In this document: piece by piece, positions 1 through 64,000 of the stretch | Layout of the letters: each line of letters opens with the position of its first letter | Position numbering within the stretch: the first letter of the stretch is position 1 | Assembly: GCF_024502345.1 (NCBI RefSeq) | Contig: NZ_JALDNN010000003.1 | Reading direction: 5' to 3' (one strand) | DNA length: 64,000 nucleotides | From: Escherichia coli | Lineage (GTDB): Bacteria > Pseudomonadota > Gammaproteobacteria > Enterobacterales > Enterobacteriaceae | The notes under the pieces: model-generated | The model's database searches: none | Seen by the model: the letters and a program-made list of their open reading frames with translations, nothing else | What the model was told of the DNA's origin: nothing | Program-made: the position numbers and the translations under genes

Positions 1-1201
1 CCGTATCACAGTGTCCGCCGGATGCGCCTCGCAGTACGCCGTCAGAACCGGTCAGTACGTTCACATTGAAGTTGGTGTCTACTTCTAATGCGCTCAGTAC
101 CACCACATCCAGACGGTCAACGGATGCGCCTTTTGAACCCCAGTTGGCATACTGGTTTGCACTGATTTCAATGTGGTTTGGGTTGCGGGCCAAGGACTCA
201 GCCGCGTTACGGTCGAAGCTCTGCACGTCCAGCAGTTTGCGAATCAGGCCTTTTTCATGCAGATCCACGATGGTGGCGGTGATGCCGCCCAGCGCGAAGT
301 CAGCACGGATATCGCGGCTGCGCATTTTGTCTTCCAGGAAACGCGTCACGGCCAGAGAAGCGCCGCCGGTGCCTGTCTGCAGTGAGAAGCCTTCATTGAA
401 GTAGCCGGAGTTAGCAATGACCTCTGCCGCGCTACGGGCGATTAACAGTTCACGCGGGTTAGTGGTCATGCGGGTCGCATCAGCACCGATTTTGTCCGCA
501 TCGCCGACCTGATCGATCTGCACGATCAGATCTACCTGATCCTGTGTAATGCTGGCCGGGTTATGTGGATAGGTCAGCAGTTGTTCAGTCAGCAGGACAA
601 CCTGTTTCGCGTTTTCGGCATCTACGCGGGCATAGCCCAGTGAACCGCAGCATGCTTTACCGGTATAACCGTTGGCGTTACCAAACTGGTCGCAGGACGG
701 TACGCCGAGAAACGCCACATCAATGCTGAGTTCGCCACTTTGTACCAAGTGTACACGTCCACCGTGGGAGTGAATCTGTACCGGTTCGGCCAGCAGGCCA
801 CGGGAGATCTCTTCCGCCAGCGGGCCACGCAACCCGGAGGTATAAATACGGCTGACCACGCCCTGACGGATGTGCTCAACCAGCGGAGCATGGCAATCGC
901 TCAGAGAGCTGGAGGCCAGCGTCAGATTTTTAAAGCCCATACTGGCGATGGCGTCCATCACCAGGTTAATCGTCAGATCGCCACCGCGAAAAGCGTGGTG
1001 GAAAGAGATGGTCATGCCATCCTGTAAACCTGAACGACGAATGGCGTCTTCCAGGTTAGCGCACAGCTTTTTGTCGCGCGGTTTTTGCGCCTGTAGTTCT
1101 ACTTTTGCGGTGCTCTGATAAGCGGAAAGCTCACTTTCTGCATGACGGCTCCAGGTCGCCACGCGATCCTGGCGTTGAGACTGTTCGATTTTCTGCGTCA
1201 T
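1..1201 (-). CDS. citF: citrate lyase alpha subunit (citrate CoA-transferase), 5' part only; gene runs off window start
   Basis: Reverse-strand ATG at 1201 gives MTQKIEQSQRQDRVATW..., matching CitF N-terminus; lies directly downstream of citE in operon order. Confidence 0.9.
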   Translation of the reverse strand, partial: MTQKIEQSQRQDRVATWSRHAESELSAYQSTAKVELQAQKPRDKKLCANLEDAIRRSGLQDGMTISFHHAFRGGDLTINLVMDAIASMGFKNLTLASSSLSDCHAPLVEHIRQGVVSRIYTSGLRGPLAEEISRGLLAEPVQIHSHGGRVHLVQSGELSIDVAFLGVPSCDQFGNANGYTGKACCGSLGYARVDAENAKQVVLLTEQLLTYPHNPASITQDQVDLIVQIDQVGDADKIGADATRMTTNPRELLIARSAAEVIANSGYFNEGFSLQTGTGGASLAVTRFLEDKMRSRDIRADFALGGITATIVDLHEKGLIRKLLDVQSFDRNAAESLARNPNHIEISANQYANWGSKGASVDRLDVVVLSALEVDTNFNVNVLTGSDGVLRGASGGHCDT

Positions 1202-1210
1202 TTTTTTGCC

Positions 1211-2119
1211 TTATTCTTCGCGAATGCCGGAAAGTTCTGCACGGGAGATAACCAGAAGGGCGCGCTCGATAACCGGGCTGTCGACCATTTTGCCGTTCAG
1301 GGAAACCACTCCACGACCTTCGCGGGCAGCGGCTTCAGCGGCTTCTACGACCAAACGGGCGTGAGCCAGCTCTTTGCGCGTCGGGGCGTACAGGTTATGC
1401 AGGAGTTCGATCTGGCGCGGGTTGATGAGCGACTTGCCGTCAAAACCCAACTGCTTGATGTGTGCGGCTTCGTGCAGGAAACCTGCTTCGTTGTTGGCAT
1501 CGGAATACACGGTGTCGAACGCCTGAATACCGGCAGAACGTGCAGCCTGCAAAATAGAGCAGCGGGCAAACAGCAGTTCAGTACCCTCCGGCGAGCGTTC
1601 AGTGCGCAGGTTACGCACATAATCTTCAGCACCCAGAGCAATACCGATCAGGCGCTCGGAAGCGTGGGCAATTTCTACCGCACGGGTAATGCCTAACGGC
1701 GACTCAATGGCGGCTAACAGGCCGGTGCTGCCGGGTTCACGGCCACAGGCGTTCTCGATGCGCAGAATTTCACTTTCGATGTCGATGACATCCTGCGCGG
1801 TATCGGTCTTCGGTAAACGTACGATGTCAGCACCGCCGCGTACCACGGCTTCAAGGTCGTTGATGCCCCATTCGGAGTCGAGGGCGTTTACACGCACGAT
1901 AGTTTCAACGTCGTGATACAGCGGATGCTGCAGCGCGTGGTACACCATGCGGCGAGCGGTATCTTTTTCACGCAACGCGACGGAGTCTTCCAGGTCGAAC
2001 ATCAGTGCATCTGCCGGGTAGATGAACGAGTTGCTGACCATGGCGGCATTGGCACCCGGTACGAACAACATGCTGCGGCGAGTACGGGTTTTACGTTGTT
2101 GCAAAGATGCGGAAATCAC
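1211..2119 (-). CDS. citE: citrate lyase beta subunit (citryl-CoA lyase)
   Basis: Translation [28 protein letters not shown]... near-identical to CitE; GTG at 2119 overlaps citD stop (GTGA coupling); alternative ATG at 2134. Confidence 0.9.
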
Positions 2120-2412
2120 TGGCAATCCTCCCATGGCAGTGCCGGAATACCGCCAGCGCGGGCCAGTAGTGCTTCCAGTCGCGCACGTAAAATGCAGTCC
2201 AGTGCGCCTTTATCATCAACATTTAATTGCACGCCGCGTACGTTGTAGCGGGACAGAACGTCCAGGATGGTGGTCCGAATGGCATCACCGAACTGTTTTT
2301 CGACGCTACTGTTAACCTGCAGGTCAATATCCTGCGAATCGAGTGGGGCGATGCGAATCATCACATCACCGGACTCGAGTGTGCCTGCGACGGCTGCCTG
2401 GTTTATTTTCAT
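2116..2412 (-). CDS. citD: citrate lyase acyl carrier protein (gamma subunit)
   Basis: 98-aa [27 protein letters not shown]... matches CitD; 4-bp overlap with citC. Confidence 0.9.
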
Positions 2413-3485
2413 TTTTCACCTGTTGCTAATGCGGGGGTATTTTGGCGGACTGCCGCACCCGATGAGGCTCGTTCAACCATGCTTTGCAGATAGTGCAGCG
2501 TGGCGTCAGGGACCAGGGATGCGATAGCCGTGAGATCTTTTTTAACCAGCAGCTTGCGCACCCAGGAGGCGGAAATCGGCATCTCCTGGAAGCACAGCCG
2601 CTCAATTTCCACCAGTTCAATCGGTGGGGCGGGAAGCGTTGGGGTCTCCAGCCAGTAGCGCATATCGTTGTTGTACTGGGAGGTGACGGAGCAATACGGC
2701 TCGGTACCGACGAAACGATGTGTAACGCCGAGAGCCGGTGCCAGGTACTGGCGGAAGATTTTCAGGTCTATTTCGGTGTAGCAGTGGTTAATAACGCTCT
2801 GCTCTTTGATGAAGTAGCACGGGAACGTGGCGCGGGAAATGATGTATTCCGAACCGCGATGCACGGTTAAACGTGGAATATCTTTTGTCCCTTTAAGCAC
2901 CAGATCCAACCGGTCTTCATACGGAAACCGTGAGGTATCCTCTTTGACCAAAAACAGATGCAGCCAGTCACATTGTGCGGCCGCCTGTTGGATCAGAAAA
3001 CGATGTCCGTTGGTGAAGGGGTTGGCGTTCATGACGATGCAACCAATTTTTTTCCCTTCACGACGCTGTTTTGCCAGAGATTCAGCGTAACGTTTCAGAC
3101 GCGTGGTGCTGTTTTCCATCAGCACCATAATGCCGGGAACGCTGGTCAGCGTAGAAAAGCCACACTGTTTAAACAGCGATTCGTACTCGGTTTTGGTATA
3201 GATGAAGAGGTGCGTACAGTGGCGCTCATAGGCGAGGTTGATTAACTCGGTCGCCAGCGTCAGCGCTAAGCCTTCGCCCCGTACGGATTCGCAGATGGCG
3301 ACACATTTTATAATATTCCCAGCGATACCGCCGCAGGCAATCAGGCGGTCGTCTCGGGTGACGGTGATAAATACTTCGACGGTGGTGTCAACGCTCAAAT
3401 CATTCTCTTTCAGAAATTGCGTGATAGCCGCCATCTTTTTATTTTCTGAGCGTTTAACTTGCGTGAATATATTATTACCGAACAT
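2409..3485 (-). CDS. citC: [citrate (pro-3S)-lyase] ligase
   Basis: 358-aa [28 protein letters not shown]... colinear with CitC. Confidence 0.92.
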
Positions 3486-3875
3486 AGTGAATAGAGCCCC
3501 GATGCTATATTTGTTACTGGGTTTCTGTTTTTGTTGCTCTGCTTAGCAACCTGATAACGTTTTGTTTGCAATTGAAGGGAATGGTTTTTTATTACGGAGT
3601 ATTTCTTTTTTTCCCTGCTGCATACATCGTAAGGGGTATTTTGGAGGTAATTTTTGATTTATTTCACAATAAGTTAGAAGGTTTTAATGTGTTTTATGGT
3701 TTTAAGTTTTTTAATTAATTTAACCTCGAAATAGCGTGTGGTTTTAATTTGTTTAATTGATTTAAAGTGGGGAATCTGCAACGATCTTGTTTTATACACG
3801 TAACGTGTAAATAAAACATTTCTATTACAACTACAATGAGAAATAAGTTTCGGGCAACGTGGATGAGGAAGATAT
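3486..3875. promoter_or_regulatory. divergent citC / citA intergenic control region, AT-rich with repeated GGTTTTAA-type motifs
   Basis: 390-bp ORF-free AT-rich spacer between divergent operon starts; repeated (G)GTTTTAA(T/G) units visible around 3660-3760. Confidence 0.45.
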
Positions 3876-5537
3876 ATGGCTGAGCAGAAAAATAAAACAC
3901 GGTTTCCTTTTTTCCGCAGCCTGGCGTTTCCTTTACGCATCTTTCTGCTTATTTTGGTCGTTTCTGTTTTTATCATCGCCGCCCTGGCACAATACTTTAC
4001 CGCCAGCTTTGAAGATTATCTGGCCGCGCATGTCCGCGATATGGCAATGAACCAGGCCAAAATCATCGCCTCTAACGACAGTATCATCACGGCAGTTAAA
4101 CATCGTGATTACAAGCGTTTGGCGACGATTGCCGACAAACTGCAGAGCGGAACTGACTTCGACTATGTGGTTATCGGGGATACCAACTCCATTCGTCTAT
4201 ATCATCCGAACCCGGAAAAGATTGGCTACCCGATGCAGTTCACCAAACCCGGTGCGCTGGAAAAAGGGGAAAGCTACTTTATTACCGGTAAAGGGTCCAT
4301 CGGGATGGCAATGCGCGCTAAAACGCCCATCTTTGATGACGATGGCAAAATCATTGGCGTAGTCTCAATTGGTTATCTGATCAGCAAAATCGATAGCTGG
4401 CGATCGGATTTCTTACTCCCGATGGCCGGTGTGTTTATCTTGCTGTTGTTGGTTCTTATGCTGCTATCCTGGTTTTTCGCTGCCCATATTCGTCGGCAGA
4501 TGTTGGGTATGGAACCGAAACAAATTGCGCGGGTGGTACGTCAGCAGGAAGCGTTGTTCAGCTCGGTATATGAAGGATTGATTGCCGTGGATCCTGATGG
4601 ATATATCACCGCAATAAACCGCAGTGCGAGGAAAATGCTGGGGCTGTCTTCACCAGGGCGAAAGTGGCTTGGAAAACCGGTGAGTGAGGTGGTTCAGCCA
4701 GCGGACTTTTTCACCCAACAGATTGCGGAAAAACGACAGGATGCGATGGTAAACTTTAATGGCCTGAGCGTTATCGCCAACCGTGAAGCGATTCGCTCTG
4801 GTGACGAACTGCTTGGGGCAATCATCAGTTTTCGTAGTAAAGATGAAATTGCTACCCTTAATGCGCAATTAACGCAGATCAAACAGTATGTAGAGAGCCT
4901 GAGAACGCTGCGTCATGAGCACCTGAACTGGATGTCGACCATCAATGGCCTGCTGCAAATGAAAGAATATGACAAGGTTCTGGCCATGGTGCAGGGAGAA
5001 TCCCAGGCGCAACAGCAACTGATTGACAGCCTGCGTGGCGCGTTTGCCGATCGTCAGGTCGCCGGTCTGTTGTTTGGCAAGGTTCAGCGCGCACGGGAAC
5101 TGGGCCTCACCATGACTATCGTTCCGGGGAGCCAACTGCATCAACTCCCCGAGGGGCTGGATAGCACAGAGTTTGCAGCAATTGTTGGCAATCTGCTTGA
5201 TAATGCATTTGAAGCGAGCTTACGCACCCAGCAAGGCAACAAGGTCGTAGAGCTCTATTTGAGCGATGAAGGGGATGACGTGATCATCGAAGTTGCCGAT
5301 CAGGGATGCGGTGTGCCGGAAGCATTGCGTGAGAAAATATTTGAACAGGGTGTGAGCACCCGTACCGATGAACCAGGTGAACATGGCATCGGTTTGTATC
5401 TGATTGCAAGTTATGTGAGGCGCTGTGACGGGGTGATTACGCTCGAAGATAACTCCCCTTGCGGTACCTTATTTTCTTTATTTCTTCCGAAAGTGAAAAA
5501 AAATAATGACGGAACCATTAACGCTGTTGATCGTTGA
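3876..5537 (+). CDS. citA: citrate-sensing histidine kinase (CitA/DpiB)
   Basis: 553-aa ORF; periplasmic sensor region plus HisKA/HATPase motifs (DNAFEAS, GIGLYL); colinear with E. coli DpiB. Confidence 0.92.
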   Translation: MAEQKNKTRFPFFRSLAFPLRIFLLILVVSVFIIAALAQYFTASFEDYLAAHVRDMAMNQAKIIASNDSIITAVKHRDYKRLATIADKLQSGTDFDYVVIGDTNSIRLYHPNPEKIGYPMQFTKPGALEKGESYFITGKGSIGMAMRAKTPIFDDDGKIIGVVSIGYLISKIDSWRSDFLLPMAGVFILLLLVLMLLSWFFAAHIRRQMLGMEPKQIARVVRQQEALFSSVYEGLIAVDPDGYITAINRSARKMLGLSSPGRKWLGKPVSEVVQPADFFTQQIAEKRQDAMVNFNGLSVIANREAIRSGDELLGAIISFRSKDEIATLNAQLTQIKQYVESLRTLRHEHLNWMSTINGLLQMKEYDKVLAMVQGESQAQQQLIDSLRGAFADRQVAGLLFGKVQRARELGLTMTIVPGSQLHQLPEGLDSTEFAAIVGNLLDNAFEASLRTQQGNKVVELYLSDEGDDVIIEVADQGCGVPEALREKIFEQGVSTRTDEPGEHGIGLYLIASYVRRCDGVITLEDNSPCGTLFSLFLPKVKKNNDGTINAVDR

Positions 5538-6186
5538 GGATGAAACGCTACTGGCGGAAATGCATGCTGAATATATCCGCCATATACCCGGTTTCAGCCA
5601 GATATGGCTGGCGGGTAATCTTGAGCAGGCGAGGATGATGATTGAGCGTTTTAAGCCCGGTCTGATACTGCTCGATAACTACTTGCCGGACGGCAAGGGA
5701 ATTACGTTGCTGCATGAGCTGACCCAGGCGCGCTATCCGGGCGGCGTAGTGTTTACCACGGCGGCCAGCGATATGGAAACGGTCTCCGAGGCTGTGCGCA
5801 GCGGTGCGTTTGATTACCTGGTCAAACCCATTGCCTACGAGCGGCTGGGGCAGACCCTGACGCGTTATCAACAACGTCGACGCATGTTGGCGGGGAATGA
5901 CAGCGCCAGCCAAAAGCAGATTGATGAAATGTTTAATGCCTACGCGCGGGGCGAACCGAAAGGGGATTTACCGACTGGGATTGATGCGTTAACACTAAAT
6001 GCAGTGTTGAAATTATTCGCCGACCCGACGGTACACCATACTGCGGAAACGATCGCCCAGGCGCTTACCATCAGCCGAACGACTTCCAGACGCTACCTGG
6101 AGTACTGTGCCAGCCGTCATTTGATTATTGCGGAGATTATTCACGGTAAGGTAGGCAGGCCGCAGCGTATTTATCATGGCGGCTAA
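5506..6186 (+). CDS. citB: response regulator CitB/DpiA
   Basis: 226-aa ORF MTEPLTLLIVEDETLLAEMH... receiver domain plus C-terminal HTH; overlaps citA end. Confidence 0.9.
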   Translation: MTEPLTLLIVEDETLLAEMHAEYIRHIPGFSQIWLAGNLEQARMMIERFKPGLILLDNYLPDGKGITLLHELTQARYPGGVVFTTAASDMETVSEAVRSGAFDYLVKPIAYERLGQTLTRYQQRRRMLAGNDSASQKQIDEMFNAYARGEPKGDLPTGIDALTLNAVLKLFADPTVHHTAETIAQALTISRTTSRRYLEYCASRHLIIAEIIHGKVGRPQRIYHGG

Positions 6187-6199
6187 ATGCTGATTTCTG

Positions 6200-6290
6200 A
6201 CGTAGGCCGGATAAGATGTTTTAGCATCGACATCCGGCAACGGTGCGGTTTAAATGCCGGATGCGGCGTAGATGCCTAATCCGGCCTACA
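6200..6290. repeat. REP/BIME-like extragenic palindromes
   Basis: GTAGGCCGGATAAG ... GCCGGATGCGGCGTAGATGCCTAATCCGGCCTAC, typical enterobacterial REP units in inverted orientation. Confidence 0.6.
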
Positions 6291-6302
6291 TTTCACTGAG
6301 TA

Positions 6303-7044
6303 TCAGCCGCCAACGACGGCTGAAGAAGAACCTGGTACCATCACTTCAGTTGCGATAATCACAACCAACAGCCCAACCAGAACCGGAACCGAGGTACGTT
6401 TCACCACTTCGAACGGAGAAATCTTTGCCATACCTGCGACAGCGACAACCACGCCGGAGACCGGGGAGATTGTGCGCCCAAGGTTTGACGCCTGCAGCAT
6501 CGGGATAACAAGGTAAGCCGGGTTAATGCCGGAAGAATGCGCCAGCTTAGGGATCATTTCAACGAAGGCGTAGAACGGGGCGTTACCGGAACCCGTAGTC
6601 ATTGCCGCCAGCATAGTCAGGATCACCAGCACCATCATCAAGATAATGCTCGCTGAACCAAACGAGGTGGCGATAGAAATCAGACTCTGAATAAAGCCGA
6701 TTGTGCTCAGACCCTGGGCAAAAACACCCGCAGCGACTAACAACATCACCACGTTAGCAAAGGCATCCGCCATGCCACGGTAAGCGACTTCCAGACCAGA
6801 GAAAACCTTTTGGGTGTTGAACCCACGTACGAACTCCAGAATAGCCGCGATGAGCATGCACAGAACCAGAATCGTAATGATGTGCAACTGCGGGCCCCAT
6901 TTACCATCAAAAATCAGGACGCCAACGATCGGGGTAAACGGCAGAATGGCGTAAAATGACGGGGCAGTCGTGGTGATTTCAGCCACATCTAACATTTCAT
7001 GAGAAATGTTCTCTTTTTTATCCAGAAAACGCTGCCAGAAAAAG
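6303..7044 (-). pseudogene. dcuC: anaerobic C4-dicarboxylate transporter DcuC, 3' fragment (N-terminal ~210 codons missing, cut by IS26)
   Basis: Translation FFWQRFLDKKENISHEMLDVAEITTTAPSFYAILPFTP... matches C-terminal half of DcuC; reading frame runs into IS26 IR at 7045. Confidence 0.85.
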
Positions 7045-7832
7045 GGCACTGTTGCAAATAGTCGGTGGTGATAAACTTATCATCCCCTTTTGCTGATGGA
7101 GCTGCACATGAACCCATTCAAAGGCCGGCATTTTCAGCGTGACATCATTCTGTGGGCCGTACGCTGGTACTGCAAATACGGCATCAGTTACCGTGAGCTG
7201 CAGGAGATGCTGGCTGAACGCGGAGTGAATGTCGATCACTCCACGATTTACCGCTGGGTTCAGCGTTATGCGCCTGAAATGGAAAAACGGCTGCGCTGGT
7301 ACTGGCGTAACCCTTCCGATCTTTGCCCGTGGCACATGGATGAAACCTACGTGAAGGTCAATGGCCGCTGGGCGTATCTGTACCGGGCCGTCGACAGCCG
7401 GGGCCGCACTGTCGATTTTTATCTCTCCTCCCGTCGTAACAGCAAAGCTGCATACCGGTTTCTGGGTAAAATCCTCAACAACGTGAAGAAGTGGCAGATC
7501 CCGCGATTCATCAACACGGATAAAGCGCCCGCCTATGGTCGCGCGCTTGCTCTGCTCAAACGCGAAGGCCGGTGCCCGTCTGACGTTGAACACCGACAGA
7601 TTAAGTACCGGAACAACGTGATTGAATGCGATCATGGCAAACTGAAACGGATAATCGGCGCCACGCTGGGATTTAAATCCATGAAGACGGCTTACGCCAC
7701 CATCAAAGGTATTGAGGTGATGCGTGCATTACGCAAAGGCCAGGCCTCAGCATTTTATTATGGTGATCCCCTGGGCGAAATGCGCCTGGTAAGCAGAGTT
7801 TTTGAAATGTAAGGCCTTTGAATAAGACAAAA
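7045..7832 (+). mobile_element. IS26 (IS6 family), left 788 bp, interrupted by IS66-family insertion
   Basis: Begins GGCACTGTTGCAAA (IS26 terminal IR); contains intact tnp26; sequence ...GAATAAGACAAAAG breaks at 7833. Confidence 0.9.
7108..7812 (+). CDS. tnpA: IS26 transposase Tnp26
   Basis: MNPFKGRHFQRDIILWAVRWYCKYGISYREL...RLVSRVFEM, 234 aa, matches IS26 transposase as I recall it. Confidence 0.95.
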   Translation: MNPFKGRHFQRDIILWAVRWYCKYGISYRELQEMLAERGVNVDHSTIYRWVQRYAPEMEKRLRWYWRNPSDLCPWHMDETYVKVNGRWAYLYRAVDSRGRTVDFYLSSRRNSKAAYRFLGKILNNVKKWQIPRFINTDKAPAYGRALALLKREGRCPSDVEHRQIKYRNNVIECDHGKLKRIIGATLGFKSMKTAYATIKGIEVMRALRKGQASAFYYGDPLGEMRLVSRVFEM

Positions 7833-7862
7833 GTAAGCGTTAAGTGAGCGCCGTATTGACGG

Positions 7863-9455
7863 CTATTTATTGGTGAGATCTACGTTCCATGGCAGCAGTT
7901 CGGCCACTTTGTTGATGGGCCACTCCGGCAATACGCTCAGGATATGGCGAAGGTAACCCTCTGGATCGATACCGTTCAGCCTGCACGTTCCGATCAGACC
8001 ATACAGCAGGGCACCACGTTCACCACCATGATCACTGCCGAAGAAGATGTAGTTTTTCTTGCCCAGACAGACCGCTCGTAGCGCGCGCTCAGCAGCGTTA
8101 TTATCCGGCTCTGCCAGACCATCATCGCAGTAGTAACACAGGGCATCCCACTGGTTCAGTGCATAAGCGAACGCCTCGCCTAACCGGGATTTTTTCGACA
8201 GAGTGGCTCTTTTCTCCACCAACCAGTCATGCAGGGATATCAGCAACGGTTTACTTCGGGACCGTCTGGCGGCCAGCCGCTGAGATGCCGGAAGGCCGCG
8301 TATTTCCTCTTCTATCGCGTATAACTCACTGATGCGCTTCAGAGCCTCCTCTGCTGTGGCCGTCCGGGTGCTGATATAGACGTCATGGATTTTGCGCCGC
8401 GCATGAGCCCAGCATGCCGCTTCTGTCAACGGGCCACCTTCACGCTCTGCGCTGAACAACCTGTCGTACCCTGCGAAGGCATCTGCCTGCAGCACGCCAT
8501 GATAGTGCCGAAGATGTTGCTGAGGGTGTTTCCCCTGTCGGTCCGGTGAGAAGGCGAACCATGCCGCTGGCGGATCTGATGAACCCGCGCTTCTGTTATC
8601 ACGGACATATGTCCAGATACGCCCGGTTTTCGTCTTCTTTCTGCCCGGCGCCAGCACGGGCACCGGAGTGTCATCCGTATGCAGTTTGCGGCAGTCCATC
8701 ACGTAGTGGTAGAGGGCTTCATCCAGCGGGGCCATTAACCGGCAGCACGCATCCACCCAGTTGGAGAGCAGCGCACGACTCAGATCCACACCCTGACGGG
8801 CAAAGATTTCGCACTGGCGATACAGCGGCAGGTGTTCACAGTATTTGGCCGTTAACACGCGGGCCAGCAGACCCGGCCCGGCGATGCCCCGGTCGATAGG
8901 ACGTGAGGGCGCTGGCGCTTCAACGACGCAGTCGCATCGGGTACAGGCCTTTTTCACTCTGACCGTGCGGATCACTTTCAGGGCGCTGGAGACCAGCTCC
9001 AGTTGCTCCGCGCTGACTTCGCTGAGATAGGCCATATCACTACCGCAACCAGGACAGCTGGTTTCAGCTGGCTCCAGTCTGTTTATTTCGCGGGGAAGAT
9101 GTTCCGGTAACGGGCGACGATGACGGGACTGGCGCAACTGACGCGGAACCTGCTGATCATTGTCCCGGCCGTTGTAACGATCGCTTTGCTGCTCCTGCTG
9201 TTTCAGCAGGGCTTCGGCTTCTTCGACCTGCCGGCGTAGCTTTTCTGAACGGGTACCGAACAGCATTCGGCGCAGTTTTTCTATCTGAGCCCGCAGATAT
9301 TCTATTTCACGCTCTTCGTTCTCTATTTTCTCTTCTGCGCGGGCCAGCGCCGAACGCAGGAACGACTCAGTCTCAGCAACGAGACTGAGCTGGCTGTCTT
9401 TCTGGCGAAGCGCGTCTTCCAGCGCAGCGATACGGGCGAGATAGTCCTGACTCAT
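7863..9455 (-). CDS. IS66-family transposase TnpC (orf3)
   Basis: 530-aa ORF with N-terminal coiled coil, zinc-finger (CPGCG...CTRCDC) and DDE core typical of IS66 TnpC. Confidence 0.9.
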   Translation of the reverse strand: MSQDYLARIAALEDALRQKDSQLSLVAETESFLRSALARAEEKIENEEREIEYLRAQIEKLRRMLFGTRSEKLRRQVEEAEALLKQQEQQSDRYNGRDNDQQVPRQLRQSRHRRPLPEHLPREINRLEPAETSCPGCGSDMAYLSEVSAEQLELVSSALKVIRTVRVKKACTRCDCVVEAPAPSRPIDRGIAGPGLLARVLTAKYCEHLPLYRQCEIFARQGVDLSRALLSNWVDACCRLMAPLDEALYHYVMDCRKLHTDDTPVPVLAPGRKKTKTGRIWTYVRDNRSAGSSDPPAAWFAFSPDRQGKHPQQHLRHYHGVLQADAFAGYDRLFSAEREGGPLTEAACWAHARRKIHDVYISTRTATAEEALKRISELYAIEEEIRGLPASQRLAARRSRSKPLLISLHDWLVEKRATLSKKSRLGEAFAYALNQWDALCYYCDDGLAEPDNNAAERALRAVCLGKKNYIFFGSDHGGERGALLYGLIGTCRLNGIDPEGYLRHILSVLPEWPINKVAELLPWNVDLTNK

Positions 9456-9485
9456 GACCCCATTTATAATGCGGTCATGCGCTTT

Positions 9486-9836
9486 TTACAACATCGTCAG
9501 TGAGTTAAGGCGTGCAGTTTTAGGTTGCCGCCAGTCCAGCTTATCGAGGAGCATGGCGAGTTGTGAGCGGGTGATGGCGATTTTGCCGTCGCGTACAGCA
9601 GGCCAGACGAACTGTCCCTCTTCCAGACGTTTGGTAAACAGACACAGACCGTCAGCATCAGCCCAGAGGATCCTCACGGTGTCACCTTTACGACCACGGA
9701 AGATAAACAGGTGGCCGGAGAACGGATTGTCATCAAGAACATGCTGGACCAGTTCGCCCAGACCATTGAAGGACTTACGCATATCGGTGACCCCGGCAAC
9801 CAGCCAGATACGAGTGCCTGACGGTAAGGGTATCAT
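9486..9836 (-). CDS. IS66-family accessory protein TnpB (orf2)
   Basis: MIPLPSGTRIWLVAGVTDMRKSFNGL... ; ATGA overlap with upstream orf1. Confidence 0.85.
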   Translation of the reverse strand: MIPLPSGTRIWLVAGVTDMRKSFNGLGELVQHVLDDNPFSGHLFIFRGRKGDTVRILWADADGLCLFTKRLEEGQFVWPAVRDGKIAITRSQLAMLLDKLDWRQPKTARLNSLTML

Positions 9837-10240
9837 CGGCTCCTCCCGGTCAGCTCGCGGATCAGCGTTTTCAGAAGTGCAGGTGATAAATCCCCGGACA
9901 GACGCAGGCTGGCACCGCCGACAGTCACCTCGCATGTCATGGCCTCGCGGCAGGCTGGAGCGGCGGGTTCATAGTGCGGCTCAGCATGGTGTGACAGGGC
10001 CATATCAGGCAGGACAACGGGGATAACAGAGTCTTGCTCTCTGATTGACCGTTGTATTTCATCGGGCAGAAGATGTCTGTAACGCTGGCGCCAGGTAAAC
10101 AGCAGATTGTCATTAATTCCATTATCCCGCGCCAACCGGGCAACACAGGCTCCAGGCTGATATGACTTTTCGACGAGAGCCAGCTTAAAGTCCATTGAGT
10201 AGGACGCCCGCGCCCTGCGGGGCTGAAGAGTGTTTGACAT
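9833..10240 (-). CDS. IS66-family accessory protein TnpA (orf1), HTH
   Basis: 135-aa ORF first in three-gene IS66 operon. Confidence 0.8.
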   Translation of the reverse strand: MSNTLQPRRARASYSMDFKLALVEKSYQPGACVARLARDNGINDNLLFTWRQRYRHLLPDEIQRSIREQDSVIPVVLPDMALSHHAEPHYEPAAPACREAMTCEVTVGGASLRLSGDLSPALLKTLIRELTGRSR

Positions 10241-10326
10241 TGATAGAGTCCATTAACGTTAATAAGAGGACTCTATCATCGTCAATCGTTAGTAATCGCA
10301 ACAGGCGGCAGTGGCTTGACGCTTAC

Positions 10327-10366
10327 AGACAAAAGGCTGCCTCATCGCTAACTTTGCAACAGTGCC
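10327..10366 (+). mobile_element. IS26 right end (includes duplicated AGACAAAA, then 32 bp ending in IS26 IR)
   Basis: AGACAAAAGGCTGCCTCATCGCTAACTTTGCAACAGTGCC continues IS26 exactly where it was broken at 7832. Confidence 0.85.
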
Positions 10367-10455
10367 GTCGCTGACATCGTGCAACGACACAGAGCTAACG
10401 CTTAGGGTGTCATTTCGCCCTCAGCCGGAACCGACCCCAAGGACAGCGACTCTCA

Positions 10456-12834
10456 GTGATGGAGCACCTAAAAAGAGGCCCTGTCACTATCAGCGGCCCC
10501 GCATTCACTGAAGCACTTGAACGTTACACTCGCCTGCGCAGCCTGGAATTTTCCTGCCTGAATTTCACTGGGCTGCCTGCCATACAGCTCCGCAACCTGG
10601 CACGCTATGCCGGAATGGCATCGGTGAAATATATCAGCAGAATGCCAGAAGAACGGCGGCTGGCTATCCTTACCGCGTTCGTGAAAGCGCAAGAAATCTC
10701 GGCGCTGGACGAGGCCGTTGACGTGCTGGATATGCTGATCCTCAATATTACCAGGGAGGCGAAGAAAACCGGGCAGAAAAAGCGACTTAGGACGCTCAAG
10801 GATCTTGACCGTGCGGCGTTGTTGCTGGCGCGGGCATGTGCACTTTTACTTGATGAAGATACTGGTGATGATTTGCTGCGAAAGACCATATTCAGCAGTG
10901 TACCTGTCGCCAGACTGGCAGAGTCAGTGGAAAAAGTGAATGAACTGGCCCGCCCCCAGGATACAAACTTTCAGGATGAAATGGTGGAGCAGTACGGACG
11001 GGTAAGGCGTTTTTTGCCCGCACTACTGCGCGATCTGCACTTCCGGGCGGCCCCAGACGGTGAACATACCCTCGCGGCCATCCATTACCTGGCAGAGCTA
11101 AACGGCTCGAAAAAACGGATCCTGGACGATGCACCTGAGCATATCATTTCAGGCCCTTGGAAACGCCTGGTGTACGATGCTGAAGGTCGGATACAGCGAG
11201 CGGGTTACTCGTTGTGTCTGCTGGAGCGACTTCAGGATGCGCTACGCCGTCGTGACATCTGGTTGGAAAACAGCGATCGTTGGGGTGATCCGCGCCAAAA
11301 ACTTCTTCAGGGGGAGGAATGGCAGGCGCAGCGGGTTCCAGTGTGCCGGGCATTGGGTCACCCCACCAATGGCAGTAAAGCATCGGTGCAATTGGCAGCA
11401 CGGTTGGATGAAACCTGGAAAACGGTGGCATCACGTTTTGACCGCAATACCGCCGTAGACATCTGCAATGAAGGTAAACATCCTTCGCTGACCATCAGCA
11501 GCCTGGATAAATTGGATGAGCCACCGGCGCTGATACGACTGAGCAGCCGAGTCAGACAATTGCTCCCACCCGTTGACCTGACAGAACTGTTGCTTGAGAT
11601 TGACGCCAGAACGGGTTTCACCCGTGAATTCAGCCATGTCAGCGAGTCAGGTGCCCGCGCGCAGGATCTGCATATAAGCCTGTGTGCGGTGATGCTGGCT
11701 GAGGCCTGCAATATCGGACATGAGCCGCTGATCAAGCACAATATCCCTGCACTGACCCGCCATCGCCTGAGCTGGGTGAAACAGAACTACATCCGAGCAG
11801 AAACGCTGGTCAGCGCCAATGCGCGGCTGGTTGATTTTCAGTCCTCGTTAGCGTTGGCAGGATACTGGGGTGGCGGTGAGGTGGCCTCCGCTGATGGTAT
11901 GCGTTTTGTCACACCAGTGAAAACGGTGAATTCTGGCCCCAACAGAAAATACTTTGGTTCAGGGCGCGGCATTACCTGGTACAACTTTGTCTCTGACCAA
12001 TATTCGGGTTTTCATGGCATAGTGATCCCTGGAACGCTGCGGGATTCCATTTTTGTGCTGGAGGGACTACTTGAGCAACAAACGGGACTAAACCCGGTTG
12101 AAATCATGACGGACACAGCAGGTACCAGTGACATTATCTTTGGCTTGTTCTGGCTACTGGGATACCAATTTTCACCTCGTCTGGCGGATGCTGGTGAGGC
12201 GGTGTTCTGGCGGGCTGACAAAGCAGCGAATTACGGGGCGTTGGACGAACTGGCTCGGGGTTGTGTTGACCTTTCTAAAATCGAAAGCCACTGGGATGAG
12301 ATGATGCGGGTTGCAGGTTCGCTGAAGCTGGGCACAATTCATGCGTCAGAACTCATTCGATCGCTATTGAGAAGTACCCGACCGTCAGGGCTTGCTCAGG
12401 CAATAATGGAGGTCGGAAGAGTTAACAAGACACTGTATCTTCTCAACTATATTGATGATGAGGACTATCGCCGCAGGATCCTAACACAGCTTAACCGGGG
12501 CGAAGGTCGCCATGCCGTGGCAAGAGCCATTTGCTACGGTCAGCGTGGTGAGATCAGAAAACGTTACCGCGAGGGGCAGGAAGATCAGTTGGGTGCGCTG
12601 GGTCTGGTGACAAACGCAGTGGTGCTGTGGAATACGCTTTATATGCAGGAAGCCTTGTCGCACCTGCGTAGCACTGGGGAAGGGCCAGAAGATGAACATA
12701 TCGCGCGGCTTTCGCCTCTGATGCATGGTCATATCAACATGCTGGGACATTATACGTTCACACTACCGGAGGATATTATGAAGGGGGAATTGAGGCCGTT
12801 AAATCTCAATTTAAACAATGAATTACCTCCTTAG
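10456..12834 (+). pseudogene. Tn3-family transposase TnpA, 5'-truncated (about 200 N-terminal codons missing; upstream 90 bp in a different frame)
   Basis: 792-aa translation colinear with C-terminal ~4/5 of Tn3-family TnpA (about 1000 aa); starts at IS26 junction; stop codon lies inside terminal IR. Confidence 0.85.
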
Positions 12835-12867
12835 CGTGGTTTTTTACATCATTGGCCCTCAAACCCC
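12830..12867. repeat. Tn3-family 38-bp terminal inverted repeat
   Basis: Reverse complement reads GGGGTTTGAGGGCCAATGATGTAAAAAACCACGCTAAG (GGGG...ACGCTAAG pattern of Tn3-family IRs), overlapping tnpA stop. Confidence 0.8.
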
Positions 12868-12913
12868 TTATATGCGTTCTTAACGTTTGCTGCCCACTGT
12901 TCAATGCGGAGCA

Positions 12914-13060
12914 TCATTGCATATGTTGCTGCGGCATCAAGATCCAGTTGTTCAGAGTGTTCAGGGAGCAGAATTTTACAATATTCCAGTCATGAGCCAC
13001 AGCTCCGAGCCGTTCATAAAGTGTAGATAGTTGCGTTATGGAATCATCAGTGCGGTTCAT
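12914..13060 (-). CDS. small ORF (48 aa), translationally coupled (ATGA) to upstream 222-aa gene
   Basis: MNRTDDSITQLSTLYERLGAVAHDWNIVKFCS...; start overlaps stop of 13057-13725 gene; ends 47 bp from Tn3 IR; may be remnant of a gene disrupted by the transposon. Confidence 0.25.
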   Translation of the reverse strand: MNRTDDSITQLSTLYERLGAVAHDWNIVKFCSLNTLNNWILMPQQHMQ

Positions 13061-13725
13061 GAATAGCGCCGACTTCCAATAATATATTGAGCAAGTTTGA
13101 TGTTAAGACATACCATGTTGCTTGATAGTTGGCGCATCATACGGGATTCGCTACGAATTAAATAGGATTCAAGTAGTCCAGAATATTCCCCTGACGTTAC
13201 AACCGTCAACTGGGCAATGTGATTATTTAATTTGCTTACCCCTGCCAGGATATCATCCTCCGTCGCCTCGATATAAACGGGGGAGGCAGCGATAACATAA
13301 TCATCGAAAGGTCTTGCTGCCATCAATGTCTCAATAGATTTCGCCGTCCTTTCTTTCCCGAATGTATTTGTTAATTCCCGCCACCATTGTCGGTGACTGA
13401 ACGGTAAATCATGAAAGGTGGCTTCATAAGCGTCCACGAGGTCACGACTATTCAAAAAACCCAACCCGGCCGAGATCACCCACAACTCCAGGTTCTCAGT
13501 TGTCCGTAATATCTCTTTTGCCGTTGACCAGTGATTACCGGCATAGAGCGACAGGGCCGGTACCGGTGAAGCACTTTGCGACCGTTTAATCGTTGCTGCC
13601 CAGCTGGACATTGCCTCTTCTGGTGTCTGTCCAGACCGGATACTCAGTTCTGGCATGGAGCCGCACTGGCTGTGCTTACCTTTGGTACAGGACGTTATTA
13701 GGTGTGTAATTCGCGACGCCGCCAT
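13057..13725 (-). CDS. hypothetical protein (222 aa)
   Basis: ATG at 13725 preceded by GAGGG SD; ORF track extends to TTG at 13743; no family recognised. Confidence 0.55.
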   Translation of the reverse strand: MAASRITHLITSCTKGKHSQCGSMPELSIRSGQTPEEAMSSWAATIKRSQSASPVPALSLYAGNHWSTAKEILRTTENLELWVISAGLGFLNSRDLVDAYEATFHDLPFSHRQWWRELTNTFGKERTAKSIETLMAARPFDDYVIAASPVYIEATEDDILAGVSKLNNHIAQLTVVTSGEYSGLLESYLIRSESRMMRQLSSNMVCLNIKLAQYIIGSRRYS

Positions 13726-13935
13726 TTTGTAGCCCTCAGCCAAATGTGTGTAATCACTGTCTAACTATCGTAACAGCCCCTCATCCGCCATAACGACAAA
13801 GAGGAAGCCCTAAACGTAAACGACTACCCCATTATACATTTAGTCATGCCTTTACTAATAACTAGATACCAAAGTAAACACCCCAGAGGTGACACCGTCA
13901 CGTTTTTCGGCTTTATTTAGTTCATTTTATGTACT

Positions 13936-13963
13936 ATGGGATTTAATTATGGGTAAATCCCAT
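13936..13963. promoter_or_regulatory. perfect 10-bp inverted repeat ATGGGATTTA-N8-TAAATCCCAT in divergent promoter region
   Basis: Read directly; sits in 500-bp AT-rich ORF-free region between divergent genes; CTTTACTAAT also repeated at about 13846 and 14141. Confidence 0.4.
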
Positions 13964-14233
13964 AGATTTACACCTCTACTCAAAAGAGCCTAATAGAAAC
14001 TAAATCCTTATATATCAATAACTTGAATTCGCCATCACGCACCCATAGAGAGCACCCGTCTTTTGTCGGGCCGTAGGGTTGTTGGCCCCATAGTAACTGC
14101 ATGCTAATCTCTTTCATGCTTAGTCACTAGTAAAGGCTTTACTAATTGCGATGCTACGTGAATATTATTGACGGAGGAGGGGGTTGGGGCAGTGAAAATC
14201 TCTCAGCCAAAACAGTGGGAAAAGGATCGTGAA

Positions 14234-15046
14234 ATGAGCATGAATTATCAGCCGGAACTGAAGTTGAGTACCCGCACCGAACAACTCGCCAGTAGTCGTG
14301 ATGCCGCTATGCAAAAATTTCTGGACGGTATTATGCTGATTGCCGAAGCCTCAGCTATTTGCGGGTTTTCACTATTTAACAGCAAAATTATGGCCCCTAA
14401 TGCTTTTGGCCTTCCTGCGTCCCTGGCCGCAAGCATCGAGGAAGGGCGACAGCAAATAGACCGTAAGACATGGAACAATCTTTTTGAAGAAACGGGTATT
14501 GACCGATTCTGGAATCACAACCAGCGAGCGGAGTTCAGTGAGTCTCTCCGGTCCGCTCCGCCAATTGCGTCGTTAACCGTAATCCGTAGCACATTGCGCC
14601 AGGCAGTGGCCATTCGGAGCATCACGCTTGCTCAAGGGTTTGTTGATCTGCTATGCCAGCTTGATCGCCGGTATAAAACTAATGCCCAGCAATTTGTGAT
14701 GCCAAAAAAACTGGTACTACGTGGCATTTTTCCCGACTCGAACATGATGAGATATAACGGCTTTTCTCAGGATAATCTCTTCTATTTGAACGACTTTGAG
14801 AATATCGTTTGCATCTGCTCCAACGCAGCGACACCTCCTGTCGGCAGTGGATTGAATATGTACGACCGGCTTGCTGCCTTAAGGAAAACCGATTTTACTG
14901 GTGACATTACCGACCCGAAGGGCTGGAAGTGCCGATTGTTCGTAAATGGTAATGTCCATATTTCAGTTGAGTGTGAAAGCCTGCATAACACACTGAATGA
15001 CCTGATTAGCATTTATTTTGCCAACCAGATCCCGGCCAAAGGATAA
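14234..15046 (+). CDS. hypothetical protein (about 270 aa)
   Basis: ATG at 14234 with AAGGA SD (ORF track uses TTG at 14168); 2-bp gap to next gene. Confidence 0.55.
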   Translation: MSMNYQPELKLSTRTEQLASSRDAAMQKFLDGIMLIAEASAICGFSLFNSKIMAPNAFGLPASLAASIEEGRQQIDRKTWNNLFEETGIDRFWNHNQRAEFSESLRSAPPIASLTVIRSTLRQAVAIRSITLAQGFVDLLCQLDRRYKTNAQQFVMPKKLVLRGIFPDSNMMRYNGFSQDNLFYLNDFENIVCICSNAATPPVGSGLNMYDRLAALRKTDFTGDITDPKGWKCRLFVNGNVHISVECESLHNTLNDLISIYFANQIPAKG

Positions 15047-15048
15047 GA

Positions 15049-16269
15049 ATGATGACTGACAATGAAAATTTGATGAACGGGGATGAACAGACAGCGTCCA
15101 ATTTAAGTGAAGAGACAACAAAAAAGCGCCCTCTCAGCCCCGAACTACTGAAGAATTCTCCTTATTCATCAATAGCTAAGGTTAAATATTTCACCGAAAT
15201 TGAACAAATCTGCCTCGATAAGGGCATCAGCACCGAAAACCTCGATCAGTTTTTCAAAGCCCACTGGCTGCGGGATAAAATGGGGGGGTCTTTTGCCCGC
15301 GCTCAGGAGATGCTGGCTGCCTACAAGCAATACGTGGACGAGGTGCCCGAGGAAGCGCGTGCGATTGAAATCCCTGACCAGATTAAAGAAGCATTTAGTG
15401 ATTTTACTGCGTTTATCATCTGGTACTTCCGCTTAAGCTATACGGCTATCCAGAGTGATAGCGTGAAAATTGCGAAGGCAGAAATTACTCAGTTAAGACA
15501 TCGGAATGCTGAAATTCTGGAAGAACTGTCACAGTCGAAAGAACAGGTTACAGTACTGAATAACGAAAAAGTTAACCTGATTAACCAGCTGGAACAACAG
15601 CGTGAACTCGCCAGTAAATTGGGGGATTCACTTCGGGAAGCAGAAGAAGCGCTGGCTACAACCCAAAGTGAATTACAGCATGCCCAAAACGAGATTCAGC
15701 TTATACAGCAGACAGTAGGGACACTGAACCAACAACTGAGTGAGCGCAAGCAGGAACTGGCCTCCCAGCAGGAGTACCAGAAGCAACTGAATGATGAGAA
15801 TAAAGAGCAGCAGGTAGAGCTGACAGCCCTCAAAAGCCAGAATGAACACTTACAACGGACCGTATCTGATTTAAAGGTCAGTGTCAGTCAGCTTGAACAG
15901 GACCTTTCCTCAGCACAAACCCATTCCTCTGAATTGAGCTCATCTTTAGCCGAAAAGGACACGGCCCTGACGCTCGTGCGGTCGGAGCTGTCAACAGCTA
16001 AAGGGGAGAATGAACAACTTCGAGCTGAAGCACAACGCTTAGGTGATGAGAGCCTGCTTGCCAAAAAGGTGCAAACAGCTCAGACAGAAGAACTTCGGAA
16101 GCTCCAGAATCAGATGATATCCATGGAAGCGACACTCAATGCGGAAAAGACCATTTCAGAGTCTTTACGAGGAACAATCAAGCAGCTTACCGAAGCTATG
16201 ACCGGCGCAGTTGCCATCAAACCTAAATCCTCTGGGGCATCAAAACCGCGAAACAAAAAGACGACATAA
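15049..16269 (+). CDS. coiled-coil protein with N-terminal globular domain (KfrA-like architecture)
   Basis: 406 aa; residues ~140-380 are heptad-rich Q/E/L/K repeats (LEQQRELASKLGDSLREAEEALATTQSELQHAQNEIQ...). Confidence 0.65.
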   Translation: MMTDNENLMNGDEQTASNLSEETTKKRPLSPELLKNSPYSSIAKVKYFTEIEQICLDKGISTENLDQFFKAHWLRDKMGGSFARAQEMLAAYKQYVDEVPEEARAIEIPDQIKEAFSDFTAFIIWYFRLSYTAIQSDSVKIAKAEITQLRHRNAEILEELSQSKEQVTVLNNEKVNLINQLEQQRELASKLGDSLREAEEALATTQSELQHAQNEIQLIQQTVGTLNQQLSERKQELASQQEYQKQLNDENKEQQVELTALKSQNEHLQRTVSDLKVSVSQLEQDLSSAQTHSSELSSSLAEKDTALTLVRSELSTAKGENEQLRAEAQRLGDESLLAKKVQTAQTEELRKLQNQMISMEATLNAEKTISESLRGTIKQLTEAMTGAVAIKPKSSGASKPRNKKTT

Positions 16270-16323
16270 CTGCTCCCGCCAGGAATTTGCAATAGACTTA
16301 AATTCCTGGCGTCCACAGGCTCT

Positions 16324-16539
16324 TTATCCCGTTCGCAGGAGTTTACGTCCTTCCGACAGCATTAGGCTGATTTTCCCCGAATCACTGATCTCAATAGCAT
16401 CAACCAGGCTAGTGATCCCGCCAACAGCTTGCTGTTGTGAAATAGCTCCCAGTTTGTAGTCATCGAGTACTGCCGCCAAAAACGCCTTCAGTTTAACCTG
16501 CTCACTCATCGAAAGTATGTACGCCATTTTTAGCCCCAT
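16324..16539 (-). CDS. small hypothetical protein (about 71 aa), 4th gene of methyltransferase operon
   Basis: ATG 1 nt after stop of 439-aa gene; MGLKMAYILSMSEQVKLKAFLAAVLDDYKLGAISQQQ... Confidence 0.3.
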   Translation of the reverse strand: MGLKMAYILSMSEQVKLKAFLAAVLDDYKLGAISQQQAVGGITSLVDAIEISDSGKISLMLSEGRKLLRTG

Positions 16540-16540
16540 T

Positions 16541-17860
16541 TTAAGGTTGTGATTCGGGTGAATTGTATCGTCTAGCTTCCGGGAAATGAGGGAGTTCCTG
16601 GTATTCAGTCTTCTCCGTAGCATCCCAGTGCCACCATCCATAGGCCCCATATTCCTGGTTGTAATACGCCTTCTTAAGTTCCTTTCGCGCAAGATAGGCA
16701 GGTGTCGACATCCCGAAAACTTCCATCGGGAACGGCTTATCACTTCGTGTATCCAGTAAATAAAAATCTGGGAAAACATCGCTCACACTGGCGTCATACC
16801 GCATAGGCTTAACATAGTGCCGGTGTTCGGCATCAAGTTTACGGGACACTATCGCTTCGTAGGAGGAGTCCAGAGGTATCCAGTTATCACTCACCAGCAT
16901 AAGCACTATCTGATGAGCTCGTGCAGAGATACCTCTACTGGTCACCGATACGGGAGATGTAAGAGCAAAAACAACAACTTTGCCCCCATTTTTCCAGGCG
17001 GCATATTCCAGAGGGAATCGCCGCTTCACGCTATCCCAGTGCCCGTCTGAGTTAAAGAAGGTAAGGGGCATACCGCCGAAGTTACGCATAGGTAGAAACT
17101 TCAGCGGCTTCTCATGCTTTTCTGCGTCATAGCGCGGCAGTACTGATAGCAGCAGCAGTCGTTTGTCGCTCAGTTCCGCCGACGACAGCAGTTGAACCTG
17201 CTCACTGGCCACTTTGCTTTTAGAGTCCGCCACCCCGATAAAAAGATGGTCGCCAATACATGCTCTACCCGATCTAATCTGCTTTGCGGCTTCCAACATC
17301 CGGTATCGAACCAGCGAATCATTTCGCTTCCCGGCCATATTCGGATACCAGACATTAAGACCGGCTTCAGTCCACAACAGACTCAGAAGTCCGGACAGGG
17401 TCATTGAAGCCTGGCCACCTTCAGGTCGCTGGATTTGGGGCAGGGAAGGAACCTCAGACTTTTCCGGCGGATCTTTCTCCGTCATGCCTATTCCAAGGCG
17501 GATTGACATGGTCCCCTCATTGTTGATGCGTACAACATTGCTGGCATAACCCTTTAACCCTGTATGCCTGGCATCAAGGTCGAAAAACACACACGATGGA
17601 TCATGCTCAGTGCCGGTATTTGCAGCCTTAATCAGGATGAACGTATCACTGTTTGGTAGTGAGCGGACGTAGAGACGCTTTGCGCCTTTTCCCCGACATC
17701 CGCAGCTGATCACAGATTTCTGCCCGGACGTGTGGTGTGCTTTCTTCAGGGCCGACTGCCATCCCTTTACATACTCATCCTGTGTCTGAAATTCAGCCGA
17801 GTATCGTTTCGTGTTTGGTTCGTCATCGTAAGCAATAAAAACTGCAAACTTCTGGCCCAT
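16541..17860 (-). CDS. hypothetical 439-aa protein downstream of C5-methyltransferase; candidate restriction endonuclease or methylation-dependent partner
   Basis: Strong SD AGGAGG before ATG at 17860; co-directional with MTase; no family recognised by eye. Confidence 0.65.
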   Translation of the reverse strand: MGQKFAVFIAYDDEPNTKRYSAEFQTQDEYVKGWQSALKKAHHTSGQKSVISCGCRGKGAKRLYVRSLPNSDTFILIKAANTGTEHDPSCVFFDLDARHTGLKGYASNVVRINNEGTMSIRLGIGMTEKDPPEKSEVPSLPQIQRPEGGQASMTLSGLLSLLWTEAGLNVWYPNMAGKRNDSLVRYRMLEAAKQIRSGRACIGDHLFIGVADSKSKVASEQVQLLSSAELSDKRLLLLSVLPRYDAEKHEKPLKFLPMRNFGGMPLTFFNSDGHWDSVKRRFPLEYAAWKNGGKVVVFALTSPVSVTSRGISARAHQIVLMLVSDNWIPLDSSYEAIVSRKLDAEHRHYVKPMRYDASVSDVFPDFYLLDTRSDKPFPMEVFGMSTPAYLARKELKKAYYNQEYGAYGWWHWDATEKTEYQELPHFPEARRYNSPESQP

Positions 17861-17884
17861 GGGACCTCCTGAAATTTAAAAATA

Positions 17885-18055
17885 CTAATAGCCTAGCCAT
17901 ATCAATACTTCTTGCGCGTTGTACTCTTCCCTCTCACCCAACTCGGAAAAAAATACGTCTATGTCGCTGGCTACGACGCAATGTTTTGCAAGCTCTTGCA
18001 GAGCTCTCTGTTTTGAAATGGTGAGGTCTTCTGCTGAATCAAAATACGTCATCAT
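17885..18055 (-). CDS. small ORF (56 aa) between methyltransferase and 439-aa gene
   Basis: MMTYFDSAEDLTISKQRALQELAKHCVVASDIDVFFSELGEREEYNAQEVLIWLGY; GGAGG SD; below ORF-track length cutoff. Confidence 0.3.
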   Translation of the reverse strand: MMTYFDSAEDLTISKQRALQELAKHCVVASDIDVFFSELGEREEYNAQEVLIWLGY

Positions 18056-18183
18056 TACCTCCTGATGAAGGAGTTGACTGAAGCAGGCCTTTCTCTCCCT
18101 GCCCAGGTTTTTTTCTGTGCAAAAGTTACAATATTAGTGAAATAAACCATTACGTTAACCTGCAAAATCACACAGAAGAATTA

Positions 18184-19611
18184 CTATGATGCCGCTTCAA
18201 ATTCTCCCTTGAGACGAGCCGCAACGGCGATCTCAATACGGCTTCGAAGCAAACTGGCCACGGCCGCAAATACGTCGACGATGACCGAATTGCCGAACTG
18301 GCGATAGGCCTGGGTATCAGAGACTGGAATGCGAAAAGTAACTTTTCCCGGTTGCTCGAATCCCATAAGGCGGGCACATTCTCGCGGGGTTAAACGGCGC
18401 GGGCGCCTTGCCATATTTACAGGATCATTAAAGTCCTTTTCGCCTATGCTGTGATCCCATCCACGGTCTAGCAAAATTTCAGAGCCATCACGATAGTACC
18501 GTGCGCTGAGTGTTCTGCAAACAACTGATTTATCAAGTGGATTTACCAGTCCGAAGCCAAATCCATTACCTTTTGCCTGGTGCTTTTTAGCGTAGTTATA
18601 AAGGTACTCCCAGAGCTTTGGAGAAAGGATGTAACGGCTATCGACCTCAGCGTCCAGCAGCTCCCCAAGGGTTGGCCGTCGTGAAGGATAAAGAGCCGAT
18701 ACACCACTTAACGAAAAGCCATCATGGAGCTTCAGATCGCGCCTGAATCCAACCAACACGATACGTTCCCGGTGCTGAGGCCTGAAGTTCTTACCGTCAA
18801 TTATTTTGGGGTCCTTTGATCCGTGAGCATCGCAGTCGGCAACATCGTAGCCAAGTTCATCAAGCGCTTTCATGATGATGCGGAACGTATTTCCCTTATC
18901 GTGGCTCTTCAGATTTTTTACGTTCTCAAGAACGAAAATGGCAGGCTGTTTGGCTCGGATGATCCGGGCGACATCAAAAAAAAGGGTCCCCTGGGTGTCG
19001 CATTCAAAGCCGTGTTTTCGGCCCAAAGAGTTCTTTTTGCTGACACCGGCAATACTGAACGGCTGGCATGGGAAACCGGCGAGCAAAACATCATGGTCAG
19101 GAATGGATGCAGCGATAGAAGCATACGCCTGGTCTTCCGACACATCGGGAAGATTGCTGAGTGTAATGTCCCGGATATCTGAGTTGAAATGGTGCTCGGT
19201 GTCTTCGCAGTACCAGTTTGCACTGTATGTCCGGCGGGAGAACTGATTCCATTCGCTTGTAAACACGCATTTCCCGCCAATGGCGTCAAAACCACTCCGG
19301 AGGCCACCGATCCCAGCAAACAAGTCAATAAAACGGAAAAATTTCTGGTCATAGTCTGCTGGGCGTGAGGGGAGCAACGATCGAAGATAATGATATTCTT
19401 CCTGGGTTATTCGACATTCATTAACTGAACCTTTGATCTGGCGAATAAGTGATGCCCTCGACCAGTCGCTGCCGGTTGCAGCATTAAGTTGCGCAGCCAA
19501 ATCTTTTACGTCATAGATACTTGCAACCTGAACCAGTAATTTATGGATAGAGGAATGTGTCTCATCATTTAGCAATGCAGTTATTGCAGGCTCATTTCTC
19601 GCGCTGTACAT
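18184..19611 (-). CDS. DNA (cytosine-5)-methyltransferase, Dcm/EcoRII-methylase-like
   Basis: Motifs FAGIGG (AdoMet binding), PCQPFS (catalytic Cys), ENV; colinear with E. coli Dcm over nearly full length. Confidence 0.9.
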
Positions 19612-19833
19612 CCTTACTCCGTGAAATGTGATTAATTTAGGTTCTCAGACTACCACGCGCAGAAAATTCAATTTTTCTTTAAAGCCCTTTATTTTCATCT
19701 CCTGAAATAAATTTTTTATCCACTTAAATTGCCTCCGTTAACGGAAATTTGCCCGGGTTCTAATTGGTACAATAAGCACTTCTAATCACACGACTAATTT
19801 GTTACTACAAACCATCTAATTCAGGGAGAATGT

Positions 19834-20349
19834 ATGACTCTGTTGAAAAAGTTACTTTTGCCGACATTAATTGTCCTTTTCCCGGCGGCAGTTCTGGCTG
19901 GTCAGTCTTCATTTGAAGCAAAAGTGGTAAAAATTATCGATGGGGACACCATTACCGCGCTCGACGGTCAGAATACAAGCATCAAAATCCGTATGTACGG
20001 TATTGATGCCCCCGAAAGTAAGCAGGCCTTTGGACAAAAGGCTAAACAAGCGTTGAGCTCCGCGATTGCTGCACAGAATATTACGGTAATAGACCACGGA
20101 CCTGATATTTACGGCAGGATGTTGGGGACTATTTGGCTTGATGGTTATGACATCAACGCTTCAATGGTAGACAGTGGTTATGCATGGGTATATCGGTTTG
20201 ACGGTAATCCCATCGTCCCAAACTATCTTAAATTCGAAGCTTCAGCTCAGAAAGCCGTTAAAGGTCTCTGGGTAGATCCTAATCCCGTTGCTCCTTGGGA
20301 GTGGCGCCAGCAAAACCAGAAACCTCAAAAGACGAAAAGCAGGGGGTGA
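19834..20349 (+). CDS. secreted thermonuclease-family (staphylococcal nuclease-like) endonuclease
   Basis: N-terminal signal peptide (MTLLKKLLLPTLIVLFPAAVLA); SNase core motifs DGDT...YGIDAPE... Confidence 0.85.
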   Translation: MTLLKKLLLPTLIVLFPAAVLAGQSSFEAKVVKIIDGDTITALDGQNTSIKIRMYGIDAPESKQAFGQKAKQALSSAIAAQNITVIDHGPDIYGRMLGTIWLDGYDINASMVDSGYAWVYRFDGNPIVPNYLKFEASAQKAVKGLWVDPNPVAPWEWRQQNQKPQKTKSRG

Positions 20350-20355
20350 GCGCGA

Positions 20356-21287
20356 TGACAAGCCAGCATCCTTTACTGAAAATTGCACTTAATGGCGATG
20401 GACTTCTTTCGTGGCCAAATTCACCCGGACAGACTATGCGCTGCCCAACGTGTATGCGAGATGTTATTACGGGTCCGGATGGTGATTTAATACATCAAAT
20501 GGAAGAGGGCGCTAACCCCTGCACGCCATCTGTTGATGTTGTCATTTCAAAGGCGATCATTGAACTACTCAGCACGGGTGAGCGCCTCTATGTCAACCCA
20601 GTTAAGAACGCGAATAGAACACTGGCCCCATCGTTTATCTTTCTGCATAAAGACAAGCAACTTCGACCATTCATAAATACGGAATATCAACCAGCAGGTG
20701 CCACCTGGAGAAGTGATAAAGGGAACAGGCTTGGTTTTTTCTATATGGATGCGCGAGCGTCTAAAATTAATAAGGACCAGTTCGATTTTATTGCTGTAAT
20801 AGACCCATCTACTTTTCAAGCAGAATTTAAGACCTTATGGTCCATGTGTGAATTCGATAACCCCCTTGCCGCGTTACAGCACTTATTGGTTTCAGAGAAT
20901 ATGTCTTCAGTCTGGGTGAAATGGCCTGTTAAAAGCCTACAACCGAGGAAAGAAGCAGTGAAGGCCGATTACTGGTATGACTATTATTCACCTCACTACC
21001 CAGCGCAGCAGGCAGCTTGCACAGCAACAGTGATTGGACTGGAAGGAAATGTATCCGGGGAAACTATTTACATGCTCCAGATCGCTGTAGACCGGTCGAT
21101 AGTTGAGTACCAGCTTGTAAAATCGCTAGGGGTTATATTGCTATTGGATAATACGGGAAATTTGGTATCGGAGACGCGCCCACACTTTGATATAATCATC
21201 AAAGCTTGCATCTCGGGTGTCAGAGACTTTGTACGTCAAAATCCTCGAATGCGAAGTGTGGAGCATCAGATTACCAGTGCAATATGA
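20356..21287 (+). CDS. hypothetical protein (311 aa)
   Basis: ATG at 20356 preceded by GGGGG/GAG SD just after nuclease stop; no family recognised. Confidence 0.55.
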
Positions 21288-21781
21288 GGAAATGGATCAG
21301 CGACTAAATCTGTTGCTCGCCGTAAATACAAGTGCGCACCATAAAATAAAAACACTTTATAAATCAATGACTTTGTCAAAGCTAAGTAGAGATGTCCGGG
21401 GTGGGGCAAAGTTCAAATGTCCTTTGATAATATTGAATTCCTGGATAAAAATCGCATCTTAACCTCTTCGTTTGAGTACCTTGTTGGGTTGACCCCGTAT
21501 TCGCTTTATTTGTAGTATTGGGCTGCTTTGAAGTGTTTCATGTTCAAACGCGACGTGTTCTGTAAGTTCTTCCTGACAACAGAGCCGACAATATATACAC
21601 ATCCGCTATGGAGAATCTGACAACCGCTATGCGTATTACGCCACCCTGAGTTTTTCCTTCCTCTGTCGTACTGAGCAAGCCTCAGCACGCACTCAATAAC
21701 ATCCCGTCTGCGGATGTGCTTTACCGTACGTAAAAATGTAGCCCTCCAGGGCTGACTGTATCTAAAAACTGAGAAATTACT

Positions 21782-23260
21782 ATGTTGCTGTCCTCGACGC
21801 GTAAGGACTGGCTGGGTAACGTCCGTGGTGACGTTCTGGCCGGTATTGTTGTCGCGCTCGCACTCATTCCAGAAGCGATCGCCTTTTCCATTATCGCCGG
21901 TGTTGATCCCCAGGTGGGCCTCTACTCGGCGTTCTGTATTCCTCTCGTTATGGCCTTCTTTGGCGGACGTCCGGCGATGATTTCGTCCTCCACCGGTGCA
22001 ATGGCTCTCCTGATGGTGACGCTGGTGAAAGATCATGGCTTACAGTATTTACTGGCTGCCTCCATACTGACCGGGGTATTCCAGCTGATAGCCGGATATC
22101 TGAAGCTTGGCGGGCTGATGCGTTTTGTTTCACGCTCAGTGGTCACGGGGTTTGTTAATGCACTGGCAATACTGATTTTTATGGCCCAGTTGCCTGAGCT
22201 GACCAATGTGACATGGCATGTTTATGCCATGACTGCGGCAGGGCTGGGGATCATCTATCTCTTCCCTTATATCAACAAAACCATTCCTTCACCGCTTGTG
22301 TGCATCGTGGTGCTGACTGGGATTGCCATGTGGCTGCATCTGGATGTGCGAACCGTCGGGGATATGGGGAAACTTCCCGACAGTCTGCCGGTCTTCCTGC
22401 TCCCGGACGTGCCTTTAAATCTTCAGACGCTGCTCATCATCCTGCCATATTCTGCGGGGCTTGCGGTGGTTGGCCTGCTTGAGTCGATGATGACCGCCAC
22501 TATCGTGGATGACATGACCGACACGCCAAGCGACAAAAACAGGGAGTGCAAAGCTCAGGGCATCGCGAACATCTGCACATCCTTTATCGGAGGAATGGCA
22601 GGCTGCGCGATGATTGGGCAATCTGTTATCAACGTAAAATCCGGTGGACGCGGACGACTTTCAACCCTCACGGCGGGCGTGGTGCTGCTTTGCCTGATTG
22701 TGTTCCTGCGCAACTGGGTCTCCCAAATTCCGATGGCAGCGCTGGTCGCGGTGATGATTATGGTTTCCATCGGGACATTCTCCTGGCGCTCCATTGCCAA
22801 CCTGCGGACACACCCCCTTTCAACCAGCGTGGTCATGCTTGCCACCGTAGCGGTTGTGGTGGCAACACATAATCTGGCCTTCGGTGTGCTGACCGGTGTA
22901 CTGATTGCTTCGCTCAATTTTGCCACTAAAGTATCCCGGTTCATGCGTGTAACCTCAGTTCTGGAGGGGACGAGCCGGACGTATACCGTCACCGGCCAGG
23001 TATTCTTTGCATCAGCAGACCGCTTTACGAGCCACTTTGATTTCCGTGAAGCGATTGAGAATGTGGTGATAGACGTTTCACATGCCCATTTCTGGGACAT
23101 CACGTCCGTCAGCGCCCTGGATAAGGTGGTCATTAAGTTCCGCAGAGAGGGCGCCGGGGTTGAAATACGTGGGATGAATGAAGCCACCCGCACCATCGTT
23201 GACCGGTTTGGTGTTCACGATAAACCTGAAGAAGTCGAAAAACTGATGGGCGGTCATTAA
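21782..23260 (+). CDS. SulP-family anion transporter with C-terminal STAS domain
   Basis: 492 aa, about 10 TM segments, SulP signature region and STAS-like C-terminus. Confidence 0.85.
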
Positions 23261-23278
23261 CAGACTGGAGGGAAAACT

Positions 23279-24106
23279 ATGAATAATACTGTTACAGCTT
23301 GTGTGGACGGTTCACTTTCAACGCGGTCAGTGTGTGAATATGCGGCGTGGGCAGCCCGCACTTTGCAATCACAGCTAGCACTGTTGCACGTTATCGAAAA
23401 AGACAGCACCCCGGTAGTGTCAGACCTGACCGGCACTCTCGGCATAGACAGTCAGCAATTGCTGACCGATGAGCTGGTAGAAATTGAAGGGCAACGTAAT
23501 CGCCTGCTGATGGCCCAGGGGAAAGCAATACTGGAAAGTTGTGCTGAACTGCTTCAAAAACAGGGAAGCCCGGATGTGCTTTTGATGCAAAAACACGGTA
23601 CACCGGATGAAGTTCTGGCAGAGCTGAGCGACCTTCGTCTCATGGTGCTGGGGCGTCGGGGTAGCCAGCATCCGGTAGGCTCTCATCTGGAAAGCGTTAT
23701 TCGTCTGCAAAAGAAACCCCTACTGGTTGTTCCGGAGAACTACTCAGTGCCTTCCAGAGTCATGCTGGCTTATGATGGCAGTGAAGAAAGCAGGAGTAAC
23801 CTGGAACGTCTGACGATGAGTCCCTTACTCAGGGGGCTGGAGTGCCACCTTGTCATGGTAAACGGTAAGAAGGAAGAGCTGCTGACCGCACAGCAAATTT
23901 TACGTGACGCGGATATAGAAAACAGCACAACACATCTTACCGGGCAATCAGTCGGGGACGCGCTTATTCGTTACGCCGAGGAAAATGCTGTCGATCTGAT
24001 AGTGATGGGGGCCTACGGTCATTCCAGGTTGCGGCAGTTCTTTATCGGTAGTCATACCTCCGAAATGCTGCAAAAGACGCAACAACCGCTTCTTATCCTC
24101 CGTTAG
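23279..24106 (+). CDS. universal stress protein, tandem UspA domains
   Basis: 275 aa with two Usp-like halves (VLGRRG..., VMGAYGHSRL...). Confidence 0.8.
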   Translation: MNNTVTACVDGSLSTRSVCEYAAWAARTLQSQLALLHVIEKDSTPVVSDLTGTLGIDSQQLLTDELVEIEGQRNRLLMAQGKAILESCAELLQKQGSPDVLLMQKHGTPDEVLAELSDLRLMVLGRRGSQHPVGSHLESVIRLQKKPLLVVPENYSVPSRVMLAYDGSEESRSNLERLTMSPLLRGLECHLVMVNGKKEELLTAQQILRDADIENSTTHLTGQSVGDALIRYAEENAVDLIVMGAYGHSRLRQFFIGSHTSEMLQKTQQPLLILR

Positions 24107-24125
24107 CACTGATTATCTTAAATAA

Positions 24126-24150
24126 AAAAGGGCGAGTTCTCTCGCCCTTC
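24126..24150. terminator. bidirectional stem-loop terminator between usp and arsC (convergent)
   Basis: AAAAAAGGGCGAGTTCTCTCGCCCTTCGT hairpin flanked by A/T runs. Confidence 0.5.
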
Positions 24151-24165
24151 GTCACAAGAACACGT

Positions 24166-24591
24166 TTAGTTCAGCCGGTTACCTTTTTCATCAACTACCT
24201 TCTCACCGTCCTCTTTCGTGAACGCGCTTTTCTGCGCATCGGGAAGAATATCCAGCACGACTTCAGAAGGGCGGCATAGCCGGGTACCCAGCGGCGTTAC
24301 CACGATAGGGCGATTGATCAGAACAGGGTGCTGCAACATAAAATCGATTAACTGCTCGTCAGTAAAGCGGTCTTCCGCCAGCCCTAACGCTTCAAAAGGT
24401 TCGACATTCTTACGCAGCAGCGCTCGTACCGTGATCCCCATATCCGCAATGAGTTTTACCAGCTCAGCTCGTGATGGTGGGGTTTCAAGATAATGAATAA
24501 CGGTCGGCTCTGTACCGCTGTTGCGGATCATTTCAAGGGTATTGCGTGACGTGCCGCAGGCCGGGTTGTGATAAATGGTAATGTTGCTCAT
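24166..24591 (-). CDS. arsC: arsenate reductase (glutaredoxin-type)
   Basis: 141 aa MSNITIYHNPACGTSRNTLEMIR... classic ArsC. Confidence 0.92.
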   Translation of the reverse strand: MSNITIYHNPACGTSRNTLEMIRNSGTEPTVIHYLETPPSRAELVKLIADMGITVRALLRKNVEPFEALGLAEDRFTDEQLIDFMLQHPVLINRPIVVTPLGTRLCRPSEVVLDILPDAQKSAFTKEDGEKVVDEKGNRLN

Positions 24592-24603
24592 ATCAGTATC
24601 TCA

Positions 24604-25893
24604 TTACAAAGTGAAAGACAGACGAAGCGCCAGTGCTGCAAGCGTGACAAACAGCACGGGGATTGTCATGACAATGCCCACCCGGAAGTAATATCCCCAG
24701 GTAATTTTGATATTTTTCTGCGACAGAACGTGCAGCCACAGTAACGTTGCCAGACTGCCGATAGGGGTAATTTTTGGCCCCAGGTCGCTGCCGATGACGT
24801 TGGCGTAAATCATCGCTTCTTTGATAACACCGGTCGCAGTGCTGCCATCAATCGACAGCGCCCCGACCAGCACGGTCGGCATATTGTTCATCACTGATGA
24901 CAGGAAGGCCGTCAGGAAGCCCGTACCCAGCGTTGCCGCCCACAATCCCTGCTCTGCCAGCTGATTCAGCAAGGAAGAGAGATAGTGGGTCAGACCGGCA
25001 TTTCGTAAGCCGTAGACCACCAGGTACATCCCCAGCGAGAAGATAACGATTTGCCAGGGCGCACCACGCAGCACCTTACCGGTGTTAATGGCATGCCCTT
25101 TTTTCGCAACAGCAAACAGAAGCAATGCACCAGCGGCTGCGACCAAACTGACCGGTACGCCCAGCGGCTCCAGTCCGAAGAATCCCACCAGAAGCAACAC
25201 CAGAACCAGCCAGCCGGTTTTAAAGGTATTCACATCACGTATAGCGTCTTTCGGTTCTTTCAACAGAGAAACGTCGTAAACGGCGGGAATGTCCTTACGG
25301 AAAAACAGATGCAGCATCACCAGCGTAGCCGCAATCGCGGCCAGGTTAACCGGGACCATCACGGCGGCATATTCTGAGAAACCAAGCTTAAAGAAATCCG
25401 CCGAGACGATATTCACCAGGTTTGAGACAATCAGTGGCAGGCTTGCCGTGTCAGCGATAAACCCTGCGGCCATGATAAACGCTAAGGTTGCCCCCCGGCT
25501 GAATCCCAGCGCCAGCAGCATCGCGATAACGATAGGTGTCAGGATCAGTGCCGCACCGTCGTTGGCAAACAGTGCCGCAACCATCGCACCAAGCAGGACG
25601 ATCCAGGTGAAGAGCAGCCGCCCCCGGCCATTCCCCCAACGGGCAACGTGCAGCGCGGCCCATTCAAAGAAGCCGGATTCGTCGAGCAGAAGACTGATGA
25701 TGATCACGGCGATAAAGGTGGCGGTCGCATTCCACACTATCTGCCAGACCACCGGAATATCCCCCAGATGAACGACGCCAGTCAGCAATGCCAGAATTGC
25801 GCCCAGTGAGGCACTCCAGCCAATCCCCAGCCCTCTGGGTTGCCAGATAACCAGGACGAGCGTGAATAAAAAGATAGCACCAGCCAGTAACAT
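24604..25893 (-). CDS. arsB: arsenite efflux permease
   Basis: [28 protein letters not shown]... about 429 aa polytopic membrane protein matching ArsB. Confidence 0.92.
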
Positions 25894-25938
25894 CAGAAAC
25901 TCCATTCACATTTGTTTATTCGGATATATATATCGCCA

Positions 25939-26259
25939 TCAGCAGGAGACAGATGCCACGCTACTGAGCTTGTTGCGTATGTTTTCTCGTTCACAGTTCC
26001 AGGCTGTATCAATAATACCCGCAGCCCATGCTGGCATGTGTGGCGACAGTCGGTAATGCACCCATTTTCCTTCGCGACGGTCGATGACCAGCTCGGCTTC
26101 ACGTAAAAGGGCCATATGGCGAGAAATTTTTGGCTGAGACTCTGCGGTTGCCGCACAGATGTCACAGACGCACATTTCACCGGACTCCCTGAGAAGCATC
26201 ACGATAGTTGAACGGGTCTCGTCGGCGAGCAGTTTAAAAAGCTGAACAGGCTGTAGCAT
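25939..26259 (-). CDS. arsR: arsenical resistance operon repressor (ArsR/SmtB family)
   Basis: MLQPVQLFKLLADETRSTIVMLL...ELCVCDIC (metal-binding CVC)... Confidence 0.88.
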   Translation of the reverse strand: MLQPVQLFKLLADETRSTIVMLLRESGEMCVCDICAATAESQPKISRHMALLREAELVIDRREGKWVHYRLSPHMPAWAAGIIDTAWNCERENIRNKLSSVASVSC

Positions 26260-26345
26260 GCTTAACCTCGTAAAAAAATAACAATACATATGGTATTTCA
26301 TATGTGATAACTTTTAAAGCATAGCTTATGAAATGGAGATTTTTT

Positions 26346-27050
26346 ATGACCGACTTACCAGCAATCGAACCGGCTTATTTTGATGATGCGCTTGCCAGCA
26401 AACTTACGGGCAACAACGAAACCATGCCGCGAATTCTCATCCTGTACGGTTCAGTACGAGAGCGGTCCTACAGTCGTTTTGCAGCGGAAGAGGCCGGGCG
26501 GTTGCTGGCAAAGATGGGGGCTGAGGTGAAAATATTTAACCCATCCGGTCTGCCGTTACCCGATGATGCGCCCGAAAGTCACCCCAAAGTGCTTGAACTC
26601 CGCGAGCTGGTCAGGTGGTGTGACGGAATGGTCTGGAGTTCTCCGGAAAGACATGGCGCCATGAGCTCGGTGATGAAGGCCCAGATTGACTGGATACCCC
26701 TGAGTGAAGGTGCTGTTCGTCCTTCCCAGGGTAAAACGCTGGCCGTCATGCAGGTTTGTGGTGGTTCACAGTCGTTTAACACGGTCAATCAGATGCGGAT
26801 ACTTGGCCGCTGGATGCGGATGTTCACCATCCCCAATCAGTCGTCAGTGCCAAAGGCATGGCAGGAATTTGATGATGAAGGGCGCATGAAACCCTCACCC
26901 TGGTATGACAGGATTGTCGACGTTACCGAAGAGTTGTTCAAAATGACGTTACTCCTGAAAGGGCACACAGCCTACCTGTCCGACCGCTACAGCGAAAGGA
27001 AAGAGAGTCATCAGGAGCTCGCGGCACGGGTCAATCAGGCCAAAATCTGA
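26346..27050 (+). CDS. arsH: ArsH (NADPH-dependent FMN reductase family)
   Basis: MTDLPAIEP...[18 protein letters not shown]... typical ArsH; divergent from arsR. Confidence 0.85.
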
Positions 27051-27082
27051 CAGCCAGGCATGCCCGGATGGATTACCGGGCT

Positions 27083-28486
27083 TTAAATCGGTTTCTTCCC
27101 AAATATCTCTTCAGAGCGTGACTGAAGTTTCACCAGGGCATTGAACATATCGTCCTGATCCAGGGAACGCTGGGATTTCTTCGTCGTGGGAGCTTTACGC
27201 CTGCGAGAAGGGCCGTCTCCGGATGGTACGGATTGCGACCGGTTATTATCCCGCTCGGCCTGGACCAGCTGCGCCATTTCCAGGGCCCGCCCCAGACGTT
27301 TGTTATCCACAATGGCCCCCTGATCGATTTCAGAAAGCTTGTCATAGGTGGAGTAGGGAAGTGATACGCCATTAAGCCGGAGCTCTTTATGTCCATCCGG
27401 GTAATGCCAGACATCGATGTATTTACCAATCGCCCGACGACTGAATTCGCTGTCTTCAATCAGATAAAGGACTTTGTCGTATTGCACTGTGAGTGATTTC
27501 GACACTTTACGAGCTTCACGCCAGTTAAATACCATATCAAGATCGTCATCGACATCCAGTTCCCGATGAACATCAAACTCCTGGCGAGGCGCTTTTGCGA
27601 AACGACGGTTGTAATCGTTCATGAACTCTTCGGCAAATGCGTTCGCAGCTTCCATGGAACTGATGCCCTGGAGCCTGAGCTCCTTGACCAGTCGGTCCTG
27701 AAGCGTCAGGTGCGCCCGTTCAACGCGGCCTTTGGCAGCACTGGTTTCTGCACAAATGGTCTGAATGTTCAGTTCATGCATCGCACGGCCAAACTGGGTA
27801 TCGCCGTCGCCGCCGGTTGCATTTTTATTGTTGATCCTGAATACGCTGGCTTTGTCGCTGTACAGCGCAAGCGGTTTGCCATGTTTTTCAATATAGCCCC
27901 GGGTCGCTTCAAAATAGGTGAAAGTAGACTCAGATTTCACGAAAAGAAGCTGCATTAAACGACTGGTTGCGTCATCAACGTAAACCAGTGCCGTACACTT
28001 AGGTCCCCGATTTTCAAACCAGTGGTGGTCGCAGCCGTCGATTTGTATGAGTTCACCGGCACAGGCACGGCGGTAACGAGGTTGCTGAATTTTTGGCGCA
28101 CGTTGCTTACGTGGGACCCACAGACTGGCCTGAGTCATCAGCTTACGGACGGTTTCTTTGGAAAGATGAACACCGTGCACCTCAGACAGTTTTTCACAGG
28201 CCAGCGTCGGACCGAAATCGTTATAGCGTTCGCGAATAATGTTCAGCGCGTATGCGGCCAGTCCCTGAGGCAACTGGTTGTTACTGGATTTACCACGACG
28301 GCGGCTGGTCATGCCAATCGGACCATCTTCACGATAACGCGCAAGCAGACGACGGCACTGACGGTCGGAGATACCAAGCCGCTGAGCTGCCATTTGTGTT
28401 GTCAGACGCCGGTCGATGACATCCTGAATGATTTTGAGTCGGTTAACTTCATCCAATGTGAAAAACTCCGCTGCGAGAGCCGTCAT
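27083..28486 (-). CDS. DDE transposase (integrase-core type, ISNCY/IS1202-like; family tentative)
   Basis: 467 aa: N-terminal HTH (LGISDRQCRRLL), DDE core (IQIDGCDHHWF...VYVDDATSRL...ETSAAKGRVERAHLTLQDRL). Confidence 0.8.
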   Translation of the reverse strand: MTALAAEFFTLDEVNRLKIIQDVIDRRLTTQMAAQRLGISDRQCRRLLARYREDGPIGMTSRRRGKSSNNQLPQGLAAYALNIIRERYNDFGPTLACEKLSEVHGVHLSKETVRKLMTQASLWVPRKQRAPKIQQPRYRRACAGELIQIDGCDHHWFENRGPKCTALVYVDDATSRLMQLLFVKSESTFTYFEATRGYIEKHGKPLALYSDKASVFRINNKNATGGDGDTQFGRAMHELNIQTICAETSAAKGRVERAHLTLQDRLVKELRLQGISSMEAANAFAEEFMNDYNRRFAKAPRQEFDVHRELDVDDDLDMVFNWREARKVSKSLTVQYDKVLYLIEDSEFSRRAIGKYIDVWHYPDGHKELRLNGVSLPYSTYDKLSEIDQGAIVDNKRLGRALEMAQLVQAERDNNRSQSVPSGDGPSRRRKAPTTKKSQRSLDQDDMFNALVKLQSRSEEIFGKKPI

Positions 28487-28780
28487 GGTAATCCTTACTT
28501 GATTATACACGCCGGACATCTTAACTTAGCCATTATCGGACATTACAACTTTGCTACTACAGACTTTGTCAAAGCAAGTTTAAAATGTCACCTCTTTGTG
28601 CAAGATAGAAAGGGCACTTTCAGCCTATGTAATCATATTAATGTGACTGCTGCGTTATCCCACTCAACCAATTAATAAAGCAAAAGTTAAATATGAAAGA
28701 CTGGAATAAAAATATAACGAAAACATCTTAATATGGAAATATCTGTGTCAACGGGATCTTTAGTTATTGAATATCTGGTT

Positions 28781-29587
28781 CTAAATAGGTTCTACATTCA
28801 ACGGGAAGGGAAACCAAATATCTATATGTTTTTTATAAATACCATTACGTGGCAAACAACAATCTGCATATTTTTTTAAAGAATCTCCACATGGACAAAT
28901 ATTTTCTGGCGATAATACTCCATCATGTTCTTTCGCCTTAAATCTCCAGGTCGTAATATTGAAAATTTGATGTGGGGATTGTATGTATTTGACAACACTA
29001 ATTAAAGTTGAATAGTTATAATGATCACCATCATTGGAGAAAAAAACACTACATTTGTTAACGGGATTACTAACTATGTCATAAGTAATTAATTCAAAAT
29101 CGATCACTTCATCAAAGCAAAGAACTCCATTATAAAGTTTATTTTTAACATGACCACAATCATTAATAAAACTACGGGTTGTATTACATACTGAACATTT
29201 CACTTCTTTTATTATTTCACGAGAACTACCGAAGATTTTATATGGGAATAACGCCTGCCAATTACATACCATTCTCGCTAAGAAGTTAACACCATAGAAA
29301 TTAACCTCAGGCAGAAACTCATTATTTTCTTTAATATGTATTAAATCTATTTCTATCCTTTCAAGTTCTACCCATGCTTCATAAAAATCACCTCTTGTAA
29401 GTAAATTAATGACTTGAATATATTTTAAATGGGCTAGTAAAATTGTTTTGTATAAAAACAATCTGTTTGATTCATTATTCAAGCTCAAGGATTGAGCTTT
29501 TTTTAACTCAGCATTAAGATAATCAAGAATAGCACTATCTTCTTGAGTAATACACATCCAACGCTTTAACTTTTCGTGAATATTCAT
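28781..29587 (-). CDS. candidate defence operon gene D: SEC-C / zinc-finger protein (268 aa)
   Basis: C-terminal CPCGDSLKKYADCC (SEC-C-like metal-binding motif) plus CSVCN...CGH; AT-rich. Confidence 0.6.
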   Translation of the reverse strand: MNIHEKLKRWMCITQEDSAILDYLNAELKKAQSLSLNNESNRLFLYKTILLAHLKYIQVINLLTRGDFYEAWVELERIEIDLIHIKENNEFLPEVNFYGVNFLARMVCNWQALFPYKIFGSSREIIKEVKCSVCNTTRSFINDCGHVKNKLYNGVLCFDEVIDFELITYDIVSNPVNKCSVFFSNDGDHYNYSTLISVVKYIQSPHQIFNITTWRFKAKEHDGVLSPENICPCGDSLKKYADCCLPRNGIYKKHIDIWFPFPLNVEPI

Positions 29588-29604
29588 AATATCTATATAG
29601 ATTT

Positions 29605-30051
29605 TTATTTGATTTTGTTAATTACTTTTAAAACATCGTCTACTTTTCCAGAAACAGTGTATTTCACATGTTTTCCTGATTTATTTTTTTTAATTATAGA
29701 GACTTTAACGTCTATATCTCTAGTTCCAAAGTTATCAATTTTTTTCTGAATATAATTTGAAACAAGATTTACTAAAAAAGGTATCATTACTGATGTGGCA
29801 AAGAAAGTGCCTAACGCTAACGTTATACTGTTTAATTGCAGGTACGAAACACCATTAGAATCTCCGTACACTTTAACATTAGAATGTGATTGCTTGGTGA
29901 ACTGGAAAAAATCCAGTGCATTACCTCCAGTAATTTTTGAACTATCAAAAACGATCGCAATCTCATCATCTTGAGGTTCATATGAAGAAATGATTTTTAC
30001 CTCTTCATCTTCATCACTCATTTCACTCAAAGTAATGGGGTTCATTCTCAA
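29605..30051 (-). CDS. candidate defence operon gene C: small single-TM protein (148 aa)
   Basis: Acidic N-terminus, hydrophobic segment ITLALGTFFATSVMIPFLVNLV, basic C-terminus; 17 bp upstream of gene D. Confidence 0.5.
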   Translation of the reverse strand: MRMNPITLSEMSDEDEEVKIISSYEPQDDEIAIVFDSSKITGGNALDFFQFTKQSHSNVKVYGDSNGVSYLQLNSITLALGTFFATSVMIPFLVNLVSNYIQKKIDNFGTRDIDVKVSIIKKNKSGKHVKYTVSGKVDDVLKVINKIK

Positions 30052-30197
30052 CTCCTTGTTTTATATTTTTACATTCAAATTTTACTATACGACTGGTTAA
30101 TTGCTCCTGTCCAACACACACCAGAGTTCATATGCTTAGCATACAAGGGACCAATGCCAGTAGCGACAGGCTAGTGTGTCAAAAAACCACATGAAGA

Positions 30198-31559
30198 TCA
30201 ATCTCCTGCGGAAAATTTGGCCGCAATTAGTTTCATTGTCCTTTCCATGCCTTGATAAACTGTCGCATCTGTAATGTTTAACCTTGCGAGTTCCTTAAGT
30301 ATTCTAGCTTTGTTTCTGATCACTATTTTTTCTACTTTAAACTCTTGCATAGCATCATCAGGGTTTGAAACTAAATCGGGATAAACAGCATTATTCCCAA
30401 ATAATAAGAATGCACCTGACTGTGATGACATCCTTTCATTATTATTTCTTCCTTTAACGAAAATTAACCTTTCCAAATCTGATGGTATAATTACATCTTT
30501 AAAATAAGGTTTTTCATCTTTAATGTAATGTATGAGTTTTTGACAAGCTTCAGTTTTATTGAAAGCCTCCTTGTCCATTTTACAATCCAGCTGATCTTTC
30601 AGTGTTTGACTTAGCATTGATATATTTGATATGCAACTTACTGTATCAGAGTCAAAGAATTTTATACGATCCCTTTTTGTTTTGAAAATAATAACATGTC
30701 CATCAACCTCATTTGTATTTTCATTATTACTAATGTCGCAACAAGCGAAATACAGAGCGATTAGTGGATTTGATGTTATATCCAACAAACGAGTTGGTAG
30801 TCCGTAGTGTTGCATCCTTACTAACTTGTCTAGCATTGTTTTATCATCAACAAACTCAGTTGGCCTTGCTGTTAGGGCTTCACGGACTAAATTTGATTCA
30901 CTGTGCAAATGCTTGAAGTTACCTTTTTTGTTTTTCCTGAAAACTGATGGAGCCAACTCGTAAGATACATCAGAATGTCCACGATAAAATATTTCTGCAT
31001 CTTCTTCATGATCTTGTTCTAAAACACGCGCCATGAAACTTTGAACATTATCTATTATTGGGTAGTTATCAACTTCATCAGGAAGTGCTTCAGTAGGAGG
31101 AAGTGGTGTACTTCTTGTCGTTATATTTAGAAGTGCTAATGTTTGATTTAAATCACGTGCTTTTATTCCCCAGTGAGTCCGTTTCAGCCCATATGCACCT
31201 AATTCTAAAGCTGTTTGATATAACTCTTTGTTTATCACTACGACATCATCTTGTGAGTGAGTGATTCTGAAATCAAACTCAACATTTTTGTTAACTGTTC
31301 GTAGATTTGAAATTACACCAAGTCGCAAAGTAATGTATTCAACATTGTCTCGGGAATAAAGTTCTGACATAAAAAGCGTAGGTAATTTCTCAATATAAGA
31401 TAATGCTTTATCATTCAAAGGCGTTAACTTCAACCGGATGTCATCAGAGGTGCCTTCTAACATACGTGATATAGGAAAATCACAACTCCCACTAACCCGT
31501 TCATACATGGGCCAATGTTCAAAATAGTCAGGTTCTCCGCCCATAATTAGATTAAACAT
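30198..31559 (-). CDS. candidate defence operon gene B: FRG-domain protein (453 aa)
   Basis: FRG-domain signature block IFYRGHSD...LAPSVFR...RMQHYGLPTRLLDITSNPLIALYFAC...SSQSGAFLLFG preceded by about 190-aa unknown N-domain. Confidence 0.7.
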   Translation of the reverse strand: MFNLIMGGEPDYFEHWPMYERVSGSCDFPISRMLEGTSDDIRLKLTPLNDKALSYIEKLPTLFMSELYSRDNVEYITLRLGVISNLRTVNKNVEFDFRITHSQDDVVVINKELYQTALELGAYGLKRTHWGIKARDLNQTLALLNITTRSTPLPPTEALPDEVDNYPIIDNVQSFMARVLEQDHEEDAEIFYRGHSDVSYELAPSVFRKNKKGNFKHLHSESNLVREALTARPTEFVDDKTMLDKLVRMQHYGLPTRLLDITSNPLIALYFACCDISNNENTNEVDGHVIIFKTKRDRIKFFDSDTVSCISNISMLSQTLKDQLDCKMDKEAFNKTEACQKLIHYIKDEKPYFKDVIIPSDLERLIFVKGRNNNERMSSQSGAFLLFGNNAVYPDLVSNPDDAMQEFKVEKIVIRNKARILKELARLNITDATVYQGMERTMKLIAAKFSAGD

Positions 31560-31572
31560 TAAAACTAAATCC

Positions 31573-32376
31573 TTATATTTTACTTAATGAATTATTTACA
31601 ATCCAATCAATTGCGCCAGAGGTGCGAATCCAAGGCTTTATATTATGATTCACATAATAAATGGCTTCATCCATTCCACCTAACGTGATATATCCACTGT
31701 TAGACTTGATCTGTAATCTGCACTTCGATAACAAGCCGGGGATGTGTCTATTAGAATCAATCGCAGCTTTAGCGATATCATCGGCATCCGGGGATGACTG
31801 TCGGTAGGCGAGTAGGGCGCGTGTATACTGAAAAAACGAACGCATATCCCCAGGATAATCGTCCAGTAGCAAGGCCAGATCATCCACCATTTCAAGCTCA
31901 AGGTAATAGTTCGCTAATAAATGACGAATCCCCTGGTTATCGTTCGGGTTGAGCTTCAGCATTTCGCGGCTATGAGCCATAGCCGGATAAAAATTACCAG
32001 ACTCCCATAAGGCCTCAGCCAAAGCTGCTTTTGCTCTCATATATGGACGTGTTTCGACAAATCCCCAGAAACGTCCTGCGAACTCCTGAAAATCCTCGCC
32101 AAGTGCAATGCTGGCTGCGTACAAAGCAGTCTCCAGCTTCCCGATTTTTGACTCAGGAGGTTCTTGAGATATCTCGCAGTAGAATGAGTATGCGTCAGCA
32201 CAGAGCGGGGATTTCTTGATAGCTTTTCTGATGAGTTTCAGCACAACTTCCAGGTCATCATTTTCCCAGGCATCGAACATGAACTCCTGAGCCGCAACCA
32301 GATCTAGATGTAATTGCTCAGAGCTGACAGCAGTTTTATACAAATCAACGCGCTTTGTAGTCGGGAATTTAATCAT
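31573..32376 (-). CDS. candidate defence operon gene A: helical-repeat (TPR-like) protein (267 aa)
   Basis: Alpha-helical repeat character (AMAHSREMLKLNPNDNQGIRHLLANYYLELEMVDD); 13 bp upstream of gene B. Confidence 0.55.
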   Translation of the reverse strand: MIKFPTTKRVDLYKTAVSSEQLHLDLVAAQEFMFDAWENDDLEVVLKLIRKAIKKSPLCADAYSFYCEISQEPPESKIGKLETALYAASIALGEDFQEFAGRFWGFVETRPYMRAKAALAEALWESGNFYPAMAHSREMLKLNPNDNQGIRHLLANYYLELEMVDDLALLLDDYPGDMRSFFQYTRALLAYRQSSPDADDIAKAAIDSNRHIPGLLSKCRLQIKSNSGYITLGGMDEAIYYVNHNIKPWIRTSGAIDWIVNNSLSKI

Positions 32377-32434
32377 CTCAAGTATCCTTTTGGGGACTCA
32401 CTGTTCCGGTACTTTGCAGCACTGATGGTCGATT

Positions 32435-33793
32435 CTATCGCTTTGAACTTGCCACAAACAAGCTCGGGTCTGCCAGAACGGGATTGATAGCCCGGAGCTG
32501 TTCCTGGATGCGCACCTGAGCCTTACGGCTGGGCGATTTTTTGCTTCGTTCCCGTTTGCCTTCGCTTTCCCGCTCATCCTGTTTTACCTGAGCCAGTCGG
32601 AGTACAGTCCCGAGACGTTTGTTATCAACAATCTGCCCCTGGTCGACACAGGCCAGCTTATCAAATGCCTGGCACTTAAGGCTCCGGTGCCCATAGAGGA
32701 AGGCGAGGGTGCCATCGGGATAATCCAGTACTTTAATTTTTTCACCGGCAAGACGGCTATTTTCTTCTGTGGTGTCCATGAGATAAAGGATCTTATCGTA
32801 CTGGAAGGTCAGTGATTTCGACACGGTACGAACATCATGCCAGGCAAAGATGTCTCTTAATTCATCGGGGCTTTCCTGCACCGGACGATGCAAATCTTTG
32901 GGGAACTTAGCCGGTCGTGAAAACCGGCTGTTAAAGTCAGCGATGAAAGTGGCAAGCCAGGCATTTGCGGCCTCAATGCCGGTTATACCTTCCAGACGCA
33001 TTTCTTTGATCAGCCGATCCTGAAGTGTCTGATTCGCACGTTCCACGCGGCCTTTAGCTTCAGAGCTGTTGGCACAAATAAGCTCGATTGCCAGGTCATA
33101 AAGCACACGTCCGAACTGGGTAACGGTGGTATTGCGTTTCTCCGGACCACTGACGCGAAATATTGCGTGTTTGTCACTGTACAGCGATACCGGCTTCCCA
33201 TGCTGCTCGATGTATTCCCGGGTTGCCAGCATGTAGTCAAAGGCTGTTTCTGACTCGCTGAACCGCAAATGCATCAGACGCCCGGTGGCATCATCGATAA
33301 AGACCAGCAGGCAGCATTTTGGCGCACGGCCTTCAAACCAGTCATGGTGGGAGCCGTCGATCTGGATAAGTTCACCCAGACAATCACGCCGATGTCGGGG
33401 TTGATAAACCCGTGACTTACGGCGAGCATGCGGGACCCAGAGTCCGTCAGACGTCATCCAGTTGCGGACGGTCTCGATTGAAAGCCGGATATTATGGCGC
33501 TCTCTGAGTTTTTCTGCGGCCAGTGTGGGCCCAAAGTCACTGTAGTTTTCACGTATCAGCGTGAGTACTCGTAGTTTGAGAGATTCGGTCAACCGGCGGT
33601 TGCTGGGCTGGCCGCGTTTGCGGCTGACAAGTCCTTCAGCACCAGAAACTCGGTAACGATTGATAAGTCGTTGCGCCTGACGTTCTGAAATGCCAAGCTG
33701 TGATGCTGCATCACGACGGCGTAGACGCTTTTCACAAACTGCCTGTATCACCGGTAGGCGGTGGATCTCTTTATCTGACATGGTCACCAACAT
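32435..33793 (-). CDS. DDE transposase (integrase-core type, ISNCY/IS1202-like; family tentative)
   Basis: 452 aa; same architecture as 27083-28486 protein but clearly a different sequence (LGISERQAQRLI...IQIDGSHHDWF...). Confidence 0.8.
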   Translation of the reverse strand: MLVTMSDKEIHRLPVIQAVCEKRLRRRDAASQLGISERQAQRLINRYRVSGAEGLVSRKRGQPSNRRLTESLKLRVLTLIRENYSDFGPTLAAEKLRERHNIRLSIETVRNWMTSDGLWVPHARRKSRVYQPRHRRDCLGELIQIDGSHHDWFEGRAPKCCLLVFIDDATGRLMHLRFSESETAFDYMLATREYIEQHGKPVSLYSDKHAIFRVSGPEKRNTTVTQFGRVLYDLAIELICANSSEAKGRVERANQTLQDRLIKEMRLEGITGIEAANAWLATFIADFNSRFSRPAKFPKDLHRPVQESPDELRDIFAWHDVRTVSKSLTFQYDKILYLMDTTEENSRLAGEKIKVLDYPDGTLAFLYGHRSLKCQAFDKLACVDQGQIVDNKRLGTVLRLAQVKQDERESEGKRERSKKSPSRKAQVRIQEQLRAINPVLADPSLFVASSKR

Positions 33794-34053
33794 GCGTTGA
33801 GTCCCTTAGAATTGCATTCAGTTTAGCTTACTCTAAGGTGACGTTTCTATCTGGATAAAAAGTGACATTACTAAATGGTTCTAACAATCTTGGTGCGCAT
33901 AACAAAGATTATGTTAAATATGGTGGGTTTGCTCTTAAGTTCATGAGTCCCTCTCTTTCAGGAACTTACCGATGAATCAGTCAGTTGCCAAAGTTTAGTT
34001 GTGGACTTACGATGACTTCATAACACAAAAATTACGGGGCATCCGCTAAGTTC

Positions 34054-35577
34054 ATGGCATATACCATCTTACATTTATCGAGGAACAACCAGAGAACTCA
34101 TCTCATAGTTGATGATGTGACTACCCTACCGGTCATGTTCGCCACAATTTATGGAATGAATGAACTGAGCAAGAAAAGCCTAGGGACTCAAGAAAACATT
34201 TTGTGTTCGCTGCGTTTCTTTTACGTCTATTACTATAAGAAGCATAAACAAACATTTGACTACGATTTCTATCGGTCTGGCTACAATATCTCCTGTTTTA
34301 TCAGGGAGCTTGATGGCTTCTTTACTTATCTGCTCGGGAAGCAGCACCTGAGTGACGAGACCGACATAATCTCTAACGGGTTTTTACATTCGGCACTCTC
34401 CAGAACCAACAAGTCCACCTATGGTAACCACGTCAGAAACGTTGGCCGATTCCTTAAGTATCTCAACTATAGATATATGAATCTGGCATACCAAGATATG
34501 TCACCTACTGAAGCTCACCAGATTAACCAGGCGAACCATAGAGATCTCGCTGCCAGAATTAAGGTCTTCAATAGAGTTGAAGTATCCAGGAACGAACCAG
34601 CTCACCGATACAAAAGTATCACCAGCCAGCAAAGTATCGAACTAACGAACATGTTAATCCCCTCCACTCCTGAATTTTCAGATATCGAGACCGGCGAACT
34701 ATTCACGGCCGTGGTTAATCCCCAAAACCCATTCGATTCAGGATTTCAACAATACCGTAACTACCTTATTCACCGGTTAATGTTTAACTATGGCTTACGT
34801 GTTGGTGAAGTTCAATTGTTGATGAAGGATTGCGTGGGGCCAACCCTTCCAGACTCACGAGGTAACATTCGTTTCATCCTGATTGTACAAAATCTACCAG
34901 ATGATGTAGTTGACCCAAGGAAACAACAACCTTCACTCAAGACTGAGCATTCACAGCGACAAATCGAACTAACCGAAGATGACTTCATTATGTTTACCAT
35001 TTATATGGAGCAATATCGGTCCCCATTATTTGAAGAGAAAAAAATTGTTGACCATGAGTTTGTTTTTATTAAAGGCTCAGGTAGGTTAACTCCATTAACT
35101 TACGATGCAATTCGAACATTTTATAAGGAAAAAATTGATCCGGCATTCATTGCCCTATTCCCTCATTATCGTACGAAAAGTAATAAAAATATTAATAATA
35201 TGGTTAATATAACACCACACGTTGGGCGGCATACTTGGGCTAATATCACTCTTGAGTTTATTTACAATAGTCTCCTGAGTGAATCACTAATACTGGCGCA
35301 AGACTATGGTATTCGAGCAAGGATGAATGGAGTACTTGAACCAGCTATTGAACAACTTCGTGCTTTAGGCGGCTGGTCACTGACCAGTAAAGTTCCATTA
35401 AGATATGCCAAGCGGTTTATTGAAGTGGTGAGTAACCAGAGCAACTATAAGCGTACGAAACATTCAGATATGCATTTAGCTTCCCCAGAAACAAACATTT
35501 CGCAAAGAAAAACCTCCAACTTGCTAGAAGATAATGTTTATGACGAAGACTTCACATTCAAAGATCTATTCAACTGA
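34054..35577 (+). CDS. tyrosine recombinase (phage-integrase family), trio gene 1
   Basis: C-terminal catalytic block HVGRHTWANITL...LGGWS...RYA (R..H..R..Y pattern); AT-rich. Confidence 0.7.
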   Translation: MAYTILHLSRNNQRTHLIVDDVTTLPVMFATIYGMNELSKKSLGTQENILCSLRFFYVYYYKKHKQTFDYDFYRSGYNISCFIRELDGFFTYLLGKQHLSDETDIISNGFLHSALSRTNKSTYGNHVRNVGRFLKYLNYRYMNLAYQDMSPTEAHQINQANHRDLAARIKVFNRVEVSRNEPAHRYKSITSQQSIELTNMLIPSTPEFSDIETGELFTAVVNPQNPFDSGFQQYRNYLIHRLMFNYGLRVGEVQLLMKDCVGPTLPDSRGNIRFILIVQNLPDDVVDPRKQQPSLKTEHSQRQIELTEDDFIMFTIYMEQYRSPLFEEKKIVDHEFVFIKGSGRLTPLTYDAIRTFYKEKIDPAFIALFPHYRTKSNKNINNMVNITPHVGRHTWANITLEFIYNSLLSESLILAQDYGIRARMNGVLEPAIEQLRALGGWSLTSKVPLRYAKRFIEVVSNQSNYKRTKHSDMHLASPETNISQRKTSNLLEDNVYDEDFTFKDLFN

Positions 35578-37210
35578 GAGCGGTATCACCGGGGGTGGTT
35601 TTTTTAAAACCCATCCCCTTCACTTTACAAAAGAACAGCTTGAATGGATTGAAAATATTCAGCTCCCTAAACGATTGTTTTTAATAAGTGCAACAGAATT
35701 TGATGACCGATATTTATATCTACATGATGATTGGCGTTACAGATTCTCAGGTAATAATTTGGCTATATTATTCTCTACTGGTAAATACTTTTGTGATTTA
35801 TCACCAGTTTCACTCAAGCTCTTGAAATACTTAACGATCGCGTACATTAATGAGAACTCGGCAAGTGTTGCTGATAAATTTGCTCAGTTTGTCGCAACAA
35901 CTTTCAAACAAATTGAGGTTATCACTCGCGAAAGCCTTATTGAAAAAATGCAAATGCTAGTTGCGAAGACTGAGCGAAATCACTCAGACAGCAGTCAGTT
36001 CTATTACACCCTCTATGCATTACGAAAACTTGATCGTAATGGATTCTTCGAAAGTAAGGATGACAGTGATGAGCTGGAAGATCTATTGCTGGAAGTGCCA
36101 CGCCCTAGGAACAATAACTGGGCTCGCTACCAAAACCTAGACCTCGTTATACCAGAAGAAGTATGCCTAATGATAGAAAATGGCATTCAACGTTGGGCAT
36201 CTAAGCTATGTCCAAAAATTGATGTTGAAGAAAATAAAAACATTCATCTGGAAACTGTAAGGAAAACCATTAAAATTGATACATTACGGGACTGCATTAT
36301 TATTGGCATAGTTTATTACATTGGGGCCAGACCTGTACAGATCGGTAAACTTTCCGGAGGCGATTTTATCGTTGATACCGAGAATAAGTACGGGATGCGT
36401 TATTCAGTACTTGTGCCATATGCCAAAAAGTCAAAACTAACTATCGATCGAGTTCGAGTTGCAATTCCGGAAGAACTTGGAAAGTTAATCTTACTGTATA
36501 AGTACCTAGTTGGAATTGGTGATACCGACCCGATGTTTTCCATCATAGTATCTTCAATGAAGATGGTGGAAGCGTCATTAAAGAAAATGCTTTTCAGATT
36601 TTCACCACAAGAGATTCAGGAGGCAGTAAAAAACGATGATTATCAACTACCTGTATATACCGCAAGCCTCTTTCGTCACAACGTTGGTCACTCAATGGCA
36701 ATGAGTGGTGCCAGTGCTCCTGAGATAGCTTATATATTGGGACAATCCTCTTATGTTGTTGCAGATCGATACATTGCAGCCACCCCTGAGCTGGCTGATA
36801 TTCGTGAGGCAGCTTTGGGTCGCAACCCTGTGTTTAAGAACATGATGGCACTCATGTTGACTGGGAATTTAGTTCACAGCAGCGAATGGGAAGGTCGCAA
36901 TGTTGCAGGGTCAATTGGTGGGCAACTTCATTACCATCTCGGTGGATGTAATTATGAAGAAGACATTTGCCCCTTTGCACAGGGTCGTGGATGTTACGGT
37001 TGCCTGTATTTCAAACCATTTATAGATGGAAACCACAAAAAAGTATTTCTTTCGCTGAATGATGAAATCCAAAATGTTCGTGATGTTGCCGATGATGCTG
37101 GCATTTTAAATCATCCACTTCTCAAGGAATTAGTGCGGCGGAAAGAGCATGTAAATCAGGTTATGGCTCGCATTGAAATGGCAAAGGCCGGAGGACTATT
37201 TAATCGATGA
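35534..37210 (+). CDS. tyrosine recombinase, trio gene 2
   Basis: LFRHNVGHSMAMSGASAPEIAYILGQSSYVVADRYIA catalytic block; overlaps gene 1 by 44 nt and gene 3 by 4 nt (ATGA). Confidence 0.7.
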   Translation: MFMTKTSHSKIYSTESGITGGGFFKTHPLHFTKEQLEWIENIQLPKRLFLISATEFDDRYLYLHDDWRYRFSGNNLAILFSTGKYFCDLSPVSLKLLKYLTIAYINENSASVADKFAQFVATTFKQIEVITRESLIEKMQMLVAKTERNHSDSSQFYYTLYALRKLDRNGFFESKDDSDELEDLLLEVPRPRNNNWARYQNLDLVIPEEVCLMIENGIQRWASKLCPKIDVEENKNIHLETVRKTIKIDTLRDCIIIGIVYYIGARPVQIGKLSGGDFIVDTENKYGMRYSVLVPYAKKSKLTIDRVRVAIPEELGKLILLYKYLVGIGDTDPMFSIIVSSMKMVEASLKKMLFRFSPQEIQEAVKNDDYQLPVYTASLFRHNVGHSMAMSGASAPEIAYILGQSSYVVADRYIAATPELADIREAALGRNPVFKNMMALMLTGNLVHSSEWEGRNVAGSIGGQLHYHLGGCNYEEDICPFAQGRGCYGCLYFKPFIDGNHKKVFLSLNDEIQNVRDVADDAGILNHPLLKELVRRKEHVNQVMARIEMAKAGGLFNR

Positions 37211-38355
37211 CTACACAAATAACAATACGTAATAAACAGGCGGATAATCTTCTTATTTATATAGAGAAATATAAAGCAAAATTTGAAGAGCGTCTTGTTG
37301 CCTACAATGCTGTTGGACAACTGGAGTGGAATGCCGGTTCCTGGCGTTTTGGTGAGAAAGGTGTTGCATGGCTTAAAGAAACAAAAGATCGCGGCTTTAA
37401 GTGGGACGAAGTTTCTAGTCGTATTAAGGGGCTCTCACAAATGAATATTTCTTCGGAATTTCAGGATTTTATGCGAGCTTATCACATGCATCTGGTGTGT
37501 ATCATTGGCGGATTACCATCAGGTTCTACACTAGACAAACCATTACAGGTCATGAAGCGCTGGTATTGGGAAATGGTAAATAAAACAGGTCAAACGCATC
37601 CAATGTATCTGACTTCCGATATTATTCATGCAGCGATGGAGCGGCATCATGAGAATTCTGACAGTCCTGATAATGTCAGTGACTATTGCGATATTGCAGT
37701 AAAGGCCATTGCTTTACTACGTCAATATGATCTTTTCTTAGTTAATATTGAAGTCAAAAATAAGTATCCTTATCGAAATGGTTCTAACAGCACTAAAGAA
37801 AGGAAGAAAGCGCAAGAAGCCACCCCTGATCAAACTGATGATGAAAGACTCATATCAATCCGTGCATTTATGTGTGTTATTGAGTTGATCGCTTTAGCTG
37901 AGAATAGTTATCAGCGTATCTTTTACAATATGTTGTTACTCACAATTATTTGCGGTTTCCGTTTCCAGGAAATAATGTTGCTGAAAATGACTTCTTTGGT
38001 TAAGCGAGAAATTACGGATAAAGATAAACGTCAGCACGCAATAGATCAAGACTGGCCTACTTACAGGTTGGGTATTGAGTATCTTGGTGCAAAAAAGGCT
38101 GGATGGCGGATCCATTGGCTGGCGCCAAGCACTTATTCTGTCGTTGAGATGATTTATAAATCTGTTCGAGAATTGACCTCTGGGTTCCGTAAAACGATTC
38201 AGGGCTTCAGAGATTCTAATTTCACTAATATGCTCCCAGGTAAGATCGCTGATTTTCCTGATGAATGGATTGAGCAAAATTATCTTGAAGACATCATGTT
38301 TAGTGGTTCTGGTGGCTCCAGGAATGATCTTGGAAAGAGTATTCGGAATTCCATT
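37207..38355 (+). pseudogene. trio gene 3, 3'-truncated by IS903 (ORF-track stop at 38370 lies inside IS903 IR)
   Basis: Reading frame runs straight into IS903 terminal repeat; no native C-terminus or catalytic block present. Confidence 0.6.
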
Positions 38356-39412
38356 GGCTTTGTTGAATAAATCAGATTTCGGGTAAGTCTCCCCCGTAGC
38401 GGGTTGTGTTTTCAGGCAATACGCACGCTTTCAGGCATACCTGCTTTCGTCATTTTGTTCAGCGCTCGTACCAGGGCCATAGCCTCTGCAACCTGACCAT
38501 CGTAGTCACGCAGTGTCAGTGAACCCCCGAACAGCTGTTTTACCCGGTACATCGCCGTTTCCGCTATCGAGCGACGGTTGTAATCTGTTGTCCATTTCCA
38601 CCGCGCATTACTCCCGGTCATTCGCTGATTAGCCACTGCACGGTTACGGTCTGCATATTCACCGGGCCAGTAACCCGCACCTTTTCGGGGAGGGATAAGC
38701 GCGCTGATTTTCTTACGCCGCAGTTCATCGTGACATAGCCGGGTATCGTAAGCGCCATCGGCGGCGGCTGACCTGATTTTCCGGTGGGTTTGCCGGATTA
38801 ACCCGGGGAAGGCCTCTGAGTCCGTAACGTTGTTCAGCGACAGGTCAGCGCAGATGATTTCATGTGTTTTACTGTCAACGGCGAGATGCAGCTTACGCCA
38901 GATACGGCGGCGTTCCTGGCCATGCTTTTTGACTTTCCACTCGCCTTCACCGAAGACCTTCAGCCCGGTGGAATCAATTACCAGGTGTGCGATTTCACCC
39001 CGGGTGGGCGTTTTGAAACTGACATTAACCGACTTTGCCCGCCTGCTGACACAGCTGTAATCCGGGCAGCGTAGCGGAACGTTCATCAGAGAAAAAATGG
39101 AATCAATAAAGCCCTGCGCAGCGCGCAGGGTCAGCCTGAATACGCGTTTAATGACCAGCACAGTCGTGATGGCAAGGTCAGAATAGCGCTGAGGTCTGCC
39201 TCGTGAAGAAGGTGTTGCTGACTCATACCAGGCCTGAATAGCTTCATCATCCAGCCAGAAAGTTATGGAGCCACGGTTGATGAGGGCTTTATTGTAGGTG
39301 GGCCAGTTGGTGATTTTGAACTTTTGCTTTGCCACGGAACGGTCTGCGTTGTCGGGAAGATACGTGATCTGATCCTTCAACTCAGCAAAAGTTCGATTTA
39401 TTCAACAAAGCC
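38356..39412 (-). mobile_element. IS903-like element (IS5 family), 1057 bp
   Basis: 18-bp terminal IRs GGCTTTGTTGAATAAATC at both ends; no flanking 9-bp duplication (AATTCCATT vs GATTTTGGA). Confidence 0.9.
38412..39335 (-). CDS. IS903 transposase
   Basis: (V)AKQKFKITNWPTYNKALINRGSITFWLDDEAIQAWYES... about 307 aa; GTG start at 39335 (ORF track ATG at 39380). Confidence 0.9.
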   Translation of the reverse strand: MAKQKFKITNWPTYNKALINRGSITFWLDDEAIQAWYESATPSSRGRPQRYSDLAITTVLVIKRVFRLTLRAAQGFIDSIFSLMNVPLRCPDYSCVSRRAKSVNVSFKTPTRGEIAHLVIDSTGLKVFGEGEWKVKKHGQERRRIWRKLHLAVDSKTHEIICADLSLNNVTDSEAFPGLIRQTHRKIRSAAADGAYDTRLCHDELRRKKISALIPPRKGAGYWPGEYADRNRAVANQRMTGSNARWKWTTDYNRRSIAETAMYRVKQLFGGSLTLRDYDGQVAEAMALVRALNKMTKAGMPESVRIA

Positions 39413-39562
39413 GATTTTGGAATTTCCCCTACCATAATCTGGTAGCTACACATTCACTCGCAGAGATTAATCGCTTTAACATAATTAGTGCCAGCACTGA
39501 GTCCTTTAAAATTATAAATCCATGTTCTATCCATAACGTCGTGCCATTGCTCCTTTCGGTGT

Positions 39563-39844
39563 TCACTGCAAACGGGAGCAGGAATTCCGTTGCAGTTCTT
39601 CGGCCGCCTGCTGTTGCAGCACGACCATCACTCTGCTGAGCATTGTCAGCGCCTGGGAAGGGGAACCGCCAAACGTCAATTTGATTTCGTTGGTGGTGTG
39701 GTGCTGTTCCAGGTCGAGAATATTTACTTCCACGTCTGCGCCCTTCTCATCCTTAGCCGTACAATGAATGCTGACCCGGGTCACCGGGTCCTTAACTGTC
39801 TGCAATGGTTTCTTCGTGCTGATGTTGATTGCGGTATTCTTCAT
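39563..39844 (-). CDS. hypothetical protein (93 aa)
   Basis: ORF downstream of ParB-like gene; no family recognised. Confidence 0.4.
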   Translation of the reverse strand: MKNTAINISTKKPLQTVKDPVTRVSIHCTAKDEKGADVEVNILDLEQHHTTNEIKLTFGGSPSQALTMLSRVMVVLQQQAAEELQRNSCSRLQ

Positions 39845-39909
39845 TGCCCTGTTTCTCCTTGACCAGTGGTGGTAACCGACCCTACCGGGTGGCGGGGTCA
39901 GTCAGGAAA

Positions 39910-41115
39910 TCATGCCTGGCCCTTGTTCTGCTTTTCAGCATGTTTACGCAGGTACTGCGTCAGATCGCCGTGAGCTTCACAAATGGCATTCATCTCGTCA
40001 TTGGTCAGCACCAGAGTGTAAGTATCGTCGCTGAGGTTCTTAGCGGCCCGTTGTTTAGCTTCTTCCGCAATACGCGAAAACAGCGGGATTGCCGTGTCCG
40101 CAATCGTCGTCACGGTCTTTTTGTTCAGTACGCTGGAGACCGACACAGCTTTAGGCTCTGGCGTTTTGACCGGGTCTTTCATCTGCGGTGCCGGGGTCCT
40201 TTCCGGGGTCGGCTCCGGGTTAGTGCCCGCACTCCCGTCCACCAGCTGCGGTGGGGTGGTCTCATCGTTAGTACCTTCGCCGGACGTTTGTTCAGTCACG
40301 GTGGTTTCCGGGGGGGTCGCATTTGCGTCCGGCACGATGGCTGCTTTCGGCTTCATCGCTGCATCAATGTTGCCAGCTTTGACGAATTTCAGGGTTTTGG
40401 CCGTCGCCTTACCATAAACATCAATGGCTTTGGTGATGTTGTTGACCGCTTCATCGCCGCTGTAAAGGTATTCATCCAGCGCGACATACATACTCACTTC
40501 ACCCTTCACCAACATGGCCTGGAGGGCTTCAGGCAGATCCAGGACGCGAACCATCTGACGCAGGTGCTGTTCGGTTTTACCGCGACGCTTCGCCAGTTCA
40601 GCGAACGTTTTGGGTTCTTCCGCGTCTTCAACCATCCGTTTGATGGAGAGCGCCTCAGCTACGACAGACAGAGCCAGATTTGAGTTACCGTCCAGCGTAA
40701 ACTGCTCGGCACTGGCGCGGCTACCGCGAAACTCCTCGCATCGAATTAACGTGATCAATTCACGCCCTTCATCTGCCAGCTCGATGTTTGCCATCGCGAC
40801 GGCACGGATACGGCATGCTCCCTGGCGCAGGACCGGACGGCCATTCAGAATCTGTACGACAATAGCTTGTACGCTTAAAGGATCGATCTTGTAGGACTCT
40901 TTCAGGCTGTTCAGGTGGGCTACCACGTCAGGTAATGAGTAGTAACTCTCCCCAATGCCAGCAGTACGGGTGTTAAACCCCTCTTCCTCTTCGACCACTG
41001 CCGGGTTAATGACTAGACCATTGCTTTTGCGTGCGCCGTTACCGGTACGCTCCAGGTAGGTGCGCAGGCTGATATCGTTGTTAGCGGTTTTTACATCATT
41101 TTCGACAGTGGACAT
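39910..41115 (-). CDS. ParB/KorB-like DNA-binding protein (orphan, no adjacent ParA)
   Basis: GxxRxRA-type ParB box (RQGACRIRAVA), HTH (KTFAELAKRRGKTEQHLRQMVRVL), low-complexity P/T/E linker; assignment tentative. Confidence 0.5.
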   Translation of the reverse strand: MSTVENDVKTANNDISLRTYLERTGNGARKSNGLVINPAVVEEEEGFNTRTAGIGESYYSLPDVVAHLNSLKESYKIDPLSVQAIVVQILNGRPVLRQGACRIRAVAMANIELADEGRELITLIRCEEFRGSRASAEQFTLDGNSNLALSVVAEALSIKRMVEDAEEPKTFAELAKRRGKTEQHLRQMVRVLDLPEALQAMLVKGEVSMYVALDEYLYSGDEAVNNITKAIDVYGKATAKTLKFVKAGNIDAAMKPKAAIVPDANATPPETTVTEQTSGEGTNDETTPPQLVDGSAGTNPEPTPERTPAPQMKDPVKTPEPKAVSVSSVLNKKTVTTIADTAIPLFSRIAEEAKQRAAKNLSDDTYTLVLTNDEMNAICEAHGDLTQYLRKHAEKQNKGQA

Positions 41116-41204
41116 GGTGCCTTCCTTTTAGTTTTCGTTTAGGGTGTTTGTTCGCTACAAAACAACAATACCAGGTTCGATTCATTTCCTAATAACCTGA
41201 GGCG

Positions 41205-41230
41205 AAAAAAAAGTAACTTTTTTTCCGGGG
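41205..41230. promoter_or_regulatory. palindromic motif copy R0 (AAAGTAACTTT core + TTTTCCGGGGG)
   Basis: about 90 bp upstream of ParB-like gene start; see motif finding. Confidence 0.45.
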
Positions 41231-41324
41231 GTTATAGTACGCGATCCGTCCGTTTTAAATTCTCGCTAAGGAGGGCAAATTTCACTTTAGTGTGAAAAGC
41301 GGGTACATAAAGCAGGAATATGTC

Positions 41325-41348
41325 GAAAAAGTTACTTTCCCGGTTGCC
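41325..41348. promoter_or_regulatory. palindromic motif copy R1 GAAAAAGTTACTTTCCCGGTTGCC
   Basis: 23/24 match (one indel) to copy at 59289-59312. Confidence 0.5.
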
Positions 41349-41875
41349 TGAAAAAATGCCGTTGCAGCAAACACAAGGTGTGAACACCCCCCCCGCCCCG
41401 GCGGCTCCGGGCAAAGGAGTATCCGATGAAGCTTTCCCGGCAGACCACAAATGATACGGCTGTAATCGAAGGCACCCGCAGATTACCGACCATATCGCCT
41501 CCCAGCGAGCCACCGAAGCCAAAAAAGACGGCATGAATTTTAATGCAGGCGTTGAGCTTGCATCTAAAAGGAACTGTGCAACGAGGACAAACATTACCAT
41601 GATTGAACACCGCACAGAGATGCGCCAAACGGCCATTAAATCGCTTCAGGAAGCCGAAGAAGCATTGACGGCACTGGCTATGTCCTATGAGCTACAGCCC
41701 GATGATAAGGCCAGTTCGTGTCATCCACGGACCGGTACTCTCTCCACGGCCAGCCAGGTACGGAAATTGCGCCGTGTCGTCGAAAAGCAGAAAACTTGAA
41801 ATTCGACAAGGCGGCGGGTAGCTATTTCCTGCATGTACAAACTAACAAGGGTTTAGCCGACGATAGAAAGGAAAA

Positions 41876-41907
41876 AAGGGTTTCCCCGACCGGAGAAACC
41901 CTTTTCT
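41876..41907 (+). terminator. rho-independent-type hairpin (GGGTTTC...GAAACCC + T-run)
   Basis: AAGGGTTTCCCCGACCGGAGAAACCCTTTTCT. Confidence 0.45.
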
Positions 41908-41944
41908 AAAGGTGCCATTAGCTTGCTGGCCCACATTCTGAAAT

Positions 41945-41964
41945 GAGGGGGGTCGCCCCCCCTC
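41945..41964. terminator. G/C-rich perfect hairpin GAGGGGGG-TCG-CCCCCCTC just downstream of hok
   Basis: Read directly; 6 bp from hok stop codon. Confidence 0.4.
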
Positions 41965-41970
41965 TTTCAG

Positions 41971-42129
41971 CTACTTACCGGATTCGTAGTCCATCACAGC
42001 CGACACTTCCCGTGTACCGTCTTTCAGCCTCAGTTCGCAGAGCGAATTGCGCGTAAGCCAGGTGAATATCAACAGCGTAAGACATACTATCAATACGCAC
42101 AAAACAACGGGTTGGTTCGGCAGTTTCAT
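41971..42129 (-). CDS. hok: Hok/Gef-family type I toxin (52 aa)
   Basis: [52 protein letters not shown]; AAGGAG SD; ORF-track 100-aa version is an in-frame upstream extension. Confidence 0.85.
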
Positions 42130-42486
42130 GGCCTTCTTCTCCTTGCATTTAAGCGGGTAAGAGGCTACTCTGAATGTGACTAGCATACAGGGGCCTCGGG
42201 TTAATTTGAAAAAATTACTCGGGGCTTTCTGCTTTTTACCACAGTCAAACAGTGAATCTGCTGGCTGGGGCAAAAGCCTCCAGCACCGAGGTTATTATAC
42301 CACCCCGCCCCTTTTAAACGAACAGATCGTTCTCCTAAATATTTAATAAGTAAGTATTTCAGGTTTTGCTGCTTCGCAGGCTGTAACAGCAGGTGTCTGA
42401 CGTAATAACTGATTAAACAGACGGATTCGAATCTCAACACTCAACGACGCCAGCTCGCCTGTTCCCCCGCTTCTTTCCGGCTGTAA

Positions 42487-43092
42487 TCAGTCCGTTTTCG
42501 TACCAGCGATCAGTGACAAACGGTGAGCACGAACACTACTGTGCCGGAGGCTGTCCGGGTAATGGGCGATTTTCTCCAGTTCCTCATCGAGGCGGGTATA
42601 CGTCAGCCTCCTGATTTTCAAGATTTCCTTGTGAAGCCAGCGTTTGATAAAGGGATTGCCGGAAAGCAGTACCAGGTCTGCATCCTCCACTTCATCAAAA
42701 AGCCAGACGGGTTTTGCCGGAGTAAGGCGGTAGAGCCAGGTGCGGGAAAACTCCCCCGTTGCAATCAGAAACCAGACAACCATGCCAAGTGCGAACTCGA
42801 TGACCAGCATCAGGGTAAACTGAATATCCCGGACGTCAGGCTCTCCGGTAAAGCTCATTAGGCGGTCGCCAGTTGCCAGACGCTGAATAATACAGACCAG
42901 CATCAGCAGAGCCAGTAACAGCGCCATGAGCAGCCCGCCGTTCACTTCAAAAGTAGCTTTCTGGACGCGATCAGGCGGCACCTGCTTACGGTAGCGGCCG
43001 ACCACATCACCAATCATTACCCTGATGGCTATGCGTTCTTCATCGACCGTTGTTTCGGTAAATCCGGACGGGCCCGTTTCTGTTTGATTCAT
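42487..43092 (-). CDS. hypothetical membrane protein (201 aa, 2 predicted TM helices)
   Basis: Hydrophobic segments LLMALLLALLMLVCII and FTLMLVIEFALGMVVWFLIA. Confidence 0.5.
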   Translation of the reverse strand: MNQTETGPSGFTETTVDEERIAIRVMIGDVVGRYRKQVPPDRVQKATFEVNGGLLMALLLALLMLVCIIQRLATGDRLMSFTGEPDVRDIQFTLMLVIEFALGMVVWFLIATGEFSRTWLYRLTPAKPVWLFDEVEDADLVLLSGNPFIKRWLHKEILKIRRLTYTRLDEELEKIAHYPDSLRHSSVRAHRLSLIAGTKTD

Positions 43093-43305
43093 GTACCCTC
43101 TCCTCTCTCTGAAAAATAATGGTAAGACGCAAGCTGATCATACCAGGTGAGCAGGAGTGGTTTTGTCGGTTAAAGGCTGGAAAAAAACGGTTAAAAAAAG
43201 AGGGAAATGACAGCAAGAAGGTGGGATGCAGTAAGCGGCTTTGGTTCCCTCCGGTTCTGTGGGGAGGAAACGGCCAGAACAGCAGACCGATACGATGGGC
43301 GGGCG

Positions 43306-43587
43306 CTATTTTGTATCCAGAATTCGTGCCTTTTCTTCCCGCGTCGCCAGTCGGGCACTTCCGGAACGGTCGCGGATCAGCAGTGGCTTTTCCTTTTTCC
43401 AACCAGTGATAGCCGTTTCCCCGAAACGACGCGGTGCATTGCCATTCCAGCTGGCAATCACGTGATTATCGTGTACTTCCTTGATGACGACAGAATGAAG
43501 AGTCACCGTCTTAATGGTGGTGTTTCCCATTTTGGTCCGGGAGAGTGACCAGACGGTCATCCCCACCTCCAGCTGACTGAGTTTCAT
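43306..43587 (-). CDS. hypothetical protein (about 93 aa)
   Basis: Internal Met MKLSQLEVGMTVWS... taken as start. Confidence 0.4.
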   Translation of the reverse strand: MKLSQLEVGMTVWSLSRTKMGNTTIKTVTLHSVVIKEVHDNHVIASWNGNAPRRFGETAITGWKKEKPLLIRDRSGSARLATREEKARILDTK

Positions 43588-43718
43588 CTTTACTCCGGTA
43601 ATATCGGGATACATCATTAAACGACGTGGAGACGTAGGTTAGCATAAGCACTCACAGCGGATACTGCCGCCAGATAACAGGGTGAGGTATCCGCCATGAG
43701 CAGTCTTTACGGCTGGCG

Positions 43719-43889
43719 TTATTCGGCCAGGGCGCGGGTAATAGACGCACGCTGACGCTGGCGCTCAGCCTTACGCTGGCTGCGGCGATATAGCGGCTTC
43801 GCGGCAGCGTAGCGACAATCTTCCGGGTGGTACCAGCAACAGCCGCAGGGCTCAGGCTGGGGTTTTCCGGCAAGTCCGAATGGTTTCAT
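43719..43889 (-). CDS. small Cys-rich ORF (56 aa), not in ORF track
   Basis: MKPFGLAGKPQPEPCGCCWYHPEDCRYAAAKPLYRRSQRKAERQRQRASITRALAE; AAGGTGA SD 5 nt upstream; the overlapping ORF-track frame (43652-43873) lacks a comparable start context. Confidence 0.35.
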   Translation of the reverse strand: MKPFGLAGKPQPEPCGCCWYHPEDCRYAAAKPLYRRSQRKAERQRQRASITRALAE

Positions 43890-43930
43890 AATGTCACCTT
43901 TTAAATGGAATAATGTTCAGGTCCCGTCCA

Positions 43931-44254
43931 TCAGGCCACGGGTTCATTAATGAAGCGGCGTTGCATAAACAGGTACAGATAACCCTCTGGCGAGAACATA
44001 CAAAGATTCTCGGTAATACAGGCATCGAGGTACTTCGTGTCGCCAAGGAGTCGCTTAATGACAGCCAGCTGGTTAGCCGCAGACTGAATCAGCGGATAGC
44101 CATTCACGGCACGATGAATACCTGAGTGGAATAACGAACGAGCCTTTCCAATCTTTTCCCGGGTTGCGTCCATTTCCATATCGATAACAGACTGACGCGC
44201 AACATTAATAGCATTGCCGGATAACTCCGCGAAGCTAACCAGAGGCTTATTCAT
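43931..44254 (-). CDS. hypothetical protein (107 aa)
   Basis: ORF with SD-like GGAAGGAG upstream. Confidence 0.45.
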   Translation of the reverse strand: MNKPLVSFAELSGNAINVARQSVIDMEMDATREKIGKARSLFHSGIHRAVNGYPLIQSAANQLAVIKRLLGDTKYLDACITENLCMFSPEGYLYLFMQRRFINEPVA

Positions 44255-44439
44255 AAAAAACTCCTTCCAGGTATGTGAGCTTATTATATCAATACGGACT
44301 TTGCCCCAAACAACCCGACTCGAAATATTTTGGAAATTACTCTAATAACTAAAAATGGCACCCGGAAAATAGAATGAATTTATTTTAAGCTTGCCGAACA
44401 TGGCTGGCGGCGGAATTAAATTTGGGTAATGACTCCAAC

Positions 44440-44943
44440 TTATTGATAGTGTTTTATGTTCAGATAATGCCCGATGACTTTGTCATGCTGCTCCACCGAT
44501 TTTGAGAACGACAGCGACTTCCGTCCCAGCCGTGCCAGGTGCTGCCTCAGATTCAGGTTATGCCGCTCAATTCGCTGCGTATATCGCTTGCTGATTACGT
44601 GCAGCTTTCCCTTCAGGCGGGATTCATACAGCGGCCAGCCATCCGTCATCCATATCACCACGTCAAAGGGTGACAGCAGGCTCATAAGACGCCCCAGCGT
44701 CGCCATAGTGCGTTCACCGAATACGTGCGCAACAACCGTCTTCCGGAGCCTGTCATACGCGTAAAACAGCCAGCGCTGGCGCGATTTAGCCCCGACGTAT
44801 CCCCACTGTTCGTCCATTTCCGCGCAGACGATGACGTCACTGCCCGGCTGTATGCGCGAGGTTACCGACTGCGGCCTGAGTTTTTTAAATGGCGGAAAAT
44901 CGTGTTGAGGCCAACGCCCATAATGCGGGCGGTTGCCCGGCAT
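44440..44943 (-). CDS. insB: IS1 InsB (normally expressed as InsAB' by -1 frameshift)
   Basis: [27 protein letters not shown]...; differs at several residues from copy 2. Confidence 0.95.
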
Positions 44944-45137
44944 CCAACGCCATTCATGGCCATATCAATGATTTTCTGGTGCGTACCGGGTTGAGAAGCG
45001 GTGTAAGTGAACTGCAGTTGCCATGTTTTACGGCAGTGAGAGCAGAGATAGCGCTGATGTCCGGCAGTGCTTTTGCCGTTACGCACCACCCCGTCAGTAG
45101 CTGAACAGGAGGGACAGCTGATAGAAACAGAAGCCAC
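44862..45137 (-). CDS. insA: IS1 InsA
   Basis: [43 protein letters not shown]... Confidence 0.95.
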
Positions 45138-45290
45138 TGGAGCACCTCAAAAACACCATCATACACTAAATCAGTAAGTTGGCAGCATCACCGAAAATAA
45201 AATAGAGAGAGTTTTCAATCCGCATGACTTTAAAAAAGACAATTTTTAGAAATAAGCCGGATAAAAAAATAGCTTTATCCGGCACTCATA

Positions 45291-46241
45291 TTACAACCAG
45301 TTCTTCCGCTTAAAGTACAGATACGGTGCCAGGCCCGCGAGGATCATAAAGATAATCGCGGCAGGGTAGCCGAAGCTCCACTTCAGTTCTGGCATAAACT
45401 CAAAGTTCATGCCATAGCTGGAAGCAACGAGCGTCGGCGGCAGGAATACCACGGATACCACCGAGAAGATTTTGATGATGCGGTTCTGCTCGATGTTGAT
45501 AAAACCCATTGCCGCCTGCATCAGGAAGTTCACCTTCTGGAACAGGGATTCGTTATGCGGCAGCAGGGATTCGATATCTCGCAGGATTTCACGCGCCTGC
45601 TCCAGTTGCCCACCCGGTAAACGCGCTTTACGCACCAGGAAGTTGAGCGCGCGCTGGGTATCCATCAGACACAGGCGAACTTTCCAGCCGATATCTTCCA
45701 GTTCCGCCAGCGTGGAGAGCGCCTCGTCGTACTCATCGCCCTGATGCCCTTCCATAATCACCCGGCTCAACTGCTCCAGGTCGCTATAGATATTTTCAAT
45801 TTCATCTGCCAACTGTTCGATTTTGGTTTCGAACAGATCCAGCAGCAACTCGTAGGCGTTACCGTCTACCATCGACTGGCTACGGGCACGCATACGATAC
45901 AGACGAAAAGCGGGCAGTTCACGCTCACGCAGAGTAAACAGACGACCATCACGGATGGTAAATGCCACAGTGGAGTTACCGGCGTGATCTTCCGCATCTT
46001 CAAAGAAGAAGAAGGAGTGAATATGCAGGCCGTCGTCGTCTTCAAAGAAACGTGCCGATGCTTCGATGTCTTCCAGTTCCGGGCGGGTTGCCAGGCTCTG
46101 GCCAAGTTCAGATTGTAAGCGCAGTCGCTCGTCGTCGTCCGGTTCGACAAGATCAATCCATACTGCATTTACAAGGGGTTGTGACTCTTCGACTTCCAGC
46201 CGGGTCAGTCGGTTATTTTCCAGTTGAAATGCGCTCAGCAT
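45291..46241 (-). CDS. corA: magnesium/cobalt transporter CorA
   Basis: [31 protein letters not shown]...[17 protein letters not shown]...YFKRKNWL, essentially identical to enterobacterial CorA; terminator hairpin GCCGGATAAA...TTTATCCGGC downstream. Confidence 0.95.
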
Positions 46242-46640
46242 GACCGGGACTCCCAATGCTTAAAATATCGGACAGTTCGGTGGGCACACAGAAACAAATT
46301 GGGTTTCAGACCATTAAACAGCCTGACTCAGCGCGACGGGAAAAATTGAGGTCGCTGACAACCGCTAAGGCTATCAGCAAAAAGGGATAGCCTTAGGAGT
46401 TGATCCTGGATGACAGGATAGTGAGCCAGTATCTACTGGGTGTGTCCAAGGCGAATGTCCTCTTAGAGTGATCGTGCGCGCATGTTACGCCAGCAAAATT
46501 TTGCCGTCAACACGCAACAGAACACCACAGAACAATAGTTGAACTTCGCGCTTTTTGGTACTCGTCAAGGTCGCTAACAGGATAAAAAAATCCCACATCC
46601 AGGACCTATAATGGCGCATCAGCTACTCATTGGTAAAGGA

Positions 46641-46940
46641 ATGATCACCTTGAATCTCAAACGGATTTTTCTCGCCCTCACCTTACTTCCCTTGTTTGCT
46701 GTTGCCGCTGATGATTGCGCACTCTCAGATCCGACGCTGACCGTACAGGCGTATACCGTTAATCCTCAAACAGAGCGGGTGAAAATGTACTGGCAAAAAG
46801 CCAATGGCGAAGCGTGGGGAACGTTACATGCTCTGCTGGCGGATATTAATAGTCAGGGTCAGGTGCAGATGGCGATGAACGGCGGCATCTTAAATTTGAC
46901 GGTTTTTGATATAAAATATAGAAAGAAGGAGGTTTTCTGA
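46641..46940 (+). CDS. signal-peptide protein (99 aa), possibly a truncated chromosomal gene at an island junction
   Basis: MITLNLKRIFLALTLLPLFAVAADD...; stop embedded in hairpin AAGGAGGTTTTCTGAATACCTCCTT. Confidence 0.4.
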   Translation: MITLNLKRIFLALTLLPLFAVAADDCALSDPTLTVQAYTVNPQTERVKMYWQKANGEAWGTLHALLADINSQGQVQMAMNGGILNLTVFDIKYRKKEVF

Positions 46941-46959
46941 ATACCTCCTTCACTGGCGC

Positions 46960-47166
46960 TCAGTTCGAGAATACGTTAACGCTGTACCGTTTACCGAGCA
47001 CCTCGGCAGTGGTATCGACAATTTTCTGAATATCATCGGCAATCGCGGGTTTACTGAATGCGACGGTGTGCAGTTCACCAGCCTGTTCCGCCGTCGCACC
47101 ATCATGAAAGCGGCTGGCATCGTAAAGCTGGACCCGGAGTGTCCGGGTATAATCGACATGGCCCAT
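46960..47166 (-). CDS. small hypothetical protein (68 aa)
   Basis: ORF in unidirectional array; C-terminal block resembles the two 74-aa paralogues. Confidence 0.4.
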   Translation of the reverse strand: MGHVDYTRTLRVQLYDASRFHDGATAEQAGELHTVAFSKPAIADDIQKIVDTTAEVLGKRYSVNVFSN

Positions 47167-47200
47167 TATTCCTCTCCTGTTCAGTCAGGCGCTATACGCG

Positions 47201-47425
47201 TTAATAATCACTTTCTTCCGGTTGCGGCTGGGTGACAAACTGGTACTTCACCCCATTAGGGACGCCAACGGCTTTTGCTACAGATTCACACAGCAGCGAC
47301 AGGTCATTCAGAGTCATCGGATATTCGATATCGACGGAATATAAGGCCCCGGCGTTCTCGGCCTCTTCGATATTTTTATACTGGGCACTGAAAATGGCTA
47401 TGGTAGAGATTTCAAGGTTATGCAT
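47201..47425 (-). CDS. small hypothetical protein (74 aa), paralogue of 53302-53526
   Basis: Shares 19-residue block YPMTLNDLSLLCESVAKA(V/L) with 53302-53526 product. Confidence 0.5.
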   Translation of the reverse strand: MHNLEISTIAIFSAQYKNIEEAENAGALYSVDIEYPMTLNDLSLLCESVAKAVGVPNGVKYQFVTQPQPEESDY

Positions 47426-47478
47426 GAGTCAGTCCTTGTTAATAAAAAAGAAGCCACCGTAAGGTGGCTGAATAAAGG

Positions 47479-47685
47479 TTAATGGACCTGGCTGGCCTTT
47501 TTTTCCGCGTTCTTGTTGTAATCAACGCGGGCAATAACGACGGCAGCGGCCAGGAGTGCAGCGAGACCGCCGTAGAATACTGGTCGGGAGATATCGACGA
47601 ACATATCGCTCAGGTTATCAACGCCGAGGAGAAATACGCAGATAATGACGATAAAGCGAACAGGTTTGCTGTAGAACAATTTCAT
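47479..47685 (-). CDS. small membrane protein (68 aa)
   Basis: Two hydrophobic helices. Confidence 0.4.
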   Translation of the reverse strand: MKLFYSKPVRFIVIICVFLLGVDNLSDMFVDISRPVFYGGLAALLAAAVVIARVDYNKNAEKKASQVH

Positions 47686-47884
47686 CAGGAGCTATCCTTC
47701 TGGGGTGAAATGACACCAGCATTACACCATATCAGATGCCAATTTTTTTTCGGTAACGGGCCTATTTTGACAAGAAAAAAGACACATCAGGGAGGCAATG
47801 ACGAGAGTATTTTCGAGGTGCCTATGGCCTGTCACTTCCTGAACTCAGGAAAAGAACGATGCTGTAGAACACAATCGAAATATA

Positions 47885-47900
47885 GAAAAGTAACTTTTCC
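47885..47900. promoter_or_regulatory. palindromic motif copy R4 GAAAAGTAACTTTTCC
   Basis: Intergenic, 200 bp upstream of 47685 gene start. Confidence 0.45.
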
Positions 47901-48080
47901 ACCGACGATATGTCCGGCGGCAAGTTATTCTTATGCAGGGCACAAATCAGTGAATTGGGTTCCGCGCGGGAAAGTCAAAAAAACTTGCATGTCGTTCCGG
48001 ATGCCAGGCGACGTAGCACATAGATTTGGGCCTGTGTAAGCGGGGAGCTGGGACGTTTTGTGTCTGCCATAATGTTCCTT

Positions 48081-48341
48081 TTATAACGAGGGCTGTCCGG
48101 CTGACAGATTAGCGGACAGACCTGAAAATAACGTGCATATCCAGCACCTGGCTGAATCCCTGAGCGAGGCAAATGCCTTTACTCTTCCCCCTCCGACAAC
48201 AACAAAAATGCGTTGAGCTTCCTCTTCGGCCTGTTCATCAGTCATGCTTTTCTCGCGGATGTGCGAAGTAAACAGGCTCCAGTTTGCAGCGATAAAATCA
48301 CGTACTTGATGCATTTCCGAATTCTCAGCGTCAATAACCAT
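48081..48341 (-). CDS. hypothetical protein (86 aa)
   Basis: ORF in array. Confidence 0.4.
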   Translation of the reverse strand: MVIDAENSEMHQVRDFIAANWSLFTSHIREKSMTDEQAEEEAQRIFVVVGGGRVKAFASLRDSARCWICTLFSGLSANLSAGQPSL

Positions 48342-48429
48342 TTTTAGTGTCCTGTGTCTTAAATAAGGTCCGCCCTGTTAATAGATCAGGGACGGACTGT
48401 TTAAGCGAGATAGCCAGCCTGTGCCGTGG

Positions 48430-48936
48430 TTATCCATTCACCAGAGTGATTTTTGTGGGGGATACTTTGATACTAAAAGCATTAAATTTCTTTTTAAGAG
48501 CGAGTTCAAACCACGCCACCGGGATAGAGACCGAACTATCATCGCCGCCCAATGCCTCCTCTGCCTCGTCATACCATTCATCATCAACAGACGGATTCAT
48601 CCCACGGGCATAGACAACCGTATCACGGGAAACAGGGGTTCCATCCAGAGATGCATTGGTAATCAGATAGACGCCATGATCTTTTACCAGAAGGATCTGT
48701 GGAGTCAGGCGGGCCGGGTCAATGTGTTTGGATGATGGCCAGAAAATTCCCCCCGTCTGGTTCATTTCCACTTCTGTTTTGCCCTCTTCGTTGAGAGGAG
48801 TACCGCCGGGGTAATTTGACGGTTCAAAAAGCTGTTCAATGGTTGCATTGAACCGTTCCGCCGAGCGGAGTTCTTCGAGGAGCTTTTTTACCCCAGCAAT
48901 TTCGAATGTTAATGTGGTCATAAACTTATTCTCCAT
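48430..48936 (-). CDS. hypothetical protein (168 aa)
   Basis: ORF in array, acidic. Confidence 0.5.
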   Translation of the reverse strand: MENKFMTTLTFEIAGVKKLLEELRSAERFNATIEQLFEPSNYPGGTPLNEEGKTEVEMNQTGGIFWPSSKHIDPARLTPQILLVKDHGVYLITNASLDGTPVSRDTVVYARGMNPSVDDEWYDEAEEALGGDDSSVSIPVAWFELALKKKFNAFSIKVSPTKITLVNG

Positions 48937-49234
48937 CCGTAGTCAGCATCAGATATCGGGTGGCCAGTAGCAACTCTTTGACGTCAGCAGTTGAAACCTC
49001 CCCTTTGCCTTCTACCGCGTCCTGCAAACGCTGACGCGTCGCCTGAATCGTCTCTGACGACAGTGACGCCAGTTTGCTCAATACAGCGTTAGCTTTTTCC
49101 ACAGCGGGATACAGGGACTCTGAGGTGGTATTGTCTACATCGTTATCGAAAAACAGGTCAGACTCCATATTAATATTGTCTTCGAGCCAGCTGGTAAGAA
49201 TATCAAGTAAAGACATAACTTTATTAATCTGCAT
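48926..49234 (-). CDS. hypothetical protein (about 102 aa)
   Basis: ATG at 49234 with GAGGG SD; ORF-track N-terminal extension unlikely. Confidence 0.45.
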   Translation of the reverse strand: MQINKVMSLLDILTSWLEDNINMESDLFFDNDVDNTTSESLYPAVEKANAVLSKLASLSSETIQATRQRLQDAVEGKGEVSTADVKELLLATRYLMLTTDGE

Positions 49235-49442
49235 TTTTCTCGCCCTCGGTTGATGTAATTCAAATATAACAAACTGTCTCGTCTGGCTAATAACCCAGAA
49301 TGAAAAAAATAAGCGATTTATTAGATAGGACTGAATTAAATTTAAATGGAGTGCAGCCGGACTCAGTTTAAAAACACTCCGCGCTAAAGGCAGAAAAAAG
49401 CCTTCCGAAAGGGAAGGCTTATGCACTACATCAGGAAAAGAA

Positions 49443-49823
49443 CTATCGCTGCTTCTGGAGCGCGATATACGCTGCGAAAACAGCTACCAACACCGTCATG
49501 AAGTAAACTAGATATGAACCAGATTGCCAGACATTAACGCCAAAAAACGATATTAATTTTCCGTCCGGGATAACAGAAAAAATCAGGTTCCAGAATCCAA
49601 CCAGAACGACCTGAGAGATAATCATTTTACCAAGCGCTCCCAGTTCATGAGCCGCATACATTGCAGCCATGACAAATGTCAGAGCTACCACAAGCAGCGC
49701 AGACAAAGCCACAACCGAAATGCTCAGGCCGACGGATGTAAACAGAATGGCATCTTTAAAAGTCAGACCTGTAAAACCCCAGATCAGAATGGCTAAAATG
49801 AAAAACATAAGGATAAATTTCAC
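49443..49823 (-). CDS. integral membrane protein (126 aa, 4 TM)
   Basis: Hydrophobic throughout. Confidence 0.5.
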   Translation of the reverse strand: MKFILMFFILAILIWGFTGLTFKDAILFTSVGLSISVVALSALLVVALTFVMAAMYAAHELGALGKMIISQVVLVGFWNLIFSVIPDGKLISFFGVNVWQSGSYLVYFMTVLVAVFAAYIALQKQR

Positions 49824-49908
49824 TAGAATTGCGTCCCTCTTTCGGTGGCAGAGTGTCGGTCAGGATGCCTGTGGCGAGGCAACTACAGACAGAATTTAAC
49901 ACAAAAAA

Positions 49909-50193
49909 TTAATTACAAATCCGTTCACAGGCCTGTTTCAATGATTCTTTGGTATGGCTATGTGCGGCCTGATTTAACAATGCCCGGATGTGTAGTTCAT
50001 CATGACCGTCAGCTACAAAGAGTTTGATTTTACTTTCAAGGCGGCTCATGGCTTCGTAGAGTTTTGCCTCTTTATTGTTCTTCATAAAGCGAAGAATGTA
50101 ATCCGCAATAATATGCTCTGGTGGCGTTTTAATTTCACGGCAGCGATTGCTTGTCATGAGTTTTTCCTCAAGTTTGTGGCAAAATGGCACCAT
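49909..50193 (-). CDS. hypothetical protein (about 94 aa)
   Basis: Internal Met start MVPFCHKLEEK... Confidence 0.4.
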   Translation of the reverse strand: MVPFCHKLEEKLMTSNRCREIKTPPEHIIADYILRFMKNNKEAKLYEAMSRLESKIKLFVADGHDELHIRALLNQAAHSHTKESLKQACERICN

Positions 50194-50194
50194 C

Positions 50195-50422
50195 TCATTT
50201 AAGCCACCCTTTTCCGGTTGTATAATTAATTTGACCTGCTTTACACAGCGCCAGCAAACGGCGATCAAGAATATGCGACGGTTGCGGATTGCTTTCCCCG
50301 GCTGCAATCCGGTGACACTCTGCTTTGATCTCTCCGGCAAATAATGTCGAGAACGGCGTAGGAACTGGGGTAAGAATTTCGTTGAGTGCCCTGTCCAGCG
50401 CCAGATACTTATCCATATTCAT
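50195..50422 (-). CDS. hypothetical protein (about 75 aa)
   Basis: Internal Met start MNMDKYLALDRALNEIL... Confidence 0.4.
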   Translation of the reverse strand: MNMDKYLALDRALNEILTPVPTPFSTLFAGEIKAECHRIAAGESNPQPSHILDRRLLALCKAGQINYTTGKGWLK

Positions 50423-50591
50423 GTCCTTGCAGGTAATTGAATGGATGGGATTTAAATTTATTATACTGAATCGAGTTACTAAACTAATATCCTTCAGGAT
50501 GAAGAAAGGAATCATCCACCTTCAGTATGTATTCGACATATAGGACACGTCTCTAAAATTTTTCGCGTTTTCGCGATTTACACCGACAGGC

Positions 50592-50945
50592 CTACCAGTC
50601 ACCACCTTCGATATGAAGTTGCGTCGCAGAAACAGCCACCATTTCCTGCATTGGCTGGTCATGCTTGTTATGACTACTCCCAAGCAGTAGGCTCACCTTG
50701 CCGTTAGCGGAATAAAACATAGCATCAGGAAAATGCTCTCTGACTTCCCCCAGCAATGTGTGCATCGACTGAGTCAGTCGGTAGAATCGACGTGCGGCAG
50801 TCGGCATTGCATCATCAAGGAGATCTCCGGCGTCGCCGTCCCCGCTGTTTATGAAACTCAGTACCTTATCTTCGTCCATTCGAACCTCTTTTTCAGTCAT
50901 GTCATATATATCCATTGAGATATCTGTCAGCCTGAGCAACGACAT
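50592..50945 (-). CDS. hypothetical protein (117 aa)
   Basis: ORF in array. Confidence 0.45.
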   Translation of the reverse strand: MSLLRLTDISMDIYDMTEKEVRMDEDKVLSFINSGDGDAGDLLDDAMPTAARRFYRLTQSMHTLLGEVREHFPDAMFYSANGKVSLLLGSSHNKHDQPMQEMVAVSATQLHIEGGDW

Positions 50946-50960
50946 CAGGCTGACCTTCGC

Positions 50961-51569
50961 TCACCCGGTAATAACGATGGCCTGTTCCAATTGTGGCTGG
51001 CGATCCCCCCGCAGCGCTACCGACTCCTGGAGGCGTGCGGAAGGCATCGTCATTGCCTTAAACCCCTCATCCCGCGAACGCACCAGCATCCCCCACGAAT
51101 GGGTTTCACAGACATCGTTCTCGAAATTGGGTTCGGTCGACAGCAGTGATTCCATCTTCGGTTCGATGTGTACCGGCGCAATGTTTTTATAAACAGGGTG
51201 AACACGACACTGTTCAGACGCTTGTGCTCGGTAGCTCCCTTGCGCCAGCAGCACGTCATGGGAAACCAGGTCATAATCTGTATCTTCGACAAAAGTCTTC
51301 AGGGTGTGCGTTATTTTGCCGAATCCTTCGATATTCCAGACGGACACCATCGTAAACTCTTCAAACGCACGGGGACTTTTGACCAAAAATCCATTCAGCG
51401 CCCTACGCCCCTTCAGCATCCCCACCAGGTATTGCTTGTTGGGATAAGGGCGCATCGCAACAAGGTCATTACCAGTCAGGCGTAGCGACAGTTCCGGGAC
51501 GCTTACGGAATCCAGCGTGCAAAGATTTCCCATCGGATGCAGGATTTTTGGTACAAGGTGCAAAAACAT
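50961..51569 (-). CDS. hypothetical protein (202 aa)
   Basis: ORF in array. Confidence 0.5.
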   Translation of the reverse strand: MFLHLVPKILHPMGNLCTLDSVSVPELSLRLTGNDLVAMRPYPNKQYLVGMLKGRRALNGFLVKSPRAFEEFTMVSVWNIEGFGKITHTLKTFVEDTDYDLVSHDVLLAQGSYRAQASEQCRVHPVYKNIAPVHIEPKMESLLSTEPNFENDVCETHSWGMLVRSRDEGFKAMTMPSARLQESVALRGDRQPQLEQAIVITG

Positions 51570-51599
51570 CGGTATTCTCCTCGTTTATTAAGCCTTCAA

Positions 51600-52136
51600 T
51601 TATTGTGCCGTCGCCTGATGTATTTCGAACCAGAAGACAACCGGCTTTTCCGTGACTTCAATTAACCCAAATCGCTCTGCGGTTCTGAAGTTGACGCTGT
51701 ATGCCCTGGCGCGTTCTACCTGGCGGCTTATTTCTTTCCTCATGCCTTCAACACTTAATGCACCTTTAAAGAGATTGCAGGGGGCGCAAGCCGGAAAAAG
51801 ATTTTCGATTGCATGCAGTTCAGGGTGCATGACCTTACCGGTACTTCGAGCCCGGTGTGTCACTCGACTTCCAGCGGGGGCTCTGACCATTTCAAAATCC
51901 CGCCTCACCGGTTCAACATGATCGGCATGCCAGCCTTTTTCCGGCAAAGGACAGCCGCAGTAGGCACACCGACCGCCAAATTTCAAACGCAGTTCGGCTC
52001 GTTGCTCTTTGGATATTTTATTTTTTGGTTTTGAAAATCGCCCATCATCAGATTCAACCTTCGGGAGGAGTTCTGAAAAATTGGGTAATTCGATTACTGC
52101 GCCTTTGTTATTTAGAACTTTCACCGGACCTCCCAA
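51600..52136 (-). CDS. HNH endonuclease-domain protein (178 aa)
   Basis: CAYCGC...HADHVEP...N...ACAPCN = C-x2-C / H-x-D-H / C-x2-C HNH signature. Confidence 0.75.
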   Translation of the reverse strand: MGGPVKVLNNKGAVIELPNFSELLPKVESDDGRFSKPKNKISKEQRAELRLKFGGRCAYCGCPLPEKGWHADHVEPVRRDFEMVRAPAGSRVTHRARSTGKVMHPELHAIENLFPACAPCNLFKGALSVEGMRKEISRQVERARAYSVNFRTAERFGLIEVTEKPVVFWFEIHQATAQ

Positions 52137-52154
52137 CCATATTAAGACGATTTT

Positions 52155-52466
52155 TTATTTATTTTCCTGAATTAGTTTTCGAATTTTAATCAGGTGTGGT
52201 CGGCTTAATTTGCATAGCTGTTCGGTCGCGGCATCCAGAGTGGGAAATACATGGGCCTCATTAATATCCAGTGTCCAGTATTTCGCTTTACCTTCTCCCA
52301 GATCAGATTCAAAGTAATTCCGCTTTACCCCAATCTGCTTTGGTCTTCCATTAATTCTGACGATTTCATGCCGCTCGTCGAAGATAAAACCCTCTCCGAC
52401 CAACGTCAGGAGGACAAAAGGGCCCTCGGCCTTTTGCGTACCCAGCGAACTCATCTCATTATTCAT
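52155..52466 (-). CDS. hypothetical protein (103 aa)
   Basis: ATGA-coupled to upstream gene. Confidence 0.45.
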   Translation of the reverse strand: MNNEMSSLGTQKAEGPFVLLTLVGEGFIFDERHEIVRINGRPKQIGVKRNYFESDLGEGKAKYWTLDINEAHVFPTLDAATEQLCKLSRPHLIKIRKLIQENK

Positions 52467-53146
52467 ACGACCTCCCCGGTAATACGCTTAAAGTTGACGA
52501 CCCAGACCCACGGGTTGGCCTGCCAACTGTCCTCGCCGTACGTGTTTTTCCAGAGGCTGCGGAAGCCAAGAAAGTGCTTATCGCCAAGAACACAACATTC
52601 TGTTGGTGCGCCTTCAGCTTTGGCATCTTCCTCGCTGATGGTATTTAACCGCTCTACCCGCAAATCGGTAATTTCCAGTGCAATACGGCTGGCCCAGCGA
52701 GGCATATGGATTGAAGGTGTCCACGCACCTTCGAACTTCATATTTTCGGTACGAGGCTTCCAGTCGGCCTCATCAGGGATCGACCACAGCCCATAATCCC
52801 CCGACCGCTGTTCGCAGCTCGCCCGGTAAATGCGGGCTGCTTCAGTCCTGTCCATCACGATGTTGTCATTCCAGTCCACCGCGCACGCATCTTCATTCCC
52901 GAGCAATGAAAACGCCTCACGGACCGTAATGCGGTCGCCAACTACGCCGTACGGACAAGGCCGAAGCGCCGAGTATGGCTGGGTCCCTGTTGGAAGCCAC
53001 CAGTCATGCGTGTGCCCGCGATGTCGCGGTGTTTGCGCAGGCCTTATAGACCATTCATCCGAACTATATTGAGGCTTTATAATCCGCCGCGTCTGTGTTT
53101 TCTGATCTGCCAGAATTGCCCGGACCATTTCATCATTAAAAAGCAT
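52463..53146 (-). CDS. phage-type ASCH/PUA-like protein (tentative)
   Basis: N-terminus MLFNDEMVRAILADQKTQTRRII resembles common phage ASCH-domain proteins. Confidence 0.5.
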   Translation of the reverse strand: MLFNDEMVRAILADQKTQTRRIIKPQYSSDEWSIRPAQTPRHRGHTHDWWLPTGTQPYSALRPCPYGVVGDRITVREAFSLLGNEDACAVDWNDNIVMDRTEAARIYRASCEQRSGDYGLWSIPDEADWKPRTENMKFEGAWTPSIHMPRWASRIALEITDLRVERLNTISEEDAKAEGAPTECCVLGDKHFLGFRSLWKNTYGEDSWQANPWVWVVNFKRITGEVV

Positions 53147-53301
53147 TCCACGAGTCTTCACTGTGCTGACTCCTTTCACACATGGTTCACACATTGAGAG
53201 GCCTATCCCTCTTTATCAGCCAGGCATACCGAAACTGTCGGTAGTTTTACGGGAACGGGCAACTGCCCCCCTACCTGATAAAGTGGTGTTCTCCCCCAAA
53301 A

Positions 53302-53526
53302 TTAATCGTATTCCCCATCCACTACCGGCTCAGTCGTAATTTCATATTTCACTCCGCCGGGTACATCCAACGCTTTAGCGACGGACTCACACAGCAATGA
53401 CAAATCATTCAGGGTCATTGGGTATTCAACTTCCAGGCTGTGCAGTGCATTGGCGCTGGCAGCAGCAGCCTTGTCAGCATGACAGGCATTAAAAACGAAA
53501 ACGGTGGTTTTTTCTTGAATAGGCAT
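53302..53526 (-). CDS. small hypothetical protein (74 aa), paralogue of 47201-47425
   Basis: ...EYPMTLNDLSLLCESVAKALDVPGGVKY... Confidence 0.5.
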   Translation of the reverse strand: MPIQEKTTVFVFNACHADKAAAASANALHSLEVEYPMTLNDLSLLCESVAKALDVPGGVKYEITTEPVVDGEYD

Positions 53527-53612
53527 AGTGCAATCCTCTGAATAATTAGCCCTGTGATCAGGGCGGTTTTTGATTAAATTTAAATGTTCGTTTTCAATAA
53601 TTAGTGAATCTG

Positions 53613-54077
53613 TTAATCGGGTTGTGACTTATCATTTTCTCCAACCGAAGTGCTGTCGAGAAATGACCATTCTTGTTTGGGGCTTTTATATAATGCACTA
53701 GCCTCAGTACTCATCCACGACTCACAGGCTTTATAAGTCATGCCTTCCTCTCTAACGCGGTCCTTAAAATACGCCCAGGCTTGCAGATCAAGCGGCTGAT
53801 ACTCTTTCAGCGACTGGTCAAGCCTTTCCTTCCAGATTTTCTTCCGATGAGTAAAATGAGGAAAAGCCAGGAATGCATAACTACCTGCAACAAAAAAAAA
53901 GAACAGGAGTCCGCCCCATAGAGAATGTTTGAAAAACACCAGTCCTGGGAAAATCCATGCCACAATGGCAACAAATAAAAGAAGGTGCTCCTTCCCAGTA
54001 GGTTTATTAAAATGCCAGGAAATTGCAATACACTTTAATTTACTAAAGTGATTTTGTTTCTCCTTAATATCGGTCAT
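53613..54077 (-). CDS. membrane protein (154 aa)
   Basis: Two long hydrophobic segments. Confidence 0.5.
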   Translation of the reverse strand: MTDIKEKQNHFSKLKCIAISWHFNKPTGKEHLLLFVAIVAWIFPGLVFFKHSLWGGLLFFFFVAGSYAFLAFPHFTHRKKIWKERLDQSLKEYQPLDLQAWAYFKDRVREEGMTYKACESWMSTEASALYKSPKQEWSFLDSTSVGENDKSQPD

Positions 54078-54123
54078 ATATCAGTCCTTACTTATAAAAA
54101 AATGGTTATTATTAGTCTGATGT

Positions 54124-54137
54124 AAAAGTTACTTTTC
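54124..54137. promoter_or_regulatory. palindromic motif copy R5 AAAAGTTACTTTTC
   Basis: 47 bp upstream of 54077 gene start. Confidence 0.45.
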
Positions 54138-54259
54138 AAAACAGTCCCTTTAACGAATTCCGCACCTGCGCTCATTACAACACACACCATTCGGCGCTTT
54201 TTCCGTTAACGGGGCTATTTTCACGTTTTTTGCACGTATGTCTGATTTTGCTGGTGGGC

Positions 54260-56689
54260 TCACGCCAGCAGGCGGACCATACGTTTCAACAGAGGCCTTA
54301 ACAACGCCGCCGTCCTCTCCCGGCATTCATCCACATGCCGGAACCCCGTCTTTTTCGAAGACTGGGGGCCGGATAACATCCGCAGCTCCCAGATGACTTC
54401 CCGTAAGGTTCCTTCGCGCTCCGGCGAAATACACCCGGCTAATGTCTCCAGAAAGCGTTTTCTTACGGCCCGGTAATACAGACGTTCTTCCGGTTGCTGT
54501 GACGAAATCCGCAGGTTACAGAGGGTCAGGACAGCGTCAAGAGTCCTTGCCTTCAGTTCGTCTCCCGTCCGGGCCAGATGTAGCTGTTGTTCTGTCTCCA
54601 GTTGCGTCGTTATCCACCCCCCCAGAGGGGTTTTGTTGTAGGTGTGCAGTGCCACACAGGCCGCAACACAACACCAGAAGCGCAGTTTCTGCCGCTGCCC
54701 CCGCAGTTTGCGGGCTACGAGCAAGCGATAATCGCTGTCGGTCAGGATCTTGAAACGGCGGCTGGCGAGCAGAGACGGCAGCGGCGTCTGGTCGTTAATG
54801 CCAAGACGTGAATAGGCCTGCCCGCGTTGAGCGAGTCGATGGTACACCGCACCTTTCCCCCGCGAAATTCGGACGGCGCCGTATCTAAGCAGGTACTGTG
54901 CCGCCGCCACAGGGGTAAACTCACCGTCAGACACACGCTGGCGTAATCCGTCATATTCATGCCAGATAATCCAGGATGCCGTGTCTTCATCGACCGTCAG
55001 CTCATCCTCTTCTTCGAATGCAACGATGTTCAGGCCTTCCCCGCTACTCATCAGACTGCGGGAAGCTCGCTCATCCTCCCGACCGTCAAAATAGGCTATT
55101 TCGGATGACGGATCGGACAGCCCGTCAAATGACGTCCCGATACGGCCTTCCGGCAACTTCATCCAGCGTGGTGCTGGCATCGGCGTGCGGGGTACTGGTT
55201 GCATAGCTGGCTCATCGTCGAGAAGATCCAGTGCCCCCCCTTCCCACACCTGGCGGTAAAGTTCAATGGCACGAAATGGGCGCGGGTTAAAGCAATGCAG
55301 TGACCAGAGAAAGTCGATATGCAGCACGTTAGCCTCCTGCACCAGTCGAAACTGCGGCTCCGACATGCGGCGGTTATGCGCGGTATCTTCGATCTCGCCT
55401 GAAAGTAACTTTTCATGCACCGCTGCGGCCCGCTGAGCCTCCACGTAATCGAGGCTGCAACAGATATGGAACAGTCTTTCGGTCAGGGACGACGAGAACA
55501 CATTGGGCTGAAGACGCACATACCCGCCCTCAAACACTTTGCGTCCGATATAATCCCGAAGGCTCCAGTCGTACTGAATTTTGGTCAGGAAACGCTGAAG
55601 GCGGTTGAGACCAGCCTGGTAGCCGTACTTCTCAGGGTCAGTGCGGAGTAAGGTTTCCATCGAGTGATCAATGCCGACGGCGCAGCATAGCGAGCATCCA
55701 TAGCGAGCGCCGCAGGCAGAAGACCGGACAGTGGATTTCTCCGGCGTCCAGATACATTCCCCGGTCGCGTCTTTGTAAAGCGTGGCGAGGCTGAAGTTGT
55801 CCGGCAAAAAGCTTGGCAGCGGAAATCGCGCCAGAGAACCACAGGCCATCAGAAATGACCAGATATCCTGTGCCCGCCACTCTTTCACCGGGTACAGTTC
55901 GCCGCCGTGCTCCGTGAGCGAGACGCTGTCCGCCTGCCCGCCCATTCTTAGGATGTTGTCTGCCCGACGGGCGCTCTCATCATCGCGGGAACCCAGCATC
56001 AGGCACACTTTGTTGCGGACAGAAGCAGGTGCATTTTTCAGATAACGGGCTTTGGCCTGGCGCAGTGGAGAACGCTTTAGATCTGTAGCGCATTGACGCG
56101 TAGAAGAATTTGTCCAGGTTGGAAGTCCACGCCCGGTCAGAATGCGTCCGACCCAGCTCTGGGTCATGGACGGGCGGGCCACAAGGACGGTCAAAGGCAG
56201 TTCTTGTTCGGCAATAAAGGCTCTGAGCTGGCTGAGAACCTGCGTGGCCTGATGATGCATCTCAGGGTTTTCAATCAGGGTGTCAGACATCTGAATGAAG
56301 TGGTGCTGGCTGACGTTCGACCCGTTTCGTACTGCACGGATCAAGGCCATAAGGAACAAGTGCAGTAGCGAGTGAGAGTCTTTCCCGCCGCTGTAGCCGA
56401 CGCACATGGTCCAGCCTTCGGTAATCGCATGATAAATGGCACTGGTTGCCGTCGTCACGCGCGAAGCGAGACTGATCGGCTCACCGGCATCAGTATAATT
56501 CAGATCCGCATCGGTCTTCAGTGTCTGCCAGACATCGCCCCATTTATCCTGCGTCAGAATGGCAGCGTTAGCCGCCTCAGAAAATTGAATTTCTGAGGGT
56601 AATTCAAGGAATGTTTCTTTCATTTCGATATACATATTATTTCCTGAATTTGGCTTTCGCTGTATTGTCGCGATATTTATTAAATCCAT
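54260..56689 (-). CDS. large PP-loop ATP-pyrophosphatase (PAPS-reductase / DndC-like) domain protein, 809 aa
   Basis: PP-loop GYSGGKDS near residue 100; Cys cluster ACGARYGCSLCCAVG; long C-terminal extension of unknown function. Confidence 0.75.
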   Translation of the reverse strand: MDLINIATIQRKPNSGNNMYIEMKETFLELPSEIQFSEAANAAILTQDKWGDVWQTLKTDADLNYTDAGEPISLASRVTTATSAIYHAITEGWTMCVGYSGGKDSHSLLHLFLMALIRAVRNGSNVSQHHFIQMSDTLIENPEMHHQATQVLSQLRAFIAEQELPLTVLVARPSMTQSWVGRILTGRGLPTWTNSSTRQCATDLKRSPLRQAKARYLKNAPASVRNKVCLMLGSRDDESARRADNILRMGGQADSVSLTEHGGELYPVKEWRAQDIWSFLMACGSLARFPLPSFLPDNFSLATLYKDATGECIWTPEKSTVRSSACGARYGCSLCCAVGIDHSMETLLRTDPEKYGYQAGLNRLQRFLTKIQYDWSLRDYIGRKVFEGGYVRLQPNVFSSSLTERLFHICCSLDYVEAQRAAAVHEKLLSGEIEDTAHNRRMSEPQFRLVQEANVLHIDFLWSLHCFNPRPFRAIELYRQVWEGGALDLLDDEPAMQPVPRTPMPAPRWMKLPEGRIGTSFDGLSDPSSEIAYFDGREDERASRSLMSSGEGLNIVAFEEEDELTVDEDTASWIIWHEYDGLRQRVSDGEFTPVAAAQYLLRYGAVRISRGKGAVYHRLAQRGQAYSRLGINDQTPLPSLLASRRFKILTDSDYRLLVARKLRGQRQKLRFWCCVAACVALHTYNKTPLGGWITTQLETEQQLHLARTGDELKARTLDAVLTLCNLRISSQQPEERLYYRAVRKRFLETLAGCISPEREGTLREVIWELRMLSGPQSSKKTGFRHVDECRERTAALLRPLLKRMVRLLA

Positions 56690-56811
56690 TTAATATCTTC
56701 AGCGCAATATGTGAAGCTAAAAATAGTTAAATTGAAATCATGCCAATTTAATTAAATAACACTGAACAAATAAAATTACGCGGCAATAAATATATTATGT
56801 TCTCCACGCTC

Positions 56812-57258
56812 TCACGAATACTGCTGGGTAATTAAAACCGTCGCATTTGATTCCAGCTCTGCCAACGGAATTAGGGGCGTATTGAGCATCATGTCATCGC
56901 CGCAATGACGGGGTACAGCCGTCAGATGAAATGATTCTTTCATGACCCGGATGGAAGTTGTTTCCGTGCGGCAGGAGGGCATTACGTCCCGGAGCATCGT
57001 TTCCTGTCCGCTGCTGTCACTTTCAATAAACGCAGCCTGCGACATGAGAACCTCAATGTCCTCTTCCAATGTTTCGGACCAGTGGCAGTCATAGAAGAAA
57101 AACTCGGCGGCGTACAAATCATTTTCTTTCACGTATGCCGCCAGTTCACGGATACGCTTAGCCAGCGACGTATCAATGGAAAAGAAGACGCTTTGCGGGA
57201 CATCACTCGCAAATTCATTGATGCAGCTAGCGGACAAAATCAGGATTTTATTGGTCAT
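56812..57258 (-). CDS. hypothetical protein (about 148 aa)
   Basis: Internal Met MTNKILILSASCINEF... Confidence 0.45.
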   Translation of the reverse strand: MTNKILILSASCINEFASDVPQSVFFSIDTSLAKRIRELAAYVKENDLYAAEFFFYDCHWSETLEEDIEVLMSQAAFIESDSSGQETMLRDVMPSCRTETTSIRVMKESFHLTAVPRHCGDDMMLNTPLIPLAELESNATVLITQQYS

Positions 57259-57305
57259 TTTCAGCTCTCCATGCCACCGGCTGTTCCGGTGGCAATCAGG
57301 GATTA

Positions 57306-58112
57306 TCAGGCAGTCACGGGGCACAATTCGTCAAGTGAAGGCAGTAATTTGCTCAGGCTTTCGTACACGACGGGCATCAATTCAGTGACGCTGTGAAGCG
57401 CCATGCTGGTATTGTCTTCTTCGCTGAGAATGATAACTCCATCCTCACCAGGATTGTCGGGCGTGCTCTCGTCAGAGGCCAGGCGGTGGCGTGCAACGTC
57501 ATAAGCCGATTCTGATTTTTTGCAGCTCATCAGATAGCATTGAGTGTATGTGTATTCGTGGTTGTACTGGTTCACTTTCACCAACGCATACTGAACACCG
57601 GCATCATGAGCTTCGTTCATCAGGCGAGAAAAATTAAAGCCTTCTTCGTAGTGGTGTGTATCTTTAGTCACCACAATAGTCGCACCGCCGAACTCGTTTT
57701 CGCGTGGTCGGTCGCAGACGAAAGCGGCATTGATTGTGACCATCTCAGGCAGGTTAAACACCGACAACACGGCAGTTGTTACCGCGATAGCGTGGTCGAG
57801 GTTAATGCTTTCATCATGGCAGATTGCCAGGCCTTTACCGGTGATTTCCGCTTTGAGTTCCAGCTCGTAATTGTCTTCTGGTGACTCCGACTGACCAAAA
57901 GTCGGCTCAAACGGATCGCACTCCGGGTGGTTCTGAATAATACCCAGGACAAGCAATTCAGTGAGGGAACACTCTGAAACCGGTTTAGACAGCAAGTGTT
58001 CACCTTCCGCCACATCCGTGTCTGTAACATACGCAATCGCGTCCAGTGCCATCTGTGCCTGTTCCTGTGAACAGAGAATTGTGAAGGATGCCTGAGTGTA
58101 ATTGTTCGCCAT
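57306..58112 (-). CDS. hypothetical protein (268 aa)
   Basis: ORF in array; acidic. Confidence 0.5.
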   Translation of the reverse strand: MANNYTQASFTILCSQEQAQMALDAIAYVTDTDVAEGEHLLSKPVSECSLTELLVLGIIQNHPECDPFEPTFGQSESPEDNYELELKAEITGKGLAICHDESINLDHAIAVTTAVLSVFNLPEMVTINAAFVCDRPRENEFGGATIVVTKDTHHYEEGFNFSRLMNEAHDAGVQYALVKVNQYNHEYTYTQCYLMSCKKSESAYDVARHRLASDESTPDNPGEDGVIILSEEDNTSMALHSVTELMPVVYESLSKLLPSLDELCPVTA

Positions 58113-58339
58113 TGCATAACTCCTTATTTAATTAAATGTGATTGCTGTCTGTGAATAGATAATATCAAAACAGATACCTGCACCTAATAACCAATAATGA
58201 AATATGTTCGAAATTTTTATAGAGCAGACAGCGCCATATTTAATAATCCAACTTTTATTCTGGATACGGTGTAAAATAAATATACGGGAAAACAAAAAAC
58301 CGCCACAAGGGCGGAATTTATTAGACGGGAAAGATTTGG

Positions 58340-58603
58340 TTATACGGTATGTGTCAGGGAGGAAGCAATGAGCCTGTCTGGTAACAGTGATTGTAGGGAC
58401 GCAGACGAAATAACAAGCACCTGATCCAAGTGCGCTATACCTTCGTCGATATGTTGCTGGAATGCCGCTTCAGCTTCACCGCAGGAGTCCGCTTCGACCA
58501 GCATCACCTCTTCCTCATCATCAAACATCATGCGGCCTGAGATAATATACAGTCGGCTTAAGTCCGGGGTATTTACAGCGATGCCCTGTTCGTTAATCAT
58601 CAT
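58340..58603 (-). CDS. hypothetical protein (87 aa)
   Basis: ORF in array. Confidence 0.4.
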   Translation of the reverse strand: MMINEQGIAVNTPDLSRLYIISGRMMFDDEEEVMLVEADSCGEAEAAFQQHIDEGIAHLDQVLVISSASLQSLLPDRLIASSLTHTV

Positions 58604-58659
58604 TTTTCTCCGCCTTCAATTTTTAAATTTGTCAGTTCTGCTACGTGTAAAAAACAGCA

Positions 58660-58992
58660 TCAGCCCTGTAAACCCGGACAGGTATCAACGTAGCTCATTG
58701 GTTTGCCGATCGCGGCGCTCAGGCGAAGGATTTCGCCGATGGAGACGTACCGAAGCATTTCCGAACGCCCGTGTTTCTGGTATTCATCCACCGACATAGT
58801 GCGCCAGTCCTTGTGCGGTGCGGTTTTGCACAACTGCCAGTTGTCGGCAGTGGTCGGGCGACGCAGGACATATACACCCAGCGAAGGCGTGAGGCCACTG
58901 CCGAATGCCTGCTCCACCACAATACGTACTTCAGAGCCGTCGGGGCGTTTCAGTGTCTGAGTAATTTTAGTAATGAGCTGTTCGGATTCCAT
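58660..58992 (-). CDS. hypothetical protein (110 aa)
   Basis: ORF in array. Confidence 0.45.
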   Translation of the reverse strand: MESEQLITKITQTLKRPDGSEVRIVVEQAFGSGLTPSLGVYVLRRPTTADNWQLCKTAPHKDWRTMSVDEYQKHGRSEMLRYVSIGEILRLSAAIGKPMSYVDTCPGLQG

Positions 58993-59288
58993 ACTATTAA
59001 CCTCGACCGTCAGTTGGGTTGCTGTAGGGATATTTTACCAAAGTCGGCTCTCTGGCTAATAAGTAAGAAGTGATTTTTTTCATTCATTGAAGTTTCTTTC
59101 ATATGGAATGAATATTAATTATTTAAACTGACTCGGCCTATTTTAATTATTATTAATCAGGGTATTTAATGTGCAAATTGGCAGGGCGCTGAATTACCGG
59201 GCATCCATTGCCCGGACAGTTTATTAAAAAAAACTGATAATGCCCCGCCGGAGAATTACGCCAATTCCTGTGAAGGCATGGTCTGGCT

Positions 59289-59312
59289 GAAAAGTTACTT
59301 TTCCCGGTTGCC
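59289..59312. promoter_or_regulatory. palindromic motif copy R2 GAAAAGTTACTTTTCCCGGTTGCC
   Basis: In 500-bp ORF-free region upstream of 58992 gene. Confidence 0.5.
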
Positions 59313-59491
59313 CTGCCTTGATCCCGTATCGTTTATACCGGTCTGCTCTTACATCCTACCTGGGCAGCAGCTGGCTACGGTGATCGGGTATTAAAATAGA
59401 ACCGGTCTGTTTTACCGCAGATTCAACGCCCCGCACCTAGCGTAAAATCGCCTTTCCCGGATGCCCTCCTTAGTCGTCCGGCACGATGGCG

Positions 59492-60653
59492 CTACTCCCA
59501 GCGATAAGGGGTAAAATAGTCCTCGTTAACAGCAAGAAATTCGGTCAGGGAATGCATCGCCTTCGTGTCATATGCCGTCACAATAAAACGGTATCCGTCC
59601 ACCGTTTCGATGTAGCTGATCCCCCGTGGCGTGCAACTGGATTTCACAACTTCCGCCGTCATCATAAACTGCCCTTGCGGGAATTCCGGTGACAGGTAGA
59701 TAAAGCCAGTGGTGGCTGATGACGGGTTGGCATTCATCAGCACGCTGTTAAATTGCTTTCCGTGCCGCGCCGGAATCAACGCGCTCCCCGCTGTCGCCTG
59801 AGTCATCAACTGGCGGATCAGGGTTTCCTCTTTATCTGAGCTGTAGGCGCGAACATCATTTTCAGCCCCGGAGCGTGAGTAGACGCCGACATGAGCAAGA
59901 CGTCGGTACTCGTTACGCATATAGGCATGACAGGATGCACCGGCTCGCCCCTGAAGAGTGACGCCAAAGTCTTCACATAACATCAGTACCTGGCGCAGGT
60001 TTTTGTCATAGACCGTGGCAGAGAGCGCCAGGTTATAGCTGATGAATGTCAGCTCAAAAACCCGGGTATGTGCGTCACTAAGGTGTGCCTCCATGCGGAT
60101 CACTGGTTTCTCCGTCATTGGAAACGGCGTACCGGCCAAGCAGTACGAGGTAACATCGCTAAAACACTCGTCGATCACACTGGCAATGACCGTATCGGCG
60201 TCAATGACAGCCGGAGCTGGAACATAAATCTGAAACTGTCCTTCAGTGCCCGGTTGGATCAGGACGGGGTATAGACGCGGGGAATTGAGTTGTTCGCAGT
60301 CGGCATTGATCAGTTCTGTCCAACCGGGTTTTCCGGTGGGAGCATCAAGGCGAAGACCCAGGTTATCGCAGAAGTCGACGATCTGGCGGGAGTGCTCCAC
60401 CATCACTGCCCCGGAGAGTGTCAGACCGTGCGTAACCATCTGCATCTCACTCGTCCGGGTCTGGGAGTTCTGGGACCAGGGCTGTAATGAAAGCGTCGTC
60501 CGACTTAAGGAGGGAATGATGGTTTCATTCAGAGGTTCAATAAGCTGGCAATGCGCATACAGCCGGGTGGCGAGGAAGTCAAATATGAAGCTTGCCTGTT
60601 GTTTTGTGCTGGCCTGAATATAAAACATCGCATCCATGCCTGAATCCCGGGAT
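59492..60653 (-). pseudogene. 395-codon gene of unknown function split after codon 7 by IS1; first 5 codons and start of the TSD remain at 61436-61450
   Basis: Removing IS1 and one TSD copy restores ATG AAA CTT TTC GGT ATT TCA TCC CGG... (MKLFGISSRDSGMDAMFYIQ...); ORF-track start MAASPG is encoded by the IS1 terminus. Confidence 0.7.
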
Positions 60654-60717
60654 GAAATACCGGGTGATGCTGCCAACTTACTGATTTAGTGTATGATGGT
60701 GTTTTTGAGGTGCTCCA

Positions 60718-60993
60718 GTGGCTTCTGTTTCTATCAGCTGTCCCTCCTGTTCAGCTACTGACGGGGTGGTGCGTAACGGCAAAAGCACCGCCGGACATCA
60801 GCGCTATCTCTGCTCTCACTGCCGTAAAACATGGCAACTGCAGTTCACTTACACCGCTTCTCAACCCGGTACGCACCAGAAAATCATTGATATGGCCATG
60901 AATGGCGTTGGATGCCGGGCAACAGCCCGCATTATGGGCGTTGGCCTCAACACGATTTTACGTCACTTAAAAAACTCAGGCCGCAGTCGGTAA
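60718..60993 (+). CDS. insA: IS1 InsA
   Basis: Near-identical to copy 1 InsA. Confidence 0.95.
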
Positions 60994-61415
60994 CCTCGCG
61001 CATACAGCCGGGCAGTGACGTCATCGTCTGCGCGGAAATGGACGAACAGTGGGGATACGTCGGGGCTAAATCGCGCCAGCGCTGGCTGTTTTACGCGTAT
61101 GACAGGCTCCGGAAGACGGTTGTTGCGCACGTATTCGGTGAACGCACTATGGCGACGCTGGGGCGTCTTATGAGCCTGCTGTCACCCTTTGACGTGGTGA
61201 TATGGATGACGGATGGCTGGCCGCTGTATGAATCCCGCCTGAAGGGAAAGCTGCACGTAATCAGCAAGCGATATACGCAGCGAATTGAGCGGCATAACCT
61301 GAATCTGAGGCAGCACCTGGCACGGCTGGGACGGAAGTCGCTGTCGTTCTCAAAATCGGTGGAGCTGCATGACAAAGTCATCGGGCATTATCTGAACATA
61401 AAACACTATCAATAA
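60912..61415 (+). CDS. insB: IS1 InsB
   Basis: [25 protein letters not shown]... Confidence 0.95.
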
Positions 61416-61458
61416 GTTGGAGTCATTACCGAAATACCGAAAAGTTTCATTTTTTACC

Positions 61459-61755
61459 TTAATGGATGAGCGATTTATAATCATGCGCCGACAGGTGGAC
61501 GTTATGTACGCCATCGTTCCACTCAAAGAATAGCCGATATTTTGAATTAACTCGAATGGAAGAATACCGGTTTGCGGTCATTCTTAAGCGTTCGTACCGC
61601 AAACTACCAGATAACAATTCGCGTTCGTTTTTAACATTATTTAACGTTTCCAGTCTGCATGAAATCGCATTAATCAGTTCAGCAGGAATGCCTGCCGTGG
61701 ATTTTCCATTACGGAAAAACTTTTCCAATCGCCTGTCTTTAAATGAATGGATCAT
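61459..61755 (-). CDS. HigB-like toxin (plasmid-maintenance killer protein family, RelE/ParE fold)
   Basis: [38 protein letters not shown]...SIRVNSKYRLFFEWNDGVHNVHLSAHDY aligns with Rts1 HigB pattern (MIKSFKHKGLKLLFEKG...P...RL...SITVRANWRITF...DY). Confidence 0.65.
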   Translation of the reverse strand: MIHSFKDRRLEKFFRNGKSTAGIPAELINAISCRLETLNNVKNERELLSGSLRYERLRMTANRYSSIRVNSKYRLFFEWNDGVHNVHLSAHDYKSLIH

Positions 61756-61818
61756 ATTTTCCTCCGTAACGAAATGAGTTTAAATAAATAAGAATTAAAA
61801 AAGCCTAAATCTAATTTA

Positions 61819-62286
61819 TTACATCCCGAGGATTCTGGCTGCGACCGTCAGTTGTTTATCACTTAATGGAAATTTGCGTGATAACGTCGACTTCAGGCTG
61901 TTCAAAAAACTGTTCTCGCCGTCTTGCTGCGTGATGGCGTCCACCAGTTCTTGGTGGTTCTGACACCAGAGGTTGAACGCGGAAGTCTTTGATTGAACAG
62001 CACGTTGACGCTCTGCTGCCTGAGCGGCTGAGATCTTGCGAGCAGCTTCTGGGTATATGCGATACAGTGCAGTCAGGGTGTAACAGGTACGGGTAGTGAC
62101 CAGGCTATAGCCAGTGGCATTACAGGCAATACAGCGGCTCTTATAAAAGTGATTGCGTTCGCCACGTCCATTGCATTTATTGCAAGTAACACGGTAAATA
62201 TATTCCCCGGTGCCTTTTACTGAATCAATACACTTAATCTTAGCGTTATCGATTGCCATTCCGCTACGGTCAAAGTATTTATCCAT
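61819..62286 (-). CDS. zinc-finger protein (155 aa), CxxC-x-GxG repeats
   Basis: CNKCNGRGE...CIACNATGY DnaJ-type zinc-finger-like spacing. Confidence 0.5.
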   Translation of the reverse strand: MDKYFDRSGMAIDNAKIKCIDSVKGTGEYIYRVTCNKCNGRGERNHFYKSRCIACNATGYSLVTTRTCYTLTALYRIYPEAARKISAAQAAERQRAVQSKTSAFNLWCQNHQELVDAITQQDGENSFLNSLKSTLSRKFPLSDKQLTVAARILGM

Positions 62287-62608
62287 TTTTGATTCCTCAG
62301 GTTTGGTCTGAAGTAATAATGACAGATTGGCCTCGCTGGCTAATAACCTGAACGAACGTTTTTTGAAAATAAATCAGGAAGGATGATTGAGATGATTTAT
62401 ATATGCAGGATTCAATTTTAATGGAGGGTATTTTCAGAATTATCTGTTTACAAAAAACGAAACAAATCCTAATGAGGCATTTATTGCATCACAATAAAAG
62501 TGATTGCTTTTCACTCATTTGAGTAGCGATGCTTAAGTATTTATCCGTTTTAAGGTATAACAGCAGCGTGATACGACTCAGGGAATGCCTGTCCGTCACC
62601 TTAATGAT

Positions 62609-62626
62609 GCTTTACTTCCGGTTGCC
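62609..62626. promoter_or_regulatory. motif copy R3a GCTTTACTTCCGGTTGCC (half-palindrome + CCGGTTGCC extension)
   Basis: In 860-bp ORF-poor region. Confidence 0.35.
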
Positions 62627-62999
62627 GAAACAGTCCATATGGCTGACATGTATTACACGCACGGTCTAACGCAGTTCCGGGGGGTGGCACAGCGGCGTGA
62701 TGCCGCTTTAATCTGGAAAACGCAGGCATCTACTGGTGCCTCAGGATCGCGGCACTCGCAAGCTGAAACACCAGAGCCTGTTCGTCTTCCGGCTGTATCG
62801 CTCGTCCCCGTCTACAAAACCCGTCTCATCCGCAGGTATCGCTGGCGCACTCCCAGACGGTTAGAGGCTTTCGGGAACTGCCTGGGTCAAAGAACACCGG
62901 CGTTCAGGTAGCTGTTGAAATGGACATCTACACGTTTTTGTTCAAGTGATTCAGTTGTGGTGAGGGCATAACGGGTAATGCCCTCCCGTGAAGCCCTGA

Positions 63000-63015
63000 G
63001 AAAAGTTACTTTTCC
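63000..63015. promoter_or_regulatory. palindromic motif copy R3b GAAAAGTTACTTTTCC
   Basis: 130 bp upstream of 63146 start codon. Confidence 0.45.
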
Positions 63016-63145
63016 AGGATTAATGCAGTCTGGCTTTTAATATAAATTCAGGGGATATTTTTTAAAAAAAATACCTGTCGTCAACTTATTAGAAAAGTAA
63101 GTCAAAATGCTAGAGTGTTCTCATTCAAAAAGAGGAGAACTAACC

Positions 63146-63922
63146 ATGCCAAAATATTTGTTACCTGCCGAGCTTGCGGAAATTGTTTGTGGATTACTGG
63201 TGCAACCAGCATTATTGAATGAATTAAAAACACCAGCCACGCATAAAGCATTTATGCAGGACATCGGCGAGCTGGTGGCGAAACATTGCGGCGGTCAAAT
63301 TGACGGCGTGATCATGCCTGAGGTACGCGATGAAGACAGCCAGGCCGATTACCTGACATCTCCAGATGAAACCCCTTATATTGTTGTCTCTCCTGGCCAG
63401 GACATGCACTCCCTCACAGATAACGTCTGGCGTCATCATGCCCGGGATGGCTGGCTTGACCATATCAAAGGCAGTGTCGAAGAAAGCCCTGATGAACTGC
63501 CGACCCACAAAGAGTGCGCTGTACGCCGCTACACCCTCCAGCGTCTGCTCCTTCAGGAAGAAACCAGCCATGCTAATCTGCCAGTACAGGTGGTGCGGAT
63601 GTGTGAGTACAGCACCGACGATGTTGAGCAGACCGATTCTTCAGCAGAGTTTAACGTCACAATGGCGCTCGGTGGTCATGCCATGCTGGCAGTAAAAGAT
63701 ACAGATTCCCGTCTGGTGATGGCCCTGACACTCTTGATTGAAAATGGAGTTCCCTCTGTCCACGTTAATGCGGGTGACACTGATCCTTCAGTTCTGCACA
63801 TCCGGGCAGCTCACGGTGGTCTGGTTCTTTCAACCGACTCCCTTAATCATGATTTCAGTATTTCGCCCTCTGACCAGTATACCTACGGACGCCCTGGATT
63901 ATTATTGAAAGCCGCCTACTGA
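63146..63922 (+). CDS. hypothetical protein (258 aa)
   Basis: ATG at 63146 with GAGGAG SD (AAAGAGGAGAACTAACCATG); ORF track starts further upstream. Confidence 0.5.
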   Translation: MPKYLLPAELAEIVCGLLVQPALLNELKTPATHKAFMQDIGELVAKHCGGQIDGVIMPEVRDEDSQADYLTSPDETPYIVVSPGQDMHSLTDNVWRHHARDGWLDHIKGSVEESPDELPTHKECAVRRYTLQRLLLQEETSHANLPVQVVRMCEYSTDDVEQTDSSAEFNVTMALGGHAMLAVKDTDSRLVMALTLLIENGVPSVHVNAGDTDPSVLHIRAAHGGLVLSTDSLNHDFSISPSDQYTYGRPGLLLKAAY

Positions 63923-64000
63923 TTTATTAATTCAAAATCCGTCATTATTATTTACCCCCATTTTTCGCCCCTAACTTATGGGGCGAGTATATTTTAAAAA

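What the first reader, a model, noticed from the sequence alone, without database searches (positions are those of the whole stretch)
47201..53526. Paralogous 74-aa proteins sharing a YPMTLNDLSLLCESVAKA core, plus a 68-aa relative
47201-47425 and 53302-53526 encode same-length proteins with a near-identical 19-residue block and divergent N-termini; the 68-aa product at 46960-47166 has a similar C-terminal pattern. Small duplicated, diversifying proteins in a mobile-element array may be inhibitors or immunity-like factors.
Basis: seen in the sequence. Interest (0 to 1): 0.35.

Follow-up and report, generated by a model that had tools for sequence, protein, structure and literature searches.

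The report
Three small paralogous IncHI plasmid proteins
Three related genes for tiny acidic proteins of unknown function sit in the conserved backbone of a large IncHI1 resistance plasmid; they are real, old and well conserved, but nothing yet shows what they do.

Summary
A (47201-47425) and B (53302-53526) are 74-aa paralogues, 57% identical (E 1e-22), sharing an identical 19-residue block, EYPMTLNDLSLLCESVAKA. C (46960-47166, 68 aa) is a distant third member: a profile built without it finds it at E 3e-8.

The window matches the IncHI1 plasmid backbone (pHCM1, 99.9%). The duplication is ancient. Synonymous sites are saturated and all three copies are under purifying selection (orthologue dN/dS 0.06-0.29), so "diversifying" is wrong. 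About 1,260-1,300 IncHI-type plasmids carry the family, typically as two A/B-type copies plus C.

A and C always form an operon with a 2-TM 67-68-aa membrane protein. B follows a solitary DndC-like gene. A lineage-specific G+C hairpin precedes every A/B-type gene.

Function is unknown. My best guess (about 0.3) is a small acidic protein-binding factor for plasmid establishment or anti-defence, with A and C possibly paired. Interest is modest.

The parts
47201..47425 (-). Paralogue A, 74 aa, net charge -8, pI 4.1. It is the middle gene of the TM-A-C operon.
   Evidence: ORF and RBS. RefSeq WP_000551715, annotated as hypothetical. AF2 fold beta-alpha-beta-alpha-beta, pLDDT 75. dN/dS 0.06 against the L010 orthologue. 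Charge.
53302..53526 (-). Paralogue B, 74 aa, net charge -8, pI 4.4. It lies downstream of the DndC-like gene and a 154-aa membrane protein, and upstream of an ASCH-domain gene.
   Evidence: dN/dS 0.23-0.29. In IncHI2 it directly follows the DndC-like gene.
46960..47166 (-). Paralogue C, 68 aa, a distant member with net charge -2. It is the last gene of the TM-A-C operon.
   Evidence: Same beta-alpha-beta-alpha-beta topology in the fused model. dN/dS 0.13. Found in 1,263 plasmids.
47479..47685 (-). 68-aa basic protein with two predicted transmembrane segments. It is the first gene of the TM-A-C operon.
   Evidence: Hydropathy. Homologues sit in the same position in L003 (E 2e-7), L005 (E 4e-6), L010, IncHI2 and L011. 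dN/dS 0.16.
47452..47469 (-). G+C hairpin followed by a U-run (terminator-like), between the TM gene and A, about 20 nt before A's RBS.
   Evidence: Hairpins of different sequence occupy the same place in five other lineages.
46925..46951 (-). Terminator-like hairpin immediately after C.
47721..47729 (-). TGGTGTAAT, an extended -10-like element about 35 nt upstream of the TM gene start, matched by TGATGTAAT in IncHI2. Its role as a promoter is inferred only.
   Evidence: Alignment of upstream regions. The consensus scan did not flag it because position 2 is G.
53549..53564 (-). G+C hairpin about 20 nt upstream of B's RBS.
53613..54077 (-). 154-aa protein with two predicted TM segments, upstream of B. 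It is not detectably related to the 68-aa TM protein and is absent in IncHI2.
54260..56689 (-). Solitary DndC-like (PAPS-reductase family) 809-aa gene. It is the conserved upstream neighbour of an A/B-type gene in all lineages examined.
   Evidence: Pfam PAPS_reduct. PADLOC DndC E 2e-37. Synteny.

Best explanation
A, B and C are an ancient, lineage-restricted family of small (62-79 aa) soluble proteins with a beta-alpha-beta-alpha-beta fold, encoded in the IncHI plasmid backbone. A and B are strongly acidic; C is only mildly so. Shown: they are real genes under purifying selection. All three are co-retained in roughly 1,260-1,300 IncHI1, IncHI2 and related plasmids. A and C always sit together behind a 2-TM 67-68-aa membrane protein gene as a discrete unit of promoter-like gap, TM gene, hairpin, A, C and terminator. 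B, or the single A-type copy in other lineages, sits just downstream of a solitary DndC-like gene. Inferred: the proteins act by binding another protein rather than by catalysis or DNA binding. The reasons are their small size, a net charge of -8 in A and B, the absence of any catalytic motif, and a surface helix kept identical in A and B despite saturated synonymous change. A and C probably pair as a heterodimer of paralogues. Their job would be plasmid establishment or counter-defence in a new host, that is, neutralising a host factor. This fits the surrounding unidirectional array (hok/sok, RelE/ParE, DndC-like, HNH, ASCH, DUF3085, DUF957 and DUF905; relatives also carry an orphan methyltransferase, a Lar-like gene and a GmrSD_N gene). 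The hairpin upstream of each A/B-type gene would set their expression relative to the upstream gene.
For: Paralogy. Purifying selection and age. Co-retention: an A query finds 1,300 plasmids with 2,519 places, and a C query finds 1,263 plasmids with the same host breakdown. Conserved TM-A-C module and DndC-like synteny in six lineages. Acidity. Same fold for A and C, and a fused A-linker-C model with pTM 0.66 and domain pLDDT of 80-92 against 78-85 for A alone. Array context and orientation toward Tra1, mobI and the relaxase gene in pHCM1. Anti-restriction-type neighbours in relatives. A published analysis found no known anti-defence system in PTU-HI1A plasmids, so unknown ones are expected (bioRxiv 10.1101/2025.04.03.647016).
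Against: There is no homology or fold match to any characterised inhibitor or anti-defence protein. Only one of the five fused models was confident (mean pLDDT 73, 63, 52, 45, 43), and no interface could be inspected. L003 and L011 carry a single A-type copy and no C. It is not established that the array lies in the leading region: mobI, the MobH relaxase gene and traD lie between the presumed oriT and the array, and MOB-H plasmids show no leading-region anti-defence peak. The role of the membrane protein is unexplained. No expression data were available.
Confidence: 0.3

Rival explanations
1. The TM-A-C unit is a small addiction or exclusion-type module. The 2-TM peptide would be a membrane-active toxin or exclusion factor, and A and/or C the cytosolic neutralisers.
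For: A small hydrophobic 2-TM protein is strictly coupled to A-type genes in six lineages. The array also holds hok/sok and RelE/ParE.
Against: The TM gene comes first and is followed by a terminator-like hairpin. That would give less A and C than TM protein, the opposite of what an antitoxin needs. B has no TM partner in IncHI2. There are no Pfam or PADLOC hits to GhoT/GhoS, Hok or other toxin families.
Confidence: 0.15
2. The small proteins are accessory subunits of the neighbouring DndC-like enzyme, for example a carrier, specificity or regulatory partner in a plasmid DNA-modification pathway.
For: An A/B-type gene lies within two genes downstream of the DndC-like gene in every lineage examined (and the window). 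DndC in Dnd systems works with small partner proteins (established knowledge of DndA-E).
Against: The whole block, including the 268-aa and 150-aa genes upstream, is syntenic, so adjacency is not specific. DndC-like genes occur in 2,651 plasmids against 1,300 for the family, and IncC pYR1 has no family member or TM67 relative next to its copy. A and C lie 6 kb away in IncHI1 and IncHI2. The strong negative charge of A and B argues against DNA binding. There is no C-terminal Gly-Gly, and the only cysteine is not conserved across the family. There is no DndE Pfam hit.
Confidence: 0.12
3. They are small acidic chaperone-like proteins for a plasmid-encoded partner, for example a protein exported through the conjugative type IV secretion system or the adjacent membrane proteins.
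Confidence: 0.08

Closest known systems
Small acidic anti-restriction or anti-defence proteins of plasmid establishment regions (for example ArdA-type DNA mimics and PsiB-type host-factor binders)
   Same: They are small and strongly acidic. They are encoded in a unidirectional array of small genes on a conjugative plasmid, next to toxin-antitoxin and DNA-modification-type genes.
   Different: No sequence or fold similarity was found. At 74 aa the protein is too small to mimic a long DNA stretch as ArdA does. Leading-region location is unproven for IncHI. The genes are coupled to a membrane protein gene.
DndE and other small partners of DndC in DNA phosphorothioation
   Same: A small protein is encoded just downstream of a DndC-family gene.
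   Different: There is no DndE Pfam match. The proteins are acidic, whereas DndE is DNA-binding. No dndA, dndB or dndD genes are present. The DndC-like gene occurs widely without this family.
GhoT/GhoS-type pairs of a small membrane toxin and a ferredoxin-like antitoxin
   Same: A small membrane peptide gene lies next to a gene for a small alpha/beta protein.
Uncharacterised backbone families in the same array (DUF3085, DUF957, DUF905, DUF6012)
   Same: They are conserved plasmid and island ORFs of unknown function in the same block. DUF3085 was reported as the factor most enriched in broad-host-range plasmids, with function unknown (PMC12826799).
   Different: Those families have Pfam definitions and a wider distribution. 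The A/B/C family has no family model and is confined to IncHI-type plasmids.

Membership tests
Any curated protein family (Pfam-A, NCBIfam, PHROGs, PADLOC) | Score above the family threshold | tested here: not met
   No hits for A, B or C, apart from sub-threshold noise such as tify at 12.9 bits against a cut-off of 27 and PHROG E-values of 0.01 or weaker.
The A/B/C family itself, as defined here | 62-79 aa; motif A-x-x-A-G-x-L, then a strand, then [ST]-x-[ND]-D-hydrophobic opening helix 2; beta-alpha-beta-alpha-beta fold | tested here: met
   Alignment A3. HMM hits to all three window ORFs only. AF2 topology for A and C.
DndE (partner of DndC) | DndE Pfam domain, about 110-130 aa, basic DNA-binding surface | tested here: not met
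   No Pfam hit. Length 68-74 aa. Net charge -8 for A and B and -2 for C.
ThiS/MoaD-type sulfur carriers | Beta-grasp fold and a C-terminal Gly-Gly | tested here: not met
   The C-termini are ...ESDY...GEYD and ...VFSN. The predicted topology is beta-alpha-beta-alpha-beta.
Leading-region anti-defence genes (Samuel et al. 2024, PMC11541004) | Located in the first-transferred region next to oriT and encoded so that the T-strand is the template | not testable with these tools
   In pHCM1 the array is transcribed toward the Tra1 region, which holds mobI and the MobH relaxase gene. The direction of transfer in IncHI1 could not be established here. About 10 kb of transfer genes lies between the presumed oriT and the array.
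Leading-region anti-defence genes (Samuel et al. 2024, PMC11541004) | Demonstrated inhibition of a defence system | not testable with these tools
   This needs an experiment.
Membrane-toxin/antitoxin pairs (GhoT/GhoS, Hok-like) | Match to toxin or antitoxin families, with antitoxin expressed in excess | tested here: not met
   No Pfam or PADLOC hits for the TM protein or for A, B or C. The hairpin after the TM gene would lower downstream expression.
Type III secretion class I chaperones (CesT/SycH-like) | Significant fold match to the alpha-beta-beta-beta-alpha-beta-beta-alpha dimer, about 130 aa | tested here: inconclusive

The most novel reading that the evidence does not exclude
The A/B/C family, perhaps together with the small membrane protein, is a previously unrecognised class of plasmid counter-defence or establishment factor specific to IncHI plasmids. 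That would help explain how IncHI1 plasmids, in which no known anti-defence system is detectable, establish efficiently in new Enterobacterales hosts.
Probability: 0.15. Interest if true: 0.6.

Novelty: new member of a known kind. Interest (0 to 1): 0.3.

Why it matters
IncHI1 and IncHI2 plasmids carry multidrug resistance in Salmonella Typhi and in Enterobacterales from people and farm animals. How they establish themselves in new hosts is poorly understood. One published analysis found no recognisable anti-defence system in IncHI1 plasmids (bioRxiv 10.1101/2025.04.03.647016). This family is kept in about 1,300 sequenced plasmids, usually as three copies, and is confined to this plasmid group. 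That makes it a concrete and cheap candidate for deletion and interaction experiments. If it proves to be only a housekeeping accessory, it is simply one more uncharacterised backbone family.

Tried and rejected
- **Family libraries.** Pfam, NCBIfam, PHROGs and PADLOC scans of A, B and C gave nothing.
- **Profile search of PDB sequences.** Nothing below E 0.5.
- **More distant relatives.** An exhaustive HMMER search of 1.84 billion representatives found 21 hits. A profile search of 5.8 billion proteins found 84. All are close relatives, nearly all from large contigs, and every source name given is an Enterobacterales species.
- **Distant lineage in PLSDB.** The L005 lineage was not found by blastn or tblastn.
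- **Homology between the two membrane proteins.** The 154-aa protein is not related to the 68-aa TM protein.
- **Gene conversion as the cause of the identical block.** Rejected because synonymous sites in the block are saturated.
- **Positive or diversifying selection.** Rejected.
- **Obligatory partnership with DndC-like.** Weakened by the IncC context and by the plasmid counts.
- **Known RNAs in the module.** Rfam finds only sok, elsewhere in the window.
- **Literature.** Searches for the protein accessions and two guessed pHCM1 locus tags, and for IncHI leading-region data, found nothing specific.
Full report
**1. The observation**

All three ORFs exist at the stated coordinates, but on the minus strand. 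The plus-strand translations of these coordinates contain stop codons.

- A is window 47201-47425 (-), 74 aa.
- B is window 53302-53526 (-), 74 aa.
- C is window 46960-47166 (-), 68 aa.

A and B align without gaps at 57% identity over 63 residues, E 1e-22. They share an identical 19-residue run, EYPMTLNDLSLLCESVAKA.

The similarity ends at the CDS borders. Overall nucleotide identity is only 58%. Inside the conserved core, synonymous differences are saturated (pS 0.94) while non-synonymous differences are rare (pN 0.07). The block is therefore kept by selection on the protein. It is not a recent copy, a product of gene conversion or low-complexity sequence.

BLASTP finds no match between C and A. 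C does match two distant family members, P0059 (E 1e-10) and P0058 (E 1e-7). A family HMM built without C retrieves it at E 3.2e-8 from all 1,164 window ORFs. There is no fourth copy in the window. Each gene has a Shine-Dalgarno-like sequence before an ATG.

**2. Where it is**

Window 46600-54300 is 99.9% identical to pHCM1 of Salmonella Typhi CT18 (IncHI1; MOBH relaxase, MPF_F). It is also about 99.7-99.9% identical to many E. coli and Salmonella IncHI1 plasmids. RefSeq annotates the three genes as hypothetical proteins (WP_000551715, WP_001122308, WP_000510222).

They lie in a long run of small minus-strand genes. The run includes:

- hok/sok and a RelE/ParE toxin;
- a solitary 809-aa DndC-like protein (PADLOC DndC, E 2e-37);
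- an HNH endonuclease and an ASCH-domain protein;
- DUF6012, DUF957, DUF3085 and DUF905 proteins.

In pHCM1 this run is transcribed toward the Tra1 region, which contains mobI, the MobH relaxase gene and traD.

**3. Anatomy and comparison across plasmids**

A is always flanked the same way. Upstream is a 67-68-aa basic protein with two predicted TM segments (window 47479-47685). This protein is homologous across lineages, E 2e-7 and 4e-6. Downstream is C.

The TM-A-C trio occurs in:

- IncHI1 (the window);
- an 85%-identical plasmid typed IncHI1B/IncP (L010);
- IncHI2 (L014);
- a distant lineage known only from assemblies (L005-L008).

In the window the trio looks like a self-contained unit, with these parts in order:

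- a roughly 400-bp non-coding gap holding an extended -10-like element, TGGTGTAAT (47729-47721), matched by TGATGTAAT in IncHI2;
- the TM gene;
- a terminator-like hairpin at 47469-47452;
- A, then C;
- a terminator-like hairpin at 46951-46925.

In three other lineages (L003, L005-8, L011-13) the order is 268-aa gene, 150-aa gene, DndC-like gene, TM67, A-type gene. In IncHI1 and in L010, the site after the DndC-like gene holds an unrelated 154-164-aa 2-TM protein plus B. In IncHI2, B follows the DndC-like gene directly.

So an A/B-type gene always lies close behind the DndC-like gene. The wider block is also syntenic, however, so this adjacency is not specific to the pair.

**4. An unexpected regularity**

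Every A/B-type gene is preceded, about 20-30 nt before its start codon, by a short G+C-rich hairpin. The hairpin sequence differs between lineages (sequences read).

There is no room for a promoter between the hairpin and the RBS. A and B must therefore be expressed by read-through. In IncHI1 and IncHI2 the hairpin before A is followed by a U-run and resembles an intrinsic terminator. I interpret it as an attenuator or an RNA-stability element. This is inference only.

**5. Evolution**

The family is very small. It has 51 clusters by single-sequence search and 84 by superfamily profile, out of 5.8 billion proteins. It has 21 of 1.84 billion representatives. Every source name given is an Enterobacterales species, and nearly all hits come from large contigs.

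In PLSDB, A-type sequences occur in 1,300 plasmids at 2,519 places, about two per plasmid. C occurs in 1,263 plasmids with the same host breakdown. The carriers are mostly conjugative plasmids.

The A/B split predates the IncHI1/IncHI2 divergence. dN/dS between orthologues from IncHI1 and the 85%-identical L010 plasmid is 0.06 (A), 0.23 (B), 0.13 (C) and 0.16 (TM). For B, the comparisons with IncHI2 give 0.27-0.29.

The genes are therefore real, old and constrained. They are not diversifying.

**6. Structure and properties**

AlphaFold2 predicts a beta-alpha-beta-alpha-beta domain for A (pLDDT 75). C shows the same topology in the fused model. The most conserved segment is helix 2 and its N-cap.

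A and B are strongly acidic, with net charge -8 and pI 4.1-4.4. C is mildly acidic.

A fused A-linker-C chain with a four-row paired alignment gave pTM 0.66, with domain pLDDT up to 92 in the best model. The other four models were poor (mean pLDDT 63, 52, 45, 43), and the interface could not be inspected. I treat A-C pairing as a hypothesis and not as a result.

**7. What it most likely does**

*Shown:* this is a conserved, expressed-looking, three-member family with a fixed operon partner and a fixed neighbourhood.

*Inferred:* the proteins act by binding another protein. They are too small and too acidic, and they lack the conserved catalytic-type residues, to be enzymes or DNA binders. The one cysteine is not conserved across the family. 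The helix kept identical in A and B points to a shared partner.

The surrounding genes are of the kind found in plasmid establishment and anti-restriction islands. Relatives add an orphan Mrr_N-type methyltransferase, a Lar-like gene and a GmrSD_N gene. A recent analysis found no known anti-defence system in IncHI1 (PTU-HI1A) plasmids and suggested that unknown mechanisms exist (bioRxiv 10.1101/2025.04.03.647016).

My best guess, at about 0.3, is a small acidic binding factor for establishment or counter-defence, with A and C possibly working as a pair.

Three rivals remain:

- a membrane-toxin or exclusion module (0.15), weakened by the gene order and the hairpin;
- accessory subunits of the DndC-like enzyme (0.12), weakened because DndC-like genes occur in 2,651 plasmids, including IncC, without this family, and by the negative charge;

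The remaining probability is "something else".

**8. Comparison with what is known, and novelty**

The sequences are already in databases as hypothetical proteins. No family model, publication or function was found. The finding defines a new small family and its operon. It does not reveal a new kind of system. I file it as a new member of a known kind: an uncharacterised small backbone gene family on a conjugative plasmid and a candidate establishment factor.

Whether the array is truly a leading region could not be determined here. The direction of transfer in IncHI1 is not known to me, and about 10 kb of transfer genes separates the array from the presumed oriT next to mobI.

**9. Verdict**

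Interest is 0.3. The family is solid, specific to clinically important plasmids and easy to test, but no evidence for a mechanism exists yet.

Noticed in passing
window 44440-46880: An IS1 element plus a chromosomal corA-ysgD fragment is inserted immediately downstream of paralogue C's terminator. Among the plasmids listed, only pHCM1 and three E. coli plasmids (YZ_2_2, ETEC4077, ETEC4079) share the junction; the other listed IncHI1 matches start about 281-291 nt into window 46600 onward.
   Followed up: partly
window 42127-42288 (-): sok antisense RNA of a hok/sok system (Rfam RF01794, 89 bits). It is the only Rfam hit in the 64-kb window.
   Followed up: no
window 54260-56689 (-): A solitary DndC-like (PAPS-reductase family) 809-aa gene with no dndA, dndB, dndD or dndE nearby. 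Relatives occur in 2,651 PLSDB plasmids, including IncC, Aeromonas, Pseudomonas and Burkholderia plasmids. Its role on plasmids appears to be uncharacterised.
   Followed up: partly
window 47452-47469 and 53549-53564; L014 about 9957-9976 and about 4764-4777; L003 about 4444-4468; L005 about 7937-7964; L011 about 8956-8977: A G+C-rich hairpin lies about 20-30 nt upstream of every A/B-type start codon in six diverged lineages. The sequence differs in each lineage but the position is the same. Its function is unknown: attenuator, stabiliser or processing site.
   Followed up: partly
Database variants P0017, P0019, P0020, P0024, P0045-P0051: Many database versions of A and B carry C-terminal frameshifts that begin at or near the GVPGG/GAPGG spot. 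One variant (P0024) is seen on 15 contigs. This could be sequencing error at a G-run or a recurrent real frameshift.
   Followed up: no
L001 9364-9586 (ETEC4077 plasmid): In this otherwise 99.9%-identical plasmid, paralogue C is split by a frameshift into two pieces.
   Followed up: no
window 1-21387: An accessory region holding a citrate utilisation cluster (dpiB, citF, citT), an IS66 transposase gene and a DNA cytosine methyltransferase gene. Across three aligned pieces covering 86% of window 1-25000, it is 100% identical to E. coli plasmid NZ_LR890350.1. It is not IncHI1 backbone.
   Followed up: no
window 43931-44254 (-) and L005 9113-9466: A 107-117-aa protein with a shared ...ENLCMFSP.G.LYLF... 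motif follows the TM-A-C module, at varying distance, in the window, L010 and the distant L005 lineage. This shows that the IS1-corA insertion split an otherwise conserved gene order.
   Followed up: no

What the first reader, a model, noticed from the sequence alone, without database searches (positions are those of the whole stretch)
54260..56689. 809-aa PP-loop (PAPS-reductase/DndC-like) protein with Cys cluster and long unknown C-terminal region
The protein has an SGGxDS PP-loop (GYSGGKDS) and a C-x-x-x-x-x-C-x-x-C-C cluster (ACGARYGCSLCCAVG), as in DndC-type sulfurtransferases of DNA phosphorothioation systems. It is much longer than DndC as I recall it and has no dndA/B/D/E-like neighbours. 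Large stand-alone PAPS-reductase-like proteins in mobile-element gene arrays are poorly characterised and could act in DNA or nucleotide modification, or in defence/anti-defence.
Basis: partly seen in the sequence, partly recalled or inferred. Interest (0 to 1): 0.65.

Follow-up and report, generated by a model that had tools for sequence, protein, structure and literature searches.

The report
Stand-alone DndC-like enzyme on plasmids
This gene on an IncHI1 multidrug-resistance plasmid encodes an uncharacterised relative of DndC, the enzyme that puts sulfur into the DNA backbone; it has lost DndC's usual partners and gained a new C-terminal module, so it may be a one-protein DNA-marking enzyme carried by major resistance plasmids.

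Summary
The ORF is real. It lies on the minus strand at 54260-56689; the likely start is the ATG at 56635, giving 791 aa rather than 809. The window backbone (39438-64000) is 99.8% identical to IncHI1 plasmid pHCM1.

Residues 59-465 (791-aa numbering) match the catalytic body of genuine DndC (hhalign probability 100%, E 8e-54). The SGGKDS PP-loop and five DndC cysteines are retained. The protein scores below NCBIfam's DndC cut-off (114 vs 290 bits).

DndC's own C-terminus is replaced by a ~170-190-aa module plus a fast-evolving basic helical tail. The module has no Pfam, PDB or AlphaFold DB relative outside this family. It occurs in only 372 of 1.84 billion representatives, always behind a DndC-like domain.

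No DndA/B/D/E or Ssp partner lies next to the gene or anywhere on pHCM1. IncC and Pseudomonas plasmids share only this gene.

The family is on about 2,650 plasmids, mostly conjugative, and essentially absent from phages. In E. coli, 109 of 110 copies are plasmid-borne, so a sulfate-assimilation role is refuted.

The core is under strong purifying selection, yet IS-disrupted copies exist.

Most likely function: a self-sufficient DndC-type ATP-dependent sulfurtransferase acting on DNA, with TdpC as precedent. This is untested. No functional study was found.

The parts
54260..56689 (-). Longest ORF (809 codons plus stop) encoding the DndC-like protein (UniProt Q935R1 / WP_000275146.1)
56633..56655 (-). 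Probable true start (ATG at 56635-56633) with an AGGA ribosome-binding site 7 nt upstream; gives a 791-aa protein
56636..56811 (-). AT-rich (29% GC) upstream intergenic region; no sigma-70 consensus promoter was found by the simple scan
56474..56635 (-). Acidic N-terminal leader (residues 1-54 of the 791-aa form) with a conserved DKW...DLNY motif; the first ~24 residues are low-confidence in the model
55241..56473 (-). DndC-like catalytic core (residues 55-465): PAPS-reductase / PP-loop ATP pyrophosphatase fold
56375..56392 (-). PP-loop SGGKDS (adenylation-type P-loop), invariant in the family and in DndC
56090..56092 (-). Conserved Cys (C200 in 809-aa numbering, C182 in 791-aa numbering), equivalent to the Cys of DndC's RWCT motif
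55682..55756 (-). Cys-rich segment CIWTPEKSTVRSSACGARYGCSLCC. C312, C326, C332 and C335 (809-aa numbering) are conserved with DndC (GEC...SCG.RFGCxxC), the presumed [4Fe-4S]/persulfide site. C336 is not conserved.
54740..55240 (-). Family-specific extension (residues 466-632): alpha/beta module, acidic first half, conserved LxKGK...RGQ motif. It has no relatives outside this family.
54263..54739 (-). Variable basic helical tail (residues 633-791; pI 9.9). It evolves fast (pN 0.31) and is absent from the 626-669-aa forms.

Best explanation
The gene encodes a catalytically competent DndC-type enzyme: a PP-loop ATP pyrophosphatase with a cysteine/[4Fe-4S] sulfur-handling site. It has been remodelled into a partner-less, single-polypeptide form specific to conjugative plasmids.

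Proposed mechanism, by analogy with DndC and with the single-gene TdpC pathway:
1. The PP-loop uses ATP to adenylate a backbone phosphate oxygen of DNA, most plausibly the plasmid's own DNA.
2. A persulfide sulfur, supplied by the host cysteine desulfurase IscS and held on the conserved cysteines, displaces AMP and leaves a phosphorothioate-type mark.
3. The family-specific extension and basic tail replace DndC's own C-terminus and supply the nucleic-acid binding or site choice that DndD and DndE (or a DndB-like partner in the tail-less sister lineage) otherwise provide.

The pay-off for the plasmid would be protection or establishment of its DNA in new hosts (restriction evasion).

Shown: the homology, retained catalytic motifs, fold, new C-terminal architecture, absence of partners, restriction to plasmids, and purifying selection.

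Inferred: that DNA is the substrate, that IscS is the sulfur donor, the chemistry of the product, and the biological role.
For: - Profile-profile match to genuine DndC over its whole catalytic body (probability 100%, E 8e-54, residues 59-465 against DndC 9-364 of 444).
- The best PADLOC and NCBIfam hits are DndC models.
- SGGKDS, five DndC cysteines and further invariant residues (K205, R235, E238, R242, R329, D341) are conserved down to 25% identity. 184 of 190 members keep both the SxGKDS and RxGCxxC motifs.
- Core pN is 0.085 against saturated pS of about 0.73.
- The extension is found only fused behind DndC-like domains: 87 of 87 long hits among 372 hits in 1.84e9 representatives.
- The basic region 571-675 and the basic tail are compatible with nucleic-acid binding.
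- No partner is conserved across IncHI1, IncC and Pseudomonas plasmids.
- The tail-less sister lineage is paired with a DndB-family DGQHR protein, which ties the family to DNA-sulfur-modification modules.
- Contexts are plasmid arrays with orphan DNA methyltransferases. In IncC the gene is in the same co-directional block as the validated host-defence-evasion operon.
- Precedent: tdpC alone suffices for phosphorothioation, via an adenylated DNA intermediate (An et al. 2025, as cited in PMC12914056).
- DndC's SGGKDS motif, [4Fe-4S] centre and ATP pyrophosphatase activity, and the proposed adenylation-persulfide mechanism, are described in PMC6435447.
Against: - No experiment links this family to DNA or to sulfur.
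- Dnd, Ssp and BREX type 4 phosphorothioation all need a P-loop NTPase partner. A PAPS-reductase gene without one gave no PT in a Bacteroides isolate. No such partner is on pHCM1.
- The score is well below the DndC trusted cut-off (114 vs 290 bits).
- A TnSeq study of an IncC plasmid singled out only tra, rep, par and hde genes for transfer into V. cholerae. This is indirect, because the table was not readable.
- IS903B-disrupted and split copies persist on plasmids, so the gene is dispensable.
- The position relative to oriT (leading or lagging region) could not be established.
Confidence: 0.4

Rival explanations
1. Anti-defence by interference. The protein counteracts phosphorothioate-based immunity (Dnd, Ssp, BREX type 4) in recipients. 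It could do so by plugging into or titrating host components (IscS, DndD/E) so that the plasmid acquires the host mark, or by blocking the restriction arm.
For: [quoted passage not shown] The gene sits in arrays with orphan methyltransferases and, in IncC, near the hde anti-defence operon. The tail evolves fast, as arms-race interfaces do.
Against: DndC's own C-terminal region, the likely contact region for DndD/E (an inference), is replaced by unrelated sequence. The usual hosts of IncHI and IncC plasmids mostly lack dnd or ssp (own knowledge; PT systems were found in a few percent of genomes). Strict conservation of all catalytic residues argues for catalysis rather than titration. The family is virtually absent from phages.
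Confidence: 0.15
2. A thiolation or adenylation enzyme for RNA or nucleotides. The protein would modify tRNA, rRNA, a nucleotide or a small molecule in the host, as TtcA, TtuA, NcsA, ThiI and LarE do, to reprogram translation or metabolism for the plasmid.
Against: Similarity to DndC is orders of magnitude stronger and covers the DndC-specific five-cysteine pattern. A sister lineage pairs with a DndB-family protein of DNA-modification systems. Neighbours are DNA-metabolism genes: methyltransferases, HNH nucleases, toprim.
Confidence: 0.15
3. The modification half of a plasmid-borne defence or exclusion system. The protein would mark plasmid and host DNA so that an unlinked plasmid nuclease can attack unmarked phages or rival plasmids.
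For: DndC homologs normally serve R-M-like defence. HNH endonuclease genes lie nearby in IncHI1, IncHI2 and Shewanella plasmids. One distant member sits beside a methylase, HATPase_c_3 and ATPase cluster.
Against: No restriction-type partner is conserved with the gene across plasmid families. None of the ten neighbours matches PADLOC defence models, apart from weak HNH hits.
Confidence: 0.08
4. Housekeeping or auxiliary sulfate assimilation: a CysH-like PAPS/APS reductase making sulfite.
For: Database name 'PAPS reductase family protein'; weak Pfam PF01507 match (E 3e-5); fold similarity to APS/PAPS reductases.
Against: There is no CysH equivalog hit in NCBIfam. 109 of 110 E. coli copies are plasmid-borne, in only 107 of 5,426 genomes. 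There are no cys-pathway neighbours. The DndC-specific motifs and the 325-aa extension are foreign to CysH.
Confidence: 0.01

Closest known systems
DndC (TIGR03183; sulfurtransferase of the DndABCDE phosphorothioation system)
   Same: Homologous over DndC's whole catalytic body (E 8e-54). It has the same SGGKDS PP-loop, the same five cysteines including RFGCxxC, and the same predicted fold class.
   Different: Only about 24% identity, and below the family cut-off (114 vs 290 bits). DndC's C-terminal ~80 aa are replaced by a 325-aa unrelated extension plus tail. There is no dndD, dndE, dndB or dndA next to it or on the plasmid. It is found on conjugative plasmids, not in chromosomal defence islands.
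TdpC of the TdpABC system (An et al. 2025, Nat Chem Biol; cited in PMC12914056)
   Same: A single DndC-type gene reported to suffice for phosphorothioation, via an adenylated DNA intermediate and without a DndD- or SspC-type partner. This is the functional precedent for a stand-alone enzyme.
SspD / BrxP (PAPS-reductase proteins of Ssp and BREX type 4 PT systems)
   Same: Same superfamily and presumed chemistry. BrxP shows that the PAPS-reductase domain can be fused to an extra DNA-targeting domain (DUF4007).
   Different: BrxP matches only weakly (E 2e-5) and there is no SspD hit in PADLOC. There is no DUF4007. BrxP lacks the DndC cysteine dyad that this protein keeps. BrxP and SspD need BrxC or SspC NTPases, which are absent here.
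DndB-like (DGQHR) + DndC-like two-gene modules on ~70-107 kb enterobacterial plasmids (tail-less sister lineage of this family)
   Same: Same family: 46-52% identity, with the same core and extension.
   Different: Those proteins lack the basic helical tail and are preceded by a DndB-family gene. The IncHI1 protein has the tail and there is no DndB-like gene anywhere on the plasmid.
CysH-like proteins associated with type IV-B CRISPR-Cas on plasmids
   Same: PAPS-reductase-family proteins of unknown role carried by plasmids and suspected of nucleic-acid modification.
   Different: They are linked to type IV-B cas genes. No cas genes are annotated on pHCM1 or in the other neighbourhoods examined. 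The relationship was not tested at the sequence level.

Membership tests
DndC (DNA phosphorothioation sulfurtransferase) | Adenylation-type PP-loop SGGKDS | tested here: met
   SGGKDS at 56375-56392; invariant in 82 members and aligned with genuine DndC. The feature is described in PMC6435447.
DndC (DNA phosphorothioation sulfurtransferase) | Conserved cysteines for the [4Fe-4S]/persulfide site (RWC, GEC, SCG, RFGCxxC) | tested here: met
   C200, C312, C326, C332 and C335 (809-aa numbering) align with the invariant cysteines of eight DndC sequences. Cluster binding itself was not tested.
DndC (DNA phosphorothioation sulfurtransferase) | Homology over the DndC catalytic body | tested here: met
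   hhalign probability 100%, E 8e-54, 366 aligned columns.
DndC (DNA phosphorothioation sulfurtransferase) | Score above the curated equivalog cut-off (TIGR03183, 290.4 bits; PRK06850, 536 bits) | tested here: not met
   113.9 and 128.2 bits.
DndC (DNA phosphorothioation sulfurtransferase) | DndC-type C-terminal region | tested here: not met
   Extension profile against DndC: probability 0.05%.
DndC (DNA phosphorothioation sulfurtransferase) | Operon or cluster with dndD and dndE (with or without dndB, dndA) | tested here: not met
   PADLOC, NCBIfam, PHROGs and Pfam on the neighbours found none. The whole pHCM1 annotation has none. No part of the protein resembles DndD or DndE.
DndC (DNA phosphorothioation sulfurtransferase) | ATP pyrophosphatase activity, Fe-S cluster, and PT in DNA | not testable with these tools
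   Needs biochemistry and LC-MS.
CysH / assimilatory PAPS-APS reductase | Equivalog-level match and a chromosomal sulfate-assimilation context | tested here: not met
   Only a weak PF01507 domain hit (E 3e-5). No CysH model in NCBIfam at E<=0.01. 109 of 110 E. coli copies are on plasmids.
TdpC-type single-gene phosphorothioation enzyme | DndC-like enzyme without an NTPase or nickase partner | tested here: met
   No conserved partner in any of about 12 contexts. This is compatible with the type, not proof of it.
TdpC-type single-gene phosphorothioation enzyme | Sequence or structure similarity to TdpC; linkage to tdpAB | not tested
   The TdpC sequence and paper were not available.
BrxP / SspD | PAPS-reductase domain with DUF4007 (BrxP) or linkage to SspB/SspC or BrxC | tested here: not met
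   BrxP matches only at E 2e-5 and there is no SspD hit. No DUF4007. No such neighbours.
DndB-like (DGQHR) + DndC-like plasmid module | Adjacent DGQHR/DndB-family gene | tested here: not met
   Present in the sister lineage. Absent from the window, pHCM1, and the IncHI2 and IncC loci (tblastn E<=1, HMM E<=10).

The most novel reading that the evidence does not exclude
The major multidrug-resistance plasmid families (IncHI1, IncHI2, IncA/C and relatives) carry a self-sufficient, single-polypeptide DNA sulfur-modification enzyme. It would write a phosphorothioate-type backbone mark on the plasmid, possibly on the single-stranded transfer intermediate, which would make the nickase and ATPase partners of Dnd and Ssp systems unnecessary. 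The new C-terminal module would act as the DNA-targeting device, and the mark would help the plasmid survive nucleases in new hosts.
Probability: 0.2. Interest if true: 0.85.

Novelty: new variant of a known kind. Interest (0 to 1): 0.6.

Why it matters
IncHI1, IncHI2 and IncC plasmids are leading vehicles of multidrug resistance in Salmonella Typhi, E. coli, Klebsiella and Vibrio.

This gene is a conserved backbone gene of those plasmids: about 2,650 plasmid records carry a homolog. It retains all the catalytic hallmarks of the DNA-phosphorothioation enzyme DndC, yet it has never been studied.

If it modifies DNA on its own, three things would follow:
- It would extend backbone sulfur modification from chromosomal defence systems to plasmid offence or establishment.
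- It would give a second example, after TdpC, of single-protein phosphorothioation.
- It would define a new protein module for targeting that chemistry.

The hypothesis can be tested directly with existing plasmids (R27, pHCM1, pVCR94) and standard LC-MS.

Tried and rejected
- My recollection that SXT gene s063 was this protein was wrong. s063 and Rts1 orf218 are ~270-aa proteins.
- The Rts1 deletion-study supplements contain no PAPS-reductase entry.
- The supplementary TnSeq table for IncC pVCR94 was not readable, so only an indirect statement is possible.
- I could not assign the gene to the leading region. The window holds no tra or oriT genes, because its first 39.4 kb are an accessory mosaic. 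In pHCM1 the array ends beside the relaxase operon, but the transfer polarity of MOBH oriT was not established.
- Extension or tail as a fused DndD or DndE: rejected within the sensitivity of single-sequence templates.
- Conserved neighbour across plasmid families: rejected.
- Cryptic sulfur-relay partner (TusA, rhodanese or ThiS-like) among the neighbours: none detected.
- Decoy or inactive enzyme: rejected, because the catalytic motifs are kept in 184 of 190 members.
- The TdpC comparison was impossible.
Full report
**Observation**

Window 54260-56689 holds one uninterrupted ORF on the minus strand; the plus-strand frame is full of stops. It contains GYSGGKDS and ACGARYGCSLCC exactly as reported.

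The 809-aa length counts from the first ATG. The ATG at 56635 (Met19) has an AGGA site 7 nt upstream. It is the start used by PGAP (WP_000275146.1, 791 aa) and is where all homologs begin. The protein is most likely 791 aa. Below, 809-aa numbering is used for motifs and 791-aa numbering for domains.

**Where it is**

The gene is 99.9% identical to a gene of Salmonella Typhi plasmid pHCM1 (IncHI1) and of more than 200 other plasmids. It is UniProt Q935R1.

The window's IncHI1 backbone runs from 39438 to 64000. The first 39.4 kb are an accessory mosaic with citrate, arsenic and IS elements.

The gene lies in a long one-directional array of small, mostly hypothetical genes. It has 56% GC against 49% for the backbone, and is preceded by a 29%-GC intergenic region.

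**What the protein is**

- Pfam sees only a weak PAPS_reduct domain (E 3e-5).
- The best NCBIfam and PADLOC matches are DndC models. Both NCBIfam matches are far below their curated cut-offs: TIGR03183 at 114 vs 290 bits and PRK06850 at 128 vs 536 bits.
- A profile of 82 family members aligns with eight genuine DndC proteins at probability 100%, E 8e-54. The alignment covers residues 59-465 against DndC 9-364 of 444.
- Residues shared with DndC and invariant or near-invariant in both: the SGGKDS PP-loop; C200, C312, C326, C332 and C335 (DndC's RWC, GEC, SCG and RFGCxxC); and K205, R235, E238, R242, R329, D341 and R378.
- 184 of 190 family members keep both SxGKDS and RxGCxxC. Most exceptions are truncated fragments.
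- The AF2 model is confident (pLDDT 90.3, pTM 0.80).
- No solved DndC or TdpC structure was found by sequence or profile.

**What is new in it**

Beyond the DndC-like body comes a ~170-190-aa alpha/beta module and then a ~160-aa bundle of long helices.

The module:
- has no similarity to DndC's own C-terminus (probability 0.05%);
- has no Pfam match;
- matches only members of the same family in AFDB50.

An exhaustive profile search of 1.84 billion representatives found only 372 hits. All 87 hits of 500 aa or more also carry the DndC-like N-domain.

No part of the protein resembles DndD or DndE from a real dnd cluster.

The first half of the module is acidic. Residues 571-675 and the tail are basic (tail pI 9.9; family median net charge +10).

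Comparing the IncHI1 and IncHI2 orthologs, synonymous sites are saturated (pS about 0.7-0.9). Nonsynonymous divergence is 0.085 in the core, 0.17 in the module and 0.31 in the tail. The core and module are therefore strongly constrained, and the tail evolves fast.

**Partners and context**

The ten neighbouring genes have no Dnd or Ssp match in PADLOC, NCBIfam, PHROGs or Pfam, and no sulfur-relay match. The full pHCM1 annotation has no DndA/B/D/E- or SspB/C-like gene.

Synteny is kept between IncHI1 and IncHI2. IncC and Pseudomonas plasmid pKF715A share only this gene.

Eight further contexts from distant members are all mobile-element arrays. Between them they hold orphan DNA methyltransferases, ParA, NinX, thymidylate synthase, dCMP deaminase, HNH nucleases and Rep or Tra genes, but never DndD or DndE.

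In IncC plasmids the homolog lies about 12.7 kb downstream of the hde operon and in the same co-directional block. That operon (AAA ATPase, ssb, bet, exo) was shown experimentally to provide restriction and CRISPR evasion on entry. The block also holds a dcm methyltransferase.

One sub-lineage differs. The tail-less 626-669-aa forms on ~70-107 kb enterobacterial plasmids are consistently preceded by a DndB-family DGQHR gene (TIGR03187 E 2e-47; PF14072). No DndB-like ORF exists in the window, pHCM1, or the IncHI2 and IncC loci.

**Distribution**

- tblastn finds the family on 2,651 plasmid records, of which 2,053 are typed as conjugative. These include IncHI1 (>=90% identity), IncHI2 (75%), IncC (48%), and Pseudomonas, Burkholderia and Ralstonia megaplasmids (24-31%).
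- It is practically absent from phage genomes.
- In complete E. coli genomes the IncHI1 allele occurs in 107 of 5,426 genomes, and 109 of 110 copies are on plasmids.
- IS903B-interrupted and split copies exist, so the gene is dispensable for plasmid survival.

**Literature**

Ten searches found no functional study of this protein or its IncC or IncHI2 homologs.

Relevant background:
- DndC has the SGGKDS motif, a [4Fe-4S] centre and ATP pyrophosphatase activity, and works in an IscS-DndC-DndD-DndE complex.
- Dnd, Ssp and BREX type 4 PT synthesis require a PAPS-reductase protein plus a P-loop NTPase. The tdpABC system needs only tdpC and proceeds through an adenylated DNA intermediate.
- A preprint reports that phage PAPS reductases sit in anti-defence operons and that one promotes evasion of Dnd.

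**Interpretation**

Firmly supported: this is an active-looking DndC-type enzyme that forms its own partner-less family, has a novel C-terminal module, and is restricted to conjugative elements. It is not a sulfate-assimilation gene.

Best-supported mechanism (confidence about 0.4) is ATP-dependent adenylation of a DNA backbone phosphate followed by sulfur insertion from an IscS-derived persulfide. The new module and basic tail would supply substrate binding, and the role would be plasmid DNA protection or establishment.

Rivals are interference with host PT-based immunity (0.15), RNA or small-molecule thiolation (0.15), the modification half of a plasmid defence system (0.08), and CysH-like metabolism (0.01).

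The main arguments against DNA phosphorothioation are the missing NTPase partner and the complete absence of experimental data. TdpC shows that the partner is not always needed.

**Verdict**

The finding is a new architectural variant of a known enzyme kind, uncharacterised, and sits on clinically important plasmids. Interest 0.6.

Noticed in passing
window 60662-61430 (with 59492-60676 and 61459-61755): A 769-bp IS1 copy that is absent at this site in pHCM1. It sits at the very 5' end of the 394-aa gene that follows a RelE/ParE-family toxin gene, cutting that gene off from its upstream partner. The 394-aa protein is called 'flavin reductase family' on IncHI2 but hypothetical on pHCM1, which makes an odd toxin plus large-protein pair.
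   Followed up: partly
window 47201-47425 and 53302-53526 (minus strand): Two paralogous 74-aa genes (57% identity, E 1e-22) lie within the same array, one just downstream of the DndC-like gene. IncHI2 has at least three related copies. Function unknown.
   Followed up: partly
window 52463-53194 and 52155-52466 (minus strand): A 243-aa protein matches phage family phrog_874 strongly (E 6e-77), and the next 103-aa protein matches phrog_30913 (E 6e-36). Both families have unknown function, and both genes are conserved in IncHI2.
   Followed up: no
window 51600-52136 and 50961-51569 (minus strand): An HNH endonuclease (phrog_2118 E 3e-54; weak PtuB-like PADLOC hits) is followed by a DUF6012 protein. 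The pair is conserved between IncHI1 and IncHI2 and lies about 2 kb downstream of the DndC-like gene.
   Followed up: no
window 1-39437: Accessory mosaic that is not colinear with pHCM1. Its best matches carry citrate-utilisation genes (dpiB, citF, citT), arsenic resistance genes, IS66, ISNCY, IS5 and Tn3 elements, a DNA cytosine methyltransferase and DUF1173.
   Followed up: partly
L016 5837-6922; L017 4478-5557; L019 4488-5558; L020 2914-3984: The tail-less (626-669 aa) members of the family on ~70-107 kb enterobacterial plasmids are always preceded by a DndB-family DGQHR gene, often with a 90-93-aa gene in between. This is a DndB-like + DndC-like two-gene module without DndD or DndE.
   Followed up: yes
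plasmid hits H1-H6 (e.g. NZ_CP081775.1 63139-66634); H45-H51, H68: The gene is interrupted by IS903B in six ~303.8-kb E. coli plasmids. It is split or truncated (residues 331-806 or 15-334 only) in a set of IncHI2-type plasmids, mostly from Enterobacter. The gene is therefore dispensable for plasmid maintenance.
   Followed up: partly
L014 10889-17177 (pHCM1 86.9-93.2 kb); L011 23617-31610 and L002: IncHI1 and IncC share a co-directional AAA ATPase - DUF3150 - VWA - toprim block downstream of trhN/traN. In IncC this block includes the validated hde (ssb-bet-exo) anti-defence operon and, further on, the DndC-like homolog. In IncHI1 the DndC-like gene sits in a different array.
   Followed up: partly
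window 54260-56811: The gene has 56% GC against 49% for the IncHI1 backbone, with a 29%-GC upstream intergenic region. The simple scan found no sigma-70 consensus promoter in that region.
   Followed up: no
L006 1-7943: Next to a 956-aa distant family member lies a divergently oriented cluster of a C5 DNA methylase, a HATPase_c_3 protein and an ATPase_2/AAA_22 protein. It looks like a defence system. ParA, a DprA-like gene and a PRTase gene lie on the other side.
   Followed up: no

Follow-up and report, generated by a model that had tools for sequence, protein, structure and literature searches.

In higBA modules such as the HigB-HigA pair of Proteus vulgaris Rts1, the toxin gene comes first and the gene of its partner lies directly downstream. 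The same order was found in the stretch of E. coli DNA analysed here (64,000 nucleotides; the window), but the partner is a protein of 393 aa with no similarity to HigA, whereas the HigA of higBA is an XRE-HTH antitoxin of about 100 aa (TIGR02607). What does such a protein do in the place of an antitoxin, and what becomes of the toxin gene when it is lost? A preliminary description of the window had proposed a non-canonical module of a HigB-like toxin and a large partner without an HTH motif. The assignment to the HigB family and the nature of the partner were confirmed; the count of two genes and an antidote role for the partner were not upheld.

The locus is situated in an IncHI1 backbone, and an uninterrupted copy with 99.9% identity is present on plasmid pHCM1. 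The toxin and partner genes follow each other on that plasmid as had been assumed, but the module really comprises three genes, a zinc-finger gene on the same strand having been missed. The order on the minus strand is zinc-finger gene, HigB-like gene and 393-codon partner gene (Table 1), and this third conserved gene upstream distinguishes the locus from higBA. The spacer between the zinc-finger and the toxin gene is 63 nt long here and varied from 29 to 63 nt over six lineages; a search of it on the operon strand detected neither a terminator-like nor a promoter-like site. From the gene spacing, the three genes are probably transcribed as one operon. A search of 72,556 plasmid records found the triplet in about 1,300, and all carriers were IncHI-type plasmids, that is, one plasmid lineage. 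A search limited to the searchable literature yielded nothing on the locus.

Table 1. Features of the three-gene locus, with positions in the window
Feature	Position	Strand	Basis
Zinc-finger protein gene, 155 aa, first of the triplet	61819..62286	-	ORF, DnaJ_CXXCXGXG
Spacer, 63 nt, A/T-rich, with the Shine-Dalgarno sequence of the toxin gene, ACGGAGGAA	61756..61818	-	sequence
HigB-like (RelE-superfamily) protein gene, 98 aa, intact	61459..61755	-	PF05015, phrog_3066, P. vulgaris HigB
Junction of toxin stop and partner start, 8 nt, GGTAAAAA	61451..61458	-	sequence
Partner gene, first 20 nt, ATGAAACTTTTCGGTATTTC (MKLFGI + 2 nt)	61431..61450	-	sequence
IS1, 768 bp, insA/insB antisense to the operon	60663..61430	+	terminal repeats, ORFs
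Partner gene, remainder, codons 7-393 and stop	59492..60662	-	sequence, ORF
Partner, core of internal repeat 1, residues 50-117	60323..60526	-	Smith-Waterman, hhalign
Partner, core of internal repeat 2, residues 181-248	59930..60133	-	Smith-Waterman, hhalign
Partner, C-terminal domain, residues 279-393 (helix, beta-barrel, two helices)	59495..59839	-	most conserved part

The 98-aa protein belongs to the HigB/RelE family, as had been proposed. It matched PF05015 (HigB-like_toxin) in Pfam with an E-value of 3.8e-16, residues 4-90 aligning with positions 2-90 of the 91 in the model, and phrog_3066 ('toxin of TA system') in PHROGs with 1.8e-18. The solved HigB of P. vulgaris (4mct_B, 4ypb) was matched over residues 1-94 with E-values of 3e-5 to 7e-5. 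The protein is identical to WP_000581856.1, and its ORF ends in TAA. By homology it would most likely bind the ribosome or RNA, like HigB and RelE. The critical residues of P. vulgaris HigB are His54, Asp90, Tyr91 and His92 (PMC5027501). The positions aligned to them are occupied by Glu55 (Lys in one lineage), Asp92 (Asn in one lineage), Tyr93 (invariant) and Lys94. Thus, two of the four residues (Asp and Tyr) were kept and both His were replaced; as active sites vary within the RelE family, the pattern speaks neither for nor against activity. The replacement of both His would suit unrelated operon neighbours, with the HigB-like gene being an orphan or domesticated RelE-fold gene that has a plasmid function of its own and lies beside the partner gene through inheritance as a block.

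Purifying selection acts on each of the three genes and is strongest on the toxin gene. The dN/dS values were 0.03-0.18 for the toxin gene, 0.13-0.19 for the partner gene and 0.10-0.12 for the zinc-finger gene. Between IncHI1 and IncHI2 the amino-acid identity was 90% for the toxin and 62-65% for its two neighbours. As judged from these comparisons, the HigB-like protein is the component under the strongest selection.

The partner gene starts 8 nt behind the TAA of the HigB-like gene, as had been reported. The junction reads TAA-GGTAAAAA-ATG, with the partner ATG at 61450-61448 and an SD-like AAGG overlapping the toxin stop codon. Over the six lineages the gap measured 8, 8, 9, 9, 10 and 15 nt, with an SD-like purine run in each. 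A gap of 8 nt is also present in the canonical IncP higBA, the toxin of which shares 36% identity with the 98-aa protein. The partner gene has the position, spacing and coupling of higA. This would be expected of a two-gene type II pair in which the 393-aa protein is a large, non-DNA-binding antitoxin that replaces HigA and neutralises a HigB-like RNase by binding. The co-occurrence of toxin and partner in every intact locus points in the same direction, as does the faster evolution of the partner, which is usual for antitoxins.

The triplet was kept in six lineages, down to 31% identity of the partner. The flanking genes are rearranged between these lineages and the triplet stays together, with the partner gene 8-15 nt behind the toxin gene in every one, so that chance does not account for its position. 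The toxin subclade and the partner family were never found apart over the six divergent lineages, IS damage excepted, and the short gap with the SD over the stop codon was retained despite saturation of synonymous sites. All of this speaks against unrelated operon neighbours. Since all carriers come from one IncHI-type plasmid lineage, the conserved adjacency is nevertheless partly inherited; in addition, other mobile elements contain the C-terminal domain of the partner by itself and have no RelE-like gene beside it, and loss of the partner has left the toxin gene unaffected. Taken together, we regard an independent function of the two genes as improbable.

The homologous loci were also inspected for a conventional small antitoxin. 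Intact loci contained none, the three ORFs of the triplet being the only ones conserved in the six divergent loci, and no other ORF of at least 40 aa was conserved in all six. A candidate for an antisense RNA antitoxin, consisting of a 10/12 promoter-like site at 61453-61481 (+) and a hairpin at 61682-61695, was judged weak. It was rejected, because the Asp-Tyr-Lys codons dictate its -10 element, and the distant loci have kept neither the -35 element nor the hairpin.

The partner gene at this locus is a null allele that resulted from simple insertion of IS1 into an intact gene, in agreement with the preliminary description. The element measures exactly 768 bp, has terminal repeats and the InsA and InsB ORFs, and is flanked by a perfect 9-bp target duplication, GAAATACCG, with copies at 60654-60662 and 61431-61439. 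It splits the partner gene after nt 20, within codon 7. Removal of the IS1 and one copy of the repeat gave a product identical to WP_000765095.1 of pHCM1; the reconstructed gene has 393 codons and a stop, instead of the 395 codons given before. Neither PLSDB nor complete E. coli genomes contained the same IS1 junction. An in-frame ATG within the IS1 end (MAASPG...) had been described as a possible start of an IS-driven chimeric product. The codon is in fact a TTG at 60676, with a stop four codons upstream. As no outward promoter-like site was detected and a terminator-like hairpin lies within the IS1 on the operon strand, a chimeric product is unlikely.

The loss of the partner is not confined to this allele. 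In five inspected plasmids the partner gene was destroyed or truncated by a different IS or deletion each, and the toxin ORF was intact in all five. Besides the plasmid of this window, with IS1 after nt 20, these were pYLMB165 with ISVsa5 after nt 90, p99COLEC-1 with ISApl1 and deletion of the whole partner gene, pS77-CTXM55-278k with IS21 near codon 250, and pIncHI2-1502264 with IS903B near codon 158. Three further altered partner alleles were listed. By tblastn the partner was detected in 1304 records, with a coverage of at least 80% in 1260. In IncHI2 DNA, full-length copies made up 1081 of 1083 for the toxin gene and 990 of 1030 for the partner gene. Incomplete copies thus amounted to 2/1083 and 40/1030, respectively, counted in records that are not independent lineages. 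Per nucleotide, disruption in IncHI2 was about 5-fold higher in the partner than in the toxin gene, a ratio in which the toxin count consists of two records and some partial matches may be assembly errors.

This excess is the reverse of what is expected for an essential antitoxin. Together with the five knock-outs that retain an intact toxin ORF, it weakens the role of the partner as antidote of the toxin. As natural knock-outs have arisen repeatedly with retention of the toxin gene, the partner is probably not a classical antidote; in contrast to higBA, it is dispensable in nature. The argument presupposes that the toxin-like gene is expressed, and genes of the IncHI backbone may be silenced under many conditions. 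In p99COLEC-1, the one plasmid of the five from which the partner gene is deleted entirely, residue 3 of the toxin is altered (H3Y). Five of the six lineages compared have His there and the sixth has Cys; this exchange could be compensatory. The two truncated partners that retain 158-250 N-terminal residues might still be functional. If the two genes did form an antitoxin pair, the survival of the knock-outs would be due to very low expression of the operon or to a toxin that has little effect in its native amounts. The alleles with a disrupted partner and the disruption excess stand against such a pair, as does the lack of a DNA-binding domain for autoregulation in the partner, and we consider a neutralising antitoxin rather unlikely.

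The partner protein itself gave no match in Pfam, NCBIfam, PADLOC, PHROGs, the PDB sequences or a PDB profile search, and in Pfam and NCBIfam not even at E<=1-10. The earlier statement that it has no obvious HTH can thus be extended to the other known domains of these databases; as a positive control, HigA scored TIGR02607 at 3.5e-23. The sole profile matches, to deaminases, had E-values of about 0.5 and were treated as noise. Many RefSeq records name the protein 'flavin reductase', but no flavin-reductase family or fold was matched. All lineages share the N-terminus MKL[FY]; it is also present in IncHI2, for which the gene start given by RefSeq is M13.

Two tandem alpha/beta repeats were recognised in the partner by a Smith-Waterman score of 79 (shuffles, 25.8 +/- 4.4), and hhalign aligned the two halves with a probability of 96% and an E-value of 6e-9. 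In the AF2 model, the N-terminal 240 residues had pLDDT values of about 70-89 and formed repeated strand-strand-helix units. The C-terminal beta-barrel domain was modelled confidently, and no close solved relative of it was found. It contains the conserved motifs PARHG..FNG..TTGF..GQF..E..ET.DG.RF with a strongly conserved polar set. Homologues of this domain alone were found in other mobile elements and in gene arrays of conjugative elements, where they adjoin PAPS-reductase/DndB-like and ART-PolyVal genes; no RelE-like gene was found beside them. With no known domain or fold recognised in it, the partner represents a new protein family.

A large, multi-domain partner with conserved polar motifs in its beta-barrel, and with standalone relatives beside PAPS-reductase/DndB-like and ART-PolyVal genes, might also be the activating part of an effector. 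The HigB-like RNase would then be inert or mis-targeted alone, and the partner, comprising an undescribed repeat module and a new beta-barrel, would sense a trigger, for example a phage, a competing plasmid or transfer to a new host, and would then license or direct the ribosome-targeting RNase. Loss of the partner would switch the system off and not unleash it, which agrees with the tolerated and comparatively frequent loss, as for an activating or costly component. If this were true, the logic of a toxin-antitoxin pair would be inverted. However, none of the three proteins matched a defence family of PADLOC-DB 2.0 at E<=1, the partner has no recognisable sensor, NTPase or enzyme domain, and HigB-family RNases are not known to need an activator. 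A partner-dependent effector therefore appears decidedly improbable.

The zinc-finger protein encoded upstream has two CxxCxGxG motifs, in which all four Cys are invariant, and a helical C-terminal half. At E<=1e-3, DnaJ_CXXCXGXG matched four of the five members of the family; matches to TIGR02349 (DnaJ) and anti-TRAP were weak, and no HTH family of Pfam was found. Each of the six lineages has the gene ahead of the toxin gene, and it was of full length in 1849 of 1851 records. Distant homologues are named 'YuiA family', and phage homologues were few in number. Homologues with 28% identity on Klebsiella plasmids adjoin a gene for an Ig-like protein with no toxin nearby. As homologues thus exist without a toxin gene in the vicinity, the link of the zinc-finger protein to the toxin may be synteny only.

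In MqsR-MqsA, a RelE-superfamily protein is likewise encoded beside a small four-cysteine zinc protein with a helical domain (PMC2791442). The locus differs in that its zinc site is of the DnaJ-type CxxCxGxG, an XRE-HTH is lacking and the order is reversed, with the zinc-finger gene first. The zinc-finger protein was rejected as a homologue of MqsA (hhalign probability, 0.6%), so that the parallel is an analogy only.

Within the plasmid collection searched, the closest outgroup of the HigB-like protein was a HigB-like clade of Klebsiella IncFIB/IncHI1B megaplasmids (e.g. pKPN528-1, WP_004181835.1), which has 41-44% identity to the 98-aa protein and shares the motifs MIHSF...SSIRVxSKYRLxFxW. 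As in the locus studied here, a non-HigA protein is encoded closely downstream of the toxin-like gene, within 11 nt. The two downstream proteins comprise 105 aa and about 125-129 aa, the latter with a hydrophobic N-terminus, and no similarity was found that would make them pieces of the 393-aa partner. The Klebsiella clade has no zinc-finger gene upstream; a YuiA-family homologue is present elsewhere on the plasmids, and a 392-aa protein beside YuiA proved to be unrelated to the 393-aa partner. A non-HigA protein in the sister clade indicates that partner swapping occurs in the HigB-like clade, which would also be in line with an antitoxin replacing HigA. The TAC system of Mycobacterium is a three-gene system of HigB, HigA and a SecB-like protein, in which HigA is kept and a SecB-like chaperone is added. 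Both systems thus have three genes and a HigB-family toxin, but neither HigA nor a SecB-like chaperone is present here.

The reading that we favour, though tentatively and with somewhat less than even confidence, is a three-gene operon of the HigB family that is non-canonical and whose partner is accessory and dispensable. The 393-aa protein would most likely act with or on the toxin-like protein, because it holds the HigA slot of higBA and would be translated in step with the toxin-like protein. It would be an accessory component, the loss of which is tolerated by cells and plasmids, with the toxin-like gene being kept. If partner loss is tolerated, toxicity, if any, would have to be contained otherwise. 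A candidate for this is the upstream zinc-finger protein, by analogy with MqsA, an antitoxin that binds zinc; containment may also come from expression that is low or silenced, or from an activity that is intrinsically weak.

Among the plasmids that carry multidrug, colistin (mcr) and tigecycline (tet(X4)) resistance, those of IncHI1 and IncHI2 are of major importance. In database records, the small gene of this locus is annotated as a type II toxin and the large gene as 'hypothetical' or, wrongly, as 'flavin reductase'. Treating the two as an addiction module would lead to wrong inferences on plasmid stability, as natural genetics shows the supposed antidote to be expendable. The locus is a clean test case for the control of RelE-fold proteins without a HigA-type antitoxin, and the five natural knock-out alleles provide ready-made experimental material.

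The entire region is IncHI1 plasmid backbone. In the window, the HigB-like toxin gene was followed after 8 nt (GGTAAAAA) by the ATG of the partner gene, of which 20 nt (MKLFGI plus two bases) preceded a complete IS1 element. The identical 9-bp direct repeat GAAATACCG on both sides of the element showed simple transposition into the gene, as the preliminary description had stated. After removal of IS1 and one repeat copy a partner gene of 393 codons was obtained, instead of the 395 counted before. The uninterrupted locus was present with 99.9% identity in the IncHI1 plasmid pHCM1 of Salmonella Typhi CT18 (NC_003384.1, 16895-18912), where the genes are annotated as hypothetical protein, 'type II toxin-antitoxin system RelE/ParE family toxin' (WP_000581856.1) and hypothetical protein (WP_000765095.1). 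The description as a two-gene unit was correct for toxin and partner and had overlooked a third, co-oriented gene, which encodes a zinc-finger protein. A chimeric product driven by the IS element had been thought conceivable; the codon at the IS1 end that had been read as an in-frame ATG is a TTG with a stop four codons upstream, an outward promoter-like site was not found, and IS1 itself contains a terminator-like hairpin on the operon strand. The IS1 allele was absent from PLSDB and from the 5,426 complete E. coli genomes searched. A second IS1 copy, inverted relative to the first and differing at 6 of 768 positions, had no 9-bp direct repeat (flanks TTAAATTTG and GAAAATAAA) and probably took part in a rearrangement or marks the boundary of an acquired region.

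Features of the toxin locus and of its surroundings in the window
Feature	Position	Strand	Remarks
Zinc-finger gene	61819-62286	-	155 aa; 63 nt upstream of the toxin gene
Toxin gene	61459-61755	-	98 aa; TAA stop
Direct repeat, second copy (partner side)	60654-60662		9 bp
IS1 in the partner gene	60663-61430	insA/insB on +	complete, 768 bp; antisense to the partner gene
Direct repeat, second copy	61431-61439		9 bp
Partner gene, part beyond IS1 and the repeat	59492-60653	-	gene ends at 59492
Antisense sigma-70-like site	61453-61481	+	at the toxin-partner junction
Terminator-like hairpin with T-run	61682-61705	+	about 200 nt downstream of the antisense site
Shared upstream motif	about 62314-62346		calculated from L001 3955-3987; 28-60 nt before the zinc-finger gene start
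ORF of 809 aa	54260-56689		probably the PAPS-reductase gene of pHCM1
Second IS1	44425-45192

The HigB-like identity proposed for the 98-aa protein held in all comparisons. It matched Pfam PF05015 (HigB-like toxin) from end to end (E 3.8e-16), PHROG 3066 'toxin of TA system' (1.8e-18) and the solved HigB of Proteus vulgaris (E 3e-5). Critical residues of the P. vulgaris enzyme are His54, Asp90, Tyr91 and His92 (PMC5027501). The aligned residues are Glu55, Asp92, Tyr93 and Lys94; two of the four are thus kept, and both histidines are replaced. As RelE-family active sites vary among members, RNase activity is compatible with this pattern but does not follow from it. Purifying selection on the gene is strong, and it is no decaying remnant: dN/dS against five other lineages was 0.03-0.18, and the IncHI1 and IncHI2 proteins were 90% identical, compared with 65% and 62-63% for the two neighbours. 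The best sigma-70-like site of the region (TTTACC-17-TATAAT, 10/12) lies antisense to the operon and, with the hairpin downstream of it, would yield an antisense RNA across the toxin gene. This candidate was rejected, since the Asp-Tyr-Lys codons dictate its -10 element, and in distant loci the -35 element is not retained, nor is the hairpin.

Searches with the reconstructed partner in Pfam (even at E<=10), NCBIfam, PADLOC-DB and PHROGs, and among PDB sequences by single sequence or by profile, were all negative. Exhaustive scanning of 1.84 billion representative proteins with HMMER gave only 21 matches, nearly all of them fragments of the same family, together with one full-length member of 31% identity; a word-index search gave 17. 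The protein contains an internal duplication, with residues 50-117 aligning to residues 181-248 (Smith-Waterman score 79, shuffled sequences 25.8 +/- 4.4; in a profile-profile comparison, probability 96% and E 6e-9). Its most conserved part is the C-terminal 115 residues with the motif PARHG..FNG..TTGF..GQF..E..ET.DG.RF. Standalone homologues of this beta-barrel domain (118-140 aa) occurred in metagenomes and on a Vibrio vulnificus contig. Two of them (loci L015, 762-1184, and L017, 4001-4375) were located in arrays typical of conjugative elements. One has a PAPS-reductase protein of 991 aa and a DndB-like protein as neighbours, and the V. vulnificus homologue is accompanied by DUF2786/DUF7168 genes and an ART-PolyVal gene. 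pHCM1 also carries a PAPS-reductase family gene (791 aa), about 3 kb beyond the partner on the downstream side. In many RefSeq records for IncHI2 (such as plasmid pSTm-A54650, L018, 4326-4361) the annotated start of the partner is the internal Met13, which gives 381 aa, and the conserved MKLF start is present there 8 nt past the toxin stop. None of the profile and fold searches backed the name given in these records, 'flavin reductase (family protein)'.

In the 155-aa protein there are two CxxCxGxG motifs, the cysteines of which are invariant; in four of the five members of the family they are recognised as the central zinc-finger domain of DnaJ. The C-terminal half is helical and has the conserved end LSxKQxxVAAKILG. 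The gene is under purifying selection (dN/dS 0.10-0.12). No terminator-like site was found between it and the toxin gene, so that the arrangement suggests that the three genes are likely to form one operon. On Klebsiella plasmids, homologues of 28% identity, named 'YuiA family protein', immediately precede a gene for an Ig-like protein; no toxin gene is nearby, and the family is thus independent of a toxin.

Intact loci were compared from IncHI1-related plasmids (partner identity 87-88%), IncHI2 (62-63%) and four more lineages (56, 51, 39 and 31%). The order of zinc-finger protein (155-169 aa), HigB-like protein (98 aa) and partner (391-396 aa) was the same in all of them. The gap from toxin stop to partner start was 8, 8, 9, 9, 10 and 15 nt in the six lineages, and a purine-rich SD-like run was present at or beside the toxin stop in every one, despite saturated synonymous sites. 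The genes flanking the triplet vary; a large Ig-like (Big_3) gene is left of it in some lineages and right in another. That the three are unrelated neighbours inherited jointly is considered unlikely. In each of the six lineages the toxin gene was more AT-rich, with 39-43% GC as against 47-56% for the partner, which may reflect amino-acid composition or separate origins of the two genes. Upstream of the zinc-finger gene a motif, TTATTAGCC-N10-12-TCTGTCAT(T/G)AT, is shared by four of the six lineages (comparison loci L001, L018, L004 and L003) and is kept although divergence is saturated elsewhere; it may serve the triplet as promoter or operator. In a six-frame comparison of the six loci no other ORF of at least 40 aa was common to all. 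A conventional small antitoxin within or next to the pair, named beforehand as a finding that would refute the proposal, is therefore absent, in line with the lack of a HigA-type gene noted before.

Were the toxin expressed and the partner its only antidote, partner-null alleles with an intact toxin would be expected to be very rare. They are not. The toxin was identical to the wild type in the window, where IS1 follows nt 20 of the partner, and in pYLMB165, where ISVsa5 follows nt 90. It was also wild type in pS77-CTXM55-278k (IncHI2; IS21 near codon 250) and in pIncHI2-1502264 (IS903B near codon 158, rest deleted). Complete deletion of the partner was seen in one plasmid, p99COLEC-1 (L013, 3032-3328), with ISApl1 two bases after the toxin stop. 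Its toxin carries His3Tyr, which could be compensatory or neutral; residue 3 is His in five of six lineages and Cys in the sixth. Two of these five partner alleles leave an N-terminal fragment. The matches list three more altered alleles: a further IS903B insertion, a partner truncated at its 5' end and a fragment from the 3' end.

Counts over the plasmid collection, with matches at least 80% covered in one place taken as complete, refer to records and not to independent lineages, and some partial matches are possibly assembly artefacts. By tblastn, 1260 of 1304 records with a partner match and 1849 of 1851 with a zinc-finger match were complete. With IncHI2 DNA this applied to 1081 of 1083 records for the toxin gene (297 nt) and 990 of 1030 for the partner (1182 nt). 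Per nucleotide, incompleteness was about five times commoner in the partner than in the toxin, the toxin figure being two records; one of these two truncations was inspected and had also taken out the partner. Even so, the asymmetry runs opposite to that expected for an essential antitoxin. A genuine non-canonical antitoxin would require that its loss is tolerated since the operon is nearly silent, and appears possible though rather doubtful. The disrupted alleles would also suit an effector licensed by the partner, where partner loss switches the system off; this is the least probable reading.

Our tentative preference is a conserved three-gene IncHI operon with the HigB-like protein as its tightly selected core. 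The 393-aa protein would be a co-translated accessory that probably acts with or on the HigB-like protein and is dispensable for viability, and any toxicity would be contained by the zinc-finger protein, low expression or weak intrinsic activity. For the neutralisation of a RelE-fold toxin by an antitoxin that binds zinc, MqsR-MqsA is a precedent (PMC2791442). Unlike MqsA, the zinc-finger protein has no HTH and shows no homology to it (probability 0.6%), and the gene order is opposite.

The locus does not count as a higBA module, though it clearly rests on a HigB-family gene and follows the higBA layout: a HigA was not found, and the partner did not show the pattern of an essential antitoxin. 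A textbook HigB of 36% toxin identity on an IncP plasmid has HigA 8 nt downstream (TIGR02607, 3.5e-23). The closest outgroup HigB-like genes (41-44% identity) are on Klebsiella IncFIB/IncHI1B megaplasmids, where the gene is followed within at most 11 nt by a 105-111-aa acidic protein and then by a protein of about 125 aa whose N-terminus is hydrophobic and whose only annotation is 'hypothetical'. Neither resembles the 393-aa partner, and the 105-aa protein had no Pfam or NCBIfam family. This sister clade was present on at least about 550 Klebsiella plasmids (pKPN528-1, L020, 3501-4560; L021) and constitutes a further uncharacterised set of non-HigA partners.

Genome surveys often turn up toxins with unassigned partners. 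In the databases this toxin is labelled generically and the partner hypothetical or, wrongly, flavin reductase, and the literature search found no publication on the locus. Both the partner family and the beta-barrel domain in it are new, and the pattern of natural knock-outs is unusual. The locus, which is easy to test, occurs on about 1,300 of the resistance plasmids sequenced. Judged from the Klebsiella and IncP loci, a HigB subclade resident on IncHI-type plasmids has exchanged HigA for unrelated partners while the gene layout was kept.
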